Source of the DNA: Bacteroidota bacterium
GTDB taxonomy: Bacteria; Bacteroidota; Bacteroidia; NS11-12g; UBA955
Direction of reading: 5' to 3'
Assembly (NCBI GenBank): GCA_024103355.1
Contig: JAGFIU010000051.1
Span: forward strand, 19,548 to 83,547
Length of the DNA stretch: 64,000 nucleotides
The notes under the pieces are model-generated. The model ran no database searches and was not told the DNA's origin. It saw only the letters and a list, made by a program, of their open reading frames with translations. This document shows positions 1 through 64,000 of this stretch, piece by piece. A program made the position numbers and the translations under genes. Within the stretch, counting starts at the first letter, position 1. Every line of letters begins with the position of its first letter.

Positions 1-1
1 C

Positions 2-187
2 TATGATTGGAAGAAAATGAATAACAACGGAAGTCCTTTGGTATGGGGGCATCCGCAAGGCCCCACACTTACAAGAGTGATTATAGAAGCACTTGAAGAA
101 GCAGTAGAATTGGGCGGAGGATATGTTTTGGTTTTTGGATGTGCAGCCGGAGATGTTGGTATAGCGTCAATTTTTAAAGTAAACTGA
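2..187 (+). CDS. 3'-terminal fragment (C-terminal ~62 aa) of a thiolase (acetyl-CoA C-acyltransferase); the gene starts upstream of the window
   Basis: Frame-2 translation ...NGSPLVWGHPQGPTLTRVIIEALEEAVELGGGYVLVFGCAAGDVGIASIFKV* resembles the conserved thiolase C-terminus (GHPxGxTG...CxGGGxGxA). The stop is at 185-187, 11 bp before the next gene. Confidence 0.5.
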   Translation, partial: YDWKKMNNNGSPLVWGHPQGPTLTRVIIEALEEAVELGGGYVLVFGCAAGDVGIASIFKVN

Positions 188-197
188 GAGAAGAGAT

Positions 198-2288
198 ATG
201 GGAAAAACAATAAGAAAATCAACAATGGAAGCCCTTGGACTGGGAACGGTGTCAGCGATATTTAACAATGGAAAACTGCCGGTTTCTTTAGAAGAAATGG
301 TGGACAAGGTTTTTGGAGATAAGAATAACCGTGGCGCAATGGTCATTTCCGGAGCAGGTGGAATAGTAGGGGCAGGAAAGGTTATGCAGTTTGCATCACG
401 TTTGATGGATTATAACGTACCCATTATTGCCTTGGATTTGCCGGGCGCACCCGATGGGATTGCAAAACAATACAAAGGCTTGCAGGCTTCTTTTGGTGCT
501 GATGGCGCCAACAACATTATGAAGAACATCATCAAGCTGAATTATGATGGTCAAACCTTGCCTCAATCTTTGAAACAATACAATCCTAAATTCTTATTGG
601 AAGCCATTCCTGAAAGATTAGAATTGAAAAAAGCCCATTATGCTTTGTTCAAAAAAGAATATCCTGAGATTCATATTTGGTCAGTTACTTCAGGTTTCCC
701 TTCCAAAGAATTGGGCGTAGGAATTGCTCACCCGGCATTTCCACACGAAATCAATAAAGTTTTTGAAATAGTGGAGGACAGTACTTCAGCGCAAACACAT
801 CTGCTTTGGGCAATGGGGCTGATTCCAATGCAGGTAAGCGATGATTGGTCTTTTGTGCTGGATGTTTTCTTTTGCGGATTGTTACAGGCAAGCATTCAGT
901 TTTGCAACAGAACCAACACTCCTTATTGGAAAGCGGATAAATATATTCGTCAAATTCTCGGACCCAATCCATTCAGAGCACATGATGTGATTGGAGCTAA
1001 GGGAGCTAACTTCCTTACTTGGTCTTGCCTATACCATTTAGGAAAAGAATATGGCGCTTTGTTTGAGCCTACCGGAGAATTAACCGAAAGAAAAGACAGC
1101 GGTCAAAACTGGTATCCGGCTAATCATTTCAGACCTCTGGTAAATTGGCAATTGGATGAAGAAGAGTCTGAAGAATTAAAATCCATCGTGTATGGTGCTT
1201 TAATTCAAATGACCACCATCATGTTGCATGAAAAACGTACTGATTTGAGTACCATGACTGCAATTGGCGAGTTGTGTGCACAGTTTACAAATGGTATCCC
1301 TGCATTTATTCGTAAAATAGGAAGTCAACAGGCTTTGGAATACGTAAATAAATATCATCAACTTGTACCCAAAGCGGCACAGACAACATGGTATCCCGAA
1401 ACGCTGCAAAATCTCAACACTCCCGAATGGCAACAGCTCTATGTGAATGCAGAGCATGACGGCACACACGGGTTTATTACGATCAGCCGTGAGAGCTATA
1501 ATTATGATGTAAACGAAGAACTTAACCGTGCTATTGACTGGCTGCACAGCGAAGGAATCAAGAAAGTGGTATTGACTTCCGATTTTCATTTTTCTACGCA
1601 AATGGTAGGTGCGGATACTACTGAATTTTTTGTGGCTGTCAATGACAGTCATATTGGAGAGAAAATTTCTTCCGATTGGTCAAAAACAGCACGTAGGTTT
1701 TACCATGAGTTTGAAACTTCAATCGGGTTTGTCAACGGTAAAAGATGTATGGGCGGAATGTTGGAGTTGATGATGCATTGCCAATACCTTATAGCACCCG
1801 ATTATGTCAAATTTGCCATGCCGGAAGTAACACTGCCCGTAATTCCCGGAATGGAAGGCTGTCATTGGGTGTTGCGCAAAACAAATACAGACAATCATTC
1901 TAAAATGCTCGAAATGCTTTTGCATGGTCAACAAATCAATGCCCGGCAAGCACTCGGTTTCCTTGTGGATTCTTCCGGCACTATGAATGATTGCCTTGCC
2001 ATGACAAAAAACATTCTTGAAAATGGAGATACGGCTCTGCCCAAAAGAAAAATTATAGAAAATGCGATACCTCATATTGCATCTGAGATTGAGAAAATCA
2101 AATGGTCAGAAAATCCGCAAATCCTTTCAGCACAAAAAGAAATTGCCGGGTGCGTGATTGCTTCTTGTTCTGCAACTGCTGATGAGGCATTACAAATTCA
2201 AGCAAAGGTTTCTGCGCAGTTTATGTCGGGACAGCTATTTCGCAAAGGAAAGATTGGAATTGAATACGATAAATTTTCAAAAAACTAA
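198..2288 (+). CDS. Bifunctional 3-hydroxyacyl-CoA dehydrogenase (N-terminal NAD-binding domain) / enoyl-CoA hydratase (C-terminal crotonase fold), with the domains in reversed order relative to FadB/FadJ
   Basis: N-terminus has VISGAGGIVGAGKVMQFAS, which matches the GxGxxG Rossmann motif of the HAD family. The C-terminal ~250 aa (…GFITISRESYNYDVNEELNRAIDWLHSEGIKKVVLTSDFHFSTQMVGADTTEFF…) is a crotonase-type fold. 696 aa. Confidence 0.65.
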   Translation: MGKTIRKSTMEALGLGTVSAIFNNGKLPVSLEEMVDKVFGDKNNRGAMVISGAGGIVGAGKVMQFASRLMDYNVPIIALDLPGAPDGIAKQYKGLQASFGADGANNIMKNIIKLNYDGQTLPQSLKQYNPKFLLEAIPERLELKKAHYALFKKEYPEIHIWSVTSGFPSKELGVGIAHPAFPHEINKVFEIVEDSTSAQTHLLWAMGLIPMQVSDDWSFVLDVFFCGLLQASIQFCNRTNTPYWKADKYIRQILGPNPFRAHDVIGAKGANFLTWSCLYHLGKEYGALFEPTGELTERKDSGQNWYPANHFRPLVNWQLDEEESEELKSIVYGALIQMTTIMLHEKRTDLSTMTAIGELCAQFTNGIPAFIRKIGSQQALEYVNKYHQLVPKAAQTTWYPETLQNLNTPEWQQLYVNAEHDGTHGFITISRESYNYDVNEELNRAIDWLHSEGIKKVVLTSDFHFSTQMVGADTTEFFVAVNDSHIGEKISSDWSKTARRFYHEFETSIGFVNGKRCMGGMLELMMHCQYLIAPDYVKFAMPEVTLPVIPGMEGCHWVLRKTNTDNHSKMLEMLLHGQQINARQALGFLVDSSGTMNDCLAMTKNILENGDTALPKRKIIENAIPHIASEIEKIKWSENPQILSAQKEIAGCVIASCSATADEALQIQAKVSAQFMSGQLFRKGKIGIEYDKFSKN

Positions 2289-2291
2289 AGA

Positions 2292-3353
2292 ATGACAGAA
2301 AAGATAAAACAATGGCAAATGACAGAACTGAAAGCCGATTTCAAATTGGCAGTTTCTGATATGCCGCAGGTGAAAGAAGATGAAGCATTGGTAAAAGTTG
2401 CCGGATGCGGAGTTTGCCATACAGATTTGAGTTTTTGGCATGATGGCGTAAGAACAAAAAAGGAATTGCCTTTAACGCTTGGTCATGAAATCAGCGGAAC
2501 GGTTATAGAAGGACCTTCGCATCTCAAAGGGAAAAATGTCATTATTCCGGCTGTATTACCCTGTGGCGATTGCGAATTATGCAACAAAGGCAGAAGTAAT
2601 ATGTGCCAGAATCAATTGATGCCCGGAAATGATTTCCATGGAGGTTTTGCTTCTCATGTTGTTGTTCCGTACAAGTATTTGTGTCCTGTTCCGGATGCGG
2701 TTTTGCAAAAATATCAATTAGAAGAATTAGCAGTGATAGCAGATGCTATTTCAACCCCATACCAGGTTTTGAAAAAATCAGAATTGGAGAAAGGTGATTT
2801 GGCTATTTGCATTGGTGTTGGAGGTGTTGGAGTATATGGTGCATTGATTGCCAAAATTATGGGAGCCAAAGTTTTGGCAATAGATATCAATGATGAAAAA
2901 TTAGAACAAGCCAAAAAGAATGGTGTACATGCAACACTCAATTCAAAAGGTTTGGATAGCAAAGAAATTAAAGCCAAAGTAAAAGAAATAGCCAAAGAGT
3001 TGGGCGCACCCAAATACGGTTGGAAAATCTTCGAGTTTTCAGGTACTACAGCCGGTCAGGATTTAGCGTTTAACCTGCTCACTTTTACTTCAAACTTGAG
3101 TATTGTAGGGTTTACCATGAACAAACTGGAAGTAAGATTGAGCAACCTTATGGCTTTTGATGCCAAGCTCATTGGTACATGGGGATGCAAACCTGAGCTG
3201 TATTCAGAAGTAGTTGATTTGATTGCCTCCGGCAAATTGGATATCAAAGACTTTGTTCAAACTTTCCCGATGAGCCGTATCAATGAAGTTTTCCAAAACA
3301 CTTTAGCTCACAAATACACCAAACGTTCCGTATTAGTACCTGATTTTAATTAA
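2292..3353 (+). CDS. Zn-dependent alcohol dehydrogenase (MDR superfamily). Candidate 6-hydroxycyclohex-1-ene-1-carbonyl-CoA dehydrogenase (Had)-like
   Basis: GroES-like N-terminal domain with GCGVCHTDL and a structural-Zn Cys cluster (CGDCELCNKGRSNMC). Rossmann motif GVGGVGVYG. 353 aa. Starts 4 bp after the upstream stop. Confidence 0.8.
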   Translation: MTEKIKQWQMTELKADFKLAVSDMPQVKEDEALVKVAGCGVCHTDLSFWHDGVRTKKELPLTLGHEISGTVIEGPSHLKGKNVIIPAVLPCGDCELCNKGRSNMCQNQLMPGNDFHGGFASHVVVPYKYLCPVPDAVLQKYQLEELAVIADAISTPYQVLKKSELEKGDLAICIGVGGVGVYGALIAKIMGAKVLAIDINDEKLEQAKKNGVHATLNSKGLDSKEIKAKVKEIAKELGAPKYGWKIFEFSGTTAGQDLAFNLLTFTSNLSIVGFTMNKLEVRLSNLMAFDAKLIGTWGCKPELYSEVVDLIASGKLDIKDFVQTFPMSRINEVFQNTLAHKYTKRSVLVPDFN

Positions 3354-3357
3354 ACAA

Positions 3358-4473
3358 ATGAAAATAGAAATGGAAGCATTAAAAAATCACAATATCGTAG
3401 AAGACTACAACTACACTGACATTCTTTATGAAAAACGTCCTTGTTTAAACACTGACGGAACTCCTGTTGACGGCTTGTACAACGCATGGATTATCATTAA
3501 CAATCCCAAACAGTACAACTCTTACACTACCAAAGCTGTAAAGGAAATTATCCTTGCATTTGGTGAAGCTTCCAATGACAGAAGTGTTGTTGCAGTAGTA
3601 TTTACAGGTGTGGAAGACAAGGCTTTTTGTACCGGAGGAAACACCAAAGAATATGCAGAATATTATTCCGGCAACCCGCAGGAATACTCTCAATATATGC
3701 GCTTGTTCAACGATATGGTTTCTGCCATTATGAAATGTGAAAAGCCGGTTATTTCCCGTGTAAACGGAATGAGAATAGGGGGAGGACAAGAAATAGGAAT
3801 GGCTTGTGATTTCACGGTAGCAAGTGATTTAGCTCGTTTTGGGCAAGCAGGACCTAAGCATGGAAGTGCTGCTATTGGTGGCGCAACAGACTTCCTGCAT
3901 TTGTATGTGGGAGTAGAAAGAGCCATGTATTCACTTTCGTTGTGCGAGCCGTGGTCTGCACATCAGGCTTTGCATTATGGCATGATTACCGACATTGCTC
4001 CTGCATTGAAAGTGGATGGGAAATTTATTGCCAATCCTTTGGTCAATATTGAAAAATATGCTGATGAATATGGCAGGGTAATTTTTGGCGCTATGAAAAC
4101 AGGAGAAGAATTAGCAAAAGGAAAAGAGTTGATGACAAAAGGAGAAGTTGATTTGTCAAAGTTGGATGAATTGGTCAACAAGCTCATTGCAAAATTGCTG
4201 CACACCTTTCCGAATTGCCTGCACAAAACACTTTCTGAAGTGCGCAAGAAAAAATTAGAGCATTGGGATAAGAACAAAGAAAGCAGCCGTGAATGGTTGG
4301 CGTTAAATATGATGTCCGAAGCAAAAGCTGGATTCAGGGCTTTCAATTACGGTCCCAAAAATGACAGGGAAGTGGACTTTATCAAACTCCGTCAGTTGTT
4401 GGCACAAGGACACGAATGGAATGAAGACTTGCATCGTGCTATTTCTCCTCAGTTTAAAACCGAAAACGTATAA
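3358..4473 (+). CDS. Crotonase-superfamily protein with a long C-terminal extension (371 aa). Candidate ring-opening beta-oxoacyl-CoA hydrolase (Oah/BamA/BadI-like)
   Basis: Crotonase core (VVAVVFTGVEDKAFCTGGNTKEY…ISRVNGMRIGGGQEIGMACDF) followed by a ~100 aa C-terminal extension. This size matches ring-hydrolysing members rather than the ~260 aa hydratases. Confidence 0.7.
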   Translation: MKIEMEALKNHNIVEDYNYTDILYEKRPCLNTDGTPVDGLYNAWIIINNPKQYNSYTTKAVKEIILAFGEASNDRSVVAVVFTGVEDKAFCTGGNTKEYAEYYSGNPQEYSQYMRLFNDMVSAIMKCEKPVISRVNGMRIGGGQEIGMACDFTVASDLARFGQAGPKHGSAAIGGATDFLHLYVGVERAMYSLSLCEPWSAHQALHYGMITDIAPALKVDGKFIANPLVNIEKYADEYGRVIFGAMKTGEELAKGKELMTKGEVDLSKLDELVNKLIAKLLHTFPNCLHKTLSEVRKKKLEHWDKNKESSREWLALNMMSEAKAGFRAFNYGPKNDREVDFIKLRQLLAQGHEWNEDLHRAISPQFKTENV

Positions 4474-4475
4474 AA

Positions 4476-5248
4476 TGGAAAAGATTAAACTTACATATTC
4501 TCACAATCATTCTGTTGCCAATATCCTCTTGAATGATGGCAAAGGCAATGTGCTGGATAATATAATGATGTTGGAATTGTTGGATTGTTTCAAAGAATTT
4601 GCAGAAAATAAGCACCTCAAACTAATTACATTTCAAGGTGAAGGAAAGCATTTTTCTTTTGGGGCAAGCGTAGAAGAACATACACAGGAATTTGCCGAAA
4701 TGATGCTCAAAACTTTTCACCGACTATTTATGGTGTTGAAGGATATGGCAATTCCTACAATGGCAAAAATTTCGGGTCAATGTTTGGGAGGCGGAATGGA
4801 GTTAGCAATCTTATGTAATTTCTTGTTTGCAGATAAAACAGCAAAACTCGGTCAACCCGAAATTGTATTGGGAGTGTTTCCGCCACCGGCTTCCATTATT
4901 CTCCCGGAAAAAATAGGGCTTTCCCGTGCAGAAGAGTTGTTGTTGAGCGGTAGGAGTATTGATGCAGAGGAAGCATTGAGAATTGGATTGGTGCACAAGG
5001 TATTTGAAGATAAAGAAGCATTGAACCTGGGTACAGAAGAATGGATTGAAAAAAATATTATTCCTAAAAGCGCATCCTCACTTCGATTTGGTGTGAGAGC
5101 AGCCAGGGCAAAATTCAACCATGTGTTGAGTAATTTTTTACCACAACTTGAACAAATGTATCTAAGCCAGTTGATGAATACCAAAGATGCAAATGAAGGT
5201 ATTACTTCATTTTTGGAAAAACGTCAGCCGGCATGGGTAAACGAATAA
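4476..5248 (+). CDS. Enoyl-CoA hydratase/isomerase family protein (257 aa). Candidate dienoyl-CoA hydratase (Dch)-like
   Basis: Crotonase motifs (KLITFQGEGKHFSFGASVEEH…KISGQCLGGGMELAILCNFLFAD). I prefer the ATG at 4476, 3 bp after the upstream stop, over the ORF-track start at 4361, which would overlap the preceding gene by 113 bp. Confidence 0.75.
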
Positions 5249-5261
5249 AGATGAAAAGAAA

Positions 5262-7088
5262 ATGATAGTAGAAAGTGCAGTCATAAAATTTGCAGGAGAT
5301 TCCGGAGACGGGATACAGTTAGCAGGCACCTTGTTTACTGAAAACGTAGCATTGATGGGCAATGCTATCGCTACATTTCCTGATTTTCCTTCTGAAATCA
5401 GAGCACCACAAGGAACTGTTGCCGGTGTTTCCGGTTTTCAGATTCATTTTGGTACCTCGGGGGTACATAGTCCCGGAGATGCACCGGATGTGTTGGTAGC
5501 AATGAACCCGGCTGCTCTCAAAGCCAATATCCACGCTCTCAAGGCCAATTGTTTGATTATTGTGGATGCTGATTCTTTTGGAAAAAGAGATATTGAAAAA
5601 GCAGGGTTTGACAGTAATCCGTTGGAGGATGGAACATTAGAGGGATATCAGGTGATTGCCGCTCCTATTACTTCCTTAACAAAAGCTTCGGTTGCAGAAT
5701 TGGGATTGGACAATAAATCTGCTGACCGTTGTAAAAATATGTTCACGCTTGGGTTGGTGTTATGGTTATTTAATGAATCCTTGGATAGCACACTTCGATA
5801 TTTTGAACAAAAATTTAAAAAGAATCCCGTCATTGAAGCTGCCAATAAAAAGGCGTTGAATGCAGGATTTAACTATGGGTTAAATACAGAAGCGATTAAA
5901 ACTTCATTTACCGTATTACCCGCACCGAAGGCATCCGGAACTTATCGTAACATGACAGGAAACCAGGCAACCGCATGGGGATTTATGGCAGCTGCAGAAA
6001 AGGCCGGAAGACCCTTGTTTTTAGGCTCTTATCCCATTACTCCGGCAACCGATATTATGCAAGAGCTTACCAAGCACAAATGGTCAGGAGCAAGGGTTTT
6101 TCAGGCGGAGGATGAAATAGCCGGAATCTGTTCTGCCATTGGAGCTGCTTTTGCCGGAAATATTGCTGTTACTACTACATCAGGCCCCGGAATGGCTCTT
6201 AAAACAGAAGCCATCGGTTTGGCTGTGATGACAGAATTGCCGATTGTGATTGTGGATGTACAAAGAGGAGGCCCCAGTACAGGATTGCCTACCAAAACTG
6301 AACAAAGTGATTTGATGCAAGCGATCTGGGGAAGAAATGGAGAAAGTCCCGTGGTTGTGCTTTCTGCCGGAACTCCTTCTGACTGTTTTGATTGGGCTTA
6401 TGAAGCAGTGCGCATTGCCGTTGAACACATGACTCCGGTTTTTTTATTGACTGAAAGTTATCTTGGCAACGGAGCAGAACCTTGGAAAATTAAGAAATTG
6501 GCGGATATGCCTGCAATTACTCCCAGAACCTTAGCAAATCCGGATCCTGCATGGAAACCTTATAGCCGTGATGAAGAAAAATTAGCGCGTTATTGGGTAA
6601 TACCAGGCACTGCCGCTATGCAACACCGTATTGGAGGTTTAGAAAAAGATGAATGTACAGGATGCGTGTCCACCAATCCGCAAAACCATGAGAAAATGGT
6701 AAAAATTCGCAAGGAGAAAATTAAAAAAATTGAAAACTACATACCGCTACAACGATACAAAGGCAAAGATGCCAAAAAGTTATTGGTAGTAGGCTGGGGA
6801 GGACAATTTGGTATATTGATGGGAGCCGTAAAAGAATTGCAGGAAGAAGGGAAAGACTTAGCCTATGCCCATTTTAATTATATCAACCCCTTACCAAAAA
6901 ATACGGCAGAGGTGTTTTCTAAATTTGAAAAGATAATTGTTTGTGAATTGAACGATGGTCAATTAGCCAAATACTTGAGGGCGGTGATGCCTCAGTTTCA
7001 GTATGAGCAATACAACAAGATACAGGGACTTCCATTTACCGTAAAAGAACTAAAAGAAAAATTTACACAACTACTTTCTGAATTTTAA
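5262..7088 (+). CDS. korA: 2-oxoacid:ferredoxin oxidoreductase, alpha subunit (KorA-type)
   Basis: 608 aa. N-terminus GDSGDGIQLAG and the overall layout are typical of 2-oxoglutarate/2-oxoacid:ferredoxin oxidoreductase alpha subunits. The beta subunit follows 2 bp later. Confidence 0.85.
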   Translation: MIVESAVIKFAGDSGDGIQLAGTLFTENVALMGNAIATFPDFPSEIRAPQGTVAGVSGFQIHFGTSGVHSPGDAPDVLVAMNPAALKANIHALKANCLIIVDADSFGKRDIEKAGFDSNPLEDGTLEGYQVIAAPITSLTKASVAELGLDNKSADRCKNMFTLGLVLWLFNESLDSTLRYFEQKFKKNPVIEAANKKALNAGFNYGLNTEAIKTSFTVLPAPKASGTYRNMTGNQATAWGFMAAAEKAGRPLFLGSYPITPATDIMQELTKHKWSGARVFQAEDEIAGICSAIGAAFAGNIAVTTTSGPGMALKTEAIGLAVMTELPIVIVDVQRGGPSTGLPTKTEQSDLMQAIWGRNGESPVVVLSAGTPSDCFDWAYEAVRIAVEHMTPVFLLTESYLGNGAEPWKIKKLADMPAITPRTLANPDPAWKPYSRDEEKLARYWVIPGTAAMQHRIGGLEKDECTGCVSTNPQNHEKMVKIRKEKIKKIENYIPLQRYKGKDAKKLLVVGWGGQFGILMGAVKELQEEGKDLAYAHFNYINPLPKNTAEVFSKFEKIIVCELNDGQLAKYLRAVMPQFQYEQYNKIQGLPFTVKELKEKFTQLLSEF

Positions 7089-7089
7089 T

Positions 7090-8109
7090 ATGGATACATT
7101 ACAATGCTTATATAAACCGAAAGAATACGCAAGCGACCAAGAAGTAAAATGGTGTCCCGGTTGTGGTGATTATGCCATTATCAATGCTGTGCAGAAAGCC
7201 TTTTCAGAACTGAATCTGAAGAAAGAAGAAGTTGCTATTATTTCCGGTATTGGTTGTTCATCAAGATTCCCCTATTATATGGATACTTATGGTTTCCATA
7301 CTATACACGGAAGGCCTGCTGCCATTGCAACGGGTGTCAAACTTGCCAACCCTGATTTGAGTGTTTGGGTAGTAAGTGGCGATGGTGATTCGCTGGCAAT
7401 TGGAGGTAATCATTTTATCCATTTGATAAGAAGAAATATTAACCTGAATCTTTTGCTCTTTAACAATGAAATCTATGGTTTGACCAAAGGACAACATTCT
7501 CCGACAACAAAGAAAGGATTGCATACCAAATCAGCTCCTTATGGCACAATTGAAAATCCGTTCAATGTGGGAGAATTGGTATTGGGAGCACAAGGACAGT
7601 TTTTTGCAAGAGTCCCTGATACGGATGTAAAGTTGATGACAAGTGTTTTCATAGAAGCCGAAAAACATCAGGGAACTTCCATTGTTGAAGTTCTTCAAAA
7701 CTGTGTCATTTTTAATGATGAGACCCATGCTTCTGTTACATCTAAAGAAAATAAAATAAAGAACCAATTGATTTTGGAACATGGAAAGCCTATGCTGTTT
7801 GGAGAAAATAATAGTAAAGGCTTGCGTTTAAACGGTTTGGAATTAGAGGTAGTTACCATTGGCGAGAATGGAATCACCGAAAGTGACATTTTGGTGCACG
7901 ATGCTCATTGTAAATCGCCTGTTTTACATCAGATGCTAATTCAGATGAAACTTCCTGACTATCCGGTAGCAATGGGGTTAATAAGGGATGTGGAATCATC
8001 TGTTTATGATAAGGAATTTCATGGTCAGATAAAGGCGGGGAAGGCAGAAGGAAAGATAAAATCAGTTGACGAATTATTTTTTAGTGGAAATACTTTTCAA
8101 GTAAATTAA
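7090..8109 (+). CDS. korB: 2-oxoacid:ferredoxin oxidoreductase, beta subunit (TPP-binding)
   Basis: WCPGCGDYAI…GIGCSSRF…GDGD TPP-binding motifs. 339 aa. Confidence 0.85.
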   Translation: MDTLQCLYKPKEYASDQEVKWCPGCGDYAIINAVQKAFSELNLKKEEVAIISGIGCSSRFPYYMDTYGFHTIHGRPAAIATGVKLANPDLSVWVVSGDGDSLAIGGNHFIHLIRRNINLNLLLFNNEIYGLTKGQHSPTTKKGLHTKSAPYGTIENPFNVGELVLGAQGQFFARVPDTDVKLMTSVFIEAEKHQGTSIVEVLQNCVIFNDETHASVTSKENKIKNQLILEHGKPMLFGENNSKGLRLNGLELEVVTIGENGITESDILVHDAHCKSPVLHQMLIQMKLPDYPVAMGLIRDVESSVYDKEFHGQIKAGKAEGKIKSVDELFFSGNTFQVN

Positions 8110-8122
8110 TAAACAATATACT

Positions 8123-8470
8123 ATGGCTATCAAAATCACTGAAGACTGTATCAATTGCGGAGCCTGTGAGCCCGAATGTCCAAACAAAGCAATTTTTGCC
8201 AATGGAGAACCCTGGACTATGGCAGACGGTACAAACATTACCTCAGACTACACTTTAATGAACGGGAATACCATTGACCCTTTTGCTGAGCAAGAACCGG
8301 TTTCAACTGAATATTACTACATTGTTACCGATAAATGCACAGAATGTGTTGGTTTTCATGATGAACCTCAATGCGCCTCTGTGTGTCCTGTAGATTGCTG
8401 TTTGCCTGATGAAAATCACAGAGAGTCTAGAGAAGAGTTGGAAGCAAAACAAAAGAGATTACATGAATAA
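8123..8470 (+). CDS. fdx: 2x[4Fe-4S] ferredoxin, Allochromatium (Alvin)-type motif with a long inter-cluster insertion
   Basis: Cluster I is CINCGACEPECP (Cx2Cx2Cx3CP). Cluster II is CTECVGFHDEPQCASVCP (Cx2Cx8Cx3CP). About 50 aa separate the two motifs. 115 aa. Confidence 0.85.
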   Translation: MAIKITEDCINCGACEPECPNKAIFANGEPWTMADGTNITSDYTLMNGNTIDPFAEQEPVSTEYYYIVTDKCTECVGFHDEPQCASVCPVDCCLPDENHRESREELEAKQKRLHE

Positions 8471-9094
8471 ATGAGAAGTTTTCTGCAATATATGAATGAA
8501 GCAGCAGCCATTATTTTGGCCGGTGGGGAGTCCAAAAGAATGGGGTTTCCTAAACTCCTATTGCCCTTTGATAGTGGCAAAACCTTTATTGAGCAGATTG
8601 CAGATACTTATGCTAAGGTTATTCAAGGCGAGGTTATTTTGGTTATTAATGCAGAGGTATTGAAAGCTCACAGTACGTTCTTTTCTCAGTTTAAGGATTT
8701 GATAATAGTCCCAAATCATAATCCTGACCTTGGCAGAACATACTCTATCCAGCTTGGATTGGCGAAGACACAGAAAAGAAAAATTTTTATTCAAAATACT
8801 GATAATCCTTTTGTGAGTGAGAAATCGCTTTTGTCAATGCTTGAATTGGCTTCTAAAGATGCTTATGTTTCTCCGAGAAGTAACGGTAAAGGAGGACATC
8901 CGATTTTAATATGCGGAAATGTAATTGATAAGATTGTCAAGGCAGATTATGATAAAAGTTTAAAGAGCATTCTTGCTGACTCTATGCGTATAGATTGGAT
9001 AACAGATGATGCCTCTATGCTTGTGAATATTGATACTCGCGATGTTTATAAACAGTATTTTCCTAATCTAAATACGGAATTTAACAATGCATAA
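8471..9094 (+). CDS. mocA: Molybdenum cofactor cytidylyltransferase / MobA-like NTP-transferase (MocA-type)
   Basis: N-terminal AIILAGGESKRMGFPKLLLPF nucleotidyltransferase motif. Its start codon overlaps the ferredoxin stop. It sits beside xdhC and an XDH-family enzyme. Confidence 0.7.
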   Translation: MRSFLQYMNEAAAIILAGGESKRMGFPKLLLPFDSGKTFIEQIADTYAKVIQGEVILVINAEVLKAHSTFFSQFKDLIIVPNHNPDLGRTYSIQLGLAKTQKRKIFIQNTDNPFVSEKSLLSMLELASKDAYVSPRSNGKGGHPILICGNVIDKIVKADYDKSLKSILADSMRIDWITDDASMLVNIDTRDVYKQYFPNLNTEFNNA

Positions 9095-9898
9095 ATGACA
9101 AGCCCTAAATTACCATATCATCCCAACAAACTCAAATCTGCACTCTGCATTATTGTGGATACCAGAGGCTCTACACCGCGTAAAGCCGGTACTAAAATGC
9201 ATGTATTTGAAAACGGGAAAATTGAGGGAACTATTGGTGGAGGTGCTTTAGAAAAAAAAGTAATTGAAGATGCTCTTGCACAAATAAAAGTGGGCAACCC
9301 CAGATTGTTTGAACACCAGCTTCTCCAACAACATAATATGTGCTGTGGCGGTATGGTAAAGGTATATATAGAACCGGAAGCACAGAAAAATCATTTGATA
9401 ATTTTTGGTGCAGGGCATGTTGGGCAGGAATTAGCAAACCAGGCGGTGAAAGCGGAGTTTGATGTAACTGTGTTTGATGACAGACCCGAATATATACAGC
9501 AAATCACCAACGAAACTATCGAGGCTCAATGCCTTGATTTTTCAGATGCATTAAAGCAAATCTCTTTTGGTGAAAATACTTATATCGCTATTCTTACTTA
9601 CCGGCACGATATTGACCGGGCTTTGCTTCGGTATTGTTTGAGAAAAGAAAGAGCCTATCTCGGTTTTATTGGTAGTCAACGAAAAATATTGGTTACACGA
9701 AAAATGATGTTACAGGAAGGAATAGCAACAGAAGAAGAATTGAACAAAGTAGATATGCCTATTGGTTTGAACATTGGTGCTGAATCACCTTTTGAAATAG
9801 CGGTTAGCATTATGGCAAAACTGATAGAAGTGAAAAACCAAGAGCAGGTTAATACAATTCAACAAATAAAAGACATAGAACAATGCATAAAAGAATAG
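9095..9898 (+). CDS. xdhC: XdhC/CoxI-family MoCo insertion/maturation accessory protein
   Basis: 267 aa with a Rossmann-like C-terminal half (LIIFGAGHVGQELA). Starts directly after the mocA stop. Typical neighbour of XDH-family structural genes. Confidence 0.7.
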   Translation: MTSPKLPYHPNKLKSALCIIVDTRGSTPRKAGTKMHVFENGKIEGTIGGGALEKKVIEDALAQIKVGNPRLFEHQLLQQHNMCCGGMVKVYIEPEAQKNHLIIFGAGHVGQELANQAVKAEFDVTVFDDRPEYIQQITNETIEAQCLDFSDALKQISFGENTYIAILTYRHDIDRALLRYCLRKERAYLGFIGSQRKILVTRKMMLQEGIATEEELNKVDMPIGLNIGAESPFEIAVSIMAKLIEVKNQEQVNTIQQIKDIEQCIKE

Positions 9899-10605
9899 CC
9901 GTCATAACAGGAGCTGCCAAGGGTATTGGAAAATCTATTGCGCAAAGGTTCGCACGTGATGGCTATCAATGTGTATTGGTGGATGTGGATGAAGTACAAG
10001 GGCAGCAATTGGCAAAGGAATTGGGTAAGGATGCGATTTTCCGTTCATGTGATATCAGTGATGAGTCAGATGTTAAAAAGTTGTTTGAAAGCCTTGAGAG
10101 AATAGATGTTTTGATAAACAATGCCGGGATAATTCGTGATAATATGATTTGGAAAATGCCGGTGGAAGATTTTGATAGGGTTGCAAATATCAACCTGAAA
10201 GGAACATGGATGATGTGTCGCGAAGCGGCTTTGAGGATGAAGGAACAAAGAAGCGGAAGAATAGTAAACATTGCTTCTAGAGCGTGGTTAGGAAATCCTG
10301 GACAGTCTAACTATGCTGCTTCAAAAGCGGGTGTGGTAAGCCTGACAAGGGTTCTGGCTTTGGAATTGGGGCGATACGGCATATTGGTTAATGCCATTGC
10401 TCCCGGTTTGATTGATACCCCTTTGGCACAAGGGTTAACGGATGAAGTTAGAGAAAAGCTCATTCAGGCACAACCGACTAAAAGCATGGGAAAACCGGAG
10501 GATGTGGCACATGCAGCCGCTTTTCTGTGTGATGAAAATACCTTGTTTATTACCGGTCAAACCTTGTATGTAGATGGCGGAAAAAGTATTGGAGCAGGAC
10601 TGTGA
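9883..10605 (+). CDS. Short-chain dehydrogenase/reductase (FabG-like 3-oxoacyl reductase family)
   Basis: TGAAKGIGKSIA Rossmann motif, NNAG, and the YxxxK catalytic dyad (YAASKAG). 240 aa. Overlaps xdhC by 16 bp. Confidence 0.85.
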   Translation: MHKRIAVITGAAKGIGKSIAQRFARDGYQCVLVDVDEVQGQQLAKELGKDAIFRSCDISDESDVKKLFESLERIDVLINNAGIIRDNMIWKMPVEDFDRVANINLKGTWMMCREAALRMKEQRSGRIVNIASRAWLGNPGQSNYAASKAGVVSLTRVLALELGRYGILVNAIAPGLIDTPLAQGLTDEVREKLIQAQPTKSMGKPEDVAHAAAFLCDENTLFITGQTLYVDGGKSIGAGL

Positions 10606-10633
10606 AAGTATTGAAAGATGAAAAATAAATGCA

Positions 10634-13426
10634 ATGAGAAAGATAAGTTTAAAAATCAACAACAAGCCTTATACCTTTCTGGCAAACGATTCAGAGACTT
10701 TGTCTCATGTAATTCGTGAAAGGGCAGGGCTTACGGGAACAAAGGTCGGGTGCAGCCAGGGCAGTTGCGGAGCTTGTACAGTCATTGCAGACGGAGAACC
10801 GGTATTGAGTTGCATTACTCCTGCATTTCGATTTGACAATGCTGAAATTCAAACAATAGAAGGGTTATCCAATCAGGGTACTCCGGAACTTTTACAGGAA
10901 TTGTTTGTGCGCAAAGGAGCTATCCAATGTGGTTTTTGCACACCCGGAATGGTATTGACCGCTAAGGATTTTGTAAACAAAAATCCCAATGCAACCAAAC
11001 AGGATATCAAAGAAGCACTATCCGGGAATTTATGCCGCTGTACCGGTTATAAAAAGATTATTGAAGCTGTTACCGAATATACCGAACTCCACAAACAAGG
11101 TGTTGAGCACTTGCCGCCTGTTGAAGAAAGCAGCAAAATCATTGGTGTCAGCCGACCTTATATCGAAGCAGAAAAAAAGGTTTTAGGCAAAGCCCTTTAT
11201 GCCGATGATTTACAATTCAGAAATTTGTTATACTGCAAGTTTCTGCGAAGCACTCATGCTCATGCATTGATTGAAGATATTGATATTTCAGAAGCGCAAA
11301 AAATGGAAGGAGTGGCTTATGTAGCTGTAGGAAAAGAGTTGCCTGAAAAATTCGGAGTCTTGCCTGTTTCGCATGATGAAACGGCTATGGCTATCGAAAA
11401 GACACGCTATTTTGGAGAAATAGTTGCAGCCGTAGCGGCTGAGAGTTTTGAAATTGCTGAAGCTGCATGTAAAAAAATCAAAGTTAAATACAAACCGCTC
11501 AAAACTTATTTTAGCATTGAAGAATCCATTCATGACGTAGGCGACAATGCCAAGATTCACGAACACTGCAAGTTCAACAATAATATTCACAAAAAAGCAG
11601 AATTGCGTTTTGGAAACCAGGAAGAAGGATTTAATAATTCTGATATCATTTCTGAAATGGAATTTGATGTGGAAGGAGTTTCTCATGCTTTTACTGAGCC
11701 TCATTCGGCAACAGCTTATTGGGATGAAAACGGATTGACCATTCACACGGCTACACAAGTTCCTCATTATCTTCACAGAGCTTTAGCCAAAGTAATGCAA
11801 GTTCCATTGAGCAGGGTGCGTGTTATCAAACCTTATGTAGGCGGTGGTTTTGGAGGAAAGAGTGATCCCTTTCCACATGAGATGATTATCTCTCACATTG
11901 CCCGAAAGACAGGCAGGCCTGTGCGCTCCACTTTTACAAGAGAAGAAGTTTTTCTTAGCAATCACGGCAGGCATCCATCCAAATTCAAAATGAAAATGGG
12001 AGCCGACAGCAATGGAATGTTGAAAGTATTGGATGCTGATGTGGCAATAGATGGCGGTGCTTACGGCAGCTTTGGCGTGGTTACTTCATACTATAACGGG
12101 GTGCTATTACAGGCACCTTATGAAATTAAAGACTTTGGATTTAGAACGTATCGTGTTTATACCAACAAGCCTCAATGTGGTGCTATGCGTGGGCACGGAG
12201 CTGTTAATACCCGTTTTGCTGCTGAAACGCTCATAGATGATATTGCCCATAGGTTGAACATCGATCCGTGTGAAATGAGGTTGAAGAATTTTTATAAAGA
12301 AAATGTAATTACTATCGGGCAGTTCAGAATTACATCCAATGGCAGTAGAATGGCTTTGCAGCAAGTAATGGAACGCTCCGGTTGGAAAGACAAGCGTGCG
12401 AACTTGCCGGCAGGACGAGGAATTGGGGTGGGATGTGGTTTCTTCATCAGCGGAAGCGCCTTGCCGATTATCTGGAATGAATATCCTCAAACAGTGGTAC
12501 ATCTGAAATTGGATTTTGACGGAAGAATTTTGATTTCTTCCGGTGCCAGTGATATAGGCCAAGGAAGCGATACCATGCTGGCAATGGTGGTAGCAGAAAC
12601 GATGGGTGTTGATATGCAAAAAGTTTTTGTACTTGCTGCCGATACTTTGCTAACTCCGGTGGATTTAGGAAGTTATTCCAGCCGGGTTACATTCATGTGT
12701 GGAAATGCTGCCAAACAAGCGGCTGAAAAACTTAAATCTGAAATATTAGAAGCGGTTGCCAAAAGAAAAGCAATAGCAATAGAAGAATTGTATATTGAAA
12801 ACAGTCGGGTACGCTCCAATGATAAACAAGTGGATTTAGAATGGTTGGAAGCGGTGGATATGGCTACAGCTCATCGCGGAGCTTTGACGGTTAGCGGTAA
12901 TTATATTTCACCAAAATTAGGAGGCGATTTTAAAGGAGCAGGTGCAGGGTTAAGCCCTTCATACAGTTTTGGAGCGTGTATAGCAGAAGTAAATGTAGAT
13001 AAACAAACGGGGCAGGTAGAATTACTCCATGTCTGGGGTGCACACGACTGCGGAAAAGCACTGAATCCATTAGCAGTTGAGGGACAGTTGGAAGGTTCTT
13101 GGCACATGGGAATAGGACAGGCAGTCAGTGAAGAGATGAAATACTTTAACGGGTTGCTCTTAAATAACAATTTCTGTGATTACAAAATCCCTACCACCTT
13201 AGACACTCCCGAAATAGATACTAATATCATAGAATCCGGAGATCCGGAAGGACCCTTTGGGGCTAAAGAATGTGGCGAGGGAGCTTTACATCCTGTTATT
13301 CCGGCTATAGCCAATGCCATTTTTAATGCCTGTGGAGTGCGCATTACCAAACTGCCCATCAAAGCAGACGAAGTACTGTCACAAATAAAAGCAAATATGC
13401 AAGTGAAGGCGGAAGCAATAAACTAA
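10634..13426 (+). CDS. Xanthine-dehydrogenase-family molybdenum enzyme with the [2Fe-2S] small subunit fused N-terminal to the MoCo-binding large subunit (HcrC+HcrA / CoxS+CoxL-like, 930 aa)
   Basis: N-terminal ~160 aa carries GCSQGSCGACTV, CGFCTPG and CRCTGY, the two [2Fe-2S] motifs. The downstream region has the a/b-hammerhead and MoCo-binding domains, including GGGFGGK. The C-terminal part has GAKECGEGA in place of the usual GxGE catalytic-Glu loop. Confidence 0.85.
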   Translation: MRKISLKINNKPYTFLANDSETLSHVIRERAGLTGTKVGCSQGSCGACTVIADGEPVLSCITPAFRFDNAEIQTIEGLSNQGTPELLQELFVRKGAIQCGFCTPGMVLTAKDFVNKNPNATKQDIKEALSGNLCRCTGYKKIIEAVTEYTELHKQGVEHLPPVEESSKIIGVSRPYIEAEKKVLGKALYADDLQFRNLLYCKFLRSTHAHALIEDIDISEAQKMEGVAYVAVGKELPEKFGVLPVSHDETAMAIEKTRYFGEIVAAVAAESFEIAEAACKKIKVKYKPLKTYFSIEESIHDVGDNAKIHEHCKFNNNIHKKAELRFGNQEEGFNNSDIISEMEFDVEGVSHAFTEPHSATAYWDENGLTIHTATQVPHYLHRALAKVMQVPLSRVRVIKPYVGGGFGGKSDPFPHEMIISHIARKTGRPVRSTFTREEVFLSNHGRHPSKFKMKMGADSNGMLKVLDADVAIDGGAYGSFGVVTSYYNGVLLQAPYEIKDFGFRTYRVYTNKPQCGAMRGHGAVNTRFAAETLIDDIAHRLNIDPCEMRLKNFYKENVITIGQFRITSNGSRMALQQVMERSGWKDKRANLPAGRGIGVGCGFFISGSALPIIWNEYPQTVVHLKLDFDGRILISSGASDIGQGSDTMLAMVVAETMGVDMQKVFVLAADTLLTPVDLGSYSSRVTFMCGNAAKQAAEKLKSEILEAVAKRKAIAIEELYIENSRVRSNDKQVDLEWLEAVDMATAHRGALTVSGNYISPKLGGDFKGAGAGLSPSYSFGACIAEVNVDKQTGQVELLHVWGAHDCGKALNPLAVEGQLEGSWHMGIGQAVSEEMKYFNGLLLNNNFCDYKIPTTLDTPEIDTNIIESGDPEGPFGAKECGEGALHPVIPAIANAIFNACGVRITKLPIKADEVLSQIKANMQVKAEAIN

Positions 13427-13437
13427 TCAATGAAACT

Positions 13438-14376
13438 ATGGAAGCAACACAATCTTACATCAAAGTAAAAACCACGAACGAGGCAATGCAGCAAATCAAC
13501 AGCCTGCAAAATGCTATTTTCGTTGCCGGAGGTACCGATGTCTTTGTAAACAAACAACAAGGAAATATTGAAGCCGGATACTTAATAGATGTTTCGGGAA
13601 TTGAGGATTTAATGACTTGCCGTTTATATGATGACCGGATAGAAATCGGTGCCATGTTTACCCTTGAAAAAATTATCCAATCGGAAACGATTAACACTCA
13701 TTTTCCAACATTGGTTCAAGCAGCATTGGCGGTAGCAACTCCTGTAATTCGCAAAACGGCAACCATTGGAGGCAATGTGTTATGCGAAAATCGTTGTTTC
13801 TATTACAACCAAAGCGAATGGTGGCGAGAAGCCGTAGGGCATTGTCTCAAATGCAACGGGGATATTTGTTTGGCAACAGGGGGTAGAAAAAATTGTTTTT
13901 CAAAATTTGTAAGTGATACCGCACCGGTTTTGATTGCTTATGGTGCCACCGCCATTCTGATAGATGCCGATGGAGAGCGCTGTGTGCCTTTGGAGAGTAT
14001 CTATACTGGTGATGGAATTGTTTCTGTTACCTTAAACAAAAAGACTTTGCTCAAATCCATTGAAATTCCTTTAAGCACAAAAAAGGTAATTTTCAAAAAA
14101 CTCAGACCCAGAAAAACACTTGATTTTACCTCGCTTACTACTGCGGTCTCCCTTGATAATAAAATGAATTTGCGCATGGTCATCGGTGGTGTTGACCCTA
14201 AGCCGATAGTGGTGGAAGGAAATCTGAAAAAAGAAGATTTATTACAATTGGTTACCACAGCCATCAAAAAACCGAGAGTAGTGGAAAATGACTTTTACTC
14301 ACGTACATACCGGAAAGACATGATAAAAGTCTTTATAGAAAACAGTCTTAACGAATTAGGAATCCAAATTAATTAA
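13438..14376 (+). CDS. FAD-binding medium subunit of the molybdenum enzyme (CoxM/HcrB-like), with a cysteine-rich insertion loop that probably binds a [4Fe-4S] cluster
   Basis: FAD-binding fold (IFVAGGTDV). Insertion GGNVLCENRCFYYNQSEWWREAVGHCLKCNGDICLATGGRKNCF has Cys at positions 116, 120, 136, 139, 144 and 153 of the protein. Four of these have 16/8/9 spacing. Confidence 0.8.
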   Translation: MEATQSYIKVKTTNEAMQQINSLQNAIFVAGGTDVFVNKQQGNIEAGYLIDVSGIEDLMTCRLYDDRIEIGAMFTLEKIIQSETINTHFPTLVQAALAVATPVIRKTATIGGNVLCENRCFYYNQSEWWREAVGHCLKCNGDICLATGGRKNCFSKFVSDTAPVLIAYGATAILIDADGERCVPLESIYTGDGIVSVTLNKKTLLKSIEIPLSTKKVIFKKLRPRKTLDFTSLTTAVSLDNKMNLRMVIGGVDPKPIVVEGNLKKEDLLQLVTTAIKKPRVVENDFYSRTYRKDMIKVFIENSLNELGIQIN

Positions 14377-14398
14377 CAAATCATAAAACAGAATCAAC

Positions 14399-14908
14399 AT
14401 GAATGAAGTAGTCAAAGTTTTAACCGGAGAGCACGAAAATATTAAACGTGCCATTGAACATACACATCGCTTGTTTGCAGATATTTTATCCGGCAATGCA
14501 GAACTCAATATGATGTTAGAACGTATTGATTTTTTTAGAAATTATGCAGACGGATATCATCATCATAAAGAAGAAGAAGTCTTGTTTCCTGAAATGATTA
14601 AACGCAATGAAATGCTGGAATACGGTGTTATTCATGAGATGTTGCAAAATCATGAAGACTTCAGAGAAATGCTTTCCGAATTGGAAGATGCTGTAAACGA
14701 TGGAGATGCAGAAGGAGCAAAGAAAAAATTTGAAGTTTATGCAGAAGCTTTGTTAGAACATATTGCTGTAGAAGATGAAGAAGTATTTCAGATTGCCGAG
14801 ACCATTATGAGCGAAGATGAACTACTGACCGTACTCTACCGTTTTGAGGATTGTGACAGAGAGTTGGGAGTGGATGAAAAAAAAGAGTGGGAGAAAAAAA
14901 TAGGGTAG
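14399..14908 (+). CDS. Hemerythrin-like (HHE cation-binding domain) protein
   Basis: 169 aa with H…HHxxEE…H…E pattern (YHHHKEEEVLFPEM, HEMLQNHEDF, LEHIAVEDEE) typical of bacterial hemerythrin-like di-iron domains. Confidence 0.65.
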   Translation: MNEVVKVLTGEHENIKRAIEHTHRLFADILSGNAELNMMLERIDFFRNYADGYHHHKEEEVLFPEMIKRNEMLEYGVIHEMLQNHEDFREMLSELEDAVNDGDAEGAKKKFEVYAEALLEHIAVEDEEVFQIAETIMSEDELLTVLYRFEDCDRELGVDEKKEWEKKIG

Positions 14909-15008
14909 AAGGATTCTGCAATTATTGAATTGATATGTTTTACCTAAAATAAAGCAACTCGGGTTGATGCAATAAAACCAAGATTGTATTTACTTTTGTT
15001 CCAACATT

Positions 15009-15917
15009 ATGATAAACATCACCTGTAAAAGTAGTACACTGCGAATCGCGATAGCGCAAGCAATCGTTAAAGTGAGCACAGAAGAAACAATCAATGCCAT
15101 GAAGGAAAATCGTGTACCCAAAGGGGATGTTTTTGAAATGTCCAAGACTGCGGGTTTGTTTGCTGTTAAACGAACCAGTGATATGATTCCCGATTGCCAT
15201 CCTTTGCCCGTAGAATATACCAATGTAAGATTTGAAATGAAAGGGTTGGAGGTTCATATTGAAATGGAAGTTCATACAATCTACAAAACAGGTGTGGAAG
15301 TTGAAGCTATGCACGGAGTTTCAGTTGTTGCATTGACTATGTATGACATGCTCAAGCCGATTGATAAGCATATTGAAATTTGTTCTATTAAACTGAAGGA
15401 AAAGAAAGGGGGTAAATCTGATTTTAAAGATAATTTCAGAAAAGACTTAAAAGCGGCTGTGATTGTTTGTTCTGACAGCATTTCCGGGGGACAAAAGGAG
15501 GATAAGGCCGGTAAGTCAATAATAGAAAAACTTGAAAACTGTGAGGTTTCCATTTCCTCATATTTGATTATTCCTGATGAAATAGAAGAAATCAGAAAGA
15601 AAGTACAATCATTGGTTGCTTCAAACAATCTGATAATTTTGACAGGTGGAACAGGTTTGTCACCGAGAGATGTAACCCCGGAAGCATTAAAAGGAATGTT
15701 TGACAGAGAAATCCCCGGAATTATGGAAGCGGCCAGAAATTATGGACAAGAAAGAACTCCGTTTTCTATGCTTTCCCGTGGGGTAGCAGGTTTGATCGGC
15801 AATACACTTGTGCTTGCATTGCCCGGCTCTACTAAGGGAGCAAAGGAATCAATGGATGCCCTATTCCCGTATGTTTTACATATTTTTAAAATAATTGGCG
15901 GTGATAGACACGATTAA
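15009..15917 (+). CDS. moaC: Molybdenum cofactor biosynthesis fusion protein: MoaC (cyclic pyranopterin monophosphate synthase) N-terminal plus MogA/MoaB (molybdopterin adenylyltransferase) C-terminal
   Basis: N-terminal half has MoaC-like sequence (…[31 protein letters not shown]…). C-terminal half has a MogA/MoaB-like GGTG motif ([17 protein letters not shown]). 302 aa. Confidence 0.8.
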
Positions 15918-15929
15918 TATCTGATATCT

Positions 15930-16352
15930 ATGGCTGATCACTCTGTTTTAAAAGAAAATTTACGGTATTTAAGATTTGTGATATATGCAATAGTTCTTGC
16001 ATACATTTGGGTTCAATATGAATTTAATACAGAGAGTTGGGATTATAGCAATGGTCAGGCTAAAGTAATTGGGAAACATGTTAATGGTAAAGATGAAGGT
16101 ACTTGGATATGGTTTTACTCAAACGGGAAAAAGCAGATGCAAGGGGATTTTCTTCATGGGAAACGTGTGGGTACCTGGCTTATTTGGGATTCTTCCGGAA
16201 ACAAAGTCAGCGAAACCCATTATGTCAATGACAAACTTAATGGTGATTTTATTAGATGGTATTCCAACGGAAAAATAGAAAGTAAAGGAACCTATAAAGA
16301 TGATAAATTAGTTTATTCTGAAGATTATAAGGCTGATGGCTCTGCGCAATAA
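15930..16352 (+). CDS. MORN-variant (YwqK-like) repeat protein, N-terminal membrane anchor
   Basis: Repeated G-x-W-x-x-(W/Y)-x-x-NG-K units (GTWIWFYSNGKK, GTWLIWDSSGNK, DFIRWYSNGKIE). Confidence 0.55.
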   Translation: MADHSVLKENLRYLRFVIYAIVLAYIWVQYEFNTESWDYSNGQAKVIGKHVNGKDEGTWIWFYSNGKKQMQGDFLHGKRVGTWLIWDSSGNKVSETHYVNDKLNGDFIRWYSNGKIESKGTYKDDKLVYSEDYKADGSAQ

Positions 16353-16355
16353 TAA

Positions 16356-16838
16356 TTATTCGGGTAACTCAAATTCCGTTTCCCATTCGTTATTGCCGGT
16401 TGTATCCTTCAATTTTACTTTCAAAAAGGCCTCATCTCCTTTTTTGTAATAAATTCTGTCTGTAACAATGCTTGTTTTCTCAACATTTTCGTTGTTTTTT
16501 TGATTGAGGTGGTCGCCTTTTCTAGGCATAAAAGGATAACGAATGGTTATTTTTTCATCTTCTGTCAAAACCATTTGGAGTGCTGTTTCAAAAATGATTT
16601 CTTCAAGTTTTTCTGCAAGTATATCATCATTGATTTCTTTTTTAGCTTTTTCTGTAAGTATTGCAGCCCAATCAATGAACTTCTTACTTGCCTCAAATTG
16701 AAGCTGCTCCCGAATATAGAAAGGGAACGGAGAGCGTAAATGTTGGTTGTCCGAAAACCAGAAATTGAATGCGGATTCAATCATTTCAGCCTCAATATAG
16801 CTTTGTTTCCTTAGTTTAATTTCTATTTCCGGATGCAT
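16356..16838 (-). CDS. Hypothetical protein (160 aa), no recognisable motif
   Basis: Clean ORF filling the gap between convergent neighbours. Acidic. No family recognised by eye. Confidence 0.35.
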   Translation of the reverse strand: MHPEIEIKLRKQSYIEAEMIESAFNFWFSDNQHLRSPFPFYIREQLQFEASKKFIDWAAILTEKAKKEINDDILAEKLEEIIFETALQMVLTEDEKITIRYPFMPRKGDHLNQKNNENVEKTSIVTDRIYYKKGDEAFLKVKLKDTTGNNEWETEFELPE

Positions 16839-17048
16839 CCTGCTCTTTTAATTTTATTTTTCAAATATAATACAAGTGAGTTAAGCCGATTAAAAGTATT
16901 TTTAAATTTTTGGGTAAACTGAAAATAGATGAATATGCTAAATAAAAATAGATTGAAAGCCAATAGTTCCCATTTTTTTCTAATATTTGCCGGCACATCT
17001 ATAGTTTATTTTGTGAATTAAATATTTGGGTGAATTTCGTTAGCCAAT

Positions 17049-19211
17049 ATGGATTTTAGAGAATATTTCAAACATATCATCAATCAGTTTAATCTGCCAT
17101 TGGAAAGTCCTATCTTGGTTTTTTCATTGATTCTACTTATTATTCTGCTGTCTCCGGTGCTTCTTAGAAAGCTGAATATCCCCGGTATTATAGGATTGAT
17201 TATTGCAGGAGTGGTGATTGGTCCTCATGGGTTGCATATTTTAGAAAGAAATTCAGCAGTTGATTTATTTTCAACAATAGGTCTGCTATACATCATGTTT
17301 ATTGCAGGTTTGGAGTTGGATTTGAATGAATTTAAAGCAAATAAGAACAAGAGTTTGTTGTTTGGTTTTTTTACATTTGCTATTCCGCTGTCTGTCGGTT
17401 ATCCGGTCTGTCACTACTTGTTAGGCTATGATTTTAATACAAGTTTTTTAACTGCCAGCATGTTTGCGACCCACACTCTTGTGGCTTATCCTATTGTAAG
17501 CAAGTTTGGAGTTTCCAAAAATCAGGCAGTTGCAATCACTGTTGGCGGCACTATTCTCACCGACACTGCCGTACTTATTATTTTGGCGGTTATTTTGGGA
17601 AATGCTCAAGGCGGTTTAACCAATGAATTTTGGATTAGACTCGGTGTATCTCTGATTATCTTTTCACTGATTATGTTCTTATTGATTCCACGAATTGCCA
17701 AGTGGTTTTTTAAGAAATTGGAGAGCGAAAAACATTCACATTACATCTTTGTACTCTCTGTCGTATTTTTTGCAGCATTTTTGGCTGAGGCAGCAGGGAT
17801 TGAGCCGATTATCGGAGCGTTTGTTGCGGGATTAGCTCTGAATAAATTAATACCTAACTCATCTGCACTGATGAACCGTATTGAATTTATAGGGAACTCG
17901 CTGTTTATCCCTTTTTTCCTCATTAGTGTGGGAATGATAGTAAATGTAAAAGTAATTGCATCAGGTACTATCGCATTGATTGTTGCAGGAACGCTTTCTG
18001 TCGTTGCAATTTCAGGCAAATGGCTTGCTGCTTTTCTTACACAACTTGTTTTTAAATACAGCAAGGCGCAAAGACAATTAATTTTTGGGCTTAGCGGTGC
18101 TCATGCAGCTGCCACGCTTGCTGTTATTTTGGTTGGTTATAAACATGGTATTATTGATGAAAACATACTCAACGGAACCATTATTCTGATTTTGATTACT
18201 TGTATTGTTGCTTCTTTTGCCACAGAAAAAGCATCAAAACAAATTGTAATAGAATCTGAAAATGACAGTGCTGATGCATATAAAACAAATGGAATCCACA
18301 ATGAACACATCCTACTCCCGATAAACAATCTGAATAAATTGGAAAAGCTACTTGACTTTTCAATTTTCATAAAAGACAAAAAATCGGCAAATCCTATTTC
18401 TATACTTACTGTCGTGTCTTATGATAATGATGCGGAATCCAATATTCTCAAGACCAGAAACAAATTAGAGAGTTTTGTAAAACAAGCATCTGCTTCAGAA
18501 ACCAAAGCAAATGTGATAACTACAATAGACCACAATGCAGCAAGCGGTATCAGCCGGATATCGAGAGAAATTATGGCAGATATTGTTACACTTGGTTGGC
18601 CAAGCCGTACCGGAATCTTTGATAAACTTTTGGGAGAAAAGATGGAGAGTATTCTGAAAAACATTGATAAAACAGTGCTGGTTTGTCAATTAGTTCACCC
18701 CTTAGCATTGCATAAACGAGTGGTCGTAGTTGTGCCGAGAATGGCTGAATACGAGAAAGGTTTTGTTTTGTGGGTGAAGAAGATTGCTATGCTTGCTCAA
18801 GAGTTGAGCCTTTCTATAGTTTTCTATTGCTGTGAATCAACAGAGAAAGCGATTAATAAGGTTTTTAATAAATATAAATTTACACCTTCATTAACATATC
18901 AATCGATGATAGATTGGGATGACTTTTTAGTGATAGCCAAAGATATCCGTAAGGAGGATTTGTTTGTGTTGATTTCGGCACGCAAAGGCGCAACATCTTA
19001 TGTTGGAGCAATGGATAATTTACCTTCTAAAATGGAGAAATATTTTGAGTCAAATAACCTGATAGTCATATATCCTCAGGAATATGACAGTGTCCCGATT
19101 GAACGATTCAGTGATATTTCCGGTGAACCAATCAATAAGAGTATTGAAGCAGTCCAAAAAATTGGGAAAGAAATTGGTTCTATCTTTAAAAAGCAAGAAA
19201 ATCAATCATAG
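17049..19211 (+). CDS. Cation:proton antiporter (CPA superfamily Na+/H+ or K+/H+ exchanger) with a large C-terminal cytoplasmic domain
   Basis: About 400 aa with 11-13 predicted TM helices, including GLELDLNEF (a CPA signature near the helix 4/5 crossover). Followed by a ~300 aa soluble C-terminal domain. 720 aa. Confidence 0.7.
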   Translation: MDFREYFKHIINQFNLPLESPILVFSLILLIILLSPVLLRKLNIPGIIGLIIAGVVIGPHGLHILERNSAVDLFSTIGLLYIMFIAGLELDLNEFKANKNKSLLFGFFTFAIPLSVGYPVCHYLLGYDFNTSFLTASMFATHTLVAYPIVSKFGVSKNQAVAITVGGTILTDTAVLIILAVILGNAQGGLTNEFWIRLGVSLIIFSLIMFLLIPRIAKWFFKKLESEKHSHYIFVLSVVFFAAFLAEAAGIEPIIGAFVAGLALNKLIPNSSALMNRIEFIGNSLFIPFFLISVGMIVNVKVIASGTIALIVAGTLSVVAISGKWLAAFLTQLVFKYSKAQRQLIFGLSGAHAAATLAVILVGYKHGIIDENILNGTIILILITCIVASFATEKASKQIVIESENDSADAYKTNGIHNEHILLPINNLNKLEKLLDFSIFIKDKKSANPISILTVVSYDNDAESNILKTRNKLESFVKQASASETKANVITTIDHNAASGISRISREIMADIVTLGWPSRTGIFDKLLGEKMESILKNIDKTVLVCQLVHPLALHKRVVVVVPRMAEYEKGFVLWVKKIAMLAQELSLSIVFYCCESTEKAINKVFNKYKFTPSLTYQSMIDWDDFLVIAKDIRKEDLFVLISARKGATSYVGAMDNLPSKMEKYFESNNLIVIYPQEYDSVPIERFSDISGEPINKSIEAVQKIGKEIGSIFKKQENQS

Positions 19212-19336
19212 CACCCCATCTCAAACCTCTCGCCTCAAGAAGAGGGCGGAATCTCGCGCTAGGATTTTATTTATAAAGGAAATTTTGTTTTTCGTCAATT
19301 ACAGTAATAACCATGCCGGTCAATAGATATGAAATA

Positions 19337-20413
19337 TCACTGCTTATCGCCAATCAGATTGGAAACAATTTCTTCGGCAGCATTGCCGTTCCCATATAGT
19401 CCTTCCTTTGCATTGAAGGGCTTGTGATAGATTAAATTAAAACAGGAAATAATCTTGTCTTTATCAGCACCTGCTATAAAATTAACTTTATTTTCAACCA
19501 ATTCAACCCATTCTGTTTCATCACGCATTGTAATACAATATTTCTTTTTCAAATAAGCTTCTTTCTGCAAGCCACCGCTATCAGTTAAGACAAATTGACA
19601 ATTATCCAGAAGTCCCAACATGGTCAGATATCCAACCGGTTCTATGATTTTGAAATGCGCTTGAATTCCGAGAGATTCTAAAATCTTTTTTGTTCGAGGA
19701 TGTAAGGGTAGGACTACTTGTATTTGTTTAGAAATCTCATTAAGTGCTTCTATGATAGCCTTTAATCTTTCAGGAATATCAGTATTTTCAGCTCTATGAA
19801 TGGTGCATAGGGCATAATGTTTTGATTCGGTGGTATGACAGATTTCGTCAGGGCTTGGCGCATATTCAGAAAAGAATTTTAAGGCATCGTACATGATATC
19901 TCCGGTTTTGATGACTTTACAGTTAAAATAATCAAAGCCTTCATTTTTTAGATTTTTAATTGCACTTTCCGTAGGGCAAAACAAAAAATCAGAGATTCTG
20001 TCAGTGAGGATTCTGTTAACTTCCTCAGGCATCTTCATATTGAAACTACGCAAACCTGCTTCAATGTGTGCAACTTTTACATGGAGTTTTTTTGCAGCTA
20101 ATGCCCCTGCAAGAGTAGAATTTGTATCACCATACACAAGCACACAGTCGGGTTTTTCTTTCAGTATAATTTTTTCAATTTCTTCCAACATGCGACCTGT
20201 CATCGCTCCGTGTCCTAAACTGTGAATATCAAGTTTGTATGTGGGAGCAGGGATTTTCATTTCAGAAAAGAAAATGTCACTCATGTTGGAATCAAAGTGT
20301 TGCCCCGTATGAACCAATATTTCGGTTATACCATTGGTTTCAACTATTTTTCTGCTTAGAGGAGCAGCCTTTATAAACTGCGGACGTGCTCCGATGATGG
20401 TCAAAATCTTCAT
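19337..20413 (-). CDS. wecB: UDP-N-acetylglucosamine 2-epimerase (non-hydrolysing)
   Basis: MKILTIIGARPQFIKAAPL…HTGQHFD…VYGDTNSTLAGALAA are canonical WecB/MnaA motifs. 358 aa. Confidence 0.85.
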   Translation of the reverse strand: MKILTIIGARPQFIKAAPLSRKIVETNGITEILVHTGQHFDSNMSDIFFSEMKIPAPTYKLDIHSLGHGAMTGRMLEEIEKIILKEKPDCVLVYGDTNSTLAGALAAKKLHVKVAHIEAGLRSFNMKMPEEVNRILTDRISDFLFCPTESAIKNLKNEGFDYFNCKVIKTGDIMYDALKFFSEYAPSPDEICHTTESKHYALCTIHRAENTDIPERLKAIIEALNEISKQIQVVLPLHPRTKKILESLGIQAHFKIIEPVGYLTMLGLLDNCQFVLTDSGGLQKEAYLKKKYCITMRDETEWVELVENKVNFIAGADKDKIISCFNLIYHKPFNAKEGLYGNGNAAEEIVSNLIGDKQ

Positions 20414-20443
20414 GAAGGCTGCGAAGTTAATTCAAATACTGCT

Positions 20444-20752
20444 TTACAGCTTGTCTGAGAGTTTTTTTATGAGTTCTATTAGTTCTTTTGGAAATTGAAT
20501 GGTTATTGTTGAAAAGTTATGCCCGCAATCAGAGCAGTTGGTAAACTCTTGATTAATTGGGACATCAAAAAACTTAGCCAACGGGATTTCTAATGCGTCT
20601 GCTATTTTAGTAAGCTGTTCCACATTTGGAGCTTTGGCGCCTGTTTCGATTTTGCTCATAATGAACTGGCTAATACCTGTTTTGCTGACGAGCCAGTCTT
20701 GTGAGATACCTTTTTTCAATCTTTCCTGACGAATTTTCTCTCCTATTTTCAT
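20444..20752 (-). CDS. XRE-family helix-turn-helix transcriptional regulator with a C-terminal Cys-containing tail
   Basis: MKIGEKIRQERLKKGISQDWLVSKTGISQFIMSKIETG is an HTH_XRE motif. The C-terminus has CSDCGH. I prefer the internal Met (the ORF-track start at 20860 adds 36 non-conserved residues). My reading of the printed sequence places this ATG 1 nt off the ORF-track frame, so the 5' end is approximate. Divergent from the 20869 gene. Confidence 0.6.
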   Translation of the reverse strand: MKIGEKIRQERLKKGISQDWLVSKTGISQFIMSKIETGAKAPNVEQLTKIADALEIPLAKFFDVPINQEFTNCSDCGHNFSTITIQFPKELIELIKKLSDKL

Positions 20753-20868
20753 AATGCAAACATAGAATATTTGCAATAATGTAATTGCGTTATTGCGGTA
20801 TTTATTGCTTGTGAAAAACAAATTGAAGTGGTTGGTTTGTTTCCGTACAATAATAAACATCTAAAAAT

Positions 20869-21864
20869 ATGAAAAAATTAATTTTAAAAACAACCGTAGC
20901 CACCTTAGTAATAGGGGGCAGTATGATGATGTATTCCTCCTGTAAAAAGGAAAGGAGTGTAGAGTCAGTCTATCAGGTGAATTCAAACAACCCCGAAGCA
21001 AGAAACAATGTTGATTACAGTATAATAGACACTGTTAGTGCAAAAACCAGTTCGCTAATATATGCGATTGGTTTACTTGATGAATCTGCATTCTGTTCTT
21101 TTAATTCGATAATAAATGGCTCTGATATTTTAGATGAGGTTGTTGGTACTGTGCCATCAGATAGCACCATAGTTGTAACTATACCCAGTTTGCAGCCCAC
21201 AAGTGTACTCACCCTTACCAACACAGGAACAATGCCACTGCGATTTTGTGGAAGTGATATGCCGGGTATAGATTGCGGAATAGTGGGTATAATACTCGAT
21301 TCGGGTCAATCTATAACAGTAGCATTGCAGGATATTGCTCCTGCAAGTATAGTGCCCGTAGCCCTTAACGTCAGCCACACCGTAGCCCCTCCAAGTAGTC
21401 CTGTCGGAAACTTTTCGGTAGTTTATTCTATTAGTAAAATGGAACAATTATCGTCAATTCCTGAATTTGCGAATGTGGTTGCTGTAATGAATGATATTGA
21501 TGACTTTATATTTAACAACCCTGATTTTGCAGTTTATATGACAGACCAAGATAATCAGGAATATTTGGGGCATGGTGTATTGGGTAATTTAGGTTATGAT
21601 GTTGATATGCAAAATATTAACTGTAATGCCTACAATGCCGGGATTAAAAGTTGTGGAGCGGGCTTTGTCGCGTGTGCTGTAAGTGCCGCATTTACAGGAC
21701 CTGCGTGGGGATTTTTCTTAGGACTTTGTGGAGTACAACTTATGTATTGTGTGGATGCAATGGATGCTGCATATCCCGGCTGCGTTCCCAAAGGTGATAA
21801 TCCTATTTTTACCAACCTCAAAGAGTTATGGTCGCCCAAAGTAACGTATAATTGTATAGATTAA
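20869..21864 (+). CDS. Putative lipoprotein with a Cys/Gly/Ala-rich C-terminal region; function unknown
   Basis: Signal peptide with lipobox-like …MMMYSSC. The C-terminal ~80 aa has 9 Cys and small hydrophobic runs (CGAGFVACAVSAAFTGPAWGFFLGLCGVQLMYC). Confidence 0.45.
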   Translation: MKKLILKTTVATLVIGGSMMMYSSCKKERSVESVYQVNSNNPEARNNVDYSIIDTVSAKTSSLIYAIGLLDESAFCSFNSIINGSDILDEVVGTVPSDSTIVVTIPSLQPTSVLTLTNTGTMPLRFCGSDMPGIDCGIVGIILDSGQSITVALQDIAPASIVPVALNVSHTVAPPSSPVGNFSVVYSISKMEQLSSIPEFANVVAVMNDIDDFIFNNPDFAVYMTDQDNQEYLGHGVLGNLGYDVDMQNINCNAYNAGIKSCGAGFVACAVSAAFTGPAWGFFLGLCGVQLMYCVDAMDAAYPGCVPKGDNPIFTNLKELWSPKVTYNCID

Positions 21865-21886
21865 AAAAATCCTTAATATTGCCCCT

Positions 21887-22228
21887 ATGAAAGAAGCAAA
21901 AATAGTATTAAAAATAACAAAAGGAGTGGTTTGGTTTGTGTTTCTCTCCTCAATGGTGCTAATGCTTTTACCTGTAAGCATTAAAGCTAAGTTTTTTGAT
22001 AGTATTCCTTACATCAGTCTTGTGTTGATTGCGCTTGTATTTGCCGCTTTCAGCATAGGGAAGTTTTATGCCAAAACACTAAACACCACCTTTGAGATAA
22101 CCGACTTCTTTACAAAGCGGTTTAATATTCCTTACGAAAAAATGAGGTGGGTTGTGATTGGTAACACCTTGTTTGGTGTCATAGTTCTGATTGTTGTCGG
22201 GGTTTTCTTTATAAAAAGGTTCTTATAA
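21887..22228 (+). CDS. Small membrane protein (113 aa, 3 predicted TM helices), unknown function
   Basis: Three hydrophobic helices. Located 22 bp after the upstream gene and followed by a strong terminator. Confidence 0.4.
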   Translation: MKEAKIVLKITKGVVWFVFLSSMVLMLLPVSIKAKFFDSIPYISLVLIALVFAAFSIGKFYAKTLNTTFEITDFFTKRFNIPYEKMRWVVIGNTLFGVIVLIVVGVFFIKRFL

Positions 22229-22255
22229 GGCGTAAGCTGATTACAATAGTAAAAA

Positions 22256-22287
22256 GTTGGTTGGGTAAGCCCTAACCAGCTTTTTTA
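22256..22287 (+). terminator. Rho-independent terminator (10-bp stem with 2 G-U pairs, 5-nt loop, T6 tail)
   Basis: GTTGGTTGGG-taagc-CCTAACCAGC followed by TTTTTTA, 28 bp after the stop at 22228. Confidence 0.6.
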
Positions 22288-22373
22288 TTCCCCCCTCAAA
22301 AATTCTGACTCAAATCTAATCAAACTCCAAATTCTGCTTTATTTTTACAGCGTTAAAAATTCCCAATGGAACT

Positions 22374-22457
22374 ATTAAATTCACAGGCAAGCCTGACATT
22401 TTTCATGTATTAAGAAACAGAATTAACGGATACTTCAAGCAGCATAATAAAGCATGA
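22374..22457 (+). pseudogene. Degenerate duplicated 5' fragment of the downstream membrane desaturase gene (no start codon, in-frame stop)
   Basis: Translation IKFTGKPDIFHVLRNRINGYFKQHNKA* matches IKFTSKPDFFLILRNRIDGYFKDNN at the N-terminus of the 22704 gene. Nucleotide identity is also visible (agaaacagaattRacggatactt). Confidence 0.5.
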
Positions 22458-22678
22458 CAGGGAAGTCAAAAATATTCTCAATATATCAATCAGGTGGCAA
22501 AATGATTTGCTGCCTGATTTGCTTATGCTGTCTTGTATTTACTGCCAAATCCCACGACTCCTTAGCCAACTACACAGTGAAAAAAGGAAAATACAATCTT
22601 ATTTGGAGTGCGCTATAAATTTTAAATCGGTTATTTTTATAATTCAAAACTAAACATTCATTACTCAACATTCTTGCC

Positions 22679-22686
22679 TACATTTG
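22679..22686 (+). promoter_or_regulatory. Bacteroidetes-type -7 promoter element (TAnnTTTG) upstream of the desaturase gene
   Basis: TACATTTG lies 18 bp upstream of the ATG at 22704. This argues against the TTG start at 22674. Confidence 0.3.
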
Positions 22687-22703
22687 CGCCACTCAATAAA
22701 ATA

Positions 22704-23777
22704 ATGGCTCAAATTAAATTTACTTCAAAACCGGACTTCTTTCTCATACTCAGAAACAGAATTGACGGATACTTTAAAGATAATAATCTGAATAAAACCG
22801 GAGATTTCCGACTGTATTCAAAATCTATCATTTTGTTCAGTGCATTGGTTGCACTCTATGTTGTTTTGGTGTTTTTTACACCCTCGAGTGTCTGGTTGGC
22901 ACTCTTGCTTTGTGTGTTGATGGGGGTTACTTTAGCAGCCATTGGTTTTAACGTAATGCACGATGGGGCGCATGGGTGTTATTCTTCAAATCCAACGATC
23001 AATGCAATCATGGGTTTTTCTTTAAATGTAATGGGGGGGAATGTGTATATCTGGAAACAAAAACATAACGTGAATCACCACTCTTTTACGAATATCGAAG
23101 GAATGGATGATGATATTGACATCAAACCTTTTATTCGCGTTCATACTGCGCAAAAGAAGAATTTTCTCCACCCTTTACAACATTTCTATTGGGTTTTGCT
23201 TTATGGTACAACTTATATCTTTTGGGTGTTTTATAATGATTTTAAAAAGTATTTCAGTGGTAAAATCTCTGAATATACCCCCATTCCTAAGATGAGTATC
23301 AAAGAACAGCTGAATTTCTGGTCCTCAAAAATATTCTATGTTTTCTTGTTCATCGTACTTCCGGGAATAATGGTTGGATGGATTCCAATGTTAGTTGGCT
23401 ATTTAGTGATTTGTTATGTTACAGGCTTGTTGATTGCTGTTGTCTTTCAATTGGCGCATGTAGTAGAGAAGGCTGACTTTGTTGACCCTGTGTCTTCAGG
23501 TTTTAGTGTGGAGGATGAATGGGCAATACATCAATTAAAGACTACTGCAAATTTTGGAACCGGCAGTAAATTTCTGAATTGGTTGTTGGGTGGGTTAAAT
23601 TTTCAGGTTGAACATCATTTGTTTCCAAGAATCAGTCATGTGCATTATGCTAAGATGAATGAGATTGTGAAAGAAACTTGTAAAGAGTATAATGTTGAAT
23701 ACAAAGAGTATCCTACGATGTTTGAAGCACTAAAGTCACATGTTCTTCATCTGAAAGCTGTAGGTCAAGCTGCTTAA
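22704..23777 (+). CDS. Membrane fatty-acid desaturase family protein (three His-box di-iron enzyme)
   Basis: His boxes HDGAHG, HNVNHH and HHLFP. Four or more TM helices. 357 aa from the ATG at 22704. Confidence 0.8.
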   Translation: MAQIKFTSKPDFFLILRNRIDGYFKDNNLNKTGDFRLYSKSIILFSALVALYVVLVFFTPSSVWLALLLCVLMGVTLAAIGFNVMHDGAHGCYSSNPTINAIMGFSLNVMGGNVYIWKQKHNVNHHSFTNIEGMDDDIDIKPFIRVHTAQKKNFLHPLQHFYWVLLYGTTYIFWVFYNDFKKYFSGKISEYTPIPKMSIKEQLNFWSSKIFYVFLFIVLPGIMVGWIPMLVGYLVICYVTGLLIAVVFQLAHVVEKADFVDPVSSGFSVEDEWAIHQLKTTANFGTGSKFLNWLLGGLNFQVEHHLFPRISHVHYAKMNEIVKETCKEYNVEYKEYPTMFEALKSHVLHLKAVGQAA

Positions 23778-24880
23778 TTCTTGCGAGTTCTTTGAACTAT
23801 CATTTTTGCAACTCGCTCTGACGCTCCTTTATCACCCACTTTGATTTTCAAAGCAGCGTAGCCGGTCAGGACTGCTTTTCTTTTGTCTGTATTCAAGATT
23901 TTATCTAATTCATTTTTTGCATTGGATTCGGTTAGTTCGTCTTGAATGAGCTCTTTCACTAATGGACTATCCAAAATCAGATTAACCAATGAGATGTATT
24001 TTACCCTCATCAGAGGTTTTACAATCAGGTATGATATTTTAGAAAACTTATAACAAACAACTTGGGGCACGTTCCATAGCCCTGTTTCAAGTGTTGCGGT
24101 ACCGCTTGTAACAAGTGCTGCTGTAGCTACAGAAAGTATTTCATAAGTTTTTCCTCTAAGAATCTCAATCTGATATTTTTTTGAAAGCAGATTTAATTCT
24201 TCTTGTGAAAAAGAATCGGAGCCTGCCATCACAAAACGATAATCTTGGAAATGTTTTGGAACAGAAGCCAAAATGGGCAATATATTGGCAATCTCCATTT
24301 TCCTGCTCCCAGGCAAAAGAGCGATTACCGGCTTTCCCGAACATAGATTTTCAACTATATTTGTATCAGGTTGATATTCTGAGATTAAATCAACCAAAGG
24401 ATTTCCGACATAGTCAGATTCAATTTGATATTTATTAAAAAATGCAGGTTCAAAAGGCAAAATGGTATATAGATAGTCCACATAAGCCTTTATGTCCTTG
24501 ATGCGCTTTTTATTCCATGCCCAAACTTTGGGAGCAATATAAAAGTGAACCGGAATACCCATATTTTTTGCGATTGGAGCGATACGCAAATTAAATCCCG
24601 GATAATCAATCAAGATAAGTGCATCAGGTTTGTATCTGATAAAATCATCCTTAAAGAGTTTAAAATTCCTTTTGATTTTTCGTAGGTTCATTATGACTTC
24701 CCAAATACCCATAAAAGCCCGCTCTCTGATGTGAGAAACCTGAGTGCCACCCATGCGCTCCATTTTGTCGCCACCCCAAATTCTAAATTCTGCTTCGGAA
24801 TCTTCTTGCATGATAATTTGCATGATTTTGGCTCCATACATATCACCGCTTGGCTCTCCGGCAACGATATAGTATTTCAT
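23774..24880 (-). CDS. lpxB: Lipid-A-disaccharide synthase
   Basis: MKYYIVAGEPSGDMYGAKIM N-terminus and length (368 aa) are characteristic of LpxB. Confidence 0.85.
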   Translation of the reverse strand: MKYYIVAGEPSGDMYGAKIMQIIMQEDSEAEFRIWGGDKMERMGGTQVSHIRERAFMGIWEVIMNLRKIKRNFKLFKDDFIRYKPDALILIDYPGFNLRIAPIAKNMGIPVHFYIAPKVWAWNKKRIKDIKAYVDYLYTILPFEPAFFNKYQIESDYVGNPLVDLISEYQPDTNIVENLCSGKPVIALLPGSRKMEIANILPILASVPKHFQDYRFVMAGSDSFSQEELNLLSKKYQIEILRGKTYEILSVATAALVTSGTATLETGLWNVPQVVCYKFSKISYLIVKPLMRVKYISLVNLILDSPLVKELIQDELTESNAKNELDKILNTDKRKAVLTGYAALKIKVGDKGASERVAKMIVQRTRKN

Positions 24881-24882
24881 GG

Positions 24883-25179
24883 CTATTTAAAAAAATGAAT
24901 GATAAAGACGTAAGCGCCAATTACTAAGGTGCCAATTACAACACCTCTTGAGAATCGTTGGTTCTTATATCGGTTGAGTGCAATTAGAAAAATTGGCAAA
25001 TTTATCAGCATAGAAGCCTTGATAACCGGAAGGGCGGTTTTGTCATTGCCCAACCATAAGTTTAGAATATAATCAACACTCATGTATTGAGGAAAGCGTG
25101 CATATAGAACCACGATACAGCAAAGTAATGGTGCTATGATTCCTGTAATAATTCCAAAAATGAGAGGTTTATTTTTCAT
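24883..25179 (-). CDS. Small integral membrane protein (98 aa, 3 TM), unknown function
   Basis: Hydrophobic. Translationally coupled between surE and lpxB. Confidence 0.4.
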   Translation of the reverse strand: MKNKPLIFGIITGIIAPLLCCIVVLYARFPQYMSVDYILNLWLGNDKTALPVIKASMLINLPIFLIALNRYKNQRFSRGVVIGTLVIGAYVFIIHFFK

Positions 25180-25936
25180 TTAAATTCCAATTATTTACAA
25201 TAGAAATGCTTTTATAATCCGTAAGGTCATATTGGGTAGGAACAATCGAAACATAGTCTTGAGAAAGTGCAAACACATCAGTGTCTTCTCCATTGTCAAT
25301 GTTAACAAAATTGCCAATCATCCAATAGTATTTGCGCCCGTATGGGTCAATACGTTCTTCAAAACTTTCTTCCCATTTTGCATTTGCTTGACGACATACT
25401 TTTATTCCTTTAATATTCTTAGTTGTGGGTATGTTTACATTCAATAGTGAATTGGGTGGGAGAGGGTTTTGTAAAAGGTTATGAATAATTTTTTCAATAT
25501 ATGGAACTGCCGGCTCAAAATCTGCGTGATAACTGTAATCAGTGAGAGAAAAACCGATAGATGGAATCCCGTTGATTGCACCTTCCACAGCAGCACTCAT
25601 TGTTCCTGAATAAATTACGTTAATAGAAGAGTTGTTGCCGTGATTGATTCCTGATAATAGAAGGTCCGGTTTAGTAATCAAGAGCTTGTCAATAGCAAGT
25701 TTCACACAATCCACAGGAGTTCCGGTTGTTTGAAATGCTTCTGCATTTTCAAAGATATCCATCTGTTCTACTCGCAAAGGCTGATTAACGGTTATTGCAT
25801 GTCCCATTCCACTCTGTGGACCATCGGGAGCAACCACTATTACTCGTCCGATTTTCTTTGCTATTTCCACTAAAACTCTTAAGCCGGGTGCTGTTATCCC
25901 GTCATCATTACTCACTAATATCAGAGGCTTTGTCAT
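25169..25936 (-). CDS. surE: 5'/3'-nucleotidase SurE
   Basis: MTKPLILVSNDDGITAPGLRVL is the SurE signature. 255 aa. Confidence 0.85.
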   Translation of the reverse strand: MTKPLILVSNDDGITAPGLRVLVEIAKKIGRVIVVAPDGPQSGMGHAITVNQPLRVEQMDIFENAEAFQTTGTPVDCVKLAIDKLLITKPDLLLSGINHGNNSSINVIYSGTMSAAVEGAINGIPSIGFSLTDYSYHADFEPAVPYIEKIIHNLLQNPLPPNSLLNVNIPTTKNIKGIKVCRQANAKWEESFEERIDPYGRKYYWMIGNFVNIDNGEDTDVFALSQDYVSIVPTQYDLTDYKSISIVNNWNLNEK

Positions 25937-26084
25937 TGTTGCAAAAGTATGAAAAACTTCGAGCCTTTTAGGGTGCTTTTATTATACTAAATTATTTGCT
26001 TGTATATAAAAAAATAGCCCTCTGCATTGTGAACCTTTTTGATTGTATGCAGAGGGCGCAGATAGTTTGTAAGAAAGGTGTTTA

Positions 26085-27212
26085 TTACAAATTACCTCTT
26101 CTTTCTTGTTCTTTTTCTAATGAAACAAAGAGTGCTTTGAAATTGCCTTTACCAAAGGATTTAGCACCTTTTCTTTGAATTATTTCATAGAATAGTGTAG
26201 GTCTGTCTTGTACCGGCTTTGTAAAGATTTGAAGCAAGTAGCCTTCATCGTCTTTATCAACGAGAATCCCGAGTTTTTTGAGTGGTTCTATATCTTCATC
26301 GATTTTACCGACCCTGTCAAGCAAGTCAACATAATAAGAATCAGGGATGGAAAGAAACTCAACCCCTCTGTTTCTGAGGTCTGAAACGGTTTTTACAATA
26401 TCGTGAGTAGCAAGAGCAACGTGTTGAACCCCTTCACCATGATAGAAGTCAAGATATTCTTCAACTTGTGATTTCTTTTTGCCCTCTGCCGGTTCGTTGA
26501 TAGGAAATTTTACGTATCCGTTTCCATTGCTCATCACTTTACTCATCAAGGCTGAATATTCGGTTGAAATGTCTTTATCATCAAAAGAAAGAATGTTTTT
26601 AAAACCCATCACGGTTTCATAAAATTCAACCCATTTATTCATCTGATTCCATCCGACATTTCCTACACAATGGTCAACATACAATAATCCTGTGGGCTGT
26701 GGGTGGTATTCGCTTTCCCATTTTTCATAACCCGGCATAAAAGGCCCGTTGTAATTTTTTCTTTCAACAAAAATGTGAACAGTTTCTCCGTACGTATGAA
26801 TACCTGAGCGAACTACTTCACCATTGGCATCCTTTTCTACTTTAGGTTCCATAAAAGATTTTCCGCCTCGTTTGGTAGTTTCTTCCCAAGCTTTTCGCGC
26901 ATCATCAACCCAAAGAGCCAAAACTTTAACACCATCTCCGTGCTGTTTTATATGTTCGGCAATAGGGGAGTCCGGGTGCAATGGTGAGGTTAATACAAAA
27001 CGAATTTTGTCTTGTTTGATAACATAACTAACCTTGTCTCTAACACCGGTTTCCGGACCTGCATACGCAACTTCTTGAAAACCAAAAGCAGTTTTATAGT
27101 AATGAGCGGCTTGTTTGGCATTGCCTACATAAAATTCTACATAGTCTGTTCCATTGATTGGGAGAAAATCCGGTTCTTTTGCTCCCTGAGCGTTTAGTGG
27201 ATTTGATATCAT
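26085..27212 (-). CDS. hppD: 4-hydroxyphenylpyruvate dioxygenase
   Basis: 375 aa. Two VOC/glyoxalase-fold halves. HPPD-like motifs (DHCVGNVGW…, EFYHGEGVQHVALAT). Confidence 0.8.
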   Translation of the reverse strand: MISNPLNAQGAKEPDFLPINGTDYVEFYVGNAKQAAHYYKTAFGFQEVAYAGPETGVRDKVSYVIKQDKIRFVLTSPLHPDSPIAEHIKQHGDGVKVLALWVDDARKAWEETTKRGGKSFMEPKVEKDANGEVVRSGIHTYGETVHIFVERKNYNGPFMPGYEKWESEYHPQPTGLLYVDHCVGNVGWNQMNKWVEFYETVMGFKNILSFDDKDISTEYSALMSKVMSNGNGYVKFPINEPAEGKKKSQVEEYLDFYHGEGVQHVALATHDIVKTVSDLRNRGVEFLSIPDSYYVDLLDRVGKIDEDIEPLKKLGILVDKDDEGYLLQIFTKPVQDRPTLFYEIIQRKGAKSFGKGNFKALFVSLEKEQERRGNL

Positions 27213-27234
27213 TTTGCTGAGTATTTTGTTTCTG

Positions 27235-27242
27235 CAAACTTA
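27235..27242 (-). promoter_or_regulatory. Possible Bacteroidetes -7 box (TAAGTTTG on the minus strand) upstream of hppD
   Basis: The reverse complement of CAAACTTA lies 23 bp upstream of the hppD start codon. Confidence 0.2.
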
Positions 27243-27430
27243 TATTTTCTATTTGTTTTAGAAAAACAACTCTGAGTGAATATTGGAGTTTTTCTTCTAA
27301 AAGTTATTCGAGCGGACGAAGAGAGAAACTGTCAGTGTAGTTATATAATTTCTTTCATCAGATTGTCTAAGTAGTCGGTTTACATTTCTTGAATCTCTAA
27401 AAACTTTTGATTTTGATATACGATTAAAAT

Positions 27431-27464
27431 AAAAAAGCCCCGAATGTAGGGGCTTAGTTTTTTT
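27431..27464 (-). terminator. Bidirectional rho-independent terminator (GCCCC-7nt-GGGGC flanked by A6 / T-rich runs), immediately 3' of the tRNA
   Basis: AAAAAAGCCCCgaatgtaGGGGCttagTTTTTTT. On the minus strand it reads GCCCC…GGGGC followed by TTTTTT. Confidence 0.6.
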
Positions 27465-27539
<75 letters not shown>

Positions 27540-27574
27540 TTTGCTCAAACGAGGCGCAAAAATAGTAATATTTT

Positions 27575-28717
27575 TTATTTTTCAAGTGGCAATAATTTAT
27601 TTACTGCCTGGCGTATTTTTTCGGGTGGCAAATCATGCATACAACTTTCTCCCAACTTGCATGTACCTAAGTAGAAACATACACATTTTTTATCAGGCTG
27701 AATCAAAATTCCTCTGTCAAAAAGGTCAAACTCGTGGGGGTTGAAAATATTATTCATCAGCACAATTTTCTTTTTAAGCCCTAAGGTAAGGTGCATCCCC
27801 ATTGTTACTTGTGTTACCACTAAATCACATTGGTCAATAAGGCTAATAAATTGATTGAGAGGGAAATATCCGGGATATTTTGTACCTGATTTATTGCTGA
27901 TTTCCAAATTTCGTTCATTCTCTTGTTCGCCTCCTAAGATGATAACTTCATATCCTTGGATTCGAAGTTCTTTTGCTAATTGTATAAACGATTCAATAGG
28001 TAATAATCGCGTTGTCCATCTCCCTCCGCAGCCGGTGTTTAGTCCAACGACTTTTTTGCTTTTGTCTATGAAGGACCAATCATAACCCTTGTCAGCATGA
28101 TTATCTAAGAGATATTCTTCATGTGCGTATTCAAGACCGCAGATATTAAAAATTTCCTCACAGTAGGATTGTGTATTTTGAAGACTGACATCATCAAAAA
28201 TGCCGGTTTCAAATTTGTGTTGAGCAAGTGAGTTAATTGGTGCCGGAACATTATCAATAAGTGTAAATCCAAATTTTTCTTTTGCATCAATCTGTTTGAG
28301 CAGTGAGCATGCTTCTTTTTCTTTGTCAAGATTGATAGCAATATCAAAACTTGCATTTTGCAGATAGACAACAGAGTTTGCGTTAAATGTGAGAATTTCG
28401 TTAATCTCGGTTTGTGGTAAAATATCAGGTGAAAGCGTCAGCCAAGTAATTTTACAGTTTGGGTATAACTGTCTATATCTTCTCACTAAAGGTGTTGTTC
28501 GAATAACATCGCCAATGGCACCCAATTTGATAATTAAAATACGTTTGTCTATGGGTTGGTAATAAATGCAGCCATCACAATGAACTCCGTATTTTTTGTG
28601 AGGTTTGCATGGGATATCTCCTCGGAAATGAAGGCAATCGGAATGGATAACAAGCAAGGTATAAAACGAATTAATGACGGCACAAATATAGAATTTATCA
28701 AATATTGAAAATATCAA
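27575..28717 (-). CDS. Glycosyltransferase family 9 (LPS heptosyltransferase-like) protein with an N-terminal Cys-rich segment
   Basis: ILIIKLGAIGDVIRTTPL is the GT9 signature. The N-terminal 60 aa contain CxxxxxxC…CxxC. Confidence 0.55.
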   Translation of the reverse strand: MIFSIFDKFYICAVINSFYTLLVIHSDCLHFRGDIPCKPHKKYGVHCDGCIYYQPIDKRILIIKLGAIGDVIRTTPLVRRYRQLYPNCKITWLTLSPDILPQTEINEILTFNANSVVYLQNASFDIAINLDKEKEACSLLKQIDAKEKFGFTLIDNVPAPINSLAQHKFETGIFDDVSLQNTQSYCEEIFNICGLEYAHEEYLLDNHADKGYDWSFIDKSKKVVGLNTGCGGRWTTRLLPIESFIQLAKELRIQGYEVIILGGEQENERNLEISNKSGTKYPGYFPLNQFISLIDQCDLVVTQVTMGMHLTLGLKKKIVLMNNIFNPHEFDLFDRGILIQPDKKCVCFYLGTCKLGESCMHDLPPEKIRQAVNKLLPLEK

Positions 28718-28758
28718 GATTGATTATTAATGAAAATGACGTAATTTGCAGTGTTTTT

Positions 28759-31700
28759 ATGGGTGCAAAAAGGCTAATTTTTTTATTGTTTTTTGTACTT
28801 TGCTTTGCAAATGAAGCATTTTCTACCCATTTGGTAGGAGGTTATGCAGGCTATGAATATTTAGGTAAGGTTGGTAACACATCCAAATATCGATATAGAA
28901 TATATTTTAATGTTTATAGGGATTGTAATAGTAAGGTTGATTTTGATCCAACAATTGAGGTTTGCGTATATAGTGGAAATGGGAAGTTTTTTGATAGATA
29001 TGTTTTGGAAAATGGAAGACCTAAAAGAGTAGATCCTATAGGGAATACATCTTGTCCTGAGAATACAAAGACATGTATTGAAGTGAGTGTTTATGAGATG
29101 GTTGTTGAGTTACCTCAAAGTAATTTTGGATATATTCTAAAATGGGAACGCTGTTGTCGAAATACCCAAAATAATTTACCAAATGGTTTTGTTGACGGTG
29201 TTTTTCAGCCAACTCAAGGACAAACATATTTATGCAAAATACCACCTACCTCAATTCCTAATAAGTCAGCTTATTTTACAGAAGTACCTGTTCCTTATAT
29301 CTGTCTTAATGACACCACGCAGATAAGAAGTTATGCGGTTGACCCGGATGGTGATTCGTTAGTATTTCGTTTTGCAAAACCATGGAGTGGTGGCGGCCCT
29401 AATGATGCAATACCCGGATGTGAATCTTTCTTTCTCAACGCAAAACCAATTACATATAATAGTGGCTTTGATGAAAGCAAACCCTTTGGTTCTGACGGAT
29501 ATTCTGATATTAACCCTTCAACAGGGACAATGAGTGTCATGGCAAGAAGTTTAGGTGCGTATGCATTGGCAATTGATGTAGAAGAATATCGCAATGGCAT
29601 TTTAATTAATACAGTTCGTTTGGATATTCAGTTACTTGTGATTAATTGTACTCCAAATAATAAGCCGAAGCTCAATAATTCTTCTTCAATTTTTGTTAGA
29701 GAAGTGAATGCCGGAGATAAAATTTGTTTTGATATAACAGCACAAGATATAGATAATCAAAATGTTAAGCTTAGTGCATATGGAGAGATGTTCATGGGTG
29801 GAGGTGCATGGGTGGGTCCTACCGCATCCTTTCCAACAAAGAAAGAAAAAACAACCGTTACTTCTACTTTCTGTTGGCAGACCTCATGCGAGCAAGCACG
29901 CCCTGCGCCTTATACTTTTGTAATAGAGGCAATTGATGATGGATGTCCTCCAAAGTTTATCAACGAAACTTATTATATTTATGTAAAACCTTTTAAAAGC
30001 AAACTTTTAGTTACAGGAGTCAACCCTGTATGTCCGAATGTTAAAGGAGTGAGATACCAAGCACTCAATGTTGCAGCCGGAAATTCAGTATATTGGGAGG
30101 TAGATAATGGGTTGATTGTGTCAGGTCAAGGTACCAATGAAATAATGGTTGATTGGGATTTTTCTAAGCCATCAGGTGTTGTTAGGGCTAAAGAGATATC
30201 GAAAAGTGGTTGTGAGGATAATGCTAAATCCTACAATGTAACATTTGACGCGATACCACCTTCTCCGGAGATTTTTTCGTATAGTTCTATCTCTCCGCTT
30301 ATTCCGGCAGATACTATTTGTGTTGGAAATCCTATCTATTTTAAACCTTCTGCAGCAACGCTCAATAATGCTCTGGACTGGACTTGGTATGATCCGGACG
30401 GGAATATTATTCATTCATTAAATCAGTTAGAGTTCACTCCGACTGATACCGGACATTTTTCTGTAAATTTTCATTATGTAACGAAAAACAATTGTCCTAG
30501 TGATACAGTTCTCAAAACAATAGTTGCAGTAAAATCTTTGGTTGACAGTATATTTGGTCCCAAAACAGCCTGCCCTAACAATGGTGGTTTAGAATTTTAT
30601 GTAAAAGGTTTCCCAGGCTCAACATATCAATGGATTGCAGATGGAGCTATCATTCAAAAGGGACAAGGAACTGATACAGTTACCTTGGCATTTGGTGACC
30701 CAACAACCATTATGCTAAAGGTAATTGAAACTACCGCTCAAGGATGTGTTGGAGATACCTTGTATCACGCTATTAAAGTTACTTACGATTTAATTATTGA
30801 GGAACCTTTGGGTGATTATTCTGTGTGTGAATATAGTAAGCGTGAAAAGTATATCCCATATCCTTTTGTTCATAATACAATATATTATTGGAGTGTTACG
30901 GGTGGTGTAATTGATGAGATTGATTCAAATTATTTCTTTTTGTATGTCAATTGGGGTGCAGCGGGAATGGGTAAACTCGCTTATTACCAAACTGCATTTG
31001 ATACTCTAAATAGTAAGCAATGCCTTAGCAATACAGTTGTTAAAGATGTTGTTATTAATCCCATACCGAAAGCTGACATAATTGAAGGTGTCTTCGAGGT
31101 ATGCCAATATACTTCTCCGATGACTTTCACATTAAATGGATTTGAAAATTCAAGATATCATTGGGAGATTAATGGCGATACATTACTCGATGGACAAGGC
31201 TCGAAAACAATAAAATTTCCTACTGATAATGCAGGGAAATTTAATATAAAGGTTTTTGAAATCAGTGAACATGGTTGTTTGGGGAGTATTATTGACAGTG
31301 TTTTTGAAATTCACCCTAAGCCCGTAACAACCCCTATTCTAGGAGAAGAAATTCTTTGTTTCCCTGATTTTTTAAATAAGAAATACTCCGTTACAGGGTT
31401 TTCCACATCGACTTACCATTGGAAAGTTGATGGAGGAAAGAGAAAAGATACACTTTATATCCCAAATGTTACTGTTGATTGGTCAGGAAAACAATATAAT
31501 TACATATCTGTATATGAACGTTCTGATTTTGGGTGTATAGGAGATACTTTAACAAAAGAAGTCTTTATTGATAGTATAGGCATTGATATCAAGGTAGTAA
31601 CTGTTAGTCCTCCTCCTGCAGGTGACAAACAAGTAATCATTAATTGGGAGTTAATTAATGCACCGAGATATAACAGTACATTTAGAATATTAAAGAAAGT

Positions 31701-32406
31701 AGTTAATCCCGAAGAAGCTTTTAAGCAGATAACCGAGGTGCCCGGAAATGTTTTTAGCTTTACAGAAGATAAGGTAAATACAAGAATATCTCCCTTTGAT
31801 TATATCATAAAAGGAACAAATCTGTGTGGTACAGAGATTTCTTCACCCATACATAGAACCATTTTGCTGAAAGGTGAAAAGTTTGAAGAATACTCTGCAC
31901 AAATTGACTTTACAGAATATCAAGGATGGCATCAGGGTGTACTAGATTATGTTGTTTATAGGAAACTCTTAAATAAAAGCCCTTTTGAAGAGTACGATTG
32001 GAAAAACTCTCCTGTAAGAATTCAGTATGAGAATGGAATTGATCATTATACACAATGCTATCGAATAAAAGCAAATGAAAACAGTGGTCGAGGTGAAGAA
32101 TCTTGGTCAAATGAGGTGTGTTTTGATTATCCTCCTTTAATGTATATACCCAATGCATTTTCTCCTGATGGGAATGGATTAAATGATGGTTTTGGACCCA
32201 CAGCAGCTACAATAAAGAGTTTTAAGATGACAGTATTTAACCGTTGGGGCGAAAAACTTTTTGTTACGGATGATTATATGCAAACATGGGATGGAACATA
32301 CTTGGGCGCTCCATGCAAACAAGATGTATATGTTTTCTTCATCGAATATACTGATTACGCTGATAGGTACTATAGTACTAAGGGAACATTTACTTTGTTA
32401 CGCTAA
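28759..32406 (+). CDS. Large secreted multi-domain (Ig/PKD-like beta-rich) protein with a gliding-motility-associated / T9SS type-B C-terminal sorting domain
   Basis: Signal peptide MGAKRLIFLLFFVLCFANEAFS (start moved to the internal Met). The C-terminus has YIPNAFSPDGNGLNDGFGP…FNRWGEKLF, the type-B CTD motif. About 1215 aa. Confidence 0.7.
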   Translation: MGAKRLIFLLFFVLCFANEAFSTHLVGGYAGYEYLGKVGNTSKYRYRIYFNVYRDCNSKVDFDPTIEVCVYSGNGKFFDRYVLENGRPKRVDPIGNTSCPENTKTCIEVSVYEMVVELPQSNFGYILKWERCCRNTQNNLPNGFVDGVFQPTQGQTYLCKIPPTSIPNKSAYFTEVPVPYICLNDTTQIRSYAVDPDGDSLVFRFAKPWSGGGPNDAIPGCESFFLNAKPITYNSGFDESKPFGSDGYSDINPSTGTMSVMARSLGAYALAIDVEEYRNGILINTVRLDIQLLVINCTPNNKPKLNNSSSIFVREVNAGDKICFDITAQDIDNQNVKLSAYGEMFMGGGAWVGPTASFPTKKEKTTVTSTFCWQTSCEQARPAPYTFVIEAIDDGCPPKFINETYYIYVKPFKSKLLVTGVNPVCPNVKGVRYQALNVAAGNSVYWEVDNGLIVSGQGTNEIMVDWDFSKPSGVVRAKEISKSGCEDNAKSYNVTFDAIPPSPEIFSYSSISPLIPADTICVGNPIYFKPSAATLNNALDWTWYDPDGNIIHSLNQLEFTPTDTGHFSVNFHYVTKNNCPSDTVLKTIVAVKSLVDSIFGPKTACPNNGGLEFYVKGFPGSTYQWIADGAIIQKGQGTDTVTLAFGDPTTIMLKVIETTAQGCVGDTLYHAIKVTYDLIIEEPLGDYSVCEYSKREKYIPYPFVHNTIYYWSVTGGVIDEIDSNYFFLYVNWGAAGMGKLAYYQTAFDTLNSKQCLSNTVVKDVVINPIPKADIIEGVFEVCQYTSPMTFTLNGFENSRYHWEINGDTLLDGQGSKTIKFPTDNAGKFNIKVFEISEHGCLGSIIDSVFEIHPKPVTTPILGEEILCFPDFLNKKYSVTGFSTSTYHWKVDGGKRKDTLYIPNVTVDWSGKQYNYISVYERSDFGCIGDTLTKEVFIDSIGIDIKVVTVSPPPAGDKQVIINWELINAPRYNSTFRILKKVVNPEEAFKQITEVPGNVFSFTEDKVNTRISPFDYIIKGTNLCGTEISSPIHRTILLKGEKFEEYSAQIDFTEYQGWHQGVLDYVVYRKLLNKSPFEEYDWKNSPVRIQYENGIDHYTQCYRIKANENSGRGEESWSNEVCFDYPPLMYIPNAFSPDGNGLNDGFGPTAATIKSFKMTVFNRWGEKLFVTDDYMQTWDGTYLGAPCKQDVYVFFIEYTDYADRYYSTKGTFTLLR

Positions 32407-32513
32407 GATATCAGTGCCCTTTCAATAAAAGGCTTTTCATTTAAGTCCATAGCATCCAACTCCCTGAAATAGAACCTCTTCATTTTTTTGAGCAGTTAAT
32501 TTATTCCATACAT

Positions 32514-33350
32514 TCAGTTCTGATGGATAGGTAACAGTTCTTCAATCTCTTTTTCAACTTTATAACGCCTACTGTAATTTAGCCCTATATCATCTAGAAT
32601 CTGTTTGTTATCTATTAAATCTTTAACTAGGATATGTTCATTCTCAAGAAGAAAGATTTTCTCATTCTTACTTAAAGTAGTAAGACATGTAATTGGATAG
32701 AGTGCCTTTTTGTCAACCAAATTTTTTATACTATTCCTATTGGGATAGTCCCAAGATAGTAATTTTATTTTATAATATTCAGAGAAAGCAATTGAGTCTG
32801 AGGTGAAATAAGAATTTGTAATCAGCCATCCATTTGTAAAGTTCCTTTCTTTTCCAAACAACAGATATTCCTTATTAGAAATGTCCTTTATTCTAGAAAG
32901 AAAATACATTGGAATCGTTACCGGAATTTTGGTTTCCATTGCATTTCTGAATTTACATTCTATCCAATATAAATCGTTGCTCCTGCATGCAATTACATCA
33001 GCCTCATGTGAGACAGAATGCCCCTGTAGGATTAAGTTGTGTTGAGTTTGGTATCCATAGCTTTCAAGAAATTTTGCCACCCATTTTTCAAAATAAAATC
33101 CGGTAGGGCCAAGGTCGCGAAGTGCTCTTTTGAGACTATATCTCGCTGCAAATGAATGAGCTAATTTTTTTAACTCTTTGAAGCTAAGTTTATAAATTTC
33201 CTTGCTGTGCATCCCATCGTAGATTTTAGGTTTTATGCGTTGTAGCACTATATCTACTTCTTCGTCTGATGCACCGGACTTGGTTAAGGATGTTCTTAAC
33301 CTTGAAATGTCAAATTCAATTAAATCTCCGGAATATTTGCGAACTTTCAT
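32514..33350 (-). CDS. ATP-cone domain protein fused to a restriction-endonuclease-like (PD-(D/E)xK, Mrr-cat type) domain
   Basis: N-terminus KVRKYSGDLIEFDISRLRTSLTKSGASDEEVDIVLQRI resembles the NrdR/RNR ATP-cone. The central region has HEADVIACRSNDLYWIECKFRN, a D…E-x-K nuclease core pattern. Confidence 0.5.
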   Translation of the reverse strand: MKVRKYSGDLIEFDISRLRTSLTKSGASDEEVDIVLQRIKPKIYDGMHSKEIYKLSFKELKKLAHSFAARYSLKRALRDLGPTGFYFEKWVAKFLESYGYQTQHNLILQGHSVSHEADVIACRSNDLYWIECKFRNAMETKIPVTIPMYFLSRIKDISNKEYLLFGKERNFTNGWLITNSYFTSDSIAFSEYYKIKLLSWDYPNRNSIKNLVDKKALYPITCLTTLSKNEKIFLLENEHILVKDLIDNKQILDDIGLNYSRRYKVEKEIEELLPIHQN

Positions 33351-33362
33351 TTTGGTAAATGA

Positions 33363-36296
33363 CTAATACCCAAATAATTCGTCAAGGTTCAATTTTACGA
33401 CTTTACCATATTTTTTTAACGCTTCATCTGTAACGGAGTTCTTGTTTGCAAGGATGGATAATGTGTAAACCCCTTGTTTTACATAAATATTCTGGAAGTT
33501 CACTACATCGGATAACGTTATGTCATTGAGCTTCCCAAAAATTATTTCGTTAGCAGTTTTTGGCAAATCGAGTAATTGAGTTGTTTTCCATGCAAAATAA
33601 ATTCCTGTTTTTGTTGTTCTGGAAGTTCGGATACTGTTTTCCAACGATGATTTTGCTTGGTCGAATGAAGTCTGATTTTGTGGAAGATTTTGAATCAAAT
33701 CATCCATACTGCTGATTGCAGAAGGCATTTTGTCGCTTTGGGTACCTACATAAGCCAGCATTTTCCCAAACTCTTTGGGATAATTAGCTTGATAATAATA
33801 AGCATAGGTTGAATAGGCTAATGCTTGTGCTTCTCTGATTTCCTGAAACACAATGGAACTCATTCCTCCTCCAAAGTATTCATTGAACATTGATACTATA
33901 GGCAATAACTCTTTATTGAAAGTGTGAGTGGGTTTTTGCCATGTAATTTCAGCTTGTACCATATCATAATTTGCAAAATATACCATTGGTTCTTTGGGAT
34001 GTAACATTGTGAATGATTTCATTTTTGGAGACTTTGCAAATTTCTTGGGTAAGTTGTGATATTTTGTTATCAATCCAAGGATTTCTTCAGAACTACCGGG
34101 TCCGTAATAAACTATATCATGTTTGGTTTTCAGAAGTTCTTTGATTGATTTAATCAGTTTATTAGATTTAATCTTTTCTATCTCTTTGTTTTTCAATATG
34201 AATCTTTGAGGATTATCTGCCCCGTATAGTGCGTAATAATTAAGAGCTGTTCTGATAGCACCCTTGTTGGATTTGTTGTTTTCTCTTGATTTTAAGAGTC
34301 TTCCTTTGAGTTCGAAAAGTGCTTCTTCATCGGGTTTCATATTTGCCAACAGATGCTCAAATAGTTCCAATGCCGGTTCAAAATTTTGTTGTAAACCGGA
34401 TAAATAAACATAAGATTGTCTGGCTCCTGCACTAACTCCAAAACTACAACCCAATGAATAAAATTTCTCACTGATTTCCGCAGGAGAATATTTGTCTGTG
34501 CCCATGTATTCAAGATAGTCCAAGGCAAGAGACAACTCTTTGTTGGAATATGTTCCTGCATCAATTACATAATAAAGAGTGAACAATTCATTGCGTTTGT
34601 TTGGAATATAAAAGAATGGCGCAATACCGTAATTACCTTGTGTCATATCTTTTTTGAAATCAGGAAATTGAGGGCTGATGGGATTGATTTTCTCTTCTGA
34701 AATATGTTTTACGAAATCAGAAGTTCTGTCTCTATTAACCGGGATTTTGGTTATTTGAGGCTTCTCAATCTTTTTGGTTTGTTCGTTTTCGCCTTGTTTT
34801 TTGTATATGATTACATAGTCGTTATTGTAGTATTTTTTTGCAAAGTCCATCAGGTCTTGTTTGGTGATTTTGCTCATTCTGTAGTTTGCGTTAAGAACGT
34901 CAATCCATTTTAAGTTTTTCACAAAAGCATCAAGGAGAGTATATGCTGTACCTTGATTGTCTTCAAAGTTTTTGATGTCATTCACTTCTTGGTTAAAGAT
35001 GATTCCTTTCATCAGGTTTTCGTCAAAATTGCCATTCTGAACTGCTTGAATTTGTTCAAGAATCAGGTTTTTGGCTTCTTCTAAAGATTGACCTTCTTTA
35101 GGCATAGCATAGAAATAATGTACAGAGTAGTCTTTTAGAAATTCAGATTCACTTCCGGCACCCAATACTTTTTGACTTTTGTTAAGATTGAGGTCAATCA
35201 AACCTGCAGTTGAATTGGAAAGCACCAAATCCATCATTCTCAAGAGGTCAGCTTCTTTGGTGCCGTCTCCGGGAAACCTATAACCCAATACTACCATTTC
35301 GGCAGTGGGTCCTGTAATGTTTATAACAGTTGGTTCATTCTTGGTCGTTTCCGGTTTGAATTCAAAACTAGGGATGGGTTTAGGTGTCATGTATGAAAAT
35401 CTATCATAAACTGCTTGGATTGTCTGGTCAAAATCCAAATCTCCTGCCATTATTACTGCCATGTTATTGGGTACATAATAGGTTTGATAATAGTTTCTGA
35501 TTGCTTCTAAAGAAGGATTTTTTAAATGTTCTATTGTTCCAATTGTTGTTTGTGTACCATAAGTATGGTTTGGGAAAAGAGCAGCAAACAAAGATTCAAA
35601 TATTTTGTTCATGTCATTATCCATCGAAATGTTCTTTTCTTCATAAACAGCTTCTAATTCTGTATGGAATATTCTCAGAATCGGATTTCTGAATCTTTCA
35701 GCTTCAATCTCTAACCATCTGTTTATTTCGTTTGAAGGAATTTGATTTACATAAACAGTTTGTTCAAAACTGGTGAAAGCATTTGTGCCGGACGCTCCAA
35801 TGATTTGCATCAATTTGTCATATTCATTGGGTATGGCATAAGCGGCTGCTATCTGTGAAGTTGAGTCAATGGCTTTGTATATGAGTTTTCTTGTTTGTTC
35901 ATCAGTAGTTTTGTTATAAACATTATAGAGAGAGTCAATTTGAGCAAGATAGATGCTCTCTGTTTTGAAATCAGAAGTTCCGTATTTGTCAGTACCTTTA
36001 AACAACAAATGTTCTAAGTAGTGGGCGAGACCTGTATTATTAGAGGGGTCATTTTTACTTCCTGCCTTGGTGGCAATCAGTGTTTGGATTGTTGGTTTTT
36101 CAGTATTTCTGGCAAGGATAACCGTTAGTCCGTTAGGTAAAGTGTAAAAACGTGCATTAGCCGGGTCATTTTCAATATAATCATATGGGAACTTTGTGTC
36201 AGCAACATGTATAAAATTTGAAAATTTTTGTTGTGCTTGAGAAGTGAGGGCAAACAAGATTGTCGCAACTCCTAATATCAATTTAGTAAGTTTCAT
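33363..36296 (-). CDS. Secreted M16-family (pitrilysin/insulinase-like) zinc peptidase, tandem M16 units
   Basis: Inverted zincin motif HYLEHLLFKG (HxxEH). Signal peptide MKLTKLILGVATILFALTSQAQQ. About 977 aa. Confidence 0.8.
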   Translation of the reverse strand: MKLTKLILGVATILFALTSQAQQKFSNFIHVADTKFPYDYIENDPANARFYTLPNGLTVILARNTEKPTIQTLIATKAGSKNDPSNNTGLAHYLEHLLFKGTDKYGTSDFKTESIYLAQIDSLYNVYNKTTDEQTRKLIYKAIDSTSQIAAAYAIPNEYDKLMQIIGASGTNAFTSFEQTVYVNQIPSNEINRWLEIEAERFRNPILRIFHTELEAVYEEKNISMDNDMNKIFESLFAALFPNHTYGTQTTIGTIEHLKNPSLEAIRNYYQTYYVPNNMAVIMAGDLDFDQTIQAVYDRFSYMTPKPIPSFEFKPETTKNEPTVINITGPTAEMVVLGYRFPGDGTKEADLLRMMDLVLSNSTAGLIDLNLNKSQKVLGAGSESEFLKDYSVHYFYAMPKEGQSLEEAKNLILEQIQAVQNGNFDENLMKGIIFNQEVNDIKNFEDNQGTAYTLLDAFVKNLKWIDVLNANYRMSKITKQDLMDFAKKYYNNDYVIIYKKQGENEQTKKIEKPQITKIPVNRDRTSDFVKHISEEKINPISPQFPDFKKDMTQGNYGIAPFFYIPNKRNELFTLYYVIDAGTYSNKELSLALDYLEYMGTDKYSPAEISEKFYSLGCSFGVSAGARQSYVYLSGLQQNFEPALELFEHLLANMKPDEEALFELKGRLLKSRENNKSNKGAIRTALNYYALYGADNPQRFILKNKEIEKIKSNKLIKSIKELLKTKHDIVYYGPGSSEEILGLITKYHNLPKKFAKSPKMKSFTMLHPKEPMVYFANYDMVQAEITWQKPTHTFNKELLPIVSMFNEYFGGGMSSIVFQEIREAQALAYSTYAYYYQANYPKEFGKMLAYVGTQSDKMPSAISSMDDLIQNLPQNQTSFDQAKSSLENSIRTSRTTKTGIYFAWKTTQLLDLPKTANEIIFGKLNDITLSDVVNFQNIYVKQGVYTLSILANKNSVTDEALKKYGKVVKLNLDELFGY

Positions 36297-36317
36297 AGAT
36301 GTGCAAAAATAAAACAA

Positions 36318-36881
36318 TTATACTTGCAAAAAATCGTTCAGCTTGTCATAGAATTTTGATAATGGGAACCCCATTACATTATAGTAGCATCCTTCTATTC
36401 TATAAATCCCAAAATAGCCCATCATGTCTTGTATTCCATAAGCCCCTGCCTTGTCATATGGGTTGCATTTCTCGATATAAGCTTTGATAAAATCAGAGTT
36501 GAGTTTTTTGAAAAAAACCTTGCTTTCTTCTACAAATCCTACATGCTTTTCTGATTGTCTAATGTAAACTCCTGTGAAAACAGAATGTGTTTTTCCGCTT
36601 AATTTGCTAAGCATTTCAAACGCTTCATTATCATCTGAAGGTTTGTTTAATATTTCATTCTCCAAACATACAATGGTATCAGCTGAAACAATAAGTTTTT
36701 CAGATGTTACTGCAAGATTTTTTTTCTTTGCCAGATAAAGTGGTATTTCGTTTGAAGATAATGAATCAGGATATCTCTCATCTATATTGGGGGTGATAAA
36801 TTGAACTTCAAAACCCGCATCTTTGAGAAGGAATCTTCTTCTAGGGGAACCTGAAGCAAGCAAAATTGGTGGATATTCCAT
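36318..36881 (-). CDS. maf: Maf-like nucleoside-triphosphate pyrophosphatase (septum formation protein Maf)
   Basis: ILLASGSPRRRFLL is the N-terminal Maf signature. 187 aa. Confidence 0.85.
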   Translation of the reverse strand: MEYPPILLASGSPRRRFLLKDAGFEVQFITPNIDERYPDSLSSNEIPLYLAKKKNLAVTSEKLIVSADTIVCLENEILNKPSDDNEAFEMLSKLSGKTHSVFTGVYIRQSEKHVGFVEESKVFFKKLNSDFIKAYIEKCNPYDKAGAYGIQDMMGYFGIYRIEGCYYNVMGFPLSKFYDKLNDFLQV

Positions 36882-36990
36882 GCAACAAAAGTAACATGAA
36901 ATATAGAAAGTATTGGATAAAGTGTGTTTGTCTTGTTGAGTTAAATGAATTAGTATTGTGGCGCGATTGAGCGAACGTGTATAGCCTGCT

Positions 36991-37392
36991 ATGGGGACTT
37001 ATAGAAGTAAGATTGTTATTTTGATTCTTTTGATTATTTCATTCGTAACGTATAGTATTCTATTATATGAGTCAGATAGTAAGCAATCTGCTCCACCAAA
37101 TAAACTTGCTCAGAAAGGGCGCGTCCTTTGGCAGGAGAAAAATTGTACTGCTTGCCATCAACTTTATGGATTGGGAGGACATTTAGGTCCTGACCTAACC
37201 AATGTATACGAACGAAGAAGTGAAGATTATATTAAATCTATTCTGCATACCGGAACTGTTGTAATGCCTGATTTTAAACTAAACGAGCAGGAAATTGAAG
37301 AGTTTGTGGAGTTTTTTAAGTATATAAATTCAACAGGTAATGCAGACCCAAAGTCATATAAAAAACATTTAGATGGAACAATTTCGCAGTAA
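36991..37392 (+). CDS. Membrane-anchored mono-heme cytochrome c, NorC/CcoO-like
   Basis: Single TM helix, then CTACH heme site, then GPDLTNV…RSEDYI…GTVVMPDF. This matches the CcoO/NorC pattern GPDL…R(Y)S(D/P)EW…MP. Confidence 0.7.
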   Translation: MGTYRSKIVILILLIISFVTYSILLYESDSKQSAPPNKLAQKGRVLWQEKNCTACHQLYGLGGHLGPDLTNVYERRSEDYIKSILHTGTVVMPDFKLNEQEIEEFVEFFKYINSTGNADPKSYKKHLDGTISQ

Positions 37393-38683
37393 TAGGGATT
37401 ATACAATTATATTTATTAAAGCAGGATTGCTATTTTTGTTGTCCACACTACTTTTTGGCTTGTTGGGAGCCTTGGAATATGTCATACCCGGTTTTCTTAA
37501 GGATGTTTTTACTTTTGAAAAGATTCGTCCTTTACATGTGTCCTCAGCAATTTTTTGGATATTAACTTGTGCAATAGGTGGAGTTTTATTTTATGTAAGA
37601 GAGGAGCACAATGGAATTTTTAAGCTCCCTAACTTTCCCAAAATCATTTTCTTTATTCTCGCTATAACGTTCTCCTCAATTTTGGTTTCATATATCTTTG
37701 GTATATTTGGGGGGCGTGAATATTGGGAATTTGATCCGATTTTTACAATTCCTATTAGCATTGGATGGGGACTGTTTATTTATGCTTTTATAACAAATAT
37801 GAAAACACTCAAAAACCAACCGGTTTATATCTGGATGTGGTTTACAGGAGCAGTTTTTTTCCTTTTTACATATTTGGAATCAAATTCGTGGATTCTACCA
37901 CAGATTAGAAATAACTTAGTGAAAGATATGACAATTCAGTGGAAGTCATACGGTTCATTAGTAGGTGCTTGGAATCAATTGATATATGGTACGTCTATTT
38001 ATCTTATGGATAAAATTGCCGGAGATAAAAAGTACAGTTTTTCTAAAATTGCATTCGCGCTTTATTTTCTTGGTGTTTTTAATTTAATGTTCAATTGGGG
38101 ACATCATGTATATCTCTTGCCTACTCATGCCTACGTTAAGCATATCGGATATTTGGTTAGTATGACTGAATTGGTGCTTTTTGGAAGAATAATTTATTTG
38201 TGGCGTTCATCACTATCTACTGCAAAGAGAAATTTTCATATTGTTCCGTTCAAGTTTCTTTTTGCGGCAGATGTATGGGTATTTCTAACCCTAGCGCTTG
38301 CGATATTAATGTCAATACCCGTTCTGAATTTATATATGCATGGAACTCATATTATTGTTGGGCATACAATGGGTGCAACTATTGGTATCAATACAATGCT
38401 CTTATTAGCTTTTGCTTATGATATTATTGGATTTAGAAAGAATGATTCTAAAAAAATTTATTATGGATATTGGACAATAAATCTCTCCCTAATTATTTTT
38501 TGGATATCACTAATTGTTGCAGGGGTGATGAAGGCTTATTATCAGTTCAATATGCCTGAAATGTCATATGGAGTTATGATAAATCAATTATGGCCATGGT
38601 TTTTACTGTTCCTAACTTCCGGAATTTGTATGATTATTGGATTTGTATTGGTGATTTTCCCTTTATTTAAAAATAAGAACTAG
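37373..38683 (+). CDS. 12-TM His-rich membrane protein, possible divergent heme-copper-oxidase-superfamily (NOR-like) catalytic subunit
   Basis: 436 aa. Overlaps the upstream cyt c gene by 20 bp (c subunit first, as in norCB). His55, HH244/245 and H323/H326/H331 sit roughly where NorB heme/FeB ligands occur. No His is present in the helix-VI region, so the assignment is tentative. Confidence 0.35.
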   Translation: MEQFRSNRDYTIIFIKAGLLFLLSTLLFGLLGALEYVIPGFLKDVFTFEKIRPLHVSSAIFWILTCAIGGVLFYVREEHNGIFKLPNFPKIIFFILAITFSSILVSYIFGIFGGREYWEFDPIFTIPISIGWGLFIYAFITNMKTLKNQPVYIWMWFTGAVFFLFTYLESNSWILPQIRNNLVKDMTIQWKSYGSLVGAWNQLIYGTSIYLMDKIAGDKKYSFSKIAFALYFLGVFNLMFNWGHHVYLLPTHAYVKHIGYLVSMTELVLFGRIIYLWRSSLSTAKRNFHIVPFKFLFAADVWVFLTLALAILMSIPVLNLYMHGTHIIVGHTMGATIGINTMLLLAFAYDIIGFRKNDSKKIYYGYWTINLSLIIFWISLIVAGVMKAYYQFNMPEMSYGVMINQLWPWFLLFLTSGICMIIGFVLVIFPLFKNKN

Positions 38684-39385
38684 TTAAATTAGCATAGTTA
38701 ACATTGCCAATGCTGTTCCTATTAATACAGCGATAAGTTTTCTTCTACTAATCTTGTGTTCTTCAGAGTTTTCAAACAAAATCGTAGTACTTATATGTAA
38801 GAAAGTTCCTGAAACAAATGCAAGTAAAATCATGAACAAGCGGTCGCCATGTTCAATGTGCTCAACATAATATCCCAAAGTGGCTCCTGCAGGACAGAAT
38901 AATGCGTATGCAATAATGTAGGGGAGAATATTCTTGTTTGGCATAAGTGCTTTGAGACTGATTGCCAAAACAAAGGCTGCCGGCATCTCATGCAATGCTA
39001 CGCCATATAAAAGTCCATTGGTTATTCCTGAATTTTGAGACCCTAACGGAATTCCTTCAAGAAAAGCATGAATACCCAGTCCGATAAATATGGGAACTAC
39101 ACTTTTTATGTCGTGAACATGGCTATGTCCGTGCTCGATACCTTTGGTAAATTGTTCAATAAAAATCTGAAAGAAGAAACCCGCCAAAACCCAAATCCCG
39201 GCATTGTCTAAATGATGATATACTTCCGGAATGAAATTCAGAAAGGTTATTGCGAATAAAAATGCTCCACTGAAAGCTAAAAATAACTTTATAGCATTTT
39301 TCCAATCCTTTCGGGTATACAAAGCCATCAGCCCACCCATCAACGGGAATAAGAATAAAATTGAAATATTAAATAGTGAGGGCAT
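38684..39385 (-). CDS. ZIP-family divalent metal transporter (ZupT-like)
   Basis: Eight TM helices. The LHEMPAAFVL and HAFLEGIPLG motifs resemble the ZIP HExPxE signature. Confidence 0.55.
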   Translation of the reverse strand: MPSLFNISILFLFPLMGGLMALYTRKDWKNAIKLFLAFSGAFLFAITFLNFIPEVYHHLDNAGIWVLAGFFFQIFIEQFTKGIEHGHSHVHDIKSVVPIFIGLGIHAFLEGIPLGSQNSGITNGLLYGVALHEMPAAFVLAISLKALMPNKNILPYIIAYALFCPAGATLGYYVEHIEHGDRLFMILLAFVSGTFLHISTTILFENSEEHKISRRKLIAVLIGTALAMLTMLI

Positions 39386-39953
39386 TGTTGTTTTTTATTT
39401 TATTCAAGATTTTATTTGTAACAAGTGCGAAAAATAATCCGATTGAAGAACCCAAAATTGCACCGCTAAGAATATCGAAAGGGTAGTGAACGCCAACATA
39501 TATTCTGGAATATGAAATCATGCCTGCCCAAACCATCCAAAATCCCAATCCGAATCTTTTCCGTGTTCCTATTAACACTGCCATAAAAACAGCAATCCCA
39601 AAATGATTGGATGCATGAGAAGATGGGAAACTGTAGCTGTTTCTGCATTCAACTCCTACAACTCTTGAATTTACTGTAGATTCATTACATGGCCTTGTAC
39701 GCTCAAAAATTGGTTTTAAAACTTTGGCCGAAATAGGGTCTGTTACTCCAAAGGTTACTAACAGTCCTAGGAATGGGATGAAAAAAAGTTTCCGGTATCT
39801 GTATACCATGTATATTAATAAGCCAACATATAAGGGAATCCAAGTATTAGCATTGGTTATAATCGGCATAAGCCAATCCAAAAATGTGTTGTGTAGTTTG
39901 CCGTTCAAAAACTCAAACAGTACCCGGTCTATTTCCTGCAAAAATTCAAGCAT
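39369..39953 (-). CDS. PAP2-family membrane phosphatase
   Basis: KPIFERTRPC (KxxxxxxRP), FPSSHAS (PSGH) and SRIYVGVHYPFD (SRxxxxxHxxxD) are the three PAP2 motifs. Confidence 0.8.
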   Translation of the reverse strand: MLEFLQEIDRVLFEFLNGKLHNTFLDWLMPIITNANTWIPLYVGLLIYMVYRYRKLFFIPFLGLLVTFGVTDPISAKVLKPIFERTRPCNESTVNSRVVGVECRNSYSFPSSHASNHFGIAVFMAVLIGTRKRFGLGFWMVWAGMISYSRIYVGVHYPFDILSGAILGSSIGLFFALVTNKILNKIKNNNALTI

Positions 39954-39956
39954 TGT

Positions 39957-40682
39957 TTAGTTCTTTTTTGATAAAATAATAATCCGTGGGGAATTCTGTC
40001 TATCAAACTCAGAGAGTTGATAATTACCAAATATTTTGTAGGGCAAAAGTCCTGCATTTTTATGAGATTCAATCATCTCATCCGGTGTATATGCGGTTAG
40101 TTTTTCTTCAAAAGTACCTATTATTTTTTTGTCTTGAATAACCTTGATACTCTTAATGATTTTACGATTTTGGTAAGTACGGTTGATGTCAAAAACAAGG
40201 TTTCCGTCAACCTTCTGTTCGTTTACCTTGAGCCGAGGCAAAACGTAATCAGCATTTAGAAAATCTTGTATAAAAATTCCTTCCGGATTAAGAGAAGCAT
40301 ATACACTTTGCAATGCTTTGAAATCTTCTTTTGTATCGTCAAAATAGGCAAAACTGGAAAATAGGTTGAAAATGAAATCAAACTCATTTGCCTTTACTAT
40401 TTCACGCATATCATGCACCGAAAAGACAGCATTAGGAATTTTGCGTGCAATTGCTTTTTGAATTTGCTCCTGATTGAGGTCAACACCAACAACATTGCCG
40501 TATTCTGCCATAGCAATTGAATGTCTTCCGTTACCGCAACACAAATCAAGGATTTTGGGATTTTGTTTGGTTGGAAGTTCACGGAAAATCTTATGAATAA
40601 AAGCAATGGCCTCATCTTCATTGCGGTTTTTGTATAACCTGTCATAATATTCAGAACCGAACCAATGTTGAAACCAGGACAT
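39957..40682 (-). CDS. Class I SAM-dependent methyltransferase
   Basis: ILDLCCGNGRHSIAMAE (motif I) …VVGVDLN (motif II). Confidence 0.8.
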   Translation of the reverse strand: MSWFQHWFGSEYYDRLYKNRNEDEAIAFIHKIFRELPTKQNPKILDLCCGNGRHSIAMAEYGNVVGVDLNQEQIQKAIARKIPNAVFSVHDMREIVKANEFDFIFNLFSSFAYFDDTKEDFKALQSVYASLNPEGIFIQDFLNADYVLPRLKVNEQKVDGNLVFDINRTYQNRKIIKSIKVIQDKKIIGTFEEKLTAYTPDEMIESHKNAGLLPYKIFGNYQLSEFDRQNSPRIIILSKKN

Positions 40683-40753
40683 ATTCGAAAATAGAGCTGC
40701 AAAAGTAAGATTAAACTTTTCATTTATATAGTGTTTAAACTAATTTTGTCCGC

Positions 40754-42394
40754 ATGGCAATCAGTGAACGAGAATTAGAATTTAATAAGAATGAAGATAA
40801 CATGCGCCTATTGGTGGATGATCTCAAATATAAGTTTAAACAAGTTGCAAAAGGAGGAGGAGATAAGGCAGCAGCAAAGCAGCATGAGAAAGGCAAGATG
40901 CTTTGTCGTGAGAGAATTGATTATCTCAGAGATGAAAATAGTCATTGGGTGGAAATTGGTGCTTTTGCCGGTGATGACATGTATCATGAATATGGAGGTT
41001 GTCAGAGCGGAGGTGTCGTTGCCGGAATCGGATATGTCAAAGGAAGGCAATGTGTGATAGTTGCAAATGATGCAACAGTAAAAGCGGGTGCATGGTTTCC
41101 AATAACCGGAAAGAAAAATCTCAGAGCTCAAGAAATAGCCATGGAAAACAGATTACCTATTATCTATTTGGTGGATAGCGCAGGTGTTTTTCTTCCGATG
41201 CAGGATGAAATTTTTCCTGATAAAGAGCATTTTGGACGTATTTTCAGAAACAATGCTATTATGAGCAGCAAAGGAATTATTCAAATTGCAGCAGTAATGG
41301 GAAGCTGTGTCGCAGGAGGTGCATACTTGCCGATAATGAGTGATGAGGCTTTGATTGTTGACAAAACAGGTTCTATTTTTCTTGCAGGCAGCTATTTGGT
41401 CAAAGCTGCAATAGGAGAGGATATTGACAATGAAACGCTTGGAGGCTCTGTATCTCAAACTGAAATTTCGGGAGTAATAGATGACCGTTTCCCCGATGAC
41501 AAGAGTTGTTTAGACAGAATTAAATTTTTGATTGATAAGATAGGGACATCTGAAAAAGCCGGATTTGACAGGGCTACACCTGCTGAACCTAAGCTCAATC
41601 CCAAAGAAATATTTGGAATCAAGCCTTCCGACAATGCGAAACCCTATGATTCATTGGAGGTTATCAAACGATTAGTGGACAATAGTGAGTTTGAACAATA
41701 CAAAGAAGGTTTTGGTAAAACCATTATCTGCGGATACGGAAGAATCGATGGCTGGGCAGTTGGCATTGTTGCCAATAACCGCTTATTGGTTAAAACAAAG
41801 AAAGGAGAGATGCAATTTGGAGGTGTTATTTATTCTGATTCTGCGGACAAAGCAGCGCGTTTTATTATGAATTGCAATCAAAAGAAAATTCCGTTGGTTT
41901 TTCTGCAAGATGTAACAGGGTTCATGGTAGGTTCAAAATCTGAACATGGCGGCATTATTAAGGATGGAGCAAAAATGGTAAATGCAATGAGTAACAGCAC
42001 AGTTCCTAAATTTACAATCATCATTGGAAATAGCTATGGAGCAGGTAATTACGCAATGTGCGGAAAAGCCTATGACCCAAGACTGATATATGCATGGCCA
42101 TCTGCCGGTATTGCAGTGATGGGAGGGGAGCAAGCTGCTAAAGTGCTTTTGCAAATAGAAAAATCTGCACTCAAAGCCAAAGGCGAAACAATGAGTGAAG
42201 AAGAGGAGAAAGCATTGTTGGAAAAAATTGTGTCAAGATACAATAGACAGCTCTCTCCTTATTATGCTGCTGCACGTTTGTGGGTTGACGGTGTCATTGA
42301 CCCTTTAGAAACAAGAAAAATTATCTCCGAAGGTATTTCTGCCGCAAATCATGCACCCATAGAAAAATTTAATGTGGGAGTATTACAGGTGTAG
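40754..42394 (+). CDS. Acyl-CoA carboxylase carboxyltransferase subunit (methylcrotonyl-/propionyl-CoA carboxylase beta, or glutaconyl-CoA decarboxylase alpha-like)
   Basis: 546 aa. The N-terminus KGGGDKAAAKQHEKGKMLCRERIDYLRDENS and both N- and C-terminal carboxyltransferase halves are recognisable. Confidence 0.8.
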   Translation: MAISERELEFNKNEDNMRLLVDDLKYKFKQVAKGGGDKAAAKQHEKGKMLCRERIDYLRDENSHWVEIGAFAGDDMYHEYGGCQSGGVVAGIGYVKGRQCVIVANDATVKAGAWFPITGKKNLRAQEIAMENRLPIIYLVDSAGVFLPMQDEIFPDKEHFGRIFRNNAIMSSKGIIQIAAVMGSCVAGGAYLPIMSDEALIVDKTGSIFLAGSYLVKAAIGEDIDNETLGGSVSQTEISGVIDDRFPDDKSCLDRIKFLIDKIGTSEKAGFDRATPAEPKLNPKEIFGIKPSDNAKPYDSLEVIKRLVDNSEFEQYKEGFGKTIICGYGRIDGWAVGIVANNRLLVKTKKGEMQFGGVIYSDSADKAARFIMNCNQKKIPLVFLQDVTGFMVGSKSEHGGIIKDGAKMVNAMSNSTVPKFTIIIGNSYGAGNYAMCGKAYDPRLIYAWPSAGIAVMGGEQAAKVLLQIEKSALKAKGETMSEEEEKALLEKIVSRYNRQLSPYYAAARLWVDGVIDPLETRKIISEGISAANHAPIEKFNVGVLQV

Positions 42395-42398
42395 TGTG

Positions 42399-43835
42399 TT
42401 AGTCGAGAGACGAGCGTAGCAGTTCATTCACTTTCTTAGGGTCGGCTGAGCCTTTGGATAATTTCATTACTTCACCCACAAATAAACCCAAGAGACCTTT
42501 TTTGCCGGCTTTATATTCTTCCACTTTGTCAGGATACTTATTAAGTACTTCAGAAATATACCCTGTCAACACATCGGTATCTGAAGTTTGAATCAGATTC
42601 AATCTTTTTGCTATCGCTTGAGGATTTTCTTTCGGGTTTGCCAATAACTCTGCTAAAATTTGTCCTGAAGCAGCGGTATGACTAACAGTTCCATTGTCAA
42701 CCAATGCAATCAGTTCTGACATTTTTTGTGTGGATATTGGAAACTCTGTGATTGTTTTGGCATTCTCATTCATCCATGATTTTATTGGACCTAAAAGCCA
42801 ATTTGCTGCGGCTTTATGATTAGGACAGTATTGTGTGAATTCTAAATAGTATTCTGCAAGCATTTTCTCGTCTGTAATAACGCCTGCATCGTATTCTGAA
42901 AGTCCAAAATCAGTTTGCAACCTTTGAAAAAGCACTTTCGGCAGTTCGGGTAAATCTTGTTTGATTTTTTTTAAAAACTCTTCAGTAACAATAAAAGGGG
43001 GCAAGTCCGGTTCGGGAAAGTAGCGATAATCTTGAGCACTTTCTTTTGAACGCATGGATGTGGTATTGCCTTTAGCAGCATTGAATGAACGGGTCTCCGA
43101 AACAATGATTTCACCTTTTTCAATACATTCTATTTGTCTTTGAATCTCATACTCAATAGCTCTTTTCACATTGGTCATAGAGTTCATGTTTTTAACTTCC
43201 ACCTTGGTTCCGTATTCTTTGCTTTCGGCAAGCATAACAGACACGTTGGCATCGCAGCGCATACTGCCTTCTTCCATGTTTCCGTCACAAATATCTAAGT
43301 ATCTTACAAGTCTTCGTATTTCAGAAAGGTATTGATAGGCTTCTTCACCGCTTGCAACTTCGGGTTCTGAAACGATTTCAACCAATGGCACTCCGGCTCT
43401 GTTATAATCAACCAAGGTATCATATATATCTTGGTCGTGCATGCTTTTCCCTGTATCTTCTTCCATGTGAATTCTAATCAGGTGTATTTTCTTAGGTTGT
43501 CCGTTTTCACCTGTTATTTCCACATAACCACCTGTGCAAATGGGTGTTTTGTCTTGAGTTATTTGATAACCTTTTGGAAGATCTGCATAGAAATAATTTT
43601 TACGGGCATAATGATTAATGCGCGTAATGTTACAGTTCAATGCCAAACCTAATTTTGTTGCGTATTCAATGGCTGCTTTGTTATGTTTTGGGAGTGTACC
43701 CGGATGTCCTAAACTGATGGGACTAATTAGTGTATTGGGTGATTCTCCGTATTGGTTTGCGTCTGCGCAAAATGCTTTGGATTTTGTTTTTAACTGAACA
43801 TGGATTTCCAGTCCAATAACTGCTTTATATTTCAT
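42399..43835 (-). CDS. gatB: Asp-tRNA(Asn)/Glu-tRNA(Gln) amidotransferase subunit B
   Basis: MKYKAVIGLEIHVQLKTKSKAFC N-terminus. 478 aa. Confidence 0.9.
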   Translation of the reverse strand: MKYKAVIGLEIHVQLKTKSKAFCADANQYGESPNTLISPISLGHPGTLPKHNKAAIEYATKLGLALNCNITRINHYARKNYFYADLPKGYQITQDKTPICTGGYVEITGENGQPKKIHLIRIHMEEDTGKSMHDQDIYDTLVDYNRAGVPLVEIVSEPEVASGEEAYQYLSEIRRLVRYLDICDGNMEEGSMRCDANVSVMLAESKEYGTKVEVKNMNSMTNVKRAIEYEIQRQIECIEKGEIIVSETRSFNAAKGNTTSMRSKESAQDYRYFPEPDLPPFIVTEEFLKKIKQDLPELPKVLFQRLQTDFGLSEYDAGVITDEKMLAEYYLEFTQYCPNHKAAANWLLGPIKSWMNENAKTITEFPISTQKMSELIALVDNGTVSHTAASGQILAELLANPKENPQAIAKRLNLIQTSDTDVLTGYISEVLNKYPDKVEEYKAGKKGLLGLFVGEVMKLSKGSADPKKVNELLRSSLD

Positions 43836-43838
43836 TTC

Positions 43839-44288
43839 TTAGGCTGAGAGTAACTGTTTGAGTAACTTTGATATTGTTGCTCCGTCTGCTTTTCCTGACA
43901 TTTTTGCCATTGCTTGAGGCATGATCTTGCCCAAATCTTGCATTCCGCTTGCTCCGGTTGCTGATATCAGTTCTTTTAATACGGATAATATTTCTGCTTC
44001 TGAAAGGGGCTGAGGTAAGAATTCTTCCAACACTTTCAGTTCGGTTGTTTCTTTGTCAACCAAGTCCTGACGGTTTTGTTTTGAAAAAATTTCAATACTG
44101 TCCTTACGTTGTTTAGCTAATTTCTGGATGGTTTTGAGTGCAATTTCATCAGAAACCTCTCTGTTCCCTGTTTCGGTTGCCGCCAAAAGAAAGGCAGCTT
44201 TAATTCCTCTTAAAGCCCTGAGTCTGTCCTCATTTCGGGCTTTCATTGATTCAACAATTTGTTTGTTAATATTATCTGCGATACTCAT
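43839..44288 (-). CDS. GatB/YqeY domain protein
   Basis: 149 aa. Sequence is typical of YqeY (…KARNEDRLRALRGIKAAFLLA…). Confidence 0.8.
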   Translation of the reverse strand: MSIADNINKQIVESMKARNEDRLRALRGIKAAFLLAATETGNREVSDEIALKTIQKLAKQRKDSIEIFSKQNRQDLVDKETTELKVLEEFLPQPLSEAEILSVLKELISATGASGMQDLGKIMPQAMAKMSGKADGATISKLLKQLLSA

Positions 44289-44289
44289 T

Positions 44290-44811
44290 TTACTTTACGG
44301 TTTTGCATCTTTTGCGCAACTGATTAGCATCAATTAATTCATTAAGCTGCTTTTCCACATTGTCAAAAGCATTTCTGTTTCCGCAGTCGCAAAGTTCGGT
44401 CAAAGGATTGATATCTAAAAGCATGCTTTTCATTTCTTCCATGGAAGGAGGGTCAACAAGTTTTGCATACTCCTGATATGTAATATTGAGGAATGCAACA
44501 TTGGCATTTATTCCTTTATTATCAAGAAGATATCCTCCATTAAGTTGGGTAGGAAGAAGCAGCATATCTGCCGGATATAAGTCTGTTGGATGCGGATAAG
44601 AAATAATTTCGGTTTTACTGTCATTCATAATAACTGGAACCAGATTTCCATAATCTTTTTTGGTTTTGTAAATGAAAGTGGGTGGTCCGGCTGAATATTT
44701 GGGGGTAAACATATTGGACGTGGATTCGGGTTCGCGTGATGTCTTTTTTCTGGATTTACAACTCACGGATAAAATTAATGATAATGCAAGGAATACGCTC
44801 AGTGTTCTCAT
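44290..44811 (-). CDS. Small lipoprotein (173 aa) co-transcribed with the upstream C10 peptidase; candidate cognate protease inhibitor
   Basis: Lipoprotein signal MRTLSVFLALSLILSVSC. Its start overlaps the peptidase stop (ATGA). No recognisable catalytic motif. Confidence 0.45.
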   Translation of the reverse strand: MRTLSVFLALSLILSVSCKSRKKTSREPESTSNMFTPKYSAGPPTFIYKTKKDYGNLVPVIMNDSKTEIISYPHPTDLYPADMLLLPTQLNGGYLLDNKGINANVAFLNITYQEYAKLVDPPSMEEMKSMLLDINPLTELCDCGNRNAFDNVEKQLNELIDANQLRKRCKTVK

Positions 44812-47432
44812 TTTGATATGATTATTTTCTTTGTTAGAATACCTGTTTGAGAATACAGTTTAACAAAATACATACCATCAGGAATTTCCTGAACAGAAAT
44901 AGTAACAAGATTGTTATCTGTAAAGGTGTTTTGTGTCAAAATTATTTTACCTGCGATATTGATTATTTCAATTTTGCTAACCTGTTCTGTGGATTTGGTT
45001 AAATCAATCTGAAGCAAGTCTTTGGCAGGATTGGGGAATATTGAAATCAAATCTGGAGCTGTCAACTCTGAATAACCTACACTATTTCCTTTGGATACGG
45101 TGATGTCCAACAAATAAGTACCTGTTTTCCCTGTAAAGAAAGGAGCTACTCTAAAATAAAAAGTTCCACCATCATTCATGTAAATACCACTGCTCATGAG
45201 ATCATCATAAGCATCAGACCAAAATGTACCGTCTTTTGAAACAGAGAAAAGTGCATCAACAGTATATGTATTACCGTTGCCGCTATTACTTTGGTCGTGC
45301 AATCTGGCATTTACAGTATAGTCTTGTCCATTAGGCAGGTTGATTTTATAAAAGTCATTGTCGGTTCCTATATGAATATTAGAGCCGATGGTATAGACTT
45401 TTGCAGTATTGCCACTAAAAGACAAATTCAACAGATACGCATTCTCTTTGGTATTATTGTTCTCATATTGATCGGGTGCCAAAGGCGGTTCTTCCACAAT
45501 GACATAGATTGGATTTTGAAAATTGGAACTGCCTGCGTAGTACCAACTACTAGTGTTTTTTTTCTTGTAAGCAACAGAAAGCAGGTATGTTCCGGGAGCA
45601 AGTGTAACCTTTCCTGAGAAGGTAATCCCGTTGGTATAGTGATATCCTGAGGGTAATCCGTTAGTTTCGGTCAAAGTCTGTATTGTCTGAGCTGTAGAGC
45701 CGTCTAATGCAGAAAGATCCAATCTAATATCTCCGTAAAATATTGAGGAACCGGCATTGATAATATCTACACTGATATTCGCATTTTTGCTCTGAATTAT
45801 TTTATCTCCGACAATTGTAAAAGCGGAATTAACTTCAATGTCTGTGGAATATTCAACTTCAAACTGCTGCAAGTTGTTGAAAGCTCCATCGTCAATGATT
45901 GTCCAGTCTGCACTCCCTATTTTATAGAAAAAGGCTAAATAATATGTGCCCGGTACAAACTTCGCACTACCGGGATTTTGAAAAGTAAAAGACCTATAAT
46001 ATGTACTTGAGATTGAACTTGATTGTTTTTCCATGAAATCAACAAAGTTGTAGTCTTTATCAAATATTGCGGCACCTACTTCACCATTAAAATTATCAGG
46101 GCCGAAATTAGCAATGTCAACCGAAGCACTAAAAGCAGTGGTGAACCATACGGAAGTGGTTGACATTGAAATATTTGAATAAAGTCTCATGTCAACATTG
46201 GAACTGCCGCCACCACCACCACCGCCTGTGTTAGTTGGTTCGATTTTAATGACTGCTTGATGTCCGCTGTTAAAACCACCGGAACCTCCTCCGGTACCAA
46301 CCCCTTGCGGATTCAATGCGTTGATTGTATAGTATCCGTCATAAGCACCACCCCAACCCCAATTAAAATGGAAATAATTATTGTTGTCGTAGCCGTCAGC
46401 TACAAAACAGTGTCCTCCACCGCTGCCAAACCCTGCATAAAGTATAGGCCTACCGGCATCCAATTCGGTTTTTAGCAAATTAATCCATTGTGATTCATTG
46501 TATTTCTTCCTTGCTACACCTTGTAATGAGCTTTTATATCCAAAATAGTTTTTAAAAGCATATTCTGAACAATGGGTTACCGGACTCTCAGAAGAAATAA
46601 CGTAAGCTCCGCTTCCTCCATTGGATGCGATATCATAATTCATATCAACACTAATACCACAGTGATACATGAGTGTCGCAACTGCGTTGTTGTTGCTGTT
46701 CACAACGTTTGGCATGGAACTCCATTGATAAGTTGTACTGCCAAAGTTTGCTGAAAGAGTCCCATATTTAGTGTGATTGTATGAGTGAAACCCGGAACCT
46801 GTAGCAGGCTGATTCCAAAACTTCATTATTTGAGCCATGGCGGTTGCAACGCATCCGGTAACAGTTCTCTCTGAATTCTGATTGTCATACGGACAAAGTG
46901 CATTGTAATAAGGGGATTGATTCCATTTGGTCTGCATCAACGGGCTTACAGAGGCTGCCGGAGCTGCCGGTGTATTTGTATTATTCCCGTTTAGATAGAT
47001 ACTCCAAGCCATCTCTATCTCTTGAGTGGCTTGCATATTGTTTTCTATCGCCTCGCGAATTTGGCTTTTGTAGCCTTCTAACCATTTTTTTACACTGGGT
47101 GGAATATTGTTTGGGTCAAAAGAAATCTCATTAGAATAACCTAAAATTGGAATTACATTATCGTCTCCCGATACAATTACAAAACCAAGATTCTGGTTAT
47201 TAAAAACATAAAAGTATGTTAAGGGAGTAGCAGAAGAGTTAGGGTTACTAAACGAAGCACTTGATGTATAGACCAACTCAAGCGATATTGTACTTCTGCG
47301 TGCCTGCATTTTTTCACCGGCTGCAAGGTAGTTTTGTCCAACCCGTTTTGCAGTTTGAACATCGATTTGTTTTGAAAACAACGATGTGAGTGTGAATGAA
47401 ATGCCTAAAAAAAATAATAATGCCTTTTTCAT
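44808..47432 (-). CDS. Peptidase C10 (streptopain/SpeB-like cysteine protease) with poly-Gly linkers and a T9SS C-terminal sorting domain
   Basis: QTKWNQSPYYNALCP…GCVATAMAQIMKFW is the C10 catalytic-Cys region. C-terminal ~80 aa has ISIFPNPAKDLLQIDL…KIEIINIAGKIIL…GMYFVKL, a Por/T9SS CTD. Signal peptide present. Confidence 0.75.
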   Translation of the reverse strand: MKKALLFFLGISFTLTSLFSKQIDVQTAKRVGQNYLAAGEKMQARRSTISLELVYTSSASFSNPNSSATPLTYFYVFNNQNLGFVIVSGDDNVIPILGYSNEISFDPNNIPPSVKKWLEGYKSQIREAIENNMQATQEIEMAWSIYLNGNNTNTPAAPAASVSPLMQTKWNQSPYYNALCPYDNQNSERTVTGCVATAMAQIMKFWNQPATGSGFHSYNHTKYGTLSANFGSTTYQWSSMPNVVNSNNNAVATLMYHCGISVDMNYDIASNGGSGAYVISSESPVTHCSEYAFKNYFGYKSSLQGVARKKYNESQWINLLKTELDAGRPILYAGFGSGGGHCFVADGYDNNNYFHFNWGWGGAYDGYYTINALNPQGVGTGGGSGGFNSGHQAVIKIEPTNTGGGGGGGSSNVDMRLYSNISMSTTSVWFTTAFSASVDIANFGPDNFNGEVGAAIFDKDYNFVDFMEKQSSSISSTYYRSFTFQNPGSAKFVPGTYYLAFFYKIGSADWTIIDDGAFNNLQQFEVEYSTDIEVNSAFTIVGDKIIQSKNANISVDIINAGSSIFYGDIRLDLSALDGSTAQTIQTLTETNGLPSGYHYTNGITFSGKVTLAPGTYLLSVAYKKKNTSSWYYAGSSNFQNPIYVIVEEPPLAPDQYENNNTKENAYLLNLSFSGNTAKVYTIGSNIHIGTDNDFYKINLPNGQDYTVNARLHDQSNSGNGNTYTVDALFSVSKDGTFWSDAYDDLMSSGIYMNDGGTFYFRVAPFFTGKTGTYLLDITVSKGNSVGYSELTAPDLISIFPNPAKDLLQIDLTKSTEQVSKIEIINIAGKIILTQNTFTDNNLVTISVQEIPDGMYFVKLYSQTGILTKKIIISK
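46207..46226 (-). repeat. (GGT/ACC)n-type microsatellite encoding the Gly7 linker of the C10 peptidase
   Basis: gccgccaccaccaccaccgcc encodes GGGGGGG. Confidence 0.4.
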
Positions 47433-47438
47433 ATTTGA

Positions 47439-50018
47439 TTAATTGATAATTAATTTTTTGTAAATGATTTTGTGGTTAGAATGAATACGAACAAAATAAA
47501 GCCCTGAACTAAGGTGTTCCAATAGGATAGGACAGATGCTTTGTTCTTTTTCGATTTGAATCTCTTTAACGACTTGTCCGTTATAATTCAGAATGTCAAT
47601 CTTATGAAAATCCATATTCGAGTTTGAAAGCTCTATTTGAACTTGATTATCGGCAGGATTTGGATATAGATTAATAAGATTATTGTAGTCAATTTCAGAA
47701 ACAATTTCGGGAGTCTCTCTTTCAACAGAAATATCGAGCAGATAGGTTCCGTTTTCACCTTCAAAATAAGGAGCAACATGAAAATAAACGGTTCCGCCTT
47801 CTTTGTTGTTCAATAGGATTGGGGTAGGTATTATATCATCATAAGCCTGTGACCATGTTATGCTGTCTAAAGAATATGAAATCAAAGCGTCAACATAATA
47901 GTCATTTCCGTCATCGCTGCTGTATGAATCTTGTAATCTGGCAGTGATAGTATAGTTGTCTCCGGGAGCTAACTTTATTTTATAGAAATCGTTATCTGTT
48001 CCTATATGGATATTGGACTCAGTGGATTTTACTTTTGCCGTATTCGCAGAAAAAACAACAGGCAATAAATATGCAGCTTCAAGTGAGTCGTTATTTTCGT
48101 ACTTGTCGGGAGAGAGGATAGGGGCAACTACTTTTACATAAACCGGATTAGAAAAATTAGAGCTTCCGGCATAGTACCATTGTGATGTTCCCTGAAATTT
48201 GTATGCAATATCCATAAGGTAAGTGCCGGGTGTTACGCTGATTATACCTGAAAAATTAAGATTTCTATTTGCATTGGGGAAAATTCCTGTTTCATTGATA
48301 ACCCCAATAGTTTGAGCGGGTTTCCCGTCTAATGTTGAAAGTCGGATACTATATGAGCCAACAAATGTTGAATATGAACTGCTGTTTTTAACACTCACCG
48401 CAATGTTTGCGTTTTCACTTAAAACAAGGGTTCCACCGTCAATTGTAAAAGCTGAGTTAGTTTCAATATCTTCTGAAGAATATTTGAATAAAATTTGAGC
48501 AGAATTCATAAATAGACTGTCCCCCACAATTGACCATCCACCCTCACTTTTTTTATAAAATATTTCTACAAAATACTTCCCGGGAACATAAGCTGCACTA
48601 CCTTTGTTTTTGAATGTAGCAGAATAGCTGCTATCGGCTTTAATGCTCACGCTTACGCTATCCATAAAATCGATAAATTGCATGTTAACGTCAAAAATAG
48701 CCGCACCTAATTTGCCTGAAAAATTACTGATTCCAAAGTTTCTAATATTGGAAGAAACCTGAAATGCATTTAGGAATTTAACTCCAGTATCCGGTACGGT
48801 TATCAAAGAATTGATTTCCAATCGAGTGTTTTTGTTAAGTCCTGTTCCATCAGCGGGTTCTACTCCAAGAATAGCCTGATGCCCAGCATTAAAGCCTCCT
48901 GTGCCTCCACCGGTGCCAACACCGGCAGGGTTCAGTGCATTTATTGAAAAATAACCGTCATAAGAACCGCCCCAACCCCAATTGAAATGAAAGAATCCTG
49001 CTTCATCATAACCGTCACAAATAAAACAATGTCCGCCACCGCTGCCGAATCCGGCATAGATAACCGGACGCCCTTCATCAATTTCTTTTTTAATCGCTGC
49101 AATCCATTGAGATTCTGAATAGTTTTTTCTCTCTACTCCTTTTAAAGTGTTTTTGTAGTCAAAATAATTTTTAAGTGCATATTCAGTACAGTTTTGAACG
49201 GGACTTTGAGAACTTATAACATAAGCACCACTAGATGAGGGGCTATAATTCATGTTCACACTGACACCACAATCATACATCAATGTTGCTACGGCATTAT
49301 TAGGGCTGTTTACTAAATATGGCATTGAGTCCCATTGGTAGGTTCTGCTTCCAAAATTGCTTGAGAGTGTACCGTATGATTTGTGATTATATGAGTGAAA
49401 ACCGGTTCCTGTTGCCGGATAGTTCCAAAATTTCAATACTTGCGCCATGGCTGTTGCTACACAGCCGGTTACTGAACTATTTGGGCATAAATCATTTACA
49501 TAAGGCCTTTGATTCCATTTGGTTTTTACCAAAGGGTCAACACTTGAACCAATTGGTGAAGCAGGTGCTTTGCTGTTCAAATAATTTTCCCATTCTTGTT
49601 TAATCTCTTTTGAGGGTTGTAGGTTGTTTTCGATTGCATAACGAATCTGATTCTTGTATTCATCAAGCCATTTTTGCACACTTTCGGGAATATCGTTTGG
49701 ATTAAAACTCCCTTCTTTTGAATAACCCAGTATAGGTTTGACAATATCATCAGCGGCAACAATCACAAAACCACTTGTAGAAGCATTAAATACATAAAAT
49801 AGGTTAGTTGGTTTTTTGTTTGTTTGATTTGCTGTATTAAAATAATTATTGGTAAAAACTAGTGTAAACTCGGAATTACTCTTTCGCAAAGGAGTATTGT
49901 CGTATGCCATAGCAAAGTTTTGTCCTATTTTTTTTGCAGTTAGTGCATCAATTTGTTTTGAATAAGAAGTTGTTAAAAAAAATAGGTAACAAAAAAAGTA
50001 GAGTAATATTTTTTTCAT
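47439..50018 (-). CDS. Peptidase C10 family protein with T9SS C-terminal sorting domain, tandem paralog of the downstream gene
   Basis: KTKWNQRPYVNDLCP…GCVATAMAQVLKFW. The CTD has INLYPNPADNQVQIEL…GLYFVRI. Roughly 60% identical to the 44808 gene across the catalytic region. Confidence 0.75.
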   Translation of the reverse strand: MKKILLYFFCYLFFLTTSYSKQIDALTAKKIGQNFAMAYDNTPLRKSNSEFTLVFTNNYFNTANQTNKKPTNLFYVFNASTSGFVIVAADDIVKPILGYSKEGSFNPNDIPESVQKWLDEYKNQIRYAIENNLQPSKEIKQEWENYLNSKAPASPIGSSVDPLVKTKWNQRPYVNDLCPNSSVTGCVATAMAQVLKFWNYPATGTGFHSYNHKSYGTLSSNFGSRTYQWDSMPYLVNSPNNAVATLMYDCGVSVNMNYSPSSSGAYVISSQSPVQNCTEYALKNYFDYKNTLKGVERKNYSESQWIAAIKKEIDEGRPVIYAGFGSGGGHCFICDGYDEAGFFHFNWGWGGSYDGYFSINALNPAGVGTGGGTGGFNAGHQAILGVEPADGTGLNKNTRLEINSLITVPDTGVKFLNAFQVSSNIRNFGISNFSGKLGAAIFDVNMQFIDFMDSVSVSIKADSSYSATFKNKGSAAYVPGKYFVEIFYKKSEGGWSIVGDSLFMNSAQILFKYSSEDIETNSAFTIDGGTLVLSENANIAVSVKNSSSYSTFVGSYSIRLSTLDGKPAQTIGVINETGIFPNANRNLNFSGIISVTPGTYLMDIAYKFQGTSQWYYAGSSNFSNPVYVKVVAPILSPDKYENNDSLEAAYLLPVVFSANTAKVKSTESNIHIGTDNDFYKIKLAPGDNYTITARLQDSYSSDDGNDYYVDALISYSLDSITWSQAYDDIIPTPILLNNKEGGTVYFHVAPYFEGENGTYLLDISVERETPEIVSEIDYNNLINLYPNPADNQVQIELSNSNMDFHKIDILNYNGQVVKEIQIEKEQSICPILLEHLSSGLYFVRIHSNHKIIYKKLIIN

Positions 50019-50084
50019 AATGATTCCTTGTCTTTGTTTATGCAAACATAGTTATCTTTTAAACATAAGAATCAAATAAAAAAA

Positions 50085-50864
50085 TTAGATGAAGAAGTGA
50101 AAACTGTCACCTCTTAGCCCAATCCGGAGTGCTTCAAGTGCAATGATATCATTAGGGCTGATATTTCCTAAGTTTACATTTTGCCCTATTTGGTTGATAA
50201 ACCATACTTGTTGTGCTTTTTGTGGAGCTTCCCAAATAATTTTATCAGCAGGAATTTTTCTGATGATTTCAGCAATCAAGCCTGAACGGACTTCTCCGGT
50301 ACCTCTGAAAATACCTACAGTTCCACTCTCTCGTGCCTCAGCTATAACTTTCCATGAACCTGCACTGAGTTCTGTTTCCATCATTTCTATCCATTCAAAA
50401 GGTGGAATAATTTTTTCTGCATCTTTTGATCCTACTTCACTCAGTACGGTATAGTTTTTTGAAAGGACGTTGATATACTTACACTTTTCTTCATGCGGAA
50501 TGTTGATAGAGCCATCTGAAACCTCAACAGTATCAATTTTTAATCTGTCAATCAGACGACAGTAGTCATCAAATTGTTTCCGAATTAAATAAGCTTCAAA
50601 AAGTGTTCCGCCCAGATATACTTTAAATCCTGCTTTCTGATATAATTCTATTTTCTCTTTGAGACGCGGAGTTACAAAAGATGTCCCAAATCCAAGTTTT
50701 ATCAGGTCGATAATTTCGTTGCCGTTTTCTGCCAAAGATAGAGCTTCATTAAAGCTTAAACCCTTATCCATCACCATAGTCAGCCCGGAAGTGCGTGGTT
50801 TTATGTTGCGTTCAGGTATGTTGGATAGATTAAATAATTCTTGATTACTCATTTGCAGGCGCAA
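50085..50864 (-). CDS. comA: (2R)-phospho-3-sulfolactate synthase family protein (ComA-like)
   Basis: KPRTSGLTMVMDKGL…GGTLFE…EAPQKAQQVWFI…LEALRIGLRGDSF closely matches conserved ComA blocks (…TVVLDKGLP…EAPQKSQQV…LETLRRGLRGDTF). Confidence 0.8.
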   Translation of the reverse strand: MRLQMSNQELFNLSNIPERNIKPRTSGLTMVMDKGLSFNEALSLAENGNEIIDLIKLGFGTSFVTPRLKEKIELYQKAGFKVYLGGTLFEAYLIRKQFDDYCRLIDRLKIDTVEVSDGSINIPHEEKCKYINVLSKNYTVLSEVGSKDAEKIIPPFEWIEMMETELSAGSWKVIAEARESGTVGIFRGTGEVRSGLIAEIIRKIPADKIIWEAPQKAQQVWFINQIGQNVNLGNISPNDIIALEALRIGLRGDSFHFFI

Positions 50865-50876
50865 AAGTAAATTTTT

Positions 50877-52301
50877 CTAAAACAATTCCTTTAAGTTGAT
50901 AATCTCAGGGTCATGAATCATTCTCGCATCTATCATTTCGAGGTATTCCATAGTCTCTTTTGAATTTAAAGAGAAGCAATTGAGCATTTCTTGCATGTAT
51001 TGAATATTTTTCCCTTCTGATTTTGCAATGAGTGCCCCAAATATCATAGTCAACAACGAGTCATTGTTTTCTTCAATTTTATTAAATTCATAAACTTCAT
51101 ACATATAGGTAATTTCTTCGGCATGGAAGAATAACCCAAAAAATCGACACGCAAAATAGTCATAATCAACTTTGGAAAGAGGTTTTGCACTTTTAAAACA
51201 TTCAATCATATCGTCTACCTCTTCAAGAGCGAGTGCAATTTCTGCCCGCAGAATATAATTGTGTATGCTGGGATTTAGATTGATTGCTTTTTCAATATAT
51301 GGGATAGCTTTGTTTGCATTTCCTTGGCGTAGATATGAGTAAGCCAATTCATAATTTACTTCAGATTGGTTAAAATCAGTATTGGAGAGCAGATTTTGAA
51401 GCAAAAATCTTGCTTGAGTGAAATCTTCAAGCCGGTTCATACAAACAGCAGTCTCAATGATACACTCTTCTTTGGAATATCCCGCTTCGGAAGCCTCTCC
51501 GAAATATCTTTTGGCTATATTGTATTGCTTTTTTTCTTTGTGGCAAATTCCAAGAAAAAATAAAGGGTTTGGGGATTTTTCGTCTAAGTAATGTGCATAT
51601 TCAAAAGATTCAATTGCTAAGTCTATGTTGTTAAGAAATAGTAAGGATACATGCCCTTTATAGAACCAATAAAATAAGTTAAAAGGATCATTATTGATAA
51701 GTATGTTTACCGCTTCAATAATATGTTCAGGTTCAAATTGTAAAGTTGCATAAGTACTATAATTTTCTCCTGCACATTCATATTTAATGATTTGAGCTAT
51801 TTTATTAATAGCTTCTTCTTTACGTTCAAAATGTAGTAGAAGTGAAGCTAACCTCACTTGAACATCTTGGTTGTATTCGGGGAAAAGTTGTTCAGCTTCA
51901 ATTAATAACTCGAATGATTGAGTGTAGTTCTCCATTTCATCAAAGCATTCTGCCATCAATACTAAAATCTCCGGATTCATGGGGTCTAGTAATTTTGCGC
52001 TTTGTAAAAATGGAAGTGCTGTTCTGTGTAAATCTCTTTCAATATAAAAATATGCAGAGCAAACGTGAAAAGCACCTGAGTTAGGAAAAGTTTTTAAACC
52101 CAATTCTAATATTTTAGTTATTGTTGAATCACTTTCTTCTTCAGTGAAATAAGAAAAATAACTGAATAGAAATTCTAGTTCGTGTTCTGAGAAATATCTT
52201 GCATTGCCGGATTCCCAATCAGCAAACCTTTCAAGTAATTCATTCGCCCTGTTACTGCCGGGAGTTATGATTTCATCATCTTCTTCTTCGTCTTCCCACA
52301 T
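50877..52301 (-). CDS. TPR-repeat protein
   Basis: Multiple 34-aa helical repeats with the W-LG-Y / A-F-A-P pattern. 474 aa. Acidic N-terminus. Confidence 0.6.
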   Translation of the reverse strand: MWEDEEEDDEIITPGSNRANELLERFADWESGNARYFSEHELEFLFSYFSYFTEEESDSTITKILELGLKTFPNSGAFHVCSAYFYIERDLHRTALPFLQSAKLLDPMNPEILVLMAECFDEMENYTQSFELLIEAEQLFPEYNQDVQVRLASLLLHFERKEEAINKIAQIIKYECAGENYSTYATLQFEPEHIIEAVNILINNDPFNLFYWFYKGHVSLLFLNNIDLAIESFEYAHYLDEKSPNPLFFLGICHKEKKQYNIAKRYFGEASEAGYSKEECIIETAVCMNRLEDFTQARFLLQNLLSNTDFNQSEVNYELAYSYLRQGNANKAIPYIEKAINLNPSIHNYILRAEIALALEEVDDMIECFKSAKPLSKVDYDYFACRFFGLFFHAEEITYMYEVYEFNKIEENNDSLLTMIFGALIAKSEGKNIQYMQEMLNCFSLNSKETMEYLEMIDARMIHDPEIINLKELF

Positions 52302-52405
52302 AGATTCTATATATTATTGTTCAAGTCAAAAGTAACTGAATATTATTTGGATAAGATTTTACTTTTCCATAATTTATTAACTATTATTGCTTATTCAAAA
52401 TTACG

Positions 52406-55400
52406 ATGCAAAGATACACCTTGTTTTTAGGTTTATTTGTATGTGCCCCAATACTCTTAACCGCACAAAAACCTAGTTTAAACCAATCTGAATGGCAACA
52501 AAGAGCAAATCACCAAATTGAGGTCGAATTGTATTATGATTCTGGTCGCGCCTATCTTGAGGGCAATCAACAAATAGAGTATTTCAATAATTCTCCGGAT
52601 ACTATGAATGAAATTTTCTTGCATTTATGGCCCAATGCATATAAAAATAATACTACACCATTTGCCCAACAACAAGCTGCGATGAACAAAAAAGAGTTTC
52701 TTTTACCTCATGCTAAGAAAGGTAATATTGAAATCAGCGATGTGAAGGTAAACGGCAATATTGTTGCTATTGCAGATGCTGAGACTGAAATTGCTAAAAT
52801 AGTGCTTCAACAACCAATTCTCCCGCATAGCTCTGTTAAAATTACAATGAAATTTAATGTTTTAGTGCCCCCTTTTTATTCCAGAATGGGAGCTACTTCT
52901 GATTTTATTTCAGCAACCCAATGGTATCCTAAACCCGCAGTATATGATGTTAATGGCTGGAACACTATGCCATATCTTGATCAAGGTGAATTCTACAGCG
53001 AGTTTGGTGATTATGATGTGACAATTACTACACCGGCTGATTTTTTGGTGGCAGCAGGTGGAAATCTTACTACAGAAAGTGAAATAGAGTATCTGAAAAA
53101 TCTCAGTGATTATTATTTAGATAGTATTACGCTTCATGATTTTAATAAATTACCAAAAATGTCCAGACCGGTTTCTCCATGGAAAGACAAAAGAGTTGTA
53201 AATTACATTCTTCACAATGCTCATGATTTTGCTTGGTTTGCATCTCCAAAATTCCAATTTATTTCCGACACTGTTAAACTTAGTAGTGATAAGGTAGTTG
53301 AAACACAATACTATTCTGTTTCCGGGACAAGTAAAAGTGATTTGATAGCAATATCTGAATCATTAAGACACTACTCCAATCACGTTGGAGATTATCCTTA
53401 TGATGTTTGCAAAGTTGTTATCGGCCCCCTAATTGCGGGTGGTGGAATGGAATATCCTACTATTACCATTTGTGCTTCTAATGACTTTTCTACCGTAATG
53501 CATGAAATTGGACATAATTGGTTCTATGGTGCTTTGGGTTCAAATGAACGCGAATTTCCTTGGATGGACGAGTCTGTCAATTCTTTTTATGAAAATCTCT
53601 ATACTACAAAAAAGTTGAGTAACTATAAATTGAATTCAATAAAAATGATTGAAGGGAAAGGGAGTTTTGTTTCTCACTATCTTAATCATCTTGATAAGAT
53701 TTTGGATTTGAACTACCGAAGAATGGGAGAGTCTCAAAGTGGTGATTTGCCTGCGTATGAATATAATTCAAAAAGCTATTATTCAGTTATTTACGGGCGT
53801 ATGCCTCATGGTTTTGCTTATTTGTATGAATATTTAGGTGAAAATGTTTTTCAGAAAGCGATGCACGATTATTATAATCAATGGAAGTTCAAACACCCGT
53901 TGCCTAAGGATATGCAAAACGCTTTTGAGAACTCAACTAATATGGATTTGAGTTGGTTTTTTGAAAATATGTTTCAAGATTATAAAGGAACTGATTTCAA
54001 AGTAAACTATGTAAAGAAAATCTCCGAAAATCGTTTTGAAGTTAGTCTATCCAATAGAAGCAATCTGAAGATTCCTCTGCAATACGGTTTTTATCAGAAA
54101 ATAGGAAACAATTCAGATATTATTGAAACAGGATTCATTCCGGCATTTTCAAAAGATACGACTATTACTATTAATGCCATATATAGCAATATCTATTATT
54201 TTCTGCTTGACCCATACCAATTATTGCCTGAAAATAATAGAGAAAATGACCTTGTCCATTTGGCCTCTGACTTCAGAAAATATGGTTCCGGTTCTTATTT
54301 GAAATTCAAGTTCTTTCAAGTGATTGAGAATCAATTTCAAAGGCAGTTGATTGTCCAGCCTGCAATTACATACAATCTCTATTCAGGATGGGGTGTTGGG
54401 CTAAATATGTATAACAGAGTTTTTCCTTTCAAGAAAGCTGAGTTTAGCATTACCCCGTTCTATGCACTTCATTCGAAGAATGTAGTGGGAACTGCTGATT
54501 TGGTATTTAATTTCAGGGTTTATGATTCAAAGATTTTCGGTATTAAAACCGGAGTCGATTTTACACGATTTGATTTTAGACCGGTCTATAGCCCCAATGT
54601 TTACAACAAAATCAATCCTTATATTGTTATTAAATTTAAGACCAAGGGAATAGCATCAGAGCGATTTAAAAAAGAACTTAAGATTCAAGGAATCAATGTG
54701 TTTTGTGATAATAAGTCTTATTCTGTTTTTAACACTTATCTTGACACATCTTATATAATGCTTTATCCGTCATATACATCAGCTTTGTATCTGAGAACGG
54801 ATTACAGCCATATTGATTATCATGCAGTAAATCCGCAATCTTTTAATATTGGATTGGAAGGAGGGCTTGCCGGACTTAATCAAGGTGTCACAGACGAATA
54901 TCTTAAAATGGACTTTAATTATAAAATTGAACAAATATTGAAAGGGAAGGGGCGAGGAATGAAAGCCGAGTTCAATGCCGGATTCTTTTTATATAAAACC
55001 CAAGGTATGAGTGGCATCTACTTATTTAGAGGAAGTGGAAATACGGGAACTTATGATTATTTATTCAAAGAAAAACTTATAGGAAGGAATGAAAGACTGA
55101 ATTCGAATATTTGGGCACAACAGCTTATCACACAAGGAGGAGATATGAGAATCAATGCCCCCTCATTGATGGACAACGCATTTACATCTCTCAAACTAGA
55201 AACCAGTCTTCCTCTTTTGCCTATTGTGAGATTATATACAGATATGGCTGTGAATCCATTACGTTCCAAGAGTAAACTGTTCGCAGTTGGTGGCGTTTCG
55301 CTTGTGTTAGCAAAAGATATATTAGAAGTTTATTTTCCGCTTGTTTATACTGATAATTTCAAACAATTTTATGACTTGAACAATATTGACTTTGCTCAGA

Positions 55401-55480
55401 GAATATGTTTCAAAATGAATTTGGATATTGTTTATTTCAGAAAGAACATTGAAAAGAGTAGGAATATTTTAGGCTATTAA
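52406..55480 (+). CDS. Secreted M1-family (gluzincin) metallopeptidase fused to a large C-terminal beta-rich domain
   Basis: VMHEIGHNWFYG…(x18)…WMDES is the HExxH-x18-E zinc motif. An upstream GAMEN-like GGMEYP is also present. Signal peptide. 1024 aa. Confidence 0.75.
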   Translation: MQRYTLFLGLFVCAPILLTAQKPSLNQSEWQQRANHQIEVELYYDSGRAYLEGNQQIEYFNNSPDTMNEIFLHLWPNAYKNNTTPFAQQQAAMNKKEFLLPHAKKGNIEISDVKVNGNIVAIADAETEIAKIVLQQPILPHSSVKITMKFNVLVPPFYSRMGATSDFISATQWYPKPAVYDVNGWNTMPYLDQGEFYSEFGDYDVTITTPADFLVAAGGNLTTESEIEYLKNLSDYYLDSITLHDFNKLPKMSRPVSPWKDKRVVNYILHNAHDFAWFASPKFQFISDTVKLSSDKVVETQYYSVSGTSKSDLIAISESLRHYSNHVGDYPYDVCKVVIGPLIAGGGMEYPTITICASNDFSTVMHEIGHNWFYGALGSNEREFPWMDESVNSFYENLYTTKKLSNYKLNSIKMIEGKGSFVSHYLNHLDKILDLNYRRMGESQSGDLPAYEYNSKSYYSVIYGRMPHGFAYLYEYLGENVFQKAMHDYYNQWKFKHPLPKDMQNAFENSTNMDLSWFFENMFQDYKGTDFKVNYVKKISENRFEVSLSNRSNLKIPLQYGFYQKIGNNSDIIETGFIPAFSKDTTITINAIYSNIYYFLLDPYQLLPENNRENDLVHLASDFRKYGSGSYLKFKFFQVIENQFQRQLIVQPAITYNLYSGWGVGLNMYNRVFPFKKAEFSITPFYALHSKNVVGTADLVFNFRVYDSKIFGIKTGVDFTRFDFRPVYSPNVYNKINPYIVIKFKTKGIASERFKKELKIQGINVFCDNKSYSVFNTYLDTSYIMLYPSYTSALYLRTDYSHIDYHAVNPQSFNIGLEGGLAGLNQGVTDEYLKMDFNYKIEQILKGKGRGMKAEFNAGFFLYKTQGMSGIYLFRGSGNTGTYDYLFKEKLIGRNERLNSNIWAQQLITQGGDMRINAPSLMDNAFTSLKLETSLPLLPIVRLYTDMAVNPLRSKSKLFAVGGVSLVLAKDILEVYFPLVYTDNFKQFYDLNNIDFAQRICFKMNLDIVYFRKNIEKSRNILGY

Positions 55481-56337
55481 GAAGATTTTCCTTTCTTAGA
55501 CAACGCACTAACTTCATCCCATTTTTCATTAGGTATATCACCCAGCATACTAAATTGGCCTGCACCTTTGAGCCATTGTCCTCCGTCAATTACAATCATT
55601 TCTCCTGTAATAAATGAGGAAAAATCTGAAACAAGATAACAAGCAAGGTTGGTCAACTCTGAATGTTCGCCAAATCTACCGAGAGAATTGAATTTGGCAG
55701 GATTGTATTGTTGCATGAGTTCCCCCGGCAGTAATCGAGACCAAGCACCTTCGGATTCAAAAGCCCCCGGTGCAATTGCATTTAACCTGATTCCGTATTT
55801 TCCCCATTCTACTGCGAGCGATTGTGTCATTGCAAAAGCACCTGCTTTTCCACAAGCAGATGGAACAACAAAAGCCGAACCTGTGAATGCATAAGTAGTC
55901 AAAATACTGAGAACAGTGCCCTTAATTTTGTTATCAATCCAATATTTTCCGGCTGCCAACGTGCAGTTGTATGAACCTTTGAGCACAATATCTACTACAA
56001 CATCAAAAGCCCTATGTGAGAGACGTTCTGTTGGACTGATAAAGTTTCCTGCTGCATTGTTTACCAGCACATTAAAACTGCCAAATCGCTCAATCACTTT
56101 GCTCATCATAGATTCAACCTCTTCGTAGTTGCGAATATCACATTGTGTATAGAAAATTTCACCCCCTGTTTCTTTGTTCAGCTCCTCGGCAGTTGCTTTT
56201 AATACCTCTAATTTTCTGCTTGTAATACAAACTTTAGCGCCCAATTGTAAAAATACTTTGCTCATTGCTTTCCCTAATCCGGTTCCTCCTCCGGTGACTA
56301 TGATTATTTTGTCTTTAAGCGAATTGTCTTTTAACAT
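55477..56337 (-). CDS. SDR-family oxidoreductase (2,4-dienoyl-CoA reductase-like)
   Basis: VTGGGTGLGKAM Rossmann motif. 286 aa. Confidence 0.8.
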   Translation of the reverse strand: MLKDNSLKDKIIIVTGGGTGLGKAMSKVFLQLGAKVCITSRKLEVLKATAEELNKETGGEIFYTQCDIRNYEEVESMMSKVIERFGSFNVLVNNAAGNFISPTERLSHRAFDVVVDIVLKGSYNCTLAAGKYWIDNKIKGTVLSILTTYAFTGSAFVVPSACGKAGAFAMTQSLAVEWGKYGIRLNAIAPGAFESEGAWSRLLPGELMQQYNPAKFNSLGRFGEHSELTNLACYLVSDFSSFITGEMIVIDGGQWLKGAGQFSMLGDIPNEKWDEVSALSKKGKSS

Positions 56338-56444
56338 GAGGACAAAAGTAGGCTGAATTTGATTGAAGAAAAATCAAATCATAATTTAGCTACAAGCATT
56401 GAAAATCTAACAGTATAACAACATTTGATAGATAATTTGTATAT

Positions 56445-57158
56445 TTGACCCATTATAATTTTCAGCAAAAGCATAATATGACAATAGCGGAGTTTACAAA
56501 GAAATTTAGAAAAATCAAAGAACAAGGTTTTGTTCAAACAATGAGAAAAGGACCGACAGGAATTGGTTACACTTTGGAAACTTTACTTGGAATTAAAGAA
56601 AATAACGAAGCTCACCCAGACGTTGATGGTGCTGAATTAAAAGCACATAGGACAAAAGGAAATAGTATGATTACTTTGTTTACTTTCAACAACAAAGTTT
56701 GGAAAATGCCACCATTGGATGCAGTTAAAAAATATGGTAGTTTAGACAAAGACGGCAGACAAGGACTTTATTATACAATGTCGTTGAAACCTAATAGTGC
56801 AGGACTTTTCCTTGATGTGCAGAAAACAGAAATTTCCGTTAGACATATTTCAGGCGAAGTAGTTGCAACTTGGCAACTACAAACTTTGGCTGATAGGTTT
56901 ATGCAAAAATTACCCGCATTACTATTTGTTTCAGCATTTACAGAAGAAAGAGACGGACTTGAATATTTTCATTTTTATAGAGCCCAACTGATGAAAGGAA
57001 CTTCACCAGAATTATTGGCTGACCAATTTAGAGAAGAAAATATTTTGGTTGATTTGCGTTTGCACGACAAAGGAACAATGGCAAGAAATCACGGAACAGG
57101 TTTTAGAACTTTTGAAGACAAATTACCTTTACTTTTTCAAAGTATTACAGATTTATGA
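56445..57158 (+). CDS. Type II restriction endonuclease, MvaI/BcnI family (putative)
   Basis: GPTGIGYTLETLLGIKENNEAHPDVDGAELKAHRTKGNSMITLF matches the N-terminal catalytic-lobe pattern I recall for BcnI/MvaI (G-x-G-x-x-L-E…N…PD…ELK..R…TLF). 237 aa. The stop overlaps the MTase start (ATGA). Confidence 0.55.
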   Translation: MTHYNFQQKHNMTIAEFTKKFRKIKEQGFVQTMRKGPTGIGYTLETLLGIKENNEAHPDVDGAELKAHRTKGNSMITLFTFNNKVWKMPPLDAVKKYGSLDKDGRQGLYYTMSLKPNSAGLFLDVQKTEISVRHISGEVVATWQLQTLADRFMQKLPALLFVSAFTEERDGLEYFHFYRAQLMKGTSPELLADQFREENILVDLRLHDKGTMARNHGTGFRTFEDKLPLLFQSITDL

Positions 57159-58390
57159 AATATCCGATAGTTAGAAATACAAAATACGATTATGTAGGAC
57201 AATCTTATGCTTCAAGTTTTCCAAACTTGCATAAATATCCTGCAACAATGTTGCCTCAAATTGGGATAGACATTTTAAAAGAGTTCAATATTTCTAATGG
57301 AAAATTACTTGACCCTTATTGTGGTTCAGGTTCTTCATTTGCAAGTGCTTTGGAATGTGGCTTAACAGATTTATATGGTTTTGATATTAACCCTTTGGCT
57401 GTTTTAATTTCAAAAGTTAAGTTCACTAAAATTTCAATTAATCAACTACTTGACACAAAGAAAAGTTTTAGAGATAATATTTTTGAATTTCTTAAAAACG
57501 AAGAAAACTTAAAAACTTTAAAAACGACAAACATAACAAATATTGAGTTTTGGTTTTCACAACAAGTAATTGAAAACTTAAATTTGCTAAAACATTTTAT
57601 CTACGAAATTAAAGATGAAAATATTCGTAATTTCTTTTTAGTTCCATTTTCTGAAACAGTTAGAGAATGTTCATACACAAGAAACAATGAATTCAAACTC
57701 TACCGTATGAAATCGGAAGACATTTTAAATTTCAATCCCGATGTAGTTGGTGTTTACTTCAAAAAATTAGAAGATACATTATTTAATTATATAAACTTCT
57801 ATTTTCCAAAACTTGAAAAAGATGTTTCTGTTGATATTCAATATTCTAAATTTCAACCAACGAAAAATTATTTTGACGTTGTATTGACAAGTCCACCTTA
57901 TGGCGACAGCAGAACGACTGTTGCTTATGGACAATTTTCTACACTTTCAAATGAATGGACAGGAATTGACTATGCTAGAAAAATAGATGGAATGTTGATG
58001 GGTGGTACAAAAGCAAAAACAAATATTTCAAAAGGTATAATTGCAGACTACATATCACAAATAAACAAAGAAGATAACAAAAGAGCATTAGAAGTTTCCT
58101 CTTTTTACAACGACTTGGATAGTTCAATTAAGAAAGTAGCAGACAGCACAAAAAAAGGTGGAAAAAGTATTTATGTAGTTGGAAATAGAACAGTAAAGAA
58201 TATTCAGTTACCAACAGACCAGTTTATTGCAGAGAAATTTGAAGAAAATGGATTTAAACATCTAAAAACTTACGAAAGATTATTGAGTAGTAAAGCAATG
58301 CCTTCAAAAAATTCACCAACGAACAAGACAGGAAAAACAGTAAATACGATGCTTTATGAATATATTGTAATATGTGAAAAGATTAAATAG
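57155..58390 (+). CDS. DNA methyltransferase (N4-cytosine or N6-adenine, alpha-class motif order)
   Basis: LDPYCGSGSSF (motif I, FxGxG) at aa ~50 and LTSPPYGD (motif IV, SPPY) at aa ~245. 411 aa. Confidence 0.75.
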   Translation: MKYPIVRNTKYDYVGQSYASSFPNLHKYPATMLPQIGIDILKEFNISNGKLLDPYCGSGSSFASALECGLTDLYGFDINPLAVLISKVKFTKISINQLLDTKKSFRDNIFEFLKNEENLKTLKTTNITNIEFWFSQQVIENLNLLKHFIYEIKDENIRNFFLVPFSETVRECSYTRNNEFKLYRMKSEDILNFNPDVVGVYFKKLEDTLFNYINFYFPKLEKDVSVDIQYSKFQPTKNYFDVVLTSPPYGDSRTTVAYGQFSTLSNEWTGIDYARKIDGMLMGGTKAKTNISKGIIADYISQINKEDNKRALEVSSFYNDLDSSIKKVADSTKKGGKSIYVVGNRTVKNIQLPTDQFIAEKFEENGFKHLKTYERLLSSKAMPSKNSPTNKTGKTVNTMLYEYIVICEKIK

Positions 58391-58715
58391 TGAAACCCTG
58401 TAGCTAACAAATTAATTGACATAAAGCAGATTAAGCTCTATAATTGAAATTTTGTATAAAATTCATAAGTTTTAATTCAAATCAGTTTTTGTGATAAAAA
58501 TACTTTATATTCAATTTGCAACTAAAAGTAAAAAGAATCAGTGTTGGAAATACTGTCCTAAGAAATAATAAAGCAAAAGCATAATGAGAATGGTCATCGG
58601 AACAAAGAAAAGGATGCTGCAACAACCACCCAAGGTTTTTTCATGTGGGTGATAGAAATGCTCTTCATTGTGTTTAGGGGGGACGAATTCTTCTTTTTCC
58701 TCTGACATAAAAAAA

Positions 58716-58860
58716 GGCAAGCAAAGAATCGCACCGCTACAACCGTCTGCCCTTGCTCAGTTCCCTGCCTGGGGGAGTGAGACAGGAGCTGGTCGTTCCC
58801 GCTTGCCGCTGCAAAAGTATGATTTCGATTCGCTCTTTCCAAGTCGCTTTTAACCTTTTT
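58716..58860. other. GC-rich, self-complementary non-coding element (candidate structured small RNA or leader) upstream of the multiheme cytochrome gene
   Basis: About 60% GC in a ~38% GC context. GGCAAGC (58716-22) pairs with GCTTGCC (58801-07). CAGTTCC (58758-64) pairs with GGAGCTG (58785-91). Only short overlapping ORFs on both strands. Confidence 0.3.
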
Positions 58861-58885
58861 TACTTAATCTTGCAGTAGCTTTAAA

Positions 58886-60823
58886 ATGATGCTTAAAAAT
58901 AAAGCAAAATGGTTGGTTTTATTACTCCTTTTAGGCTGGAGCGTACTGATAATTCAGTGCGGTAAAGGCAATAAACAAACTCATAAAACCGCCCAAGATG
59001 TATTTGTCAGTCCTTATCTTAATCTGAATGACACCGTAAAATATGTGGGAAGTCAAGTTTGCAGGGGTTGCCATGAGGATAAATTTGAGAGTTTTTCTCA
59101 TACTGAAATGGGAATGTCATTTGGAAAAGCCACAAAACAAAAAAGTAGCAGTTTTGGACACGGAAATGGCTATGCTTATGATACCATAAAAGACTTGCAC
59201 TATATCTCGTTTTGGGAAGGAGGTGAATTTTTTATCAAAGAATTCAGGCTGTATAATGGCGACACTGTTTATCAAAGAAAAGAACATATTGATTATATCA
59301 TTGGTTCAGGACACCATACCAATTCTCATATCATACAGAGAAACGGATTCCTATTTCAGGCACCCATGACTTTTTATACCCAAAGTGGTTTGTGGGATTT
59401 ACCACCCGGATTTAGAGAAAATAATCCGAGGTTTGAAAGAAGAATAGAATCCGAATGTATGACATGCCACAATGCTTATCCGAAGCAGGATCCTCTCTCT
59501 GAGCATAGGTTTTTTGAAATACCTGAAGGGATAGATTGTGAACGATGCCACGGACCGGGTGAATTGCATGTTGCACAAAGACTCTCCGGCAAACTGTTGA
59601 AAGAACCCGGGACTTTGGATTCTACAATTGTAAATCCAAGAAGATTGCCCTACAATCTACAGACCGATGTTTGTCAACGCTGTCATTTGCAGGGAAATAA
59701 TGTTTTGAAACCTGATAAATCGTTTTATGATTTCAAACCCGGAATGCCTTTGAGCAGTATCTTTACTGTGTTTATGCCTGACTATAGCGAACAAGAAGAA
59801 TTCAGAATGAGTTCTCATACAGAAAGATTGCAAATGAGCCAATGTTTTATTCAAAGTAACAAAAACAGCACGGAAGCCTATAATCCTAATTTGAATTTTA
59901 CATGTATAACCTGCCACGATCCTCATGTCAGTGTTCGTTCAATGGGTGACGAGCATTTTAATCTAACTTGTCAGTCTTGTCATACCGCGCCAAAAACGGT
60001 ATGTTCGGAAAATCCTGAAAAAATTAAGCTACAAAACAATAATTGTGTTTCATGTCACATGCCCCGAAGCGGAACAGTGGATATTCCCCACGTTACAGTT
60101 CATGACCATTATATCAGAAAACATTATGACAGAATCGGAAACGAAGGGCAGGGTGAGCTTATGGGTTTAAGAGCCATAAATACAAAGCAGCCTGACCTGA
60201 TGAGCACATTTGCAGGCTATATTTCTTACTATGAAAAATTTGAACATAACCCTTTCTATTTACAGAAAGCCAAAGAGCTATATACTCAGATTGGAAATTC
60301 ACAGTATGCACTGCAACTAAAAGTCTATTATCATTATACATCAAATGAATTTACTCAGATTGTCAATTTGTCAAAGAAATTAAATCAAGATTCTATCACT
60401 GATGCATGGACTTATTATAGAATTGCCAAAGCATTTGAGAATACTCATCAAAAGTCTCGCGCATTAGAGTGGATGAAAGAAGCTGTGAGAATCAAAACTG
60501 ATTTCCCTCCATTTTGGGATGCATTAATTTCACTCAAGATTGACATGAAACAATTTAATAAAGCACAGTCAGATTTGAATTTTCTCCTTAAACTTGACCC
60601 TCGTGATGATATTGCAATGGGTTTACAAGCCAAACTTTATTATCTGACATCTCAAGTAAAAGAAGCCAATCAGACTGCTTTGCGCACACTAAAACTCAAT
60701 CCCGATAATGCAATAGCTTTGGAGATATTGATTAAGATAGCTGATAGTGTCGGTACAAAACCGGCTCAATATGATTATTGGAAGCAAAGGTTGAAAATAT
60801 TAGGTTATAGTCAATCTATTTAA
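58886..60823 (+). CDS. Seven-heme c-type cytochrome lipoprotein with C-terminal TPR repeats
   Basis: Seven CxxCH motifs (CRGCH, CMTCH, CERCH, CQRCH, CITCH, CQSCH, CVSCH). Lipoprotein-like signal …LIIQCGKG. The C-terminal ~200 aa are TPR-like. Confidence 0.85.
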   Translation: MMLKNKAKWLVLLLLLGWSVLIIQCGKGNKQTHKTAQDVFVSPYLNLNDTVKYVGSQVCRGCHEDKFESFSHTEMGMSFGKATKQKSSSFGHGNGYAYDTIKDLHYISFWEGGEFFIKEFRLYNGDTVYQRKEHIDYIIGSGHHTNSHIIQRNGFLFQAPMTFYTQSGLWDLPPGFRENNPRFERRIESECMTCHNAYPKQDPLSEHRFFEIPEGIDCERCHGPGELHVAQRLSGKLLKEPGTLDSTIVNPRRLPYNLQTDVCQRCHLQGNNVLKPDKSFYDFKPGMPLSSIFTVFMPDYSEQEEFRMSSHTERLQMSQCFIQSNKNSTEAYNPNLNFTCITCHDPHVSVRSMGDEHFNLTCQSCHTAPKTVCSENPEKIKLQNNNCVSCHMPRSGTVDIPHVTVHDHYIRKHYDRIGNEGQGELMGLRAINTKQPDLMSTFAGYISYYEKFEHNPFYLQKAKELYTQIGNSQYALQLKVYYHYTSNEFTQIVNLSKKLNQDSITDAWTYYRIAKAFENTHQKSRALEWMKEAVRIKTDFPPFWDALISLKIDMKQFNKAQSDLNFLLKLDPRDDIAMGLQAKLYYLTSQVKEANQTALRTLKLNPDNAIALEILIKIADSVGTKPAQYDYWKQRLKILGYSQSI

Positions 60824-60978
60824 TTTTTTATTAGGATGATTTAGGATGCTGCCATTAATATCATTTTTATGGTAGTTATTATTCATCTGAAGGTTTTTAC
60901 TCGGCAGTTAATAGCCAAGCTGATTTGAACCAATATAGCCGGTTAATATAATATCTCTTATGGCTTTGTCTTTGGTAA

Positions 60979-63090
60979 TCAAGAGATTTTACTCCAGAAA
61001 TTATCTTTTGAATGTGATAACAAATATCTTTTCAACATTGCATTTTCCGGTTTGCTCAATGTTGGGTCTTCCCTCAATACATAGGCTGCGGCTTGTTTTC
61101 CCAAAAAGATAAAATATTCATCTTTTACCAAATCTAAAAATTTGAAATCGGGAAGTCCGCTTTGTTTGGTTCCCAATAAATCACCGGGACCTCGTTGTTT
61201 TAAGTCTATTTTGGCAATTTCAAAACCGTCATTGCTTTTAACCATTGCACTCATCCTTTCTTGTGCGGATTTACCAAGCTCATTCTCAGTCATTAGAATA
61301 CAATAACTTTGTTCCGCACCACGTCCAACCCTGCCTCTAAGTTGATGAAGTTGAGACAAGCCAAATCGGTCTGCATTTTCTATAACCATTACGCTTGCAT
61401 TTGGAACATTAACACCCACTTCAATTACAGTGGTGGCAACCATAATATGAGAAATCCCATTTTTGAATCGCATCATTTCCTTTTCTTTATCTTCCGGTCG
61501 CATTTGTCCATGTACAATGGATATTCGGTATTCAGGAGTAGGAAAAAAACTCTCAACAACATCATATCCATCCATTAAGTTTTTGAATTCCAAACTTGCA
61601 CTTTCATTAATCAAGGGATACACAAAATAGATTTGTCTTCCTTTTGAGATTTCATTTTTTATGAAAGACATTAACGCAATCCGTTCTTTTTCTTGTTTGT
61701 GAGCTGTGATAATAGGTTTTCTCCCGGCAGGCAGTTCATCAATTATACTGTGTTCCGACTCTCCGTGTACTGTCATTGCTAATGTGCGCGGGATAGGTGT
61801 GGCGGTCATCACAAGAATATGAGGTGAAGGATTTGATTTTAGCCATAATTTGGCTCTTTGTGCTACGCCAAATCGGTGTTGCTCGTCAATAATAACCAAG
61901 CCTAATTTGCTGAATACAACGCGGTCTTCCAAAATAGCATGAGTTCCGGTTATCAGAGATAACTTGCCTGAAGCCAATTCTTCCAACATTTCCGTTCTTT
62001 CTTTGTTGGATGTTGAGCCTGTAAGTAATGCTACTTTTAATCCAATAGGTGTAGCCCATTCTTTGAGCGATTCAAAATGTTGTTGGCTAAGAATCTCTGT
62101 GGGTGCCAACATACATGCCTGATATCCGTTGTCTATCGCTAAGAGCATAGCGATAAAAGCCACAATGGTTTTGCCGCTCCCTACGTCTCCCTGCAACAAA
62201 CGGTTCATTTGAACCCCGCTTTTCATATCAGCCCAAATTTCTTTGATTACTCTCTTTTGAGCTTCTGTCAAGGCAAAAGGTAAATGTTTGTTATAAAATT
62301 CATTGAAAAAATAACCCGGTTTAACTATTTTGGGTCCTACTGAATTTGTAATTCTGTTGAGACGTGTTCTCTCATTTCTTAATTGGAATAAGAAAACTTC
62401 TTCAAACTTAAAACGCTCATAAGATTTCTTTGCATCCCCCAACCTGTCAGGGAAATGGATTGTTTTATATGCAATTGCGCGAGAAGGAAGTTCGAGTTTT
62501 TCAATGATTCTTTTAGGAATAAACTCAGGCATATCAAAGTTCACGTGATTGATAGCTGCCTTGGTGAGTTGTGCAATAAATTTTGAGTCAATCTTAGAGG
62601 CTTTGAGTTTTTCAGTCAACGGATACACAGGGATATATCCTTTAACCTCTTCTTTTTTCTCTGCATCAAAAACTTGCAACTCGGGGTGTGACATTGAAAA
62701 AACATTTTTGAATTCACTCACCCTCCCAAATACGGTATATACCTGACCAATGGATAAAGATTTTTTTACCCATGGAATAGAACGAAACCAAACCAGTTCC
62801 ATACATCCCGTAAGATCACATAAAGTAGCTTTGAGTCGTTGTGAATTACGTGCACCAATTATTTCTACGGATTCAATCCTGCCTCTAACCTGAACTTGCC
62901 CGGAATTGGGTTGCAAATCGGCAATATTTATGTTGGCTGTTTTATCAAGATAACGGATGGGGATGTGATTAAGCAAATCGCCAATCGTAACAATACCAAG
63001 TTCTTTCTGCAATAAAGCAACTCGTGAAGGAGGGTAATTACCTAAGGCATTGATGGTTAATTTTTCAAATTCAGACAAAGCCGATTTCAC
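60979..63090 (-). CDS. recG: ATP-dependent DNA helicase RecG
   Basis: 703 aa. Wedge domain plus helicase motifs: GDVGSGKT (Walker A), DEQH, and TATPIPRT. Confidence 0.9.
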   Translation of the reverse strand: MKSALSEFEKLTINALGNYPPSRVALLQKELGIVTIGDLLNHIPIRYLDKTANINIADLQPNSGQVQVRGRIESVEIIGARNSQRLKATLCDLTGCMELVWFRSIPWVKKSLSIGQVYTVFGRVSEFKNVFSMSHPELQVFDAEKKEEVKGYIPVYPLTEKLKASKIDSKFIAQLTKAAINHVNFDMPEFIPKRIIEKLELPSRAIAYKTIHFPDRLGDAKKSYERFKFEEVFLFQLRNERTRLNRITNSVGPKIVKPGYFFNEFYNKHLPFALTEAQKRVIKEIWADMKSGVQMNRLLQGDVGSGKTIVAFIAMLLAIDNGYQACMLAPTEILSQQHFESLKEWATPIGLKVALLTGSTSNKERTEMLEELASGKLSLITGTHAILEDRVVFSKLGLVIIDEQHRFGVAQRAKLWLKSNPSPHILVMTATPIPRTLAMTVHGESEHSIIDELPAGRKPIITAHKQEKERIALMSFIKNEISKGRQIYFVYPLINESASLEFKNLMDGYDVVESFFPTPEYRISIVHGQMRPEDKEKEMMRFKNGISHIMVATTVIEVGVNVPNASVMVIENADRFGLSQLHQLRGRVGRGAEQSYCILMTENELGKSAQERMSAMVKSNDGFEIAKIDLKQRGPGDLLGTKQSGLPDFKFLDLVKDEYFIFLGKQAAAYVLREDPTLSKPENAMLKRYLLSHSKDNFWSKIS

Positions 63091-63206
63091 GCCTGAAAAT
63101 TATAAATAAACTTTGTAATAGAACCTTTCAAACTTATTTATGCTATACACAAAATATCCCTACTTTTGCAGCGCTATTAGAAACTATTATATAGAGCAAT
63201 AAAACA

Positions 63207-64000
63207 ATGTCATTAGAAATAAAAGTTCCTTCTCCCGGTGAATCTATTAGTGAGGTTACAATATCAAAATTACTTGTTAATGTTGGCGATTATATTGAGC
63301 TCGACCAACCGATTATTGAAGTTGAGTCTGAAAAAGCTACACTTGAAATTAATGCTGAGAAAGCCGGTCTTTTAGAGAAATTTACTGCCGCAGAAGGTGA
63401 TACCGTTAAGGTTGGGGATGTGGTTGCAATGATAGATACCAACGCAAAAGCACCTACAGTAACTGCTAAGAAAGAAGTGAAAGTTGAAGCCCCAAAAATA
63501 GAAACCGCGAAGGCTGCTACTGTTGCTACACCAACCAAAACTGAATCAAAATCCGTATCGAGCACAAAAAAAGATGCTTCAACTTTCGAACAAACTTATT
63601 CTGCAAGTCCTTTGGCGGAACAATTATTAAAAGAATATGGGTTGAATCCGGCAAAAGTCAAAGGAAGTGGATTGAACGGCAGAATAACCAAGATGGATGT
63701 ATTGCAGGCGGCTGTTGAACAAGGCGGAGCACATGGAGTGTCATCAGGATATGCCAAAGGAACAGGCAGCAGAGATGAGAAAAGAGAAAAAATGTCCAAT
63801 TTGCGCAAAACTATTGCAAAACGCTTGGTGATGGCAAAGAATGAAACTGCCATGTTGACAACCTTCAACGAGGTCAATATGAAGCCCATCATGGATTTGA
63901 GAGCTAAATACAAAGATAGTTTTAAGGAAAAGCATAATGTGAGTCTTGGCTTCATGTCATTTTTCACAAGAGCTTGCGTGTTGGCATTGCAAAAATGGCC
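63207..64000 (+). CDS. 2-oxoacid dehydrogenase E2 component (dihydrolipoyllysine-residue acyltransferase), 5' partial; continues beyond the window
   Basis: Lipoyl domain (IKVPSPGESISEVTI…IEVESEKATLEINA), an Ala/Pro/Thr linker, an E3-binding domain (SPLAEQLLKEYGLNPAKVKGSGLNGRITKMDV), and the start of the catalytic domain. Confidence 0.8.
   Translation, partial: MSLEIKVPSPGESISEVTISKLLVNVGDYIELDQPIIEVESEKATLEINAEKAGLLEKFTAAEGDTVKVGDVVAMIDTNAKAPTVTAKKEVKVEAPKIETAKAATVATPTKTESKSVSSTKKDASTFEQTYSASPLAEQLLKEYGLNPAKVKGSGLNGRITKMDVLQAAVEQGGAHGVSSGYAKGTGSRDEKREKMSNLRKTIAKRLVMAKNETAMLTTFNEVNMKPIMDLRAKYKDSFKEKHNVSLGFMSFFTRACVLALQKW

Follow-up and report, generated by a model that had tools for sequence, protein, structure and literature searches.

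A predicted 4-hydroxybenzoyl-CoA reductase-type molybdenum enzyme with an HcrB-like cysteine loop in an uncultured Bacteroidota bacterium

The window (the whole stretch of 64,000 nucleotides that was analysed) carries a gene for the FAD subunit of a molybdenum enzyme in which several cysteines are crowded into a short insertion. This raises the question of whether these cysteines form the [4Fe-4S] site known from 4-HBCR, the 4-hydroxybenzoyl-CoA reductase of T. aromatica, and whether the enzyme acts as a reductase. The insertion was considered a homolog of the HcrB loop, probably binding a low-potential [4Fe-4S] cluster via C120, C136, C144 and C153, and the holoenzyme a likely cytoplasmic 4-HBCR-type aryl-CoA reductive dehydroxylase. 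The family is a known one, with a new Bacteroidota member, and no new kind of feature is involved.

Cysteine-rich insertion of the FAD subunit

Among solved structures, T. aromatica HcrB was the top match of the FAD subunit (1RM6_B; phmmer against the PDB, E 3.1e-42), with about 38% identity overall. Pfam recovered FAD_binding_5 (PF00941, E 1.5e-36), and TIGR03195 was the best-scoring NCBIfam family (206.3 bits, about 90 bits ahead of the next family), at a score below its equivalog cutoff of 404.55. The AF2 model built with a 120-sequence alignment (pLDDT 82.6, pTM 0.84, against a pLDDT of 31.7 from the single sequence) retrieved 1rm6_B as its top Foldseek match (E 4e-27, TM 0.78). The FAD_binding_5 fold of HcrB-type subunits was thus found by both Pfam and AF2/Foldseek.

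Positions 13783-13899 translate to CENRCFYYNQSEWWREAVGHCLKCNGDICLATGGRKNCF. The subunit has eight cysteines (residues 61, 116, 120, 136, 139, 144, 153 and 182), six of which fell inside 38 residues. The successive spacings from C120 to C136, C144 and C153 were 16, 8 and 9 residues (pattern C-x15-C-x7-C-x8-C), exactly as given in a preliminary description of this DNA. Its claim of an equal spacing in HcrB was also borne out, as C120, C136, C144 and C153 aligned without gaps to HcrB C122, C138, C146 and C155, at an offset of +2. That description spoke of a four-cysteine insertion; the four HcrB equivalents were there, and the stretch held six cysteines in all, C116 and C139 having been missed. 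The loop was 42% identical to that of HcrB and had the YNQSEWWR core motif in common with it.

The insertion follows a GGN motif and was missing from CoxM, NdhM and XdhB, in agreement with the preliminary description. The CoxM/CutM, NdhM and XdhB-type subunits have the FAD_binding_5 fold in common with the query (Foldseek TM 0.62-0.72, query-normalised), and alignments to them stopped around residue 115 and restarted around 159. CoxM, CutM and XdhB reached query residue ~114 and no further, and nicotinate dehydrogenase 3hrd_C aligned to query 18-115 and 159-230, with just 5 residues facing query 116-158. The insertion also inflated the Pfam match, FAD_binding_5 spanning 207 residues for 166 profile positions. 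An ordinary FAD subunit of the XDH, CODH or nicotinate dehydrogenase kind was ruled out, since such subunits have no insertion.

The four HcrB-equivalent cysteines were invariant in 120 of 120 close homologs and kept at 79 of 80 genome loci, and likewise in all entries spanning the whole loop in a set of 150 representatives from clustering at 50% identity (a few truncated entries without the full loop being uninformative). Together with the clustering of cysteines, this conservation indicates that the four-cysteine pattern did not arise by chance. The [4Fe-4S] ligands of T. aromatica HcrB (1RM6), which we take to be Cys122, Cys138, Cys146 and Cys155, were reportedly assigned as such by Unciuleac et al. 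2004; a full-text literature search for these residues as HcrB ligands returned unrelated papers only. The assignment was indirectly supported by the invariance of these four positions, whereas the fifth loop cysteine of HcrB, C117, varied across the family (150 representatives). Homology of the insertion to the HcrB [4Fe-4S] loop is supported by these alignments.

A four-cysteine [4Fe-4S] motif is inserted at the same site in the FAD subunits of PaoABC, a periplasmic aldehyde oxidoreductase of E. coli (5G5G), and of a Methylobacillus aldehyde oxidase (5Y6Q), both oxidative enzymes (PMC13404670). Three of the four cysteines of PaoB and 5y6q_B aligned with query C120, C136 and C153. In the PaoB-type pattern (C-x9-C-x8-C-x18-C), the second cysteine faced query W129 and no cysteine faced C144. 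Similarity of these two FAD subunits to the query was much weaker than that of HcrB (E 4e-12 and 7e-16). The pattern C-x15-C-x7-C-x8-C within GGN...RC.YNQSEWWR...CLK is thus a signature that marks the HcrB type and separates it from the PaoB type.

Fused subunit, operon and clade

Immediately upstream of the FAD subunit, the gamma and alpha modules were fused into one protein (Table 1). Residues 1-150 resembled HcrC, contained two [2Fe-2S] motifs (C40/45/48/60 and C99/102/134/136) and matched 1rm6_C at E 3.7e-39. Residues 169-919 corresponded to the HcrA-like molybdopterin subunit and matched 1rm6_A at E 2e-178 (599 bits; next best match 323 bits, PaoC 204 bits). Both modules scored below their NCBIfam Hcr equivalog cutoffs (alpha, TIGR03194, 815 vs 994.55 bits; gamma, 156 vs 257.8 bits). 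The 2Fe-2S domain begins at residue ~3, and the N-terminal extension and Tat signal were absent, from which the enzyme is predicted to be cytoplasmic. PaoA has about 60 extra N-terminal residues, used for export and missing here (PaoA 63-222 aligned to query 4-148), and the PaoC family model NF041671 gave 310 bits vs a cutoff of 1180. A PaoABC-like aldehyde oxidoreductase was ruled out by the cysteine topology, the scores and the absent export signal.

Table 1. Features of the hcr locus, with positions in the window and the matches on which they rest
Feature	Position	Strand	Basis
Had	2292-3353	+	TIGR03201, 455.9 vs cutoff 338.65
Oah	3358-4473	+	TIGR03200, 598.8 vs cutoff 464.45
Dch	4475-5248	+	best match TIGR03189, 230.7 bits, under cutoff 292.5
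2-oxoacid:ferredoxin oxidoreductase (KorAB), alpha	5262-7088	+	TIGR03710, 646.6 vs cutoff 482.75
2-oxoacid:ferredoxin oxidoreductase, beta	7090-8109	+	TIGR02177, 252 bits, just below cutoff 261.9
2[4Fe-4S] ferredoxin, Alvin/YfhL type	8123-8470	+	NF033683, 94.6 vs cutoff 86
MocA-like cytidylyltransferase	8471-9094	+	TIGR03310, E 3.7e-31, under cutoff
XdhC chaperone	9095-9898	+	NF045664, E 8.5e-61, and TIGR02964, E 6.9e-42, both under cutoff
SDR-family oxidoreductase, directly upstream of hcrCA	9883-10605	+	FabG-like NCBIfam matches
Fused gamma-alpha subunit, 930 aa	10634-13426	+	1rm6_A/1rm6_C matches, TIGR03194
HcrB-like FAD subunit of a 4-hydroxybenzoyl-CoA-reductase-type Mo enzyme, 312 aa	13438-14376	+	phmmer, Pfam, NCBIfam, Foldseek
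Insertion with predicted cluster-binding Cys, ~40-43 residues (aa 116-158)	13783-13911	+	ungapped HcrB alignment, conservation
C116 codon (extra, clade-specific)	13783-13785	+	
C120 codon (ligand-equivalent)	13795-13797	+	
C136 codon (ligand-equivalent)	13843-13845	+	
C139 codon (extra, clade-specific)	13852-13854	+	
C144 codon (ligand-equivalent)	13867-13869	+	
C153 codon (ligand-equivalent)	13894-13896	+	
Hemerythrin (HHE) domain protein, immediately 3' of hcrB	14399-14908	+	PF01814, E 4.7e-17
MoaC/MoaB bifunctional molybdenum cofactor biosynthesis protein	15009-15917	+	NF002947, 404.6 vs cutoff 285

The enzyme displays the same three cofactor modules as T. aromatica HcrCAB (1RM6/1SB3; TIGR03193, TIGR03194, TIGR03195), in the same gene order gamma-alpha-beta. 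HcrA, HcrB and HcrC were the best matches of all three modules among solved structures and NCBIfam families, with the fold checked for the FAD subunit. It departs from the T. aromatica enzyme by the gamma-alpha fusion, by the moderate beta identity with all three equivalog cutoffs missed, and by its host, an uncultured Bacteroidota bacterium and not a proteobacterium.

Had, Oah, Dch, both subunits of the oxidoreductase, the ferredoxin, MocA, XdhC and MoaCB formed one same-strand operon with the hcr genes. The oxidoreductase subunits carried the Pfam domains POR, POR_N and TPP_enzyme_C, and the ferredoxin, with an internal insertion of ~35 aa, matched 2fgo, 1blu and 1rgv (E 1e-18 to 4e-16). On contigs 99.97% identical to the window, the upstream extension encoded BcrA-like and BcrD proteins (BcrD 330 bits vs cutoff 313). 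As in T. aromatica, the Hcr genes were linked to genes for class I benzoyl-CoA reductase, Dch, Had, Oah, a ferredoxin of the Alvin type and a 2-oxoacid:ferredoxin oxidoreductase of two subunits. No benzoate or 4-hydroxybenzoate-CoA ligase was recognised, the upstream AMP-ligase being FadD-like, and the organism also encodes O2-dependent enzymes (e.g., 4-HPPD). The preliminary description had put the loop first among the lines of evidence in the window; the HcrA match and the operon context proved no less informative.

The SDR and hemerythrin-like genes of the module set it apart from T. aromatica Hcr. The SDR was found at >=60% identity in 15 of 35 loci of the clade, and the hemerythrin gene in 23 of 35 and at none of 45 other loci; the hemerythrin-like protein had no informative relative among solved structures. 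Both the gamma-alpha fusion (32/32 clade loci, 0/39 other loci) and the conserved hemerythrin-like gene downstream were overlooked in the preliminary description.

The 80 loci of the genome set comprised 35 from the clade and 45 others, which were proteobacterial. The clade consisted of uncultured Bacteroidota and Ignavibacteria MAGs, with labels including Flavobacteriales, Chitinophaga, Ferruginibacter, Saprospirales and Ignavibacteria, and none of its 35 recovered loci (GTDB species representatives) came from an isolate. Benzoyl-CoA pathway genes lay <=10 kb away at 22 of the 35 clade loci. In the related MAGs L012 and L020, a divergent bcrCBAD adjoined the same mocA-xdhC-SDR-hcrCA-hcrB module (in related MAGs, BcrB 633-660 vs cutoff 487 and BcrC 437 vs 421). 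Gene context thus ties the enzyme both to the anaerobic benzoyl-CoA pathway and to a system that regenerates reduced ferredoxin.

Predicted electron path and competing readings

The combination of modules and operon makes a ferredoxin-dependent reductase of the 4-HBCR type the most probable identity of the enzyme. Homology, cysteine register, conservation and gene context were observed; cluster occupancy, electron donor, catalytic direction and substrate are what we infer here. The holoenzyme would comprise the fused subunit, carrying two [2Fe-2S] clusters and Mo, and the FAD/[4Fe-4S] subunit. The 2-oxoacid:ferredoxin oxidoreductase (5262-8109) would reduce the Alvin-type ferredoxin (8123-8470), the probable donor, which would pass electrons to the surface [4Fe-4S] cluster and from there via FAD and both [2Fe-2S] clusters as far as the Mo-pyranopterin (cytosine dinucleotide) site. 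At this site, 4-hydroxybenzoyl-CoA or a near analog would lose its para-hydroxyl, yielding benzoyl-CoA for class I benzoyl-CoA reductase and then for Dch, Had and Oah, encoded in the same gene cluster. Class I benzoyl-CoA reductase also requires ferredoxin and the oxidoreductase, so the presence of these genes provides no specific argument for the direction of the Mo enzyme. Counted against this reading were the three missed Hcr equivalog cutoffs, the modest identity to HcrB, the low-confidence AF2 model of the loop, the two extra conserved cysteines, the lack of a recognised ligase, and the O2-dependent enzymes of the host, 4-HBCR being oxygen-sensitive (PMC12771579).

The preliminary description had presented the loop as the structural feature by which low-potential ferredoxin feeds the Mo centre, and as evidence of a 'reverse' enzyme; that the loop by itself makes an enzyme a 'reverse' one did not hold. 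The oxidative PaoB and 5y6q_B have a cluster at this place, while a reductive relative does without one. The urolithin C dehydroxylase Ucdh (UcdCFO) of Enterocloster belongs to the xanthine-oxidase family, takes off a phenolic hydroxyl that stands para to a carbonyl, and has 4-HBCR as its closest characterised relative (PMC12771579). Its FAD subunit has no [4Fe-4S] loop (PMC11760930), its electron source is NADH and not ferredoxin (PMC12771579), and its substrate, unlike that of 4-HBCR, is not a CoA thioester. Reductive chemistry thus neither requires the [4Fe-4S] cluster nor follows from its presence, and a cluster should be read with caution, as it is not proof of catalytic direction. The assignment as a probable reductase-type molybdenum hydroxylase was retained, on the grounds that all modules were closest to HcrA, HcrB and HcrC and that the operon encodes the pathway; the loop alone was no proof.

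It is unlikely, on balance, that an HcrB-like cluster serves here in an enzyme other than 4-HBCR, either acting on another aryl- or heteroaryl-CoA or acid, or working oxidatively with the cluster passing electrons out to ferredoxin, a role proposed for PaoABC-type aldehyde oxidoreductases. This reading draws on the scores under cutoff for every Hcr equivalog model, on the occurrence of a cluster at the same site in the oxidative PaoB and 5y6q_B (PMC13404670), on the missing canonical 4-hydroxybenzoate-CoA ligase and on the conserved SDR and hemerythrin genes, to which no role was assigned. The HcrB-type loop was moreover widespread (272 clusters at 50% identity, E <= 1e-30), and bcr genes lay <=10 kb away at only 13 of the 45 proteobacterial loci, so the functions of the loop-bearing family probably reach beyond 4-HBCR. 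It is opposed by an alpha module far nearer to HcrA than to any oxidase, by a cysteine topology of the HcrB and not the PaoB type, by Dch, Had, Oah and bcrCBAD in tight, conserved synteny, and by the absence of a Tat signal.

A second reading, compatible with a 4-HBCR-type reductase, concerns the two extra cysteines. C116 and C139 were each near-invariant in the clade (119 of 120 close homologs) and mostly co-occurred, both at genome loci and among the 150 representatives. Both sit close to a canonical ligand, at a distance of 3-4 residues (C116-x3-C120 and C136-x2-C139). T. aromatica HcrB has Q118 and Y141 at these positions; the proteobacterial type also has no equivalents of C116 and C139 and carries a cysteine instead at the position of query L115, while the query has none at the position of HcrB C117. 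The metal site of the clade might differ from that of HcrB, with one of the pair taking the place of a canonical ligand, or with the two together making a redox-active disulfide or another small metal site beside the cluster (e.g., as an oxygen or redox switch), and the hemerythrin-like gene beside hcrB, also unique to the clade, would fit such a role. This was judged improbable: the four canonical cysteines stay invariant and need no replacement, a few sequences (e.g., L013, L064, P0133 and P0164) carry one extra cysteine alone, shared ancestry alone can explain the co-occurrence, and the AF2 loop is unreliable. Given the two extra conserved cysteines, the exact ligand set may nonetheless differ from the four predicted here.

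That the cysteine-rich stretch is metal-free (structural, disulfide-rich or vestigial), with the FAD taking electrons from NAD(P)H as in XDH-type enzymes or Ucdh, is highly improbable. In its favour, the loop was modelled with low confidence (pLDDT <50 for residues 118-137, 139-143 and 145-148; 120-sequence alignment, cofactor-free) and the reductive Ucdh runs on NADH without a cluster (PMC12771579). Against it, a loop organised by a cofactor should score a low pLDDT when that cofactor is left out of the model, structural disulfides are unlikely in a cytoplasmic protein, and absolute conservation of the four cysteines extends to hundreds of divergent sequences and matches the register of a cluster loop known from a crystal structure.

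Implications for the Bacteroidota clade

The Bacteroidota MAG is predicted to encode the anaerobic benzoyl-CoA pathway module in full, driven by ferredoxin and including a dehydroxylase of the 4-HBCR type whose [4Fe-4S] entry site is intact. A proteobacterial paradigm enzyme would in this way be extended to a large clade, none of whose 35 recovered loci belongs to an isolate. A remodelled 4-HBCR (gamma-alpha fusion, six-cysteine loop with a possible C116/C139 redox pair, hemerythrin partner) might suit an oxygen-sensitive, ferredoxin-driven aryl-CoA dehydroxylase and the class I pathway to hosts that are facultative aerobes or microoxic, a proposal that we regard as rather doubtful. If it were true, organisms mostly seen as aerobic degraders of polymers would contribute, so far unnoticed, to the turnover of aromatic carbon under anoxia. 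The fusion, the extra cysteine pair and the hemerythrin partner offer handles on how oxygen-sensitive enzymes are used in facultative organisms.

A literature search for a Bacteroidota Hcr clade returned generic metagenome annotations and one Flavobacteriales MAG study, in which metatranscriptomics showed expression of anaerobic benzoyl-CoA degradation enzymes (PMC8099898). Since this study and HcrB labels from JGI pipelines precede the present analysis, the surprise for a specialist is modest. These labels had already been given by the JGI pipelines to homologs of the FAD subunit.

Cysteine register and conservation of the FAD-subunit loop

The closest PDB match of the 312-aa FAD subunit (the query) was HcrB, the beta subunit of T. 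aromatica 4-HBCR (4-hydroxybenzoyl-CoA reductase; chain 1rm6_B, E 3.1e-42, phmmer against all PDB chains), with 38% identity overall and 18/43 in the loop. Because the alignment was ungapped through the loop, C120, C136, C144 and C153 stood opposite HcrB C122, C138, C146 and C155, with a common spacing of 16, 8 and 9 residues and a common core, RC-x-(F/Y)YNQSEWWR-x5-CLK-x-x-GD-x-C-x8-C. The spacing match proposed in the preliminary description was thus borne out, and the HcrB positions given there were exactly the Cys positions of the deposited chain. We take these four HcrB residues to be the [4Fe-4S] ligands, an assignment attributed to Unciuleac et al. 2004 and indirectly backed by sequence conservation. 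Positions 13783-13899, translated as CENRCFYYNQSEWWREAVGHCLKCNGDICLATGGRKNCF, contained the four Cys as described, but also C116 and C139, so that this 38-residue stretch held six of the eight Cys of the protein (positions 61, 116, 120, 136, 139, 144, 153 and 182).

FAD subunits of CoxM, XdhB and NdhM type had been claimed to lack the insertion, and the alignments supported this. Nicotinate dehydrogenase 3hrd_C aligned to residues 18-115 and 159-230, leaving the insertion (residues 116-158) opposite just five of its residues, and alignments with CoxM, CutM and XdhB models ended at residue ~114. The Pfam FAD_binding_5 match covered 207 query residues over 166 profile positions.

The four Cys were invariant in the best 120 of 1704 relatives (E <= 1e-10), at 49-83% identity, and were kept in 79/80 loci from GTDB species representatives. 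All four were also present in every sequence covering the whole loop among the top 150 matches in a set of 1.84 billion representatives (clustering at 50% identity), a few partial entries being uninformative on the loop; 272 clusters of this set matched the query at E <= 1e-30. The fifth loop Cys of HcrB, C117, varied in the family (C/L/M/A/S), which fits the other four as ligands. In the one deviating locus, from a Rhodospirillaceae MAG, the third ligand Cys was replaced by Gly (GDIGHV); this may be a sequencing error, or else the variant may be degenerate or rely on three Cys ligands.

The single-sequence AF2 model reached a pLDDT of 31.7, and the model built with a 120-sequence alignment 82.6 (pTM 0.84); the top Foldseek match of the latter was again 1rm6_B (E 4e-27, TM 0.78). 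Residues 118-148 remained below 50, as expected for a cofactor-organised segment modelled without cofactor and partner subunit.

The four-Cys loop is a textbook trait of an established family, of which the query is a new, divergent member. The protein already had a public record naming it a 'FAD binding domain-containing protein' from a Bacteroidetes MAG, and homologs had been assigned to HcrB by automated pipelines, many relatives being labelled '4-hydroxybenzoyl-CoA reductase subunit beta' by JGI pipelines.

Bearing of the loop on reaction direction

The cluster had been read as the strongest single piece of evidence in the window for a reductase-type ('reverse') molybdenum hydroxylase. It is not diagnostic of such an enzyme, since the next best PDB matches aligning through the insertion, 5y6q_B (E 7e-16) and PaoB 5g5g_B (E 4e-12), are oxidative aldehyde oxidoreductases in which the same site holds a [4Fe-4S] motif of four Cys (PMC13404670). 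Their topology differs (C-x9-C-x8-C-x18-C), with the second Cys opposite query W129 and none opposite C144, and the query is therefore clearly HcrB-type. Conversely, the NADH-using urolithin dehydroxylase Ucdh is reductive without the loop (PMC12771579, PMC11760930), so reductive chemistry can proceed without the cluster. Neighbouring ferredoxin and oxidoreductase genes gave no independent argument for direction either, as class I benzoyl-CoA reductase needs both.

Scores for the three NCBIfam Hcr equivalog models fell below cutoff (alpha 815 vs 994.55, beta 206 vs 404.55, gamma 156 vs 257.8), possible causes being divergence at the level of the phylum or a shift in specificity. A canonical 4-hydroxybenzoate-CoA ligase was not recognised.

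Gene neighbourhood and proposed electron route

All genes between 198 and 15917 lay on the forward strand, with 0-30 nt between neighbours except for ~100 nt before moaC/moaB.

Features of the gene cluster and of the same contig
Feature	Coordinates	Strand	Remarks
696-aa protein, C-terminal enoyl-CoA hydratase domain	198-2288	+	family match
Had	2292-3353	+	TIGR03201, 456 bits (cutoff 339)
Oah	3358-4473	+	TIGR03200, 599 bits (cutoff 464)
Dch	4475-5248	+	TIGR03189 best match, 231 bits, below cutoff
Two-subunit 2-oxoacid:ferredoxin oxidoreductase	5262-8109	+	TIGR03710, 647 bits (cutoff 483)
Alvin/YfhL-type 2[4Fe-4S] ferredoxin	8123-8470	+	NF033683 above cutoff; PDB 1blu, 2fgo, 1rgv
MocA-like cytidylyltransferase	8471-9094	+	
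XdhC	9095-9898	+	
SDR/FabG-like oxidoreductase	9883-10605	+	overlaps xdhC end, precedes hcrCA
Fused gamma-alpha subunit	10634-13426	+	930 aa; HcrC-like module joined to HcrA-like Mo module
HcrB-like FAD subunit	13438-14376	+	312 aa
Hemerythrin-like (HHE domain) protein	14399-14908	+	directly 3' of hcrB
MoaC/MoaB	15009-15917	+	
4-Hydroxyphenylpyruvate dioxygenase (4-HPPD)	26085-27212	-	TIGR01263, 457 bits, above cutoff
Cytochrome c, then gene weakly similar to heme-copper oxidase subunit I	36991-38683	+	

The recognised part of the 696-aa protein was its C-terminal ~250 residues, the N-terminal ~400 matching no family. The ferredoxin was 115 aa long against the usual ~80, with a ~35-residue insertion (aa ~27-62) between two matched halves. 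The SDR was kept at >=60% identity in 15/35 loci of the Bacteroidota/Ignavibacteria clade.

Contig L001, 99.97% identical to window positions 1-11519, and contig L002, which encodes an identical Had protein, together prolonged the gene cluster upstream. L002 encoded BcrA-like and BcrD (330 bits vs cutoff 313) proteins, an acyl-CoA ligase, an HGD-D-type subunit, an ApbA-activase fusion and a thiolase. Between its bcrA/D-like genes and the thiolase (L002 1887-6684) lay a 582-aa FadD-like AMP-ligase, a 405-aa HGD-D/HadB-like subunit and an unusual 614-aa fusion of ketopantoate-reductase-like (ApbA) and acyl-CoA dehydratase activase domains, which could make up a second system, ATP-dependent and resembling a dehydratase or reductase. 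In two related MAGs, labelled Ignavibacteriae (L012) and Flavobacteriales (L020), a divergent bcrCBAD adjoined the mocA-xdhC-SDR-hcrCA-hcrB module (BcrB 633-660 vs cutoff 487, BcrC 437 vs 421, BcrD 317 vs 313). Benzoyl-CoA pathway genes lay within 10 kb in 22/35 clade loci, the remainder being mostly short contigs.

With homology, Cys register, conservation and synteny observed, the reading with most support is a cytoplasmic aryl-CoA dehydroxylase of 4-HBCR type, for which we infer cluster occupancy, donor, direction and substrate as follows. The adjacent 2-oxoacid:ferredoxin oxidoreductase would regenerate reduced ferredoxin, which would feed a [4Fe-4S] cluster bound by C120/136/144/153. From this cluster electrons would move to FAD and on, via the fused subunit's two [2Fe-2S] clusters, to the Mo cofactor, the site at which 4-hydroxybenzoyl-CoA, or a closely related analog, would lose its para-hydroxyl. 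The product benzoyl-CoA would enter class I benzoyl-CoA reductase, followed by Dch, Had and Oah.

Clade-specific traits and host

What is new lies at the level of the clade, in its universal gamma-alpha fusion, its loop of six Cys and its hemerythrin-like companion, none of which the preliminary description mentioned. The HcrC-like part of the fusion carried two [2Fe-2S] motifs (C40/45/48/60 and C99/102/134/136; 1rm6_C, E 3.7e-39), and the HcrA-like part matched 1rm6_A (E 2e-178, 599 bits; second-best PDB match 323 bits). The fusion was found in 32/32 informative Bacteroidota/Ignavibacteria loci vs 0/39 proteobacterial or clostridial ones. C116 (13783-13785) and C139 (13852-13854) were each conserved in 119 of the best 120 relatives, while T. 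aromatica HcrB has Q118 and Y141 there and the proteobacterial type a Cys one position earlier instead. Each is 3-4 residues away from a canonical ligand Cys; the two could pair in a disulfide or a redox couple, or one could serve as alternative ligand. The hemerythrin-like gene occurred in 23/35 clade loci vs 0/45 others; a search for solved relatives of its product returned no informative one, and a link to O2 sensing or Fe-S protection might be speculated.

All 35 clade loci came from Bacteroidota/Ignavibacteria MAGs, and a T9SS sorting-domain protein in the window firmly placed it in Bacteroidota. Expression of enzymes for anaerobic benzoyl-CoA degradation by a Flavobacteriales MAG had already been reported in one metatranscriptomic study (PMC8099898). 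The 4-HPPD and cytochrome c genes shared the contig with this oxygen-sensitive anaerobic pathway; the O2-dependent 4-HPPD suggests a facultative lifestyle, and the host is probably facultative. There is a modest probability that the enzyme represents a redox- or oxygen-adapted 4-HBCR variant in facultative Bacteroidota. One contig labelled 'Parcubacteria group bacterium' (L028, PBQF01000042.1) carried Bacteroidota-type fused hcrCA-hcrB with Had, Oah and Dch, and was probably mis-binned.

What the first reader, a model, noticed from the sequence alone, without database searches (positions are those of the whole stretch)
56445..58390. Compact MvaI/BcnI-like Type II restriction-modification system
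A 237-aa protein shows the N-terminal catalytic-lobe pattern of the monomeric MutH-like REases BcnI/MvaI (TGIGYTLETLLG…PD…ELKAHR…ITLF). It is translationally coupled (ATGA overlap) to a 411-aa alpha-class DNA MTase with FxGxG and SPPY motifs.

MvaI and BcnI cut CCWGG and CCSGG, so this pair probably targets a related pentanucleotide and methylates N4-C. This would be a mobile defence cassette inserted between metabolic genes.
Basis: partly seen in the sequence, partly recalled or inferred. Interest (0 to 1): 0.55.

Follow-up and report, generated by a model that had tools for sequence, protein, structure and literature searches.

The report
MvaI-type CCWGG restriction-modification cassette
This is an intact two-gene bacterial defence module, a DNA-cutting enzyme plus the methylase that protects the host's own DNA, closely modelled on the well-studied MvaI system; it is ordinary in kind but unusually widely shared between unrelated bacteria.

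Summary
Two overlapping genes on the + strand encode an MvaI/BcnI-family restriction endonuclease and a DNA amino-methyltransferase. One correction: the endonuclease starts at ATG 56478 and is 226 aa, not 237 aa from TTG 56445.

The endonuclease matches Pfam PF15515 over its full length (146.6 bits, cutoff 25). It keeps the MvaI catalytic residues, and its model superposes on the MvaI-DNA complex (TM 0.80).

The methyltransferase is 40% identical over almost its whole length to the methylase next to a 98%-identical R.MvaI orthologue. It has motif I before SPPY.

The most likely target is CCWGG, with N4 methylation of the inner cytosine. The MvaI base-contact residues are kept and the two BcnI histidines that read the central C:G pair are absent. 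CCWGG is about 4-fold depleted in the window while CCSGG is not. This specificity is inferred, not shown.

The same ~2.0 kb unit (56386-58409) recurs at 70-94% nucleotide identity in unrelated contexts across many phyla. It is the lowest-GC stretch of the window and evolves under purifying selection. No empty site or mobility gene was found.

Verdict: a new member of a known kind, already named as this family in public databases. Interest is low to moderate.

The parts
56386..58409 (+). Whole transferable unit of about 2.0 kb: upstream control region, REase gene and MTase gene.
   Evidence: Nucleotide homology to cassettes in unrelated contexts begins and ends here. L007 is 93.9% identical over window 56386-58409. 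L006 is 90% identical over 56417-58390. More than 30 further loci are 69-81% identical over about 56455-58390. The flanks do not align. GC is 0.305, the second lowest of 310 2-kb windows (mean 0.370, sd 0.025).
56386..56477 (+). Conserved upstream region with a putative Bacteroidota-type promoter; the -7 box TATATTTG lies at 56434-56441.
   Evidence: This stretch is conserved with L007 and L006. A TAnnTTTG box lies 24-39 nt upstream of the ATG in the cassettes from Bacteroidota-type loci. Promoter function is inferred, not shown.
56478..57158 (+). Restriction endonuclease gene, 226 aa, MvaI/BcnI family. It is predicted to be monomeric and to cut CC^WGG.
   Evidence: Pfam PF15515 at 146.6 bits. 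PDB sequence hits to R.MvaI at 2.4e-14 and R.BcnI at 2.4e-5. Catalytic residues E34/D48/E53/K55 are invariant. The AF2 model has pLDDT 91.7, and Foldseek places it on 2oaa with TM 0.80. dN/dS is 0.05-0.11.
57155..57158 (+). ATGA start/stop overlap between the two genes, suggesting translational coupling.
   Evidence: Seen directly in the sequence. In many related loci the REase match ends and the MTase match begins at the same coordinate, the pattern this overlap gives; those junction sequences were not read. Coupling itself is inferred.
57155..58390 (+). DNA methyltransferase gene, 411 aa, M.MvaI-type. It is predicted to methylate N4 of cytosine. Motif I is at aa 53-59 and motif IV (SPPY) at aa 246-249.
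   Evidence: 40% identity, E 2e-85, over aa 26-409 to the MTase adjacent to a 98%-identical R.MvaI orthologue. PADLOC MTase_II PDLC03322 matches at E 3.5e-104. Conserved motifs are shown. dN/dS is 0.06-0.21.

Best explanation
This is an intact, probably active Type IIP restriction-modification system of the MvaI type.

[quoted passage not shown] It most likely binds unmethylated CCWGG as a monomer. [quoted passage not shown] Incoming unmethylated phage or plasmid DNA is destroyed.

**Expression.** The two genes appear to form one operon, R then M, with an ATGA overlap. They follow a short conserved upstream region with a Bacteroidota-type -7 box, and there is no controller (C) protein.

**Origin.** The ~2.0 kb unit was acquired horizontally. 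It belongs to a very widely exchanged clade of cassettes.

**What is shown:** the genes, family membership, catalytic and recognition residues, the fold, R-M linkage across genomes, mobility of the unit and purifying selection.

**What is inferred:** CCWGG specificity, m4C chemistry, monomeric sequential nicking, operon structure and promoter, and current activity.
For: **Family and fold**
- Pfam PF15515 matches over the full length at 146.6 bits.
- phmmer against PDB gives R.MvaI at 2.4e-14 and R.BcnI at 2.4e-5.
- The AF2 model has pLDDT 91.7. Its best Foldseek hit is the MvaI-DNA complex 2oaa (E 1.6e-17, TM 0.80), followed by BcnI, with MutH much weaker.

**Active site**
- MvaI E36/D50/E55/K57 (PMC1874612) align with E34/D48/E53/K55, which are invariant in 46 sequences.

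**Specificity**
- MvaI base-contact residues R25, T29, N45, T68, T102, D207, R209, H225 and R230 are conserved. D207, R209, H225 and R230 are invariant across both clades.
- BcnI reads its central C:G pair with H77 and H219 (PMC3089477). These positions are Thr and Gly here, and Thr and Ala in MvaI.
- The REBASE-derived PADLOC models rank as follows: a 405-aa model matched over its C-terminal half (5e-22), then a 246-aa model (9e-15), with a 238-aa model far behind (6e-5). By their lengths these fit UbaLAI, MvaI and BcnI, but the models carry no enzyme names.
- In the window, CCWGG occurs 16 times against 68 expected, while CCSGG occurs 65 times against 32. In 17-64 kb the CCWGG count is 5 against about 44.
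- In the flanks of 51 cassette-bearing loci the CCWGG O/E is 0.37-0.40, and 37 of 38 loci fall below expectation. In 79 control loci it is 0.95-1.24, with 37 of 70 below.

**Methyltransferase**
- 40% identity, E 2e-85, to the MTase beside a 98%-identical R.MvaI orthologue.
- SPPY is invariant. PMC2532716 describes it as characteristic of N4-cytosine MTases.

**Linkage**
- An MTase of this family lies beside the REase in about 60 of 67 genome loci. The same pairing was seen on the two plasmids whose annotation named the neighbour.

**Function retained**
- dN/dS is 0.05-0.11 for the REase and 0.06-0.21 for the MTase.
Against: - No biochemical or methylome data exist for this cassette or, as far as I could find, for any member of its close clade.
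- The REase is only 29% identical to MvaI.
- Three MvaI contacts differ: N28 to P, H223 to R, and D224 to N, which is a main-chain contact. Y213 is deleted. A changed or relaxed specificity, for example CCNGG, is therefore not excluded.
- CCWGG depletion is not specific proof. The nearest relative, L079, shows no cassette in the 13.8 kb seen yet has 1 CCWGG against 14.5 expected, so the depletion may predate this cassette.
- Cassette hosts are also low in CCSGG, GGWCC and GGSCC relative to controls.
- The methylase in L077 is presumed, not proven, to be M.MvaI.
- The MTase falls just below the Pfam N6_N4_Mtase cutoff, at 24.8 against 26.7 bits.
- Its structural model is only moderately confident, at pLDDT 72.9.
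- An R-before-M operon without a C protein leaves unexplained how methylation gets ahead of cleavage in a new host.
Confidence: 0.8

Rival explanations
1. The system has the same architecture but a different target: CCSGG as in BcnI, relaxed CCNGG, or another pentanucleotide.
For: The family contains both W- and S-specific enzymes, and the REase is only 25-29% identical to either. Three MvaI base contacts differ. Pooled cassette hosts are also somewhat CCSGG-poor, with O/E 0.53-0.75 against 1.1-1.4 in controls.
Against: BcnI's H77 and H219 are replaced by small residues, as in MvaI. MvaI's R209, which reads the central T, is conserved here but is not Arg in BcnI. CCSGG is not depleted in this genome (65 observed, 32 to 70 expected), whereas CCWGG is depleted 4- to 9-fold. 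The PADLOC model of BcnI's length scores far lower (6e-5) than the two best models (5e-22, 9e-15). The MTase is 40% identical to the presumed CCWGG-specific M.MvaI. CCSGG contains CCGG, so its pooled depletion can reflect CCGG systems.
Confidence: 0.12
2. The cassette is a decaying or silent remnant. The endonuclease is inactive or not expressed, and the methylase acts as an orphan.
For: Endonuclease pseudogenes are common among relatives. L006/L042 is split into two ORFs, L048 carries W75*, and L051, L056, L059, L064 and L067-L071 are fragmented. There are very few CCWGG sites left to cut in this genome.
Against: Both window genes are full length, with every catalytic and motif residue intact. 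Proteins 100% identical occur on contigs from five independent sequencing runs. dN/dS for the REase is 0.05-0.11. A promoter-like box is conserved upstream.
Confidence: 0.06
3. The methyltransferase modifies adenine N6 or an RNA, as some database labels suggest, and is not the cognate partner of the endonuclease.
For: JGI labels many homologues 'RsmD' or 'Trm11'. Weak Pfam and PDB-profile hits go to RNA methyltransferase motif-I regions. Some plasmid homologues are annotated 'DNA adenine methylase'.
Against: Those hits cover only the generic AdoMet-binding segment, aa 24-105. The full-length match is to Type II DNA MTase models at E 3.5e-104 and to the presumed M.MvaI. CCWGG contains only a single central A:T pair, and the catalytic motif is SPPY, not D/NPPY. 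The gene sits beside an MvaI/BcnI REase in dozens of genomes from many phyla.
Confidence: 0.02

Closest known systems
MvaI R-M system of Kocuria (Micrococcus) varians RFL19: R.MvaI (PDB 2OA9/2OAA) and M.MvaI; CC^WGG, Cm4CWGG
   Same: - Same REase family and two-lobe fold (TM 0.80).
- Identical catalytic tetrad.
- 9 of about 12 base-contacting residues are conserved.
- The MTase is 40% identical over its full length to the presumed M.MvaI and has the same motif order, I then SPPY.
   Different: - The REase is only 29% identical and shorter (226 vs 249 aa). It lacks the loop carrying Y213 and differs at N28P, H223R and D224N.
- Gene organisation differs. Here R then M are co-directional with an ATGA overlap and no extra ORF. 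In the MvaI-like loci L077 and L078 the MTase is divergent, and a 110-122-aa ORF precedes and overlaps the REase gene.
- The MTase is about 40 aa shorter.
BcnI R-M system of Brevibacillus centrosporus: R.BcnI (PDB 2ODH/2ODI); CC^SGG
   Same: Same Pfam family, fold (TM 0.73-0.78) and catalytic motif, and presumably the same monomeric sequential-nicking mechanism.
   Different: The sequence match is much weaker (E 2.4e-5, 25% identity). The central-pair readers H77 and H219 are absent. The Arg equivalent to MvaI R209 is present here but not in BcnI. CCSGG is not avoided in the host.
UbaLAI (CC^WGG), a monomeric Type IIE enzyme with an MvaI-like C-terminal catalytic domain (PMC5766183)
   Same: The best PADLOC REase hit is a 405-aa model, matched over positions 172-389 (E 5e-22). 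This fits the published UbaLAI architecture, whose catalytic domain spans residues 165-405.
   Different: The window protein has no N-terminal EcoRII-N/B3-like effector domain. It is a single-domain enzyme like MvaI. Equating the PADLOC model with UbaLAI is my inference from length and coordinates, because the model carries no enzyme name.
MutH (GATC mismatch-repair nickase)
   Same: It shares the catalytic-lobe fold and its monomeric, asymmetric binding mode.
   Different: Structural similarity is weak (E 0.05, TM 0.44). The recognition lobe differs, and MutH is not paired with a methyltransferase gene.

Membership tests
MvaI/BcnI restriction endonuclease family (Pfam PF15515) | Full-length match to the family profile above the curated threshold | tested here: met
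   146.6 bits against a cutoff of 25, E 1.5e-42, profile positions 2-227 of 227. NCBI names close homologues 'MvaI/BcnI family restriction endonuclease'.
MvaI/BcnI restriction endonuclease family (Pfam PF15515) | PD-(D/E)XK active site of the form E...D-x4-E-x-K (MvaI E36/D50/E55/K57) | tested here: met
   E34, D48, E53 and K55 align with the MvaI residues. They are invariant in 17- and 46-sequence alignments.
MvaI/BcnI restriction endonuclease family (Pfam PF15515) | Two-lobe MutH-like fold with a catalytic lobe and a recognition lobe | tested here: met
   AF2 model with pLDDT 91.7. Foldseek gives 2oaa at E 1.6e-17 and TM 0.80, and 2odi at TM 0.78. This is a predicted, not a solved, structure.
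MvaI/BcnI restriction endonuclease family (Pfam PF15515) | Acts as a monomer that nicks the two strands in turn, cutting CC^NGG-type sites to leave 1-nt 5' overhangs | not testable with these tools
   Requires gel filtration and cleavage kinetics. Inferred from family membership only (PMC1874612, PMC3089477).
MvaI sub-type (CCWGG specificity) | MvaI base-contact residues present: R25, N28, T29, N45, T68, T102, D207, R209, Y213, H223, D224 (main chain), H225, R230 | tested here: inconclusive
   Nine are conserved: R25, T29, N45, T68, T102, D207, R209, H225 and R230. Changed are N28 to P, H223 to R (Arg can still read G) and D224 to N (a main-chain contact). Y213, which makes a contact outside the site, is deleted. 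This favours CCWGG but does not prove it.
BcnI sub-type (CCSGG specificity) | Two histidines (H77, H219) that read the central C:G pair | tested here: not met
   The aligned residues are T69 and G208 in 226-aa numbering. MvaI has T and A at these positions.
M.MvaI-type DNA (cytosine-N4) methyltransferase | Full-length sequence homology to M.MvaI | tested here: met
   40% identity, E 2e-85, over aa 26-409 to the 451-aa MTase adjacent to a 98%-identical R.MvaI orthologue on L077. Caveat: that protein is presumed to be the M.MvaI orthologue from its position.
M.MvaI-type DNA (cytosine-N4) methyltransferase | AdoMet-binding motif I (FxGxG) and catalytic motif IV SPPY | tested here: met
   D53-P-Y-C-G-S-G59 and S246-P-P-Y249. 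G57, G59 and SPPY are invariant in 15 sequences down to 30% identity.
Alpha-class amino-methyltransferases (motif order X-I-II... TRD ...IV-VIII) | Motif I precedes motif IV, with a large insert between them | tested here: met
   Motif I lies at aa 53-59 and motif IV at aa 246-249. The AF2 model has an all-helical insert at about aa 80-219 between strand 2 and strand 3. Whether this insert is the DNA-recognition domain, and how the literature formally classes M.MvaI, were not verified.
Pfam N6_N4_Mtase (PF01555) | Score above the gathering threshold | tested here: not met
   24.8 bits against a cutoff of 26.7. Only the motif-IV end of this beta-order model aligns, as expected for a circularly permuted relative. 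A PDB profile search finds beta-class MTases only through their C-terminal motif-I segment.
M.MvaI-type DNA (cytosine-N4) methyltransferase | Product is N4-methylcytosine at the inner C of CCWGG | not testable with these tools
   Needs a methylome or in vitro assay. Inferred from SPPY and from homology.
Type II restriction-modification system | REase and cognate MTase genes are adjacent, and this linkage is conserved across genomes | tested here: met
   An MTase of this family lies next to the REase in about 60 of 67 genome loci. It is R then M, with the MTase match starting where the REase match ends or within about 10 nt, in the close clade; it is M then R or convergent in distant members. 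The same pairing occurs on plasmids.
Type II restriction-modification system | Controller (C) protein regulating establishment, present in only some systems | tested here: not met
   There is no HTH ORF between 56338 and 56477 or inside the unit. Distant relatives on Lactococcus and Parabacteroides plasmids do carry one. This feature is not required for membership.

The most novel reading that the evidence does not exclude
The close clade of this cassette (at least 70% REase identity) may be an exceptionally promiscuous, minimal selfish element. It is a ~2-kb R-M unit with no integrase, transposase or terminal repeats. It has nevertheless entered Bacteroidota, Ignavibacteriota, Spirochaetota, Elusimicrobiota, Campylobacterota, Planctomycetota, Pseudomonadota, Fibrobacterota and CPR bacteria. 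Its upstream expression signals were replaced in each host. Its spread may be biased toward, or may itself drive, genomes poor in CCWGG. A weaker variant of this reading is that the clade's changed contacts (P26, R203, N204, and loss of the Y213 loop) give it a specificity or methylation sensitivity different from MvaI.
Probability: 0.15. Interest if true: 0.5.

Novelty: new member of a known kind. Interest (0 to 1): 0.22.

Why it matters
For this genome, the finding identifies a likely barrier to transformation and phage infection, and it predicts a testable m4C motif, Cm4CWGG. Anyone trying to manipulate this organism genetically would want to pre-methylate incoming DNA or remove CCWGG sites from it.

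More generally, the clade is a clean natural example of how far a two-gene restriction-modification unit can travel. Proteins 70-96% identical occur across many phyla, host-specific promoters and ribosome-binding sites are grafted on, and endonuclease genes are repeatedly found inactivated while the methylase survives.

The methylase family has no solved structure. A structure would show a circularly permuted relative of the beta-class N4/N6 enzymes.

None of this overturns current understanding.

Tried and rejected
1. **Flanking repeat.** A 14-nt exact direct repeat, AGCAAAAGCATAAT, at 56464 and 58572 looked like a possible target-site duplication. I rejected it. The first copy lies inside the conserved cassette and the second outside it, within a small ORF that is conserved in a relative lacking the cassette.
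2. **Empty-site search.** I searched metagenome contigs with the downstream cytochrome gene. The nearest relative, L079 (75% aa), shares only window 58537-60792 and has an unrelated gene upstream. No empty site could be reconstructed.
3. **Maximal-order Markov word statistics on the window alone.** CCWGG does not stand out (O/E 0.64), because its own 4-mers are depleted too. Lower-order models and a control set were needed.
4. **Pooled site depletion across hosts as proof of specificity.** This is only partly discriminating, because the hosts are poor in several GC-rich palindromes.
6. **Literature on the formal class of M.MvaI.** Bujnicki 2002 and Morgan 1998 were not held in the library.
7. 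**NCBIfam.** It has no model for the REase and gave nothing useful for the MTase.
8. **Terminator scan.** No intrinsic terminator was found downstream of the MTase.
9. **A dN/dS value for the L048 REase.** It came out anomalous (0.69). I traced this to an in-frame stop codon that broke the codon alignment and discarded the value.
Full report

ORF listing shows 56445..57158 (+), 237 aa from TTG, and 57155..58390 (+), 411 aa from ATG. The junction reads ...GATTTATGAAATAT..., so the methylase ATG (57155-57157) overlaps the endonuclease TGA (57156-57158) by ATGA.

The one correction concerns the start codon.
- Nearly all of about 1,700 homologues are 226 aa and cover 95% of the 237-aa query.
- Gene calls on five public contigs that encode a 100%-identical methylase start the endonuclease 33 nt further in, wherever that start lies on the contig.
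- The TTG at 56445 follows directly after TATATTTG (56434-56441), a Bacteroidota-type -7 promoter box.

The gene is therefore 56478..57158, 226 aa.

**2. The endonuclease**

- **Family.** Pfam PF15515 (MvaI_BcnI) matches at E 1.5e-42 and 146.6 bits against a cutoff of 25, end to end on the profile.
- **Solved relatives.** Only two solved proteins match by sequence: R.MvaI (2.4e-14) and R.BcnI (2.4e-5).
- **Fold.** An AlphaFold2 model built on 46 sequences is confident (pLDDT 91.7). Its best structural match is the MvaI-DNA complex 2OAA (E 1.6e-17, TM 0.80). BcnI follows (TM 0.73-0.78), and MutH is far behind.
- **Active site.** The MvaI paper names E36, D50, E55 and K57 (PMC1874612). These align with E34, D48, E53 and K55 here, which are invariant in both alignments.

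**3. Which sequence does it cut?**

Four lines of evidence point to CCWGG rather than CCSGG.

(i) *Recognition residues.* Nine MvaI residues that contact bases are conserved: R25, T29, N45, T68, T102, D207, R209, H225 and R230. D207, R209, H225 and R230 are invariant across the MvaI clade and the window clade.
- R209 is the residue that reads the central thymine. BcnI has no Arg at this position.
- BcnI reads its central C:G pair with H77 and H219, and replacing them with small residues lets T:A in (PMC3089477). The window protein has Thr and Gly at these positions, and MvaI has Thr and Ala.
- The differences from MvaI are N28 to P, H223 to R (still a guanine reader), D224 to N (a main-chain contact) and loss of the loop with Y213, which contacts a base outside the site.

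(ii) *REBASE-derived models.* The PADLOC profiles rank as follows:
- a 405-aa model matched over its C-terminal half, at 5e-22; I read this as the UbaLAI architecture, CC^WGG;
- a 246-aa model of MvaI's length, at 9e-15;
- a 238-aa model of BcnI's length, at 6e-5.

These size-based identifications are my inference, because the models carry no enzyme names.

(iii) *The partner methylase* is M.MvaI-like (section 4).

(iv) *Site counts.*
- In the window, CCWGG occurs 16 times against 68 expected from dinucleotide-preserving shuffles. None of the 100 shuffles fell below 16. CCSGG occurs 65 times against 32.
- Under an order-2 Markov model the O/E values are 0.25 for CCWGG and 0.93 for CCSGG.
- Outside the first 17 kb there are 5 CCWGG sites against about 44 expected. 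One of the five lies in the conserved core of the SRP RNA.
- In the flanks of 51 cassette-bearing loci from other genomes, CCWGG O/E is 0.37-0.40, and 37 of 38 loci fall below expectation.
- In 79 control loci chosen through an unrelated gene it is 0.95-1.24, with 37 of 70 below expectation.

*Limits of the site-count evidence.*
- Cassette hosts are also poorer than controls in CCSGG, GGWCC and GGSCC. CCWGG is only the most extreme case: maximal-order O/E is 0.45 against 0.93 for CCWGG, and 0.75 against 1.12 for CCSGG.
- The closest relative, L079, shows no cassette in the 13.8 kb available but is equally CCWGG-poor, at 1 against 14.5. The depletion is therefore a lineage trait that may predate this copy.

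I treat the counts as supportive, not decisive.

**4. The methyltransferase**

Standard libraries see it poorly.
- Pfam N6_N4_Mtase scores 24.8 bits, just under its 26.7 cutoff, and aligns only the SPPY end.
- NCBIfam has nothing useful.
- PDB phmmer finds nothing.
- A 15-sequence profile hits beta-class DNA methylases (TTHA0409 and a rotifer cytosine-N4 methylase) and tRNA G-N2 methylases. These hits cover only the segment HxYPA...DPFxGSG.

That segment sits at the C-terminus in beta-class enzymes and at the N-terminus here. SPPY follows 190 residues later. The protein is therefore a circularly permuted relative of the beta class, with alpha-like motif order.

To test homology with M.MvaI I proceeded as follows.
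- I rebuilt R.MvaI residues 15-239 from the PDB alignment and searched with them. This found a 98%-identical 249-aa protein.
- I fetched its contig, L077, where a 451-aa methylase is transcribed divergently next to it.
- The window methylase is 40% identical to that protein over aa 26-409 (E 2e-85). This is closer than the two endonucleases are to each other, at 29%.
- PADLOC's MTase_II model PDLC03322 matches over its full length at E 3.5e-104.

M.MvaI methylates N4 of the inner cytosine of CCWGG (PMC1874612). SPPY is described as characteristic of N4-cytosine enzymes (PMC2532716). On this basis I infer the same reaction here.

The AF2 model is moderate (pLDDT 72.9). It shows a Rossmann-type core with an all-helical insert at about aa 80-219. 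No solved structure resembles it closely.

**5. Are the two genes a cognate pair, and are they alive?**

- **Linkage.** Among 67 genome loci recovered with the endonuclease, about 60 have a methylase of this family immediately adjacent. In the close clade the order is R then M. The methylase match begins at the coordinate where the endonuclease match ends, the pattern the window's ATGA overlap gives, or a few nt beyond it. In distant members, with 50-63% REase identity and 30-43% MTase identity, the order is M then R or convergent.
- **Plasmids.** Lactococcus and Parabacteroides plasmid relatives pair this methylase family with an annotated MvaI/BcnI endonuclease and add an HTH controller protein. 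A Geobacillus plasmid relative has an unannotated 236-aa ORF convergent beside its methylase, which I did not test.
- **Selection.** dN/dS between the window genes and six relatives is 0.05-0.11 for R and 0.06-0.21 for M.
- **Decay elsewhere.** Endonuclease decay with an intact methylase is frequent. L006/L042 is split into two ORFs, L048 carries W75*, and several others are fragmented. This is the usual life cycle of such systems.
- **State here.** The window copy has no defect.

**6. Is it mobile?**

- **Extent of the unit.** Nucleotide homology to cassettes in unrelated contexts is confined to window 56386-58409. L007 is 93.9% identical, L006 is 90%, and more than 30 others are 69-81%. Homology begins about 90 nt before the ATG and stops within 20 nt of the stop codon.
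- **Composition.** The unit has GC 0.305, the second lowest of 310 2-kb windows (mean 0.370, sd 0.025). Its GC3 is 0.20-0.23, against 0.30-0.33 in the neighbouring genes.
- **Host range.** Hosts include Bacteroidota, Ignavibacteriota, Chlorobiota, Spirochaetota, Elusimicrobiota, Campylobacterota, Planctomycetota, Pseudomonadota, Fibrobacterota, CPR lineages, Thermotogota and an archaeon.
- **Evidence the hosts are real.** The upstream signals look host-specific, which argues against binning artefacts. Bacteroidota-type loci carry a TAnnTTTG box, and Treponema loci carry GGAGG ribosome-binding sites.
- **What is missing.** No integrase, transposase, terminal repeat or target duplication was found. 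No empty site could be recovered. How the unit moves therefore remains unknown.

**7. Context**

Upstream, on the opposite strand, lie a short-chain dehydrogenase and an M1 peptidase. Downstream lie a 60-aa conserved ORF, the SRP RNA gene (Rfam RF04183, 68.3 bits), a multihaem cytochrome and recG. The host is probably a Bacteroidota bacterium. This is an inference from T9SS-tail proteins nearby, the SRP RNA type and the promoter box.

**8. Verdict**

This is an intact MvaI-type Type IIP restriction-modification cassette. It most probably recognises CCWGG and protects the host with m4C, and it was horizontally acquired.

The cassette is a new member of a known kind, and public databases already label close homologues with the family name.

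Its only unusual aspect is how widely and how faithfully this 2-kb unit has been exchanged.

Noticed in passing
window 1-64000 (also L079, L001): The pentanucleotide CGNCG is completely absent from the 64-kb window: 0 observed against 35-39 expected under order-1 to order-3 Markov models, although the CG dinucleotide occurs 1561 times. It is also absent from the relative L079 (0 vs 8), but not from other cassette hosts or from the control loci (O/E about 0.9-1.5). This is an absolute, lineage-specific avoidance that I cannot explain. It may reflect another restriction system.
   Followed up: partly
window 1-64000: Several other short palindromes are strongly depleted, which suggests the genome carries, or has carried, several other restriction systems. 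Observed against order-1 expected: GATC 26 vs about 200, GGCC 29 vs about 123, GTSAC 19 vs 62. CCGG is over-represented.
   Followed up: partly
window 1-12000 versus 17001-64000: CCWGG depletion is uneven. There are 10 sites in the first 12 kb (O/E about 0.6) and only 5 in 17-64 kb (O/E about 0.11). The first 13 kb is a one-strand catabolic cluster: enoyl-CoA hydratases, a Zn-ADH, a 2-oxoacid:ferredoxin oxidoreductase, MobA, XdhC and a molybdopterin dehydrogenase. That cluster still shares the GATC, GGCC, GTSAC and CGNCG avoidance.
   Followed up: partly
window 58711-58815 (-): SRP RNA gene (Rfam RF04183, Bacteroidales small SRP, 68.3 bits, E 7.6e-13), 320 nt downstream of the methylase stop. 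It is 99% identical over 125 nt to the copy in relative L079. It contains the only CCWGG site in the last 23 kb of the window.
   Followed up: yes
window 58538-58720 (-): A 60-aa ORF with a hydrophobic C-terminal half, starting immediately beside the 3' end of the SRP RNA. It is conserved in L079 at 74% aa identity over 47 residues, with DNA 86% identical over 58537-58845. It may be a real small membrane-protein gene. No function was assigned.
   Followed up: partly
L006/L042 (Leptonemataceae MAG chromosome OZ253574.1), L048, L051, L056, L059, L064, L067-L071: Related cassettes often have a broken endonuclease gene (split ORFs, or an in-frame stop W75* in L048) beside an intact methylase. These appear to be orphan methylases in the making. 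In L006 the cassette sits next to a second R-M pair (an NspV-like REase with an MmeI-type MTase), with a phage-type integrase gene about 7 kb upstream.
   Followed up: partly
L007-L070, 90 nt upstream of the REase start: The coding region of the cassette is conserved across phyla, but the upstream signals appear host-specific. Bacteroidota-type loci carry a TAnnTTTG box at -24 to -39. Treponema loci carry TTGACA-like boxes and GGAGG ribosome-binding sites.
   Followed up: partly
L075 (Lactococcus lactis plasmid NZ_CP065985.1) and L076 (Parabacteroides distasonis NZ_OY725768.1): Distant relatives of the system have a helix-turn-helix controller gene next to the endonuclease. In Lactococcus the methylase is a 728-aa protein about twice the usual length, possibly a fusion of two methylases.
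   Followed up: no
window 56464-56477 and 58572-58585: A 14-nt exact direct repeat, AGCAAAAGCATAAT, brackets most of the cassette. I judged it a chance match, because one copy lies inside the conserved unit and the other lies in host sequence conserved in L079.
   Followed up: yes
window 27466-27539 (-): A tRNA gene (Rfam RF00005, 69.2 bits). Apart from the SRP RNA it is the only RNA family found in the window at gathering threshold.
   Followed up: no
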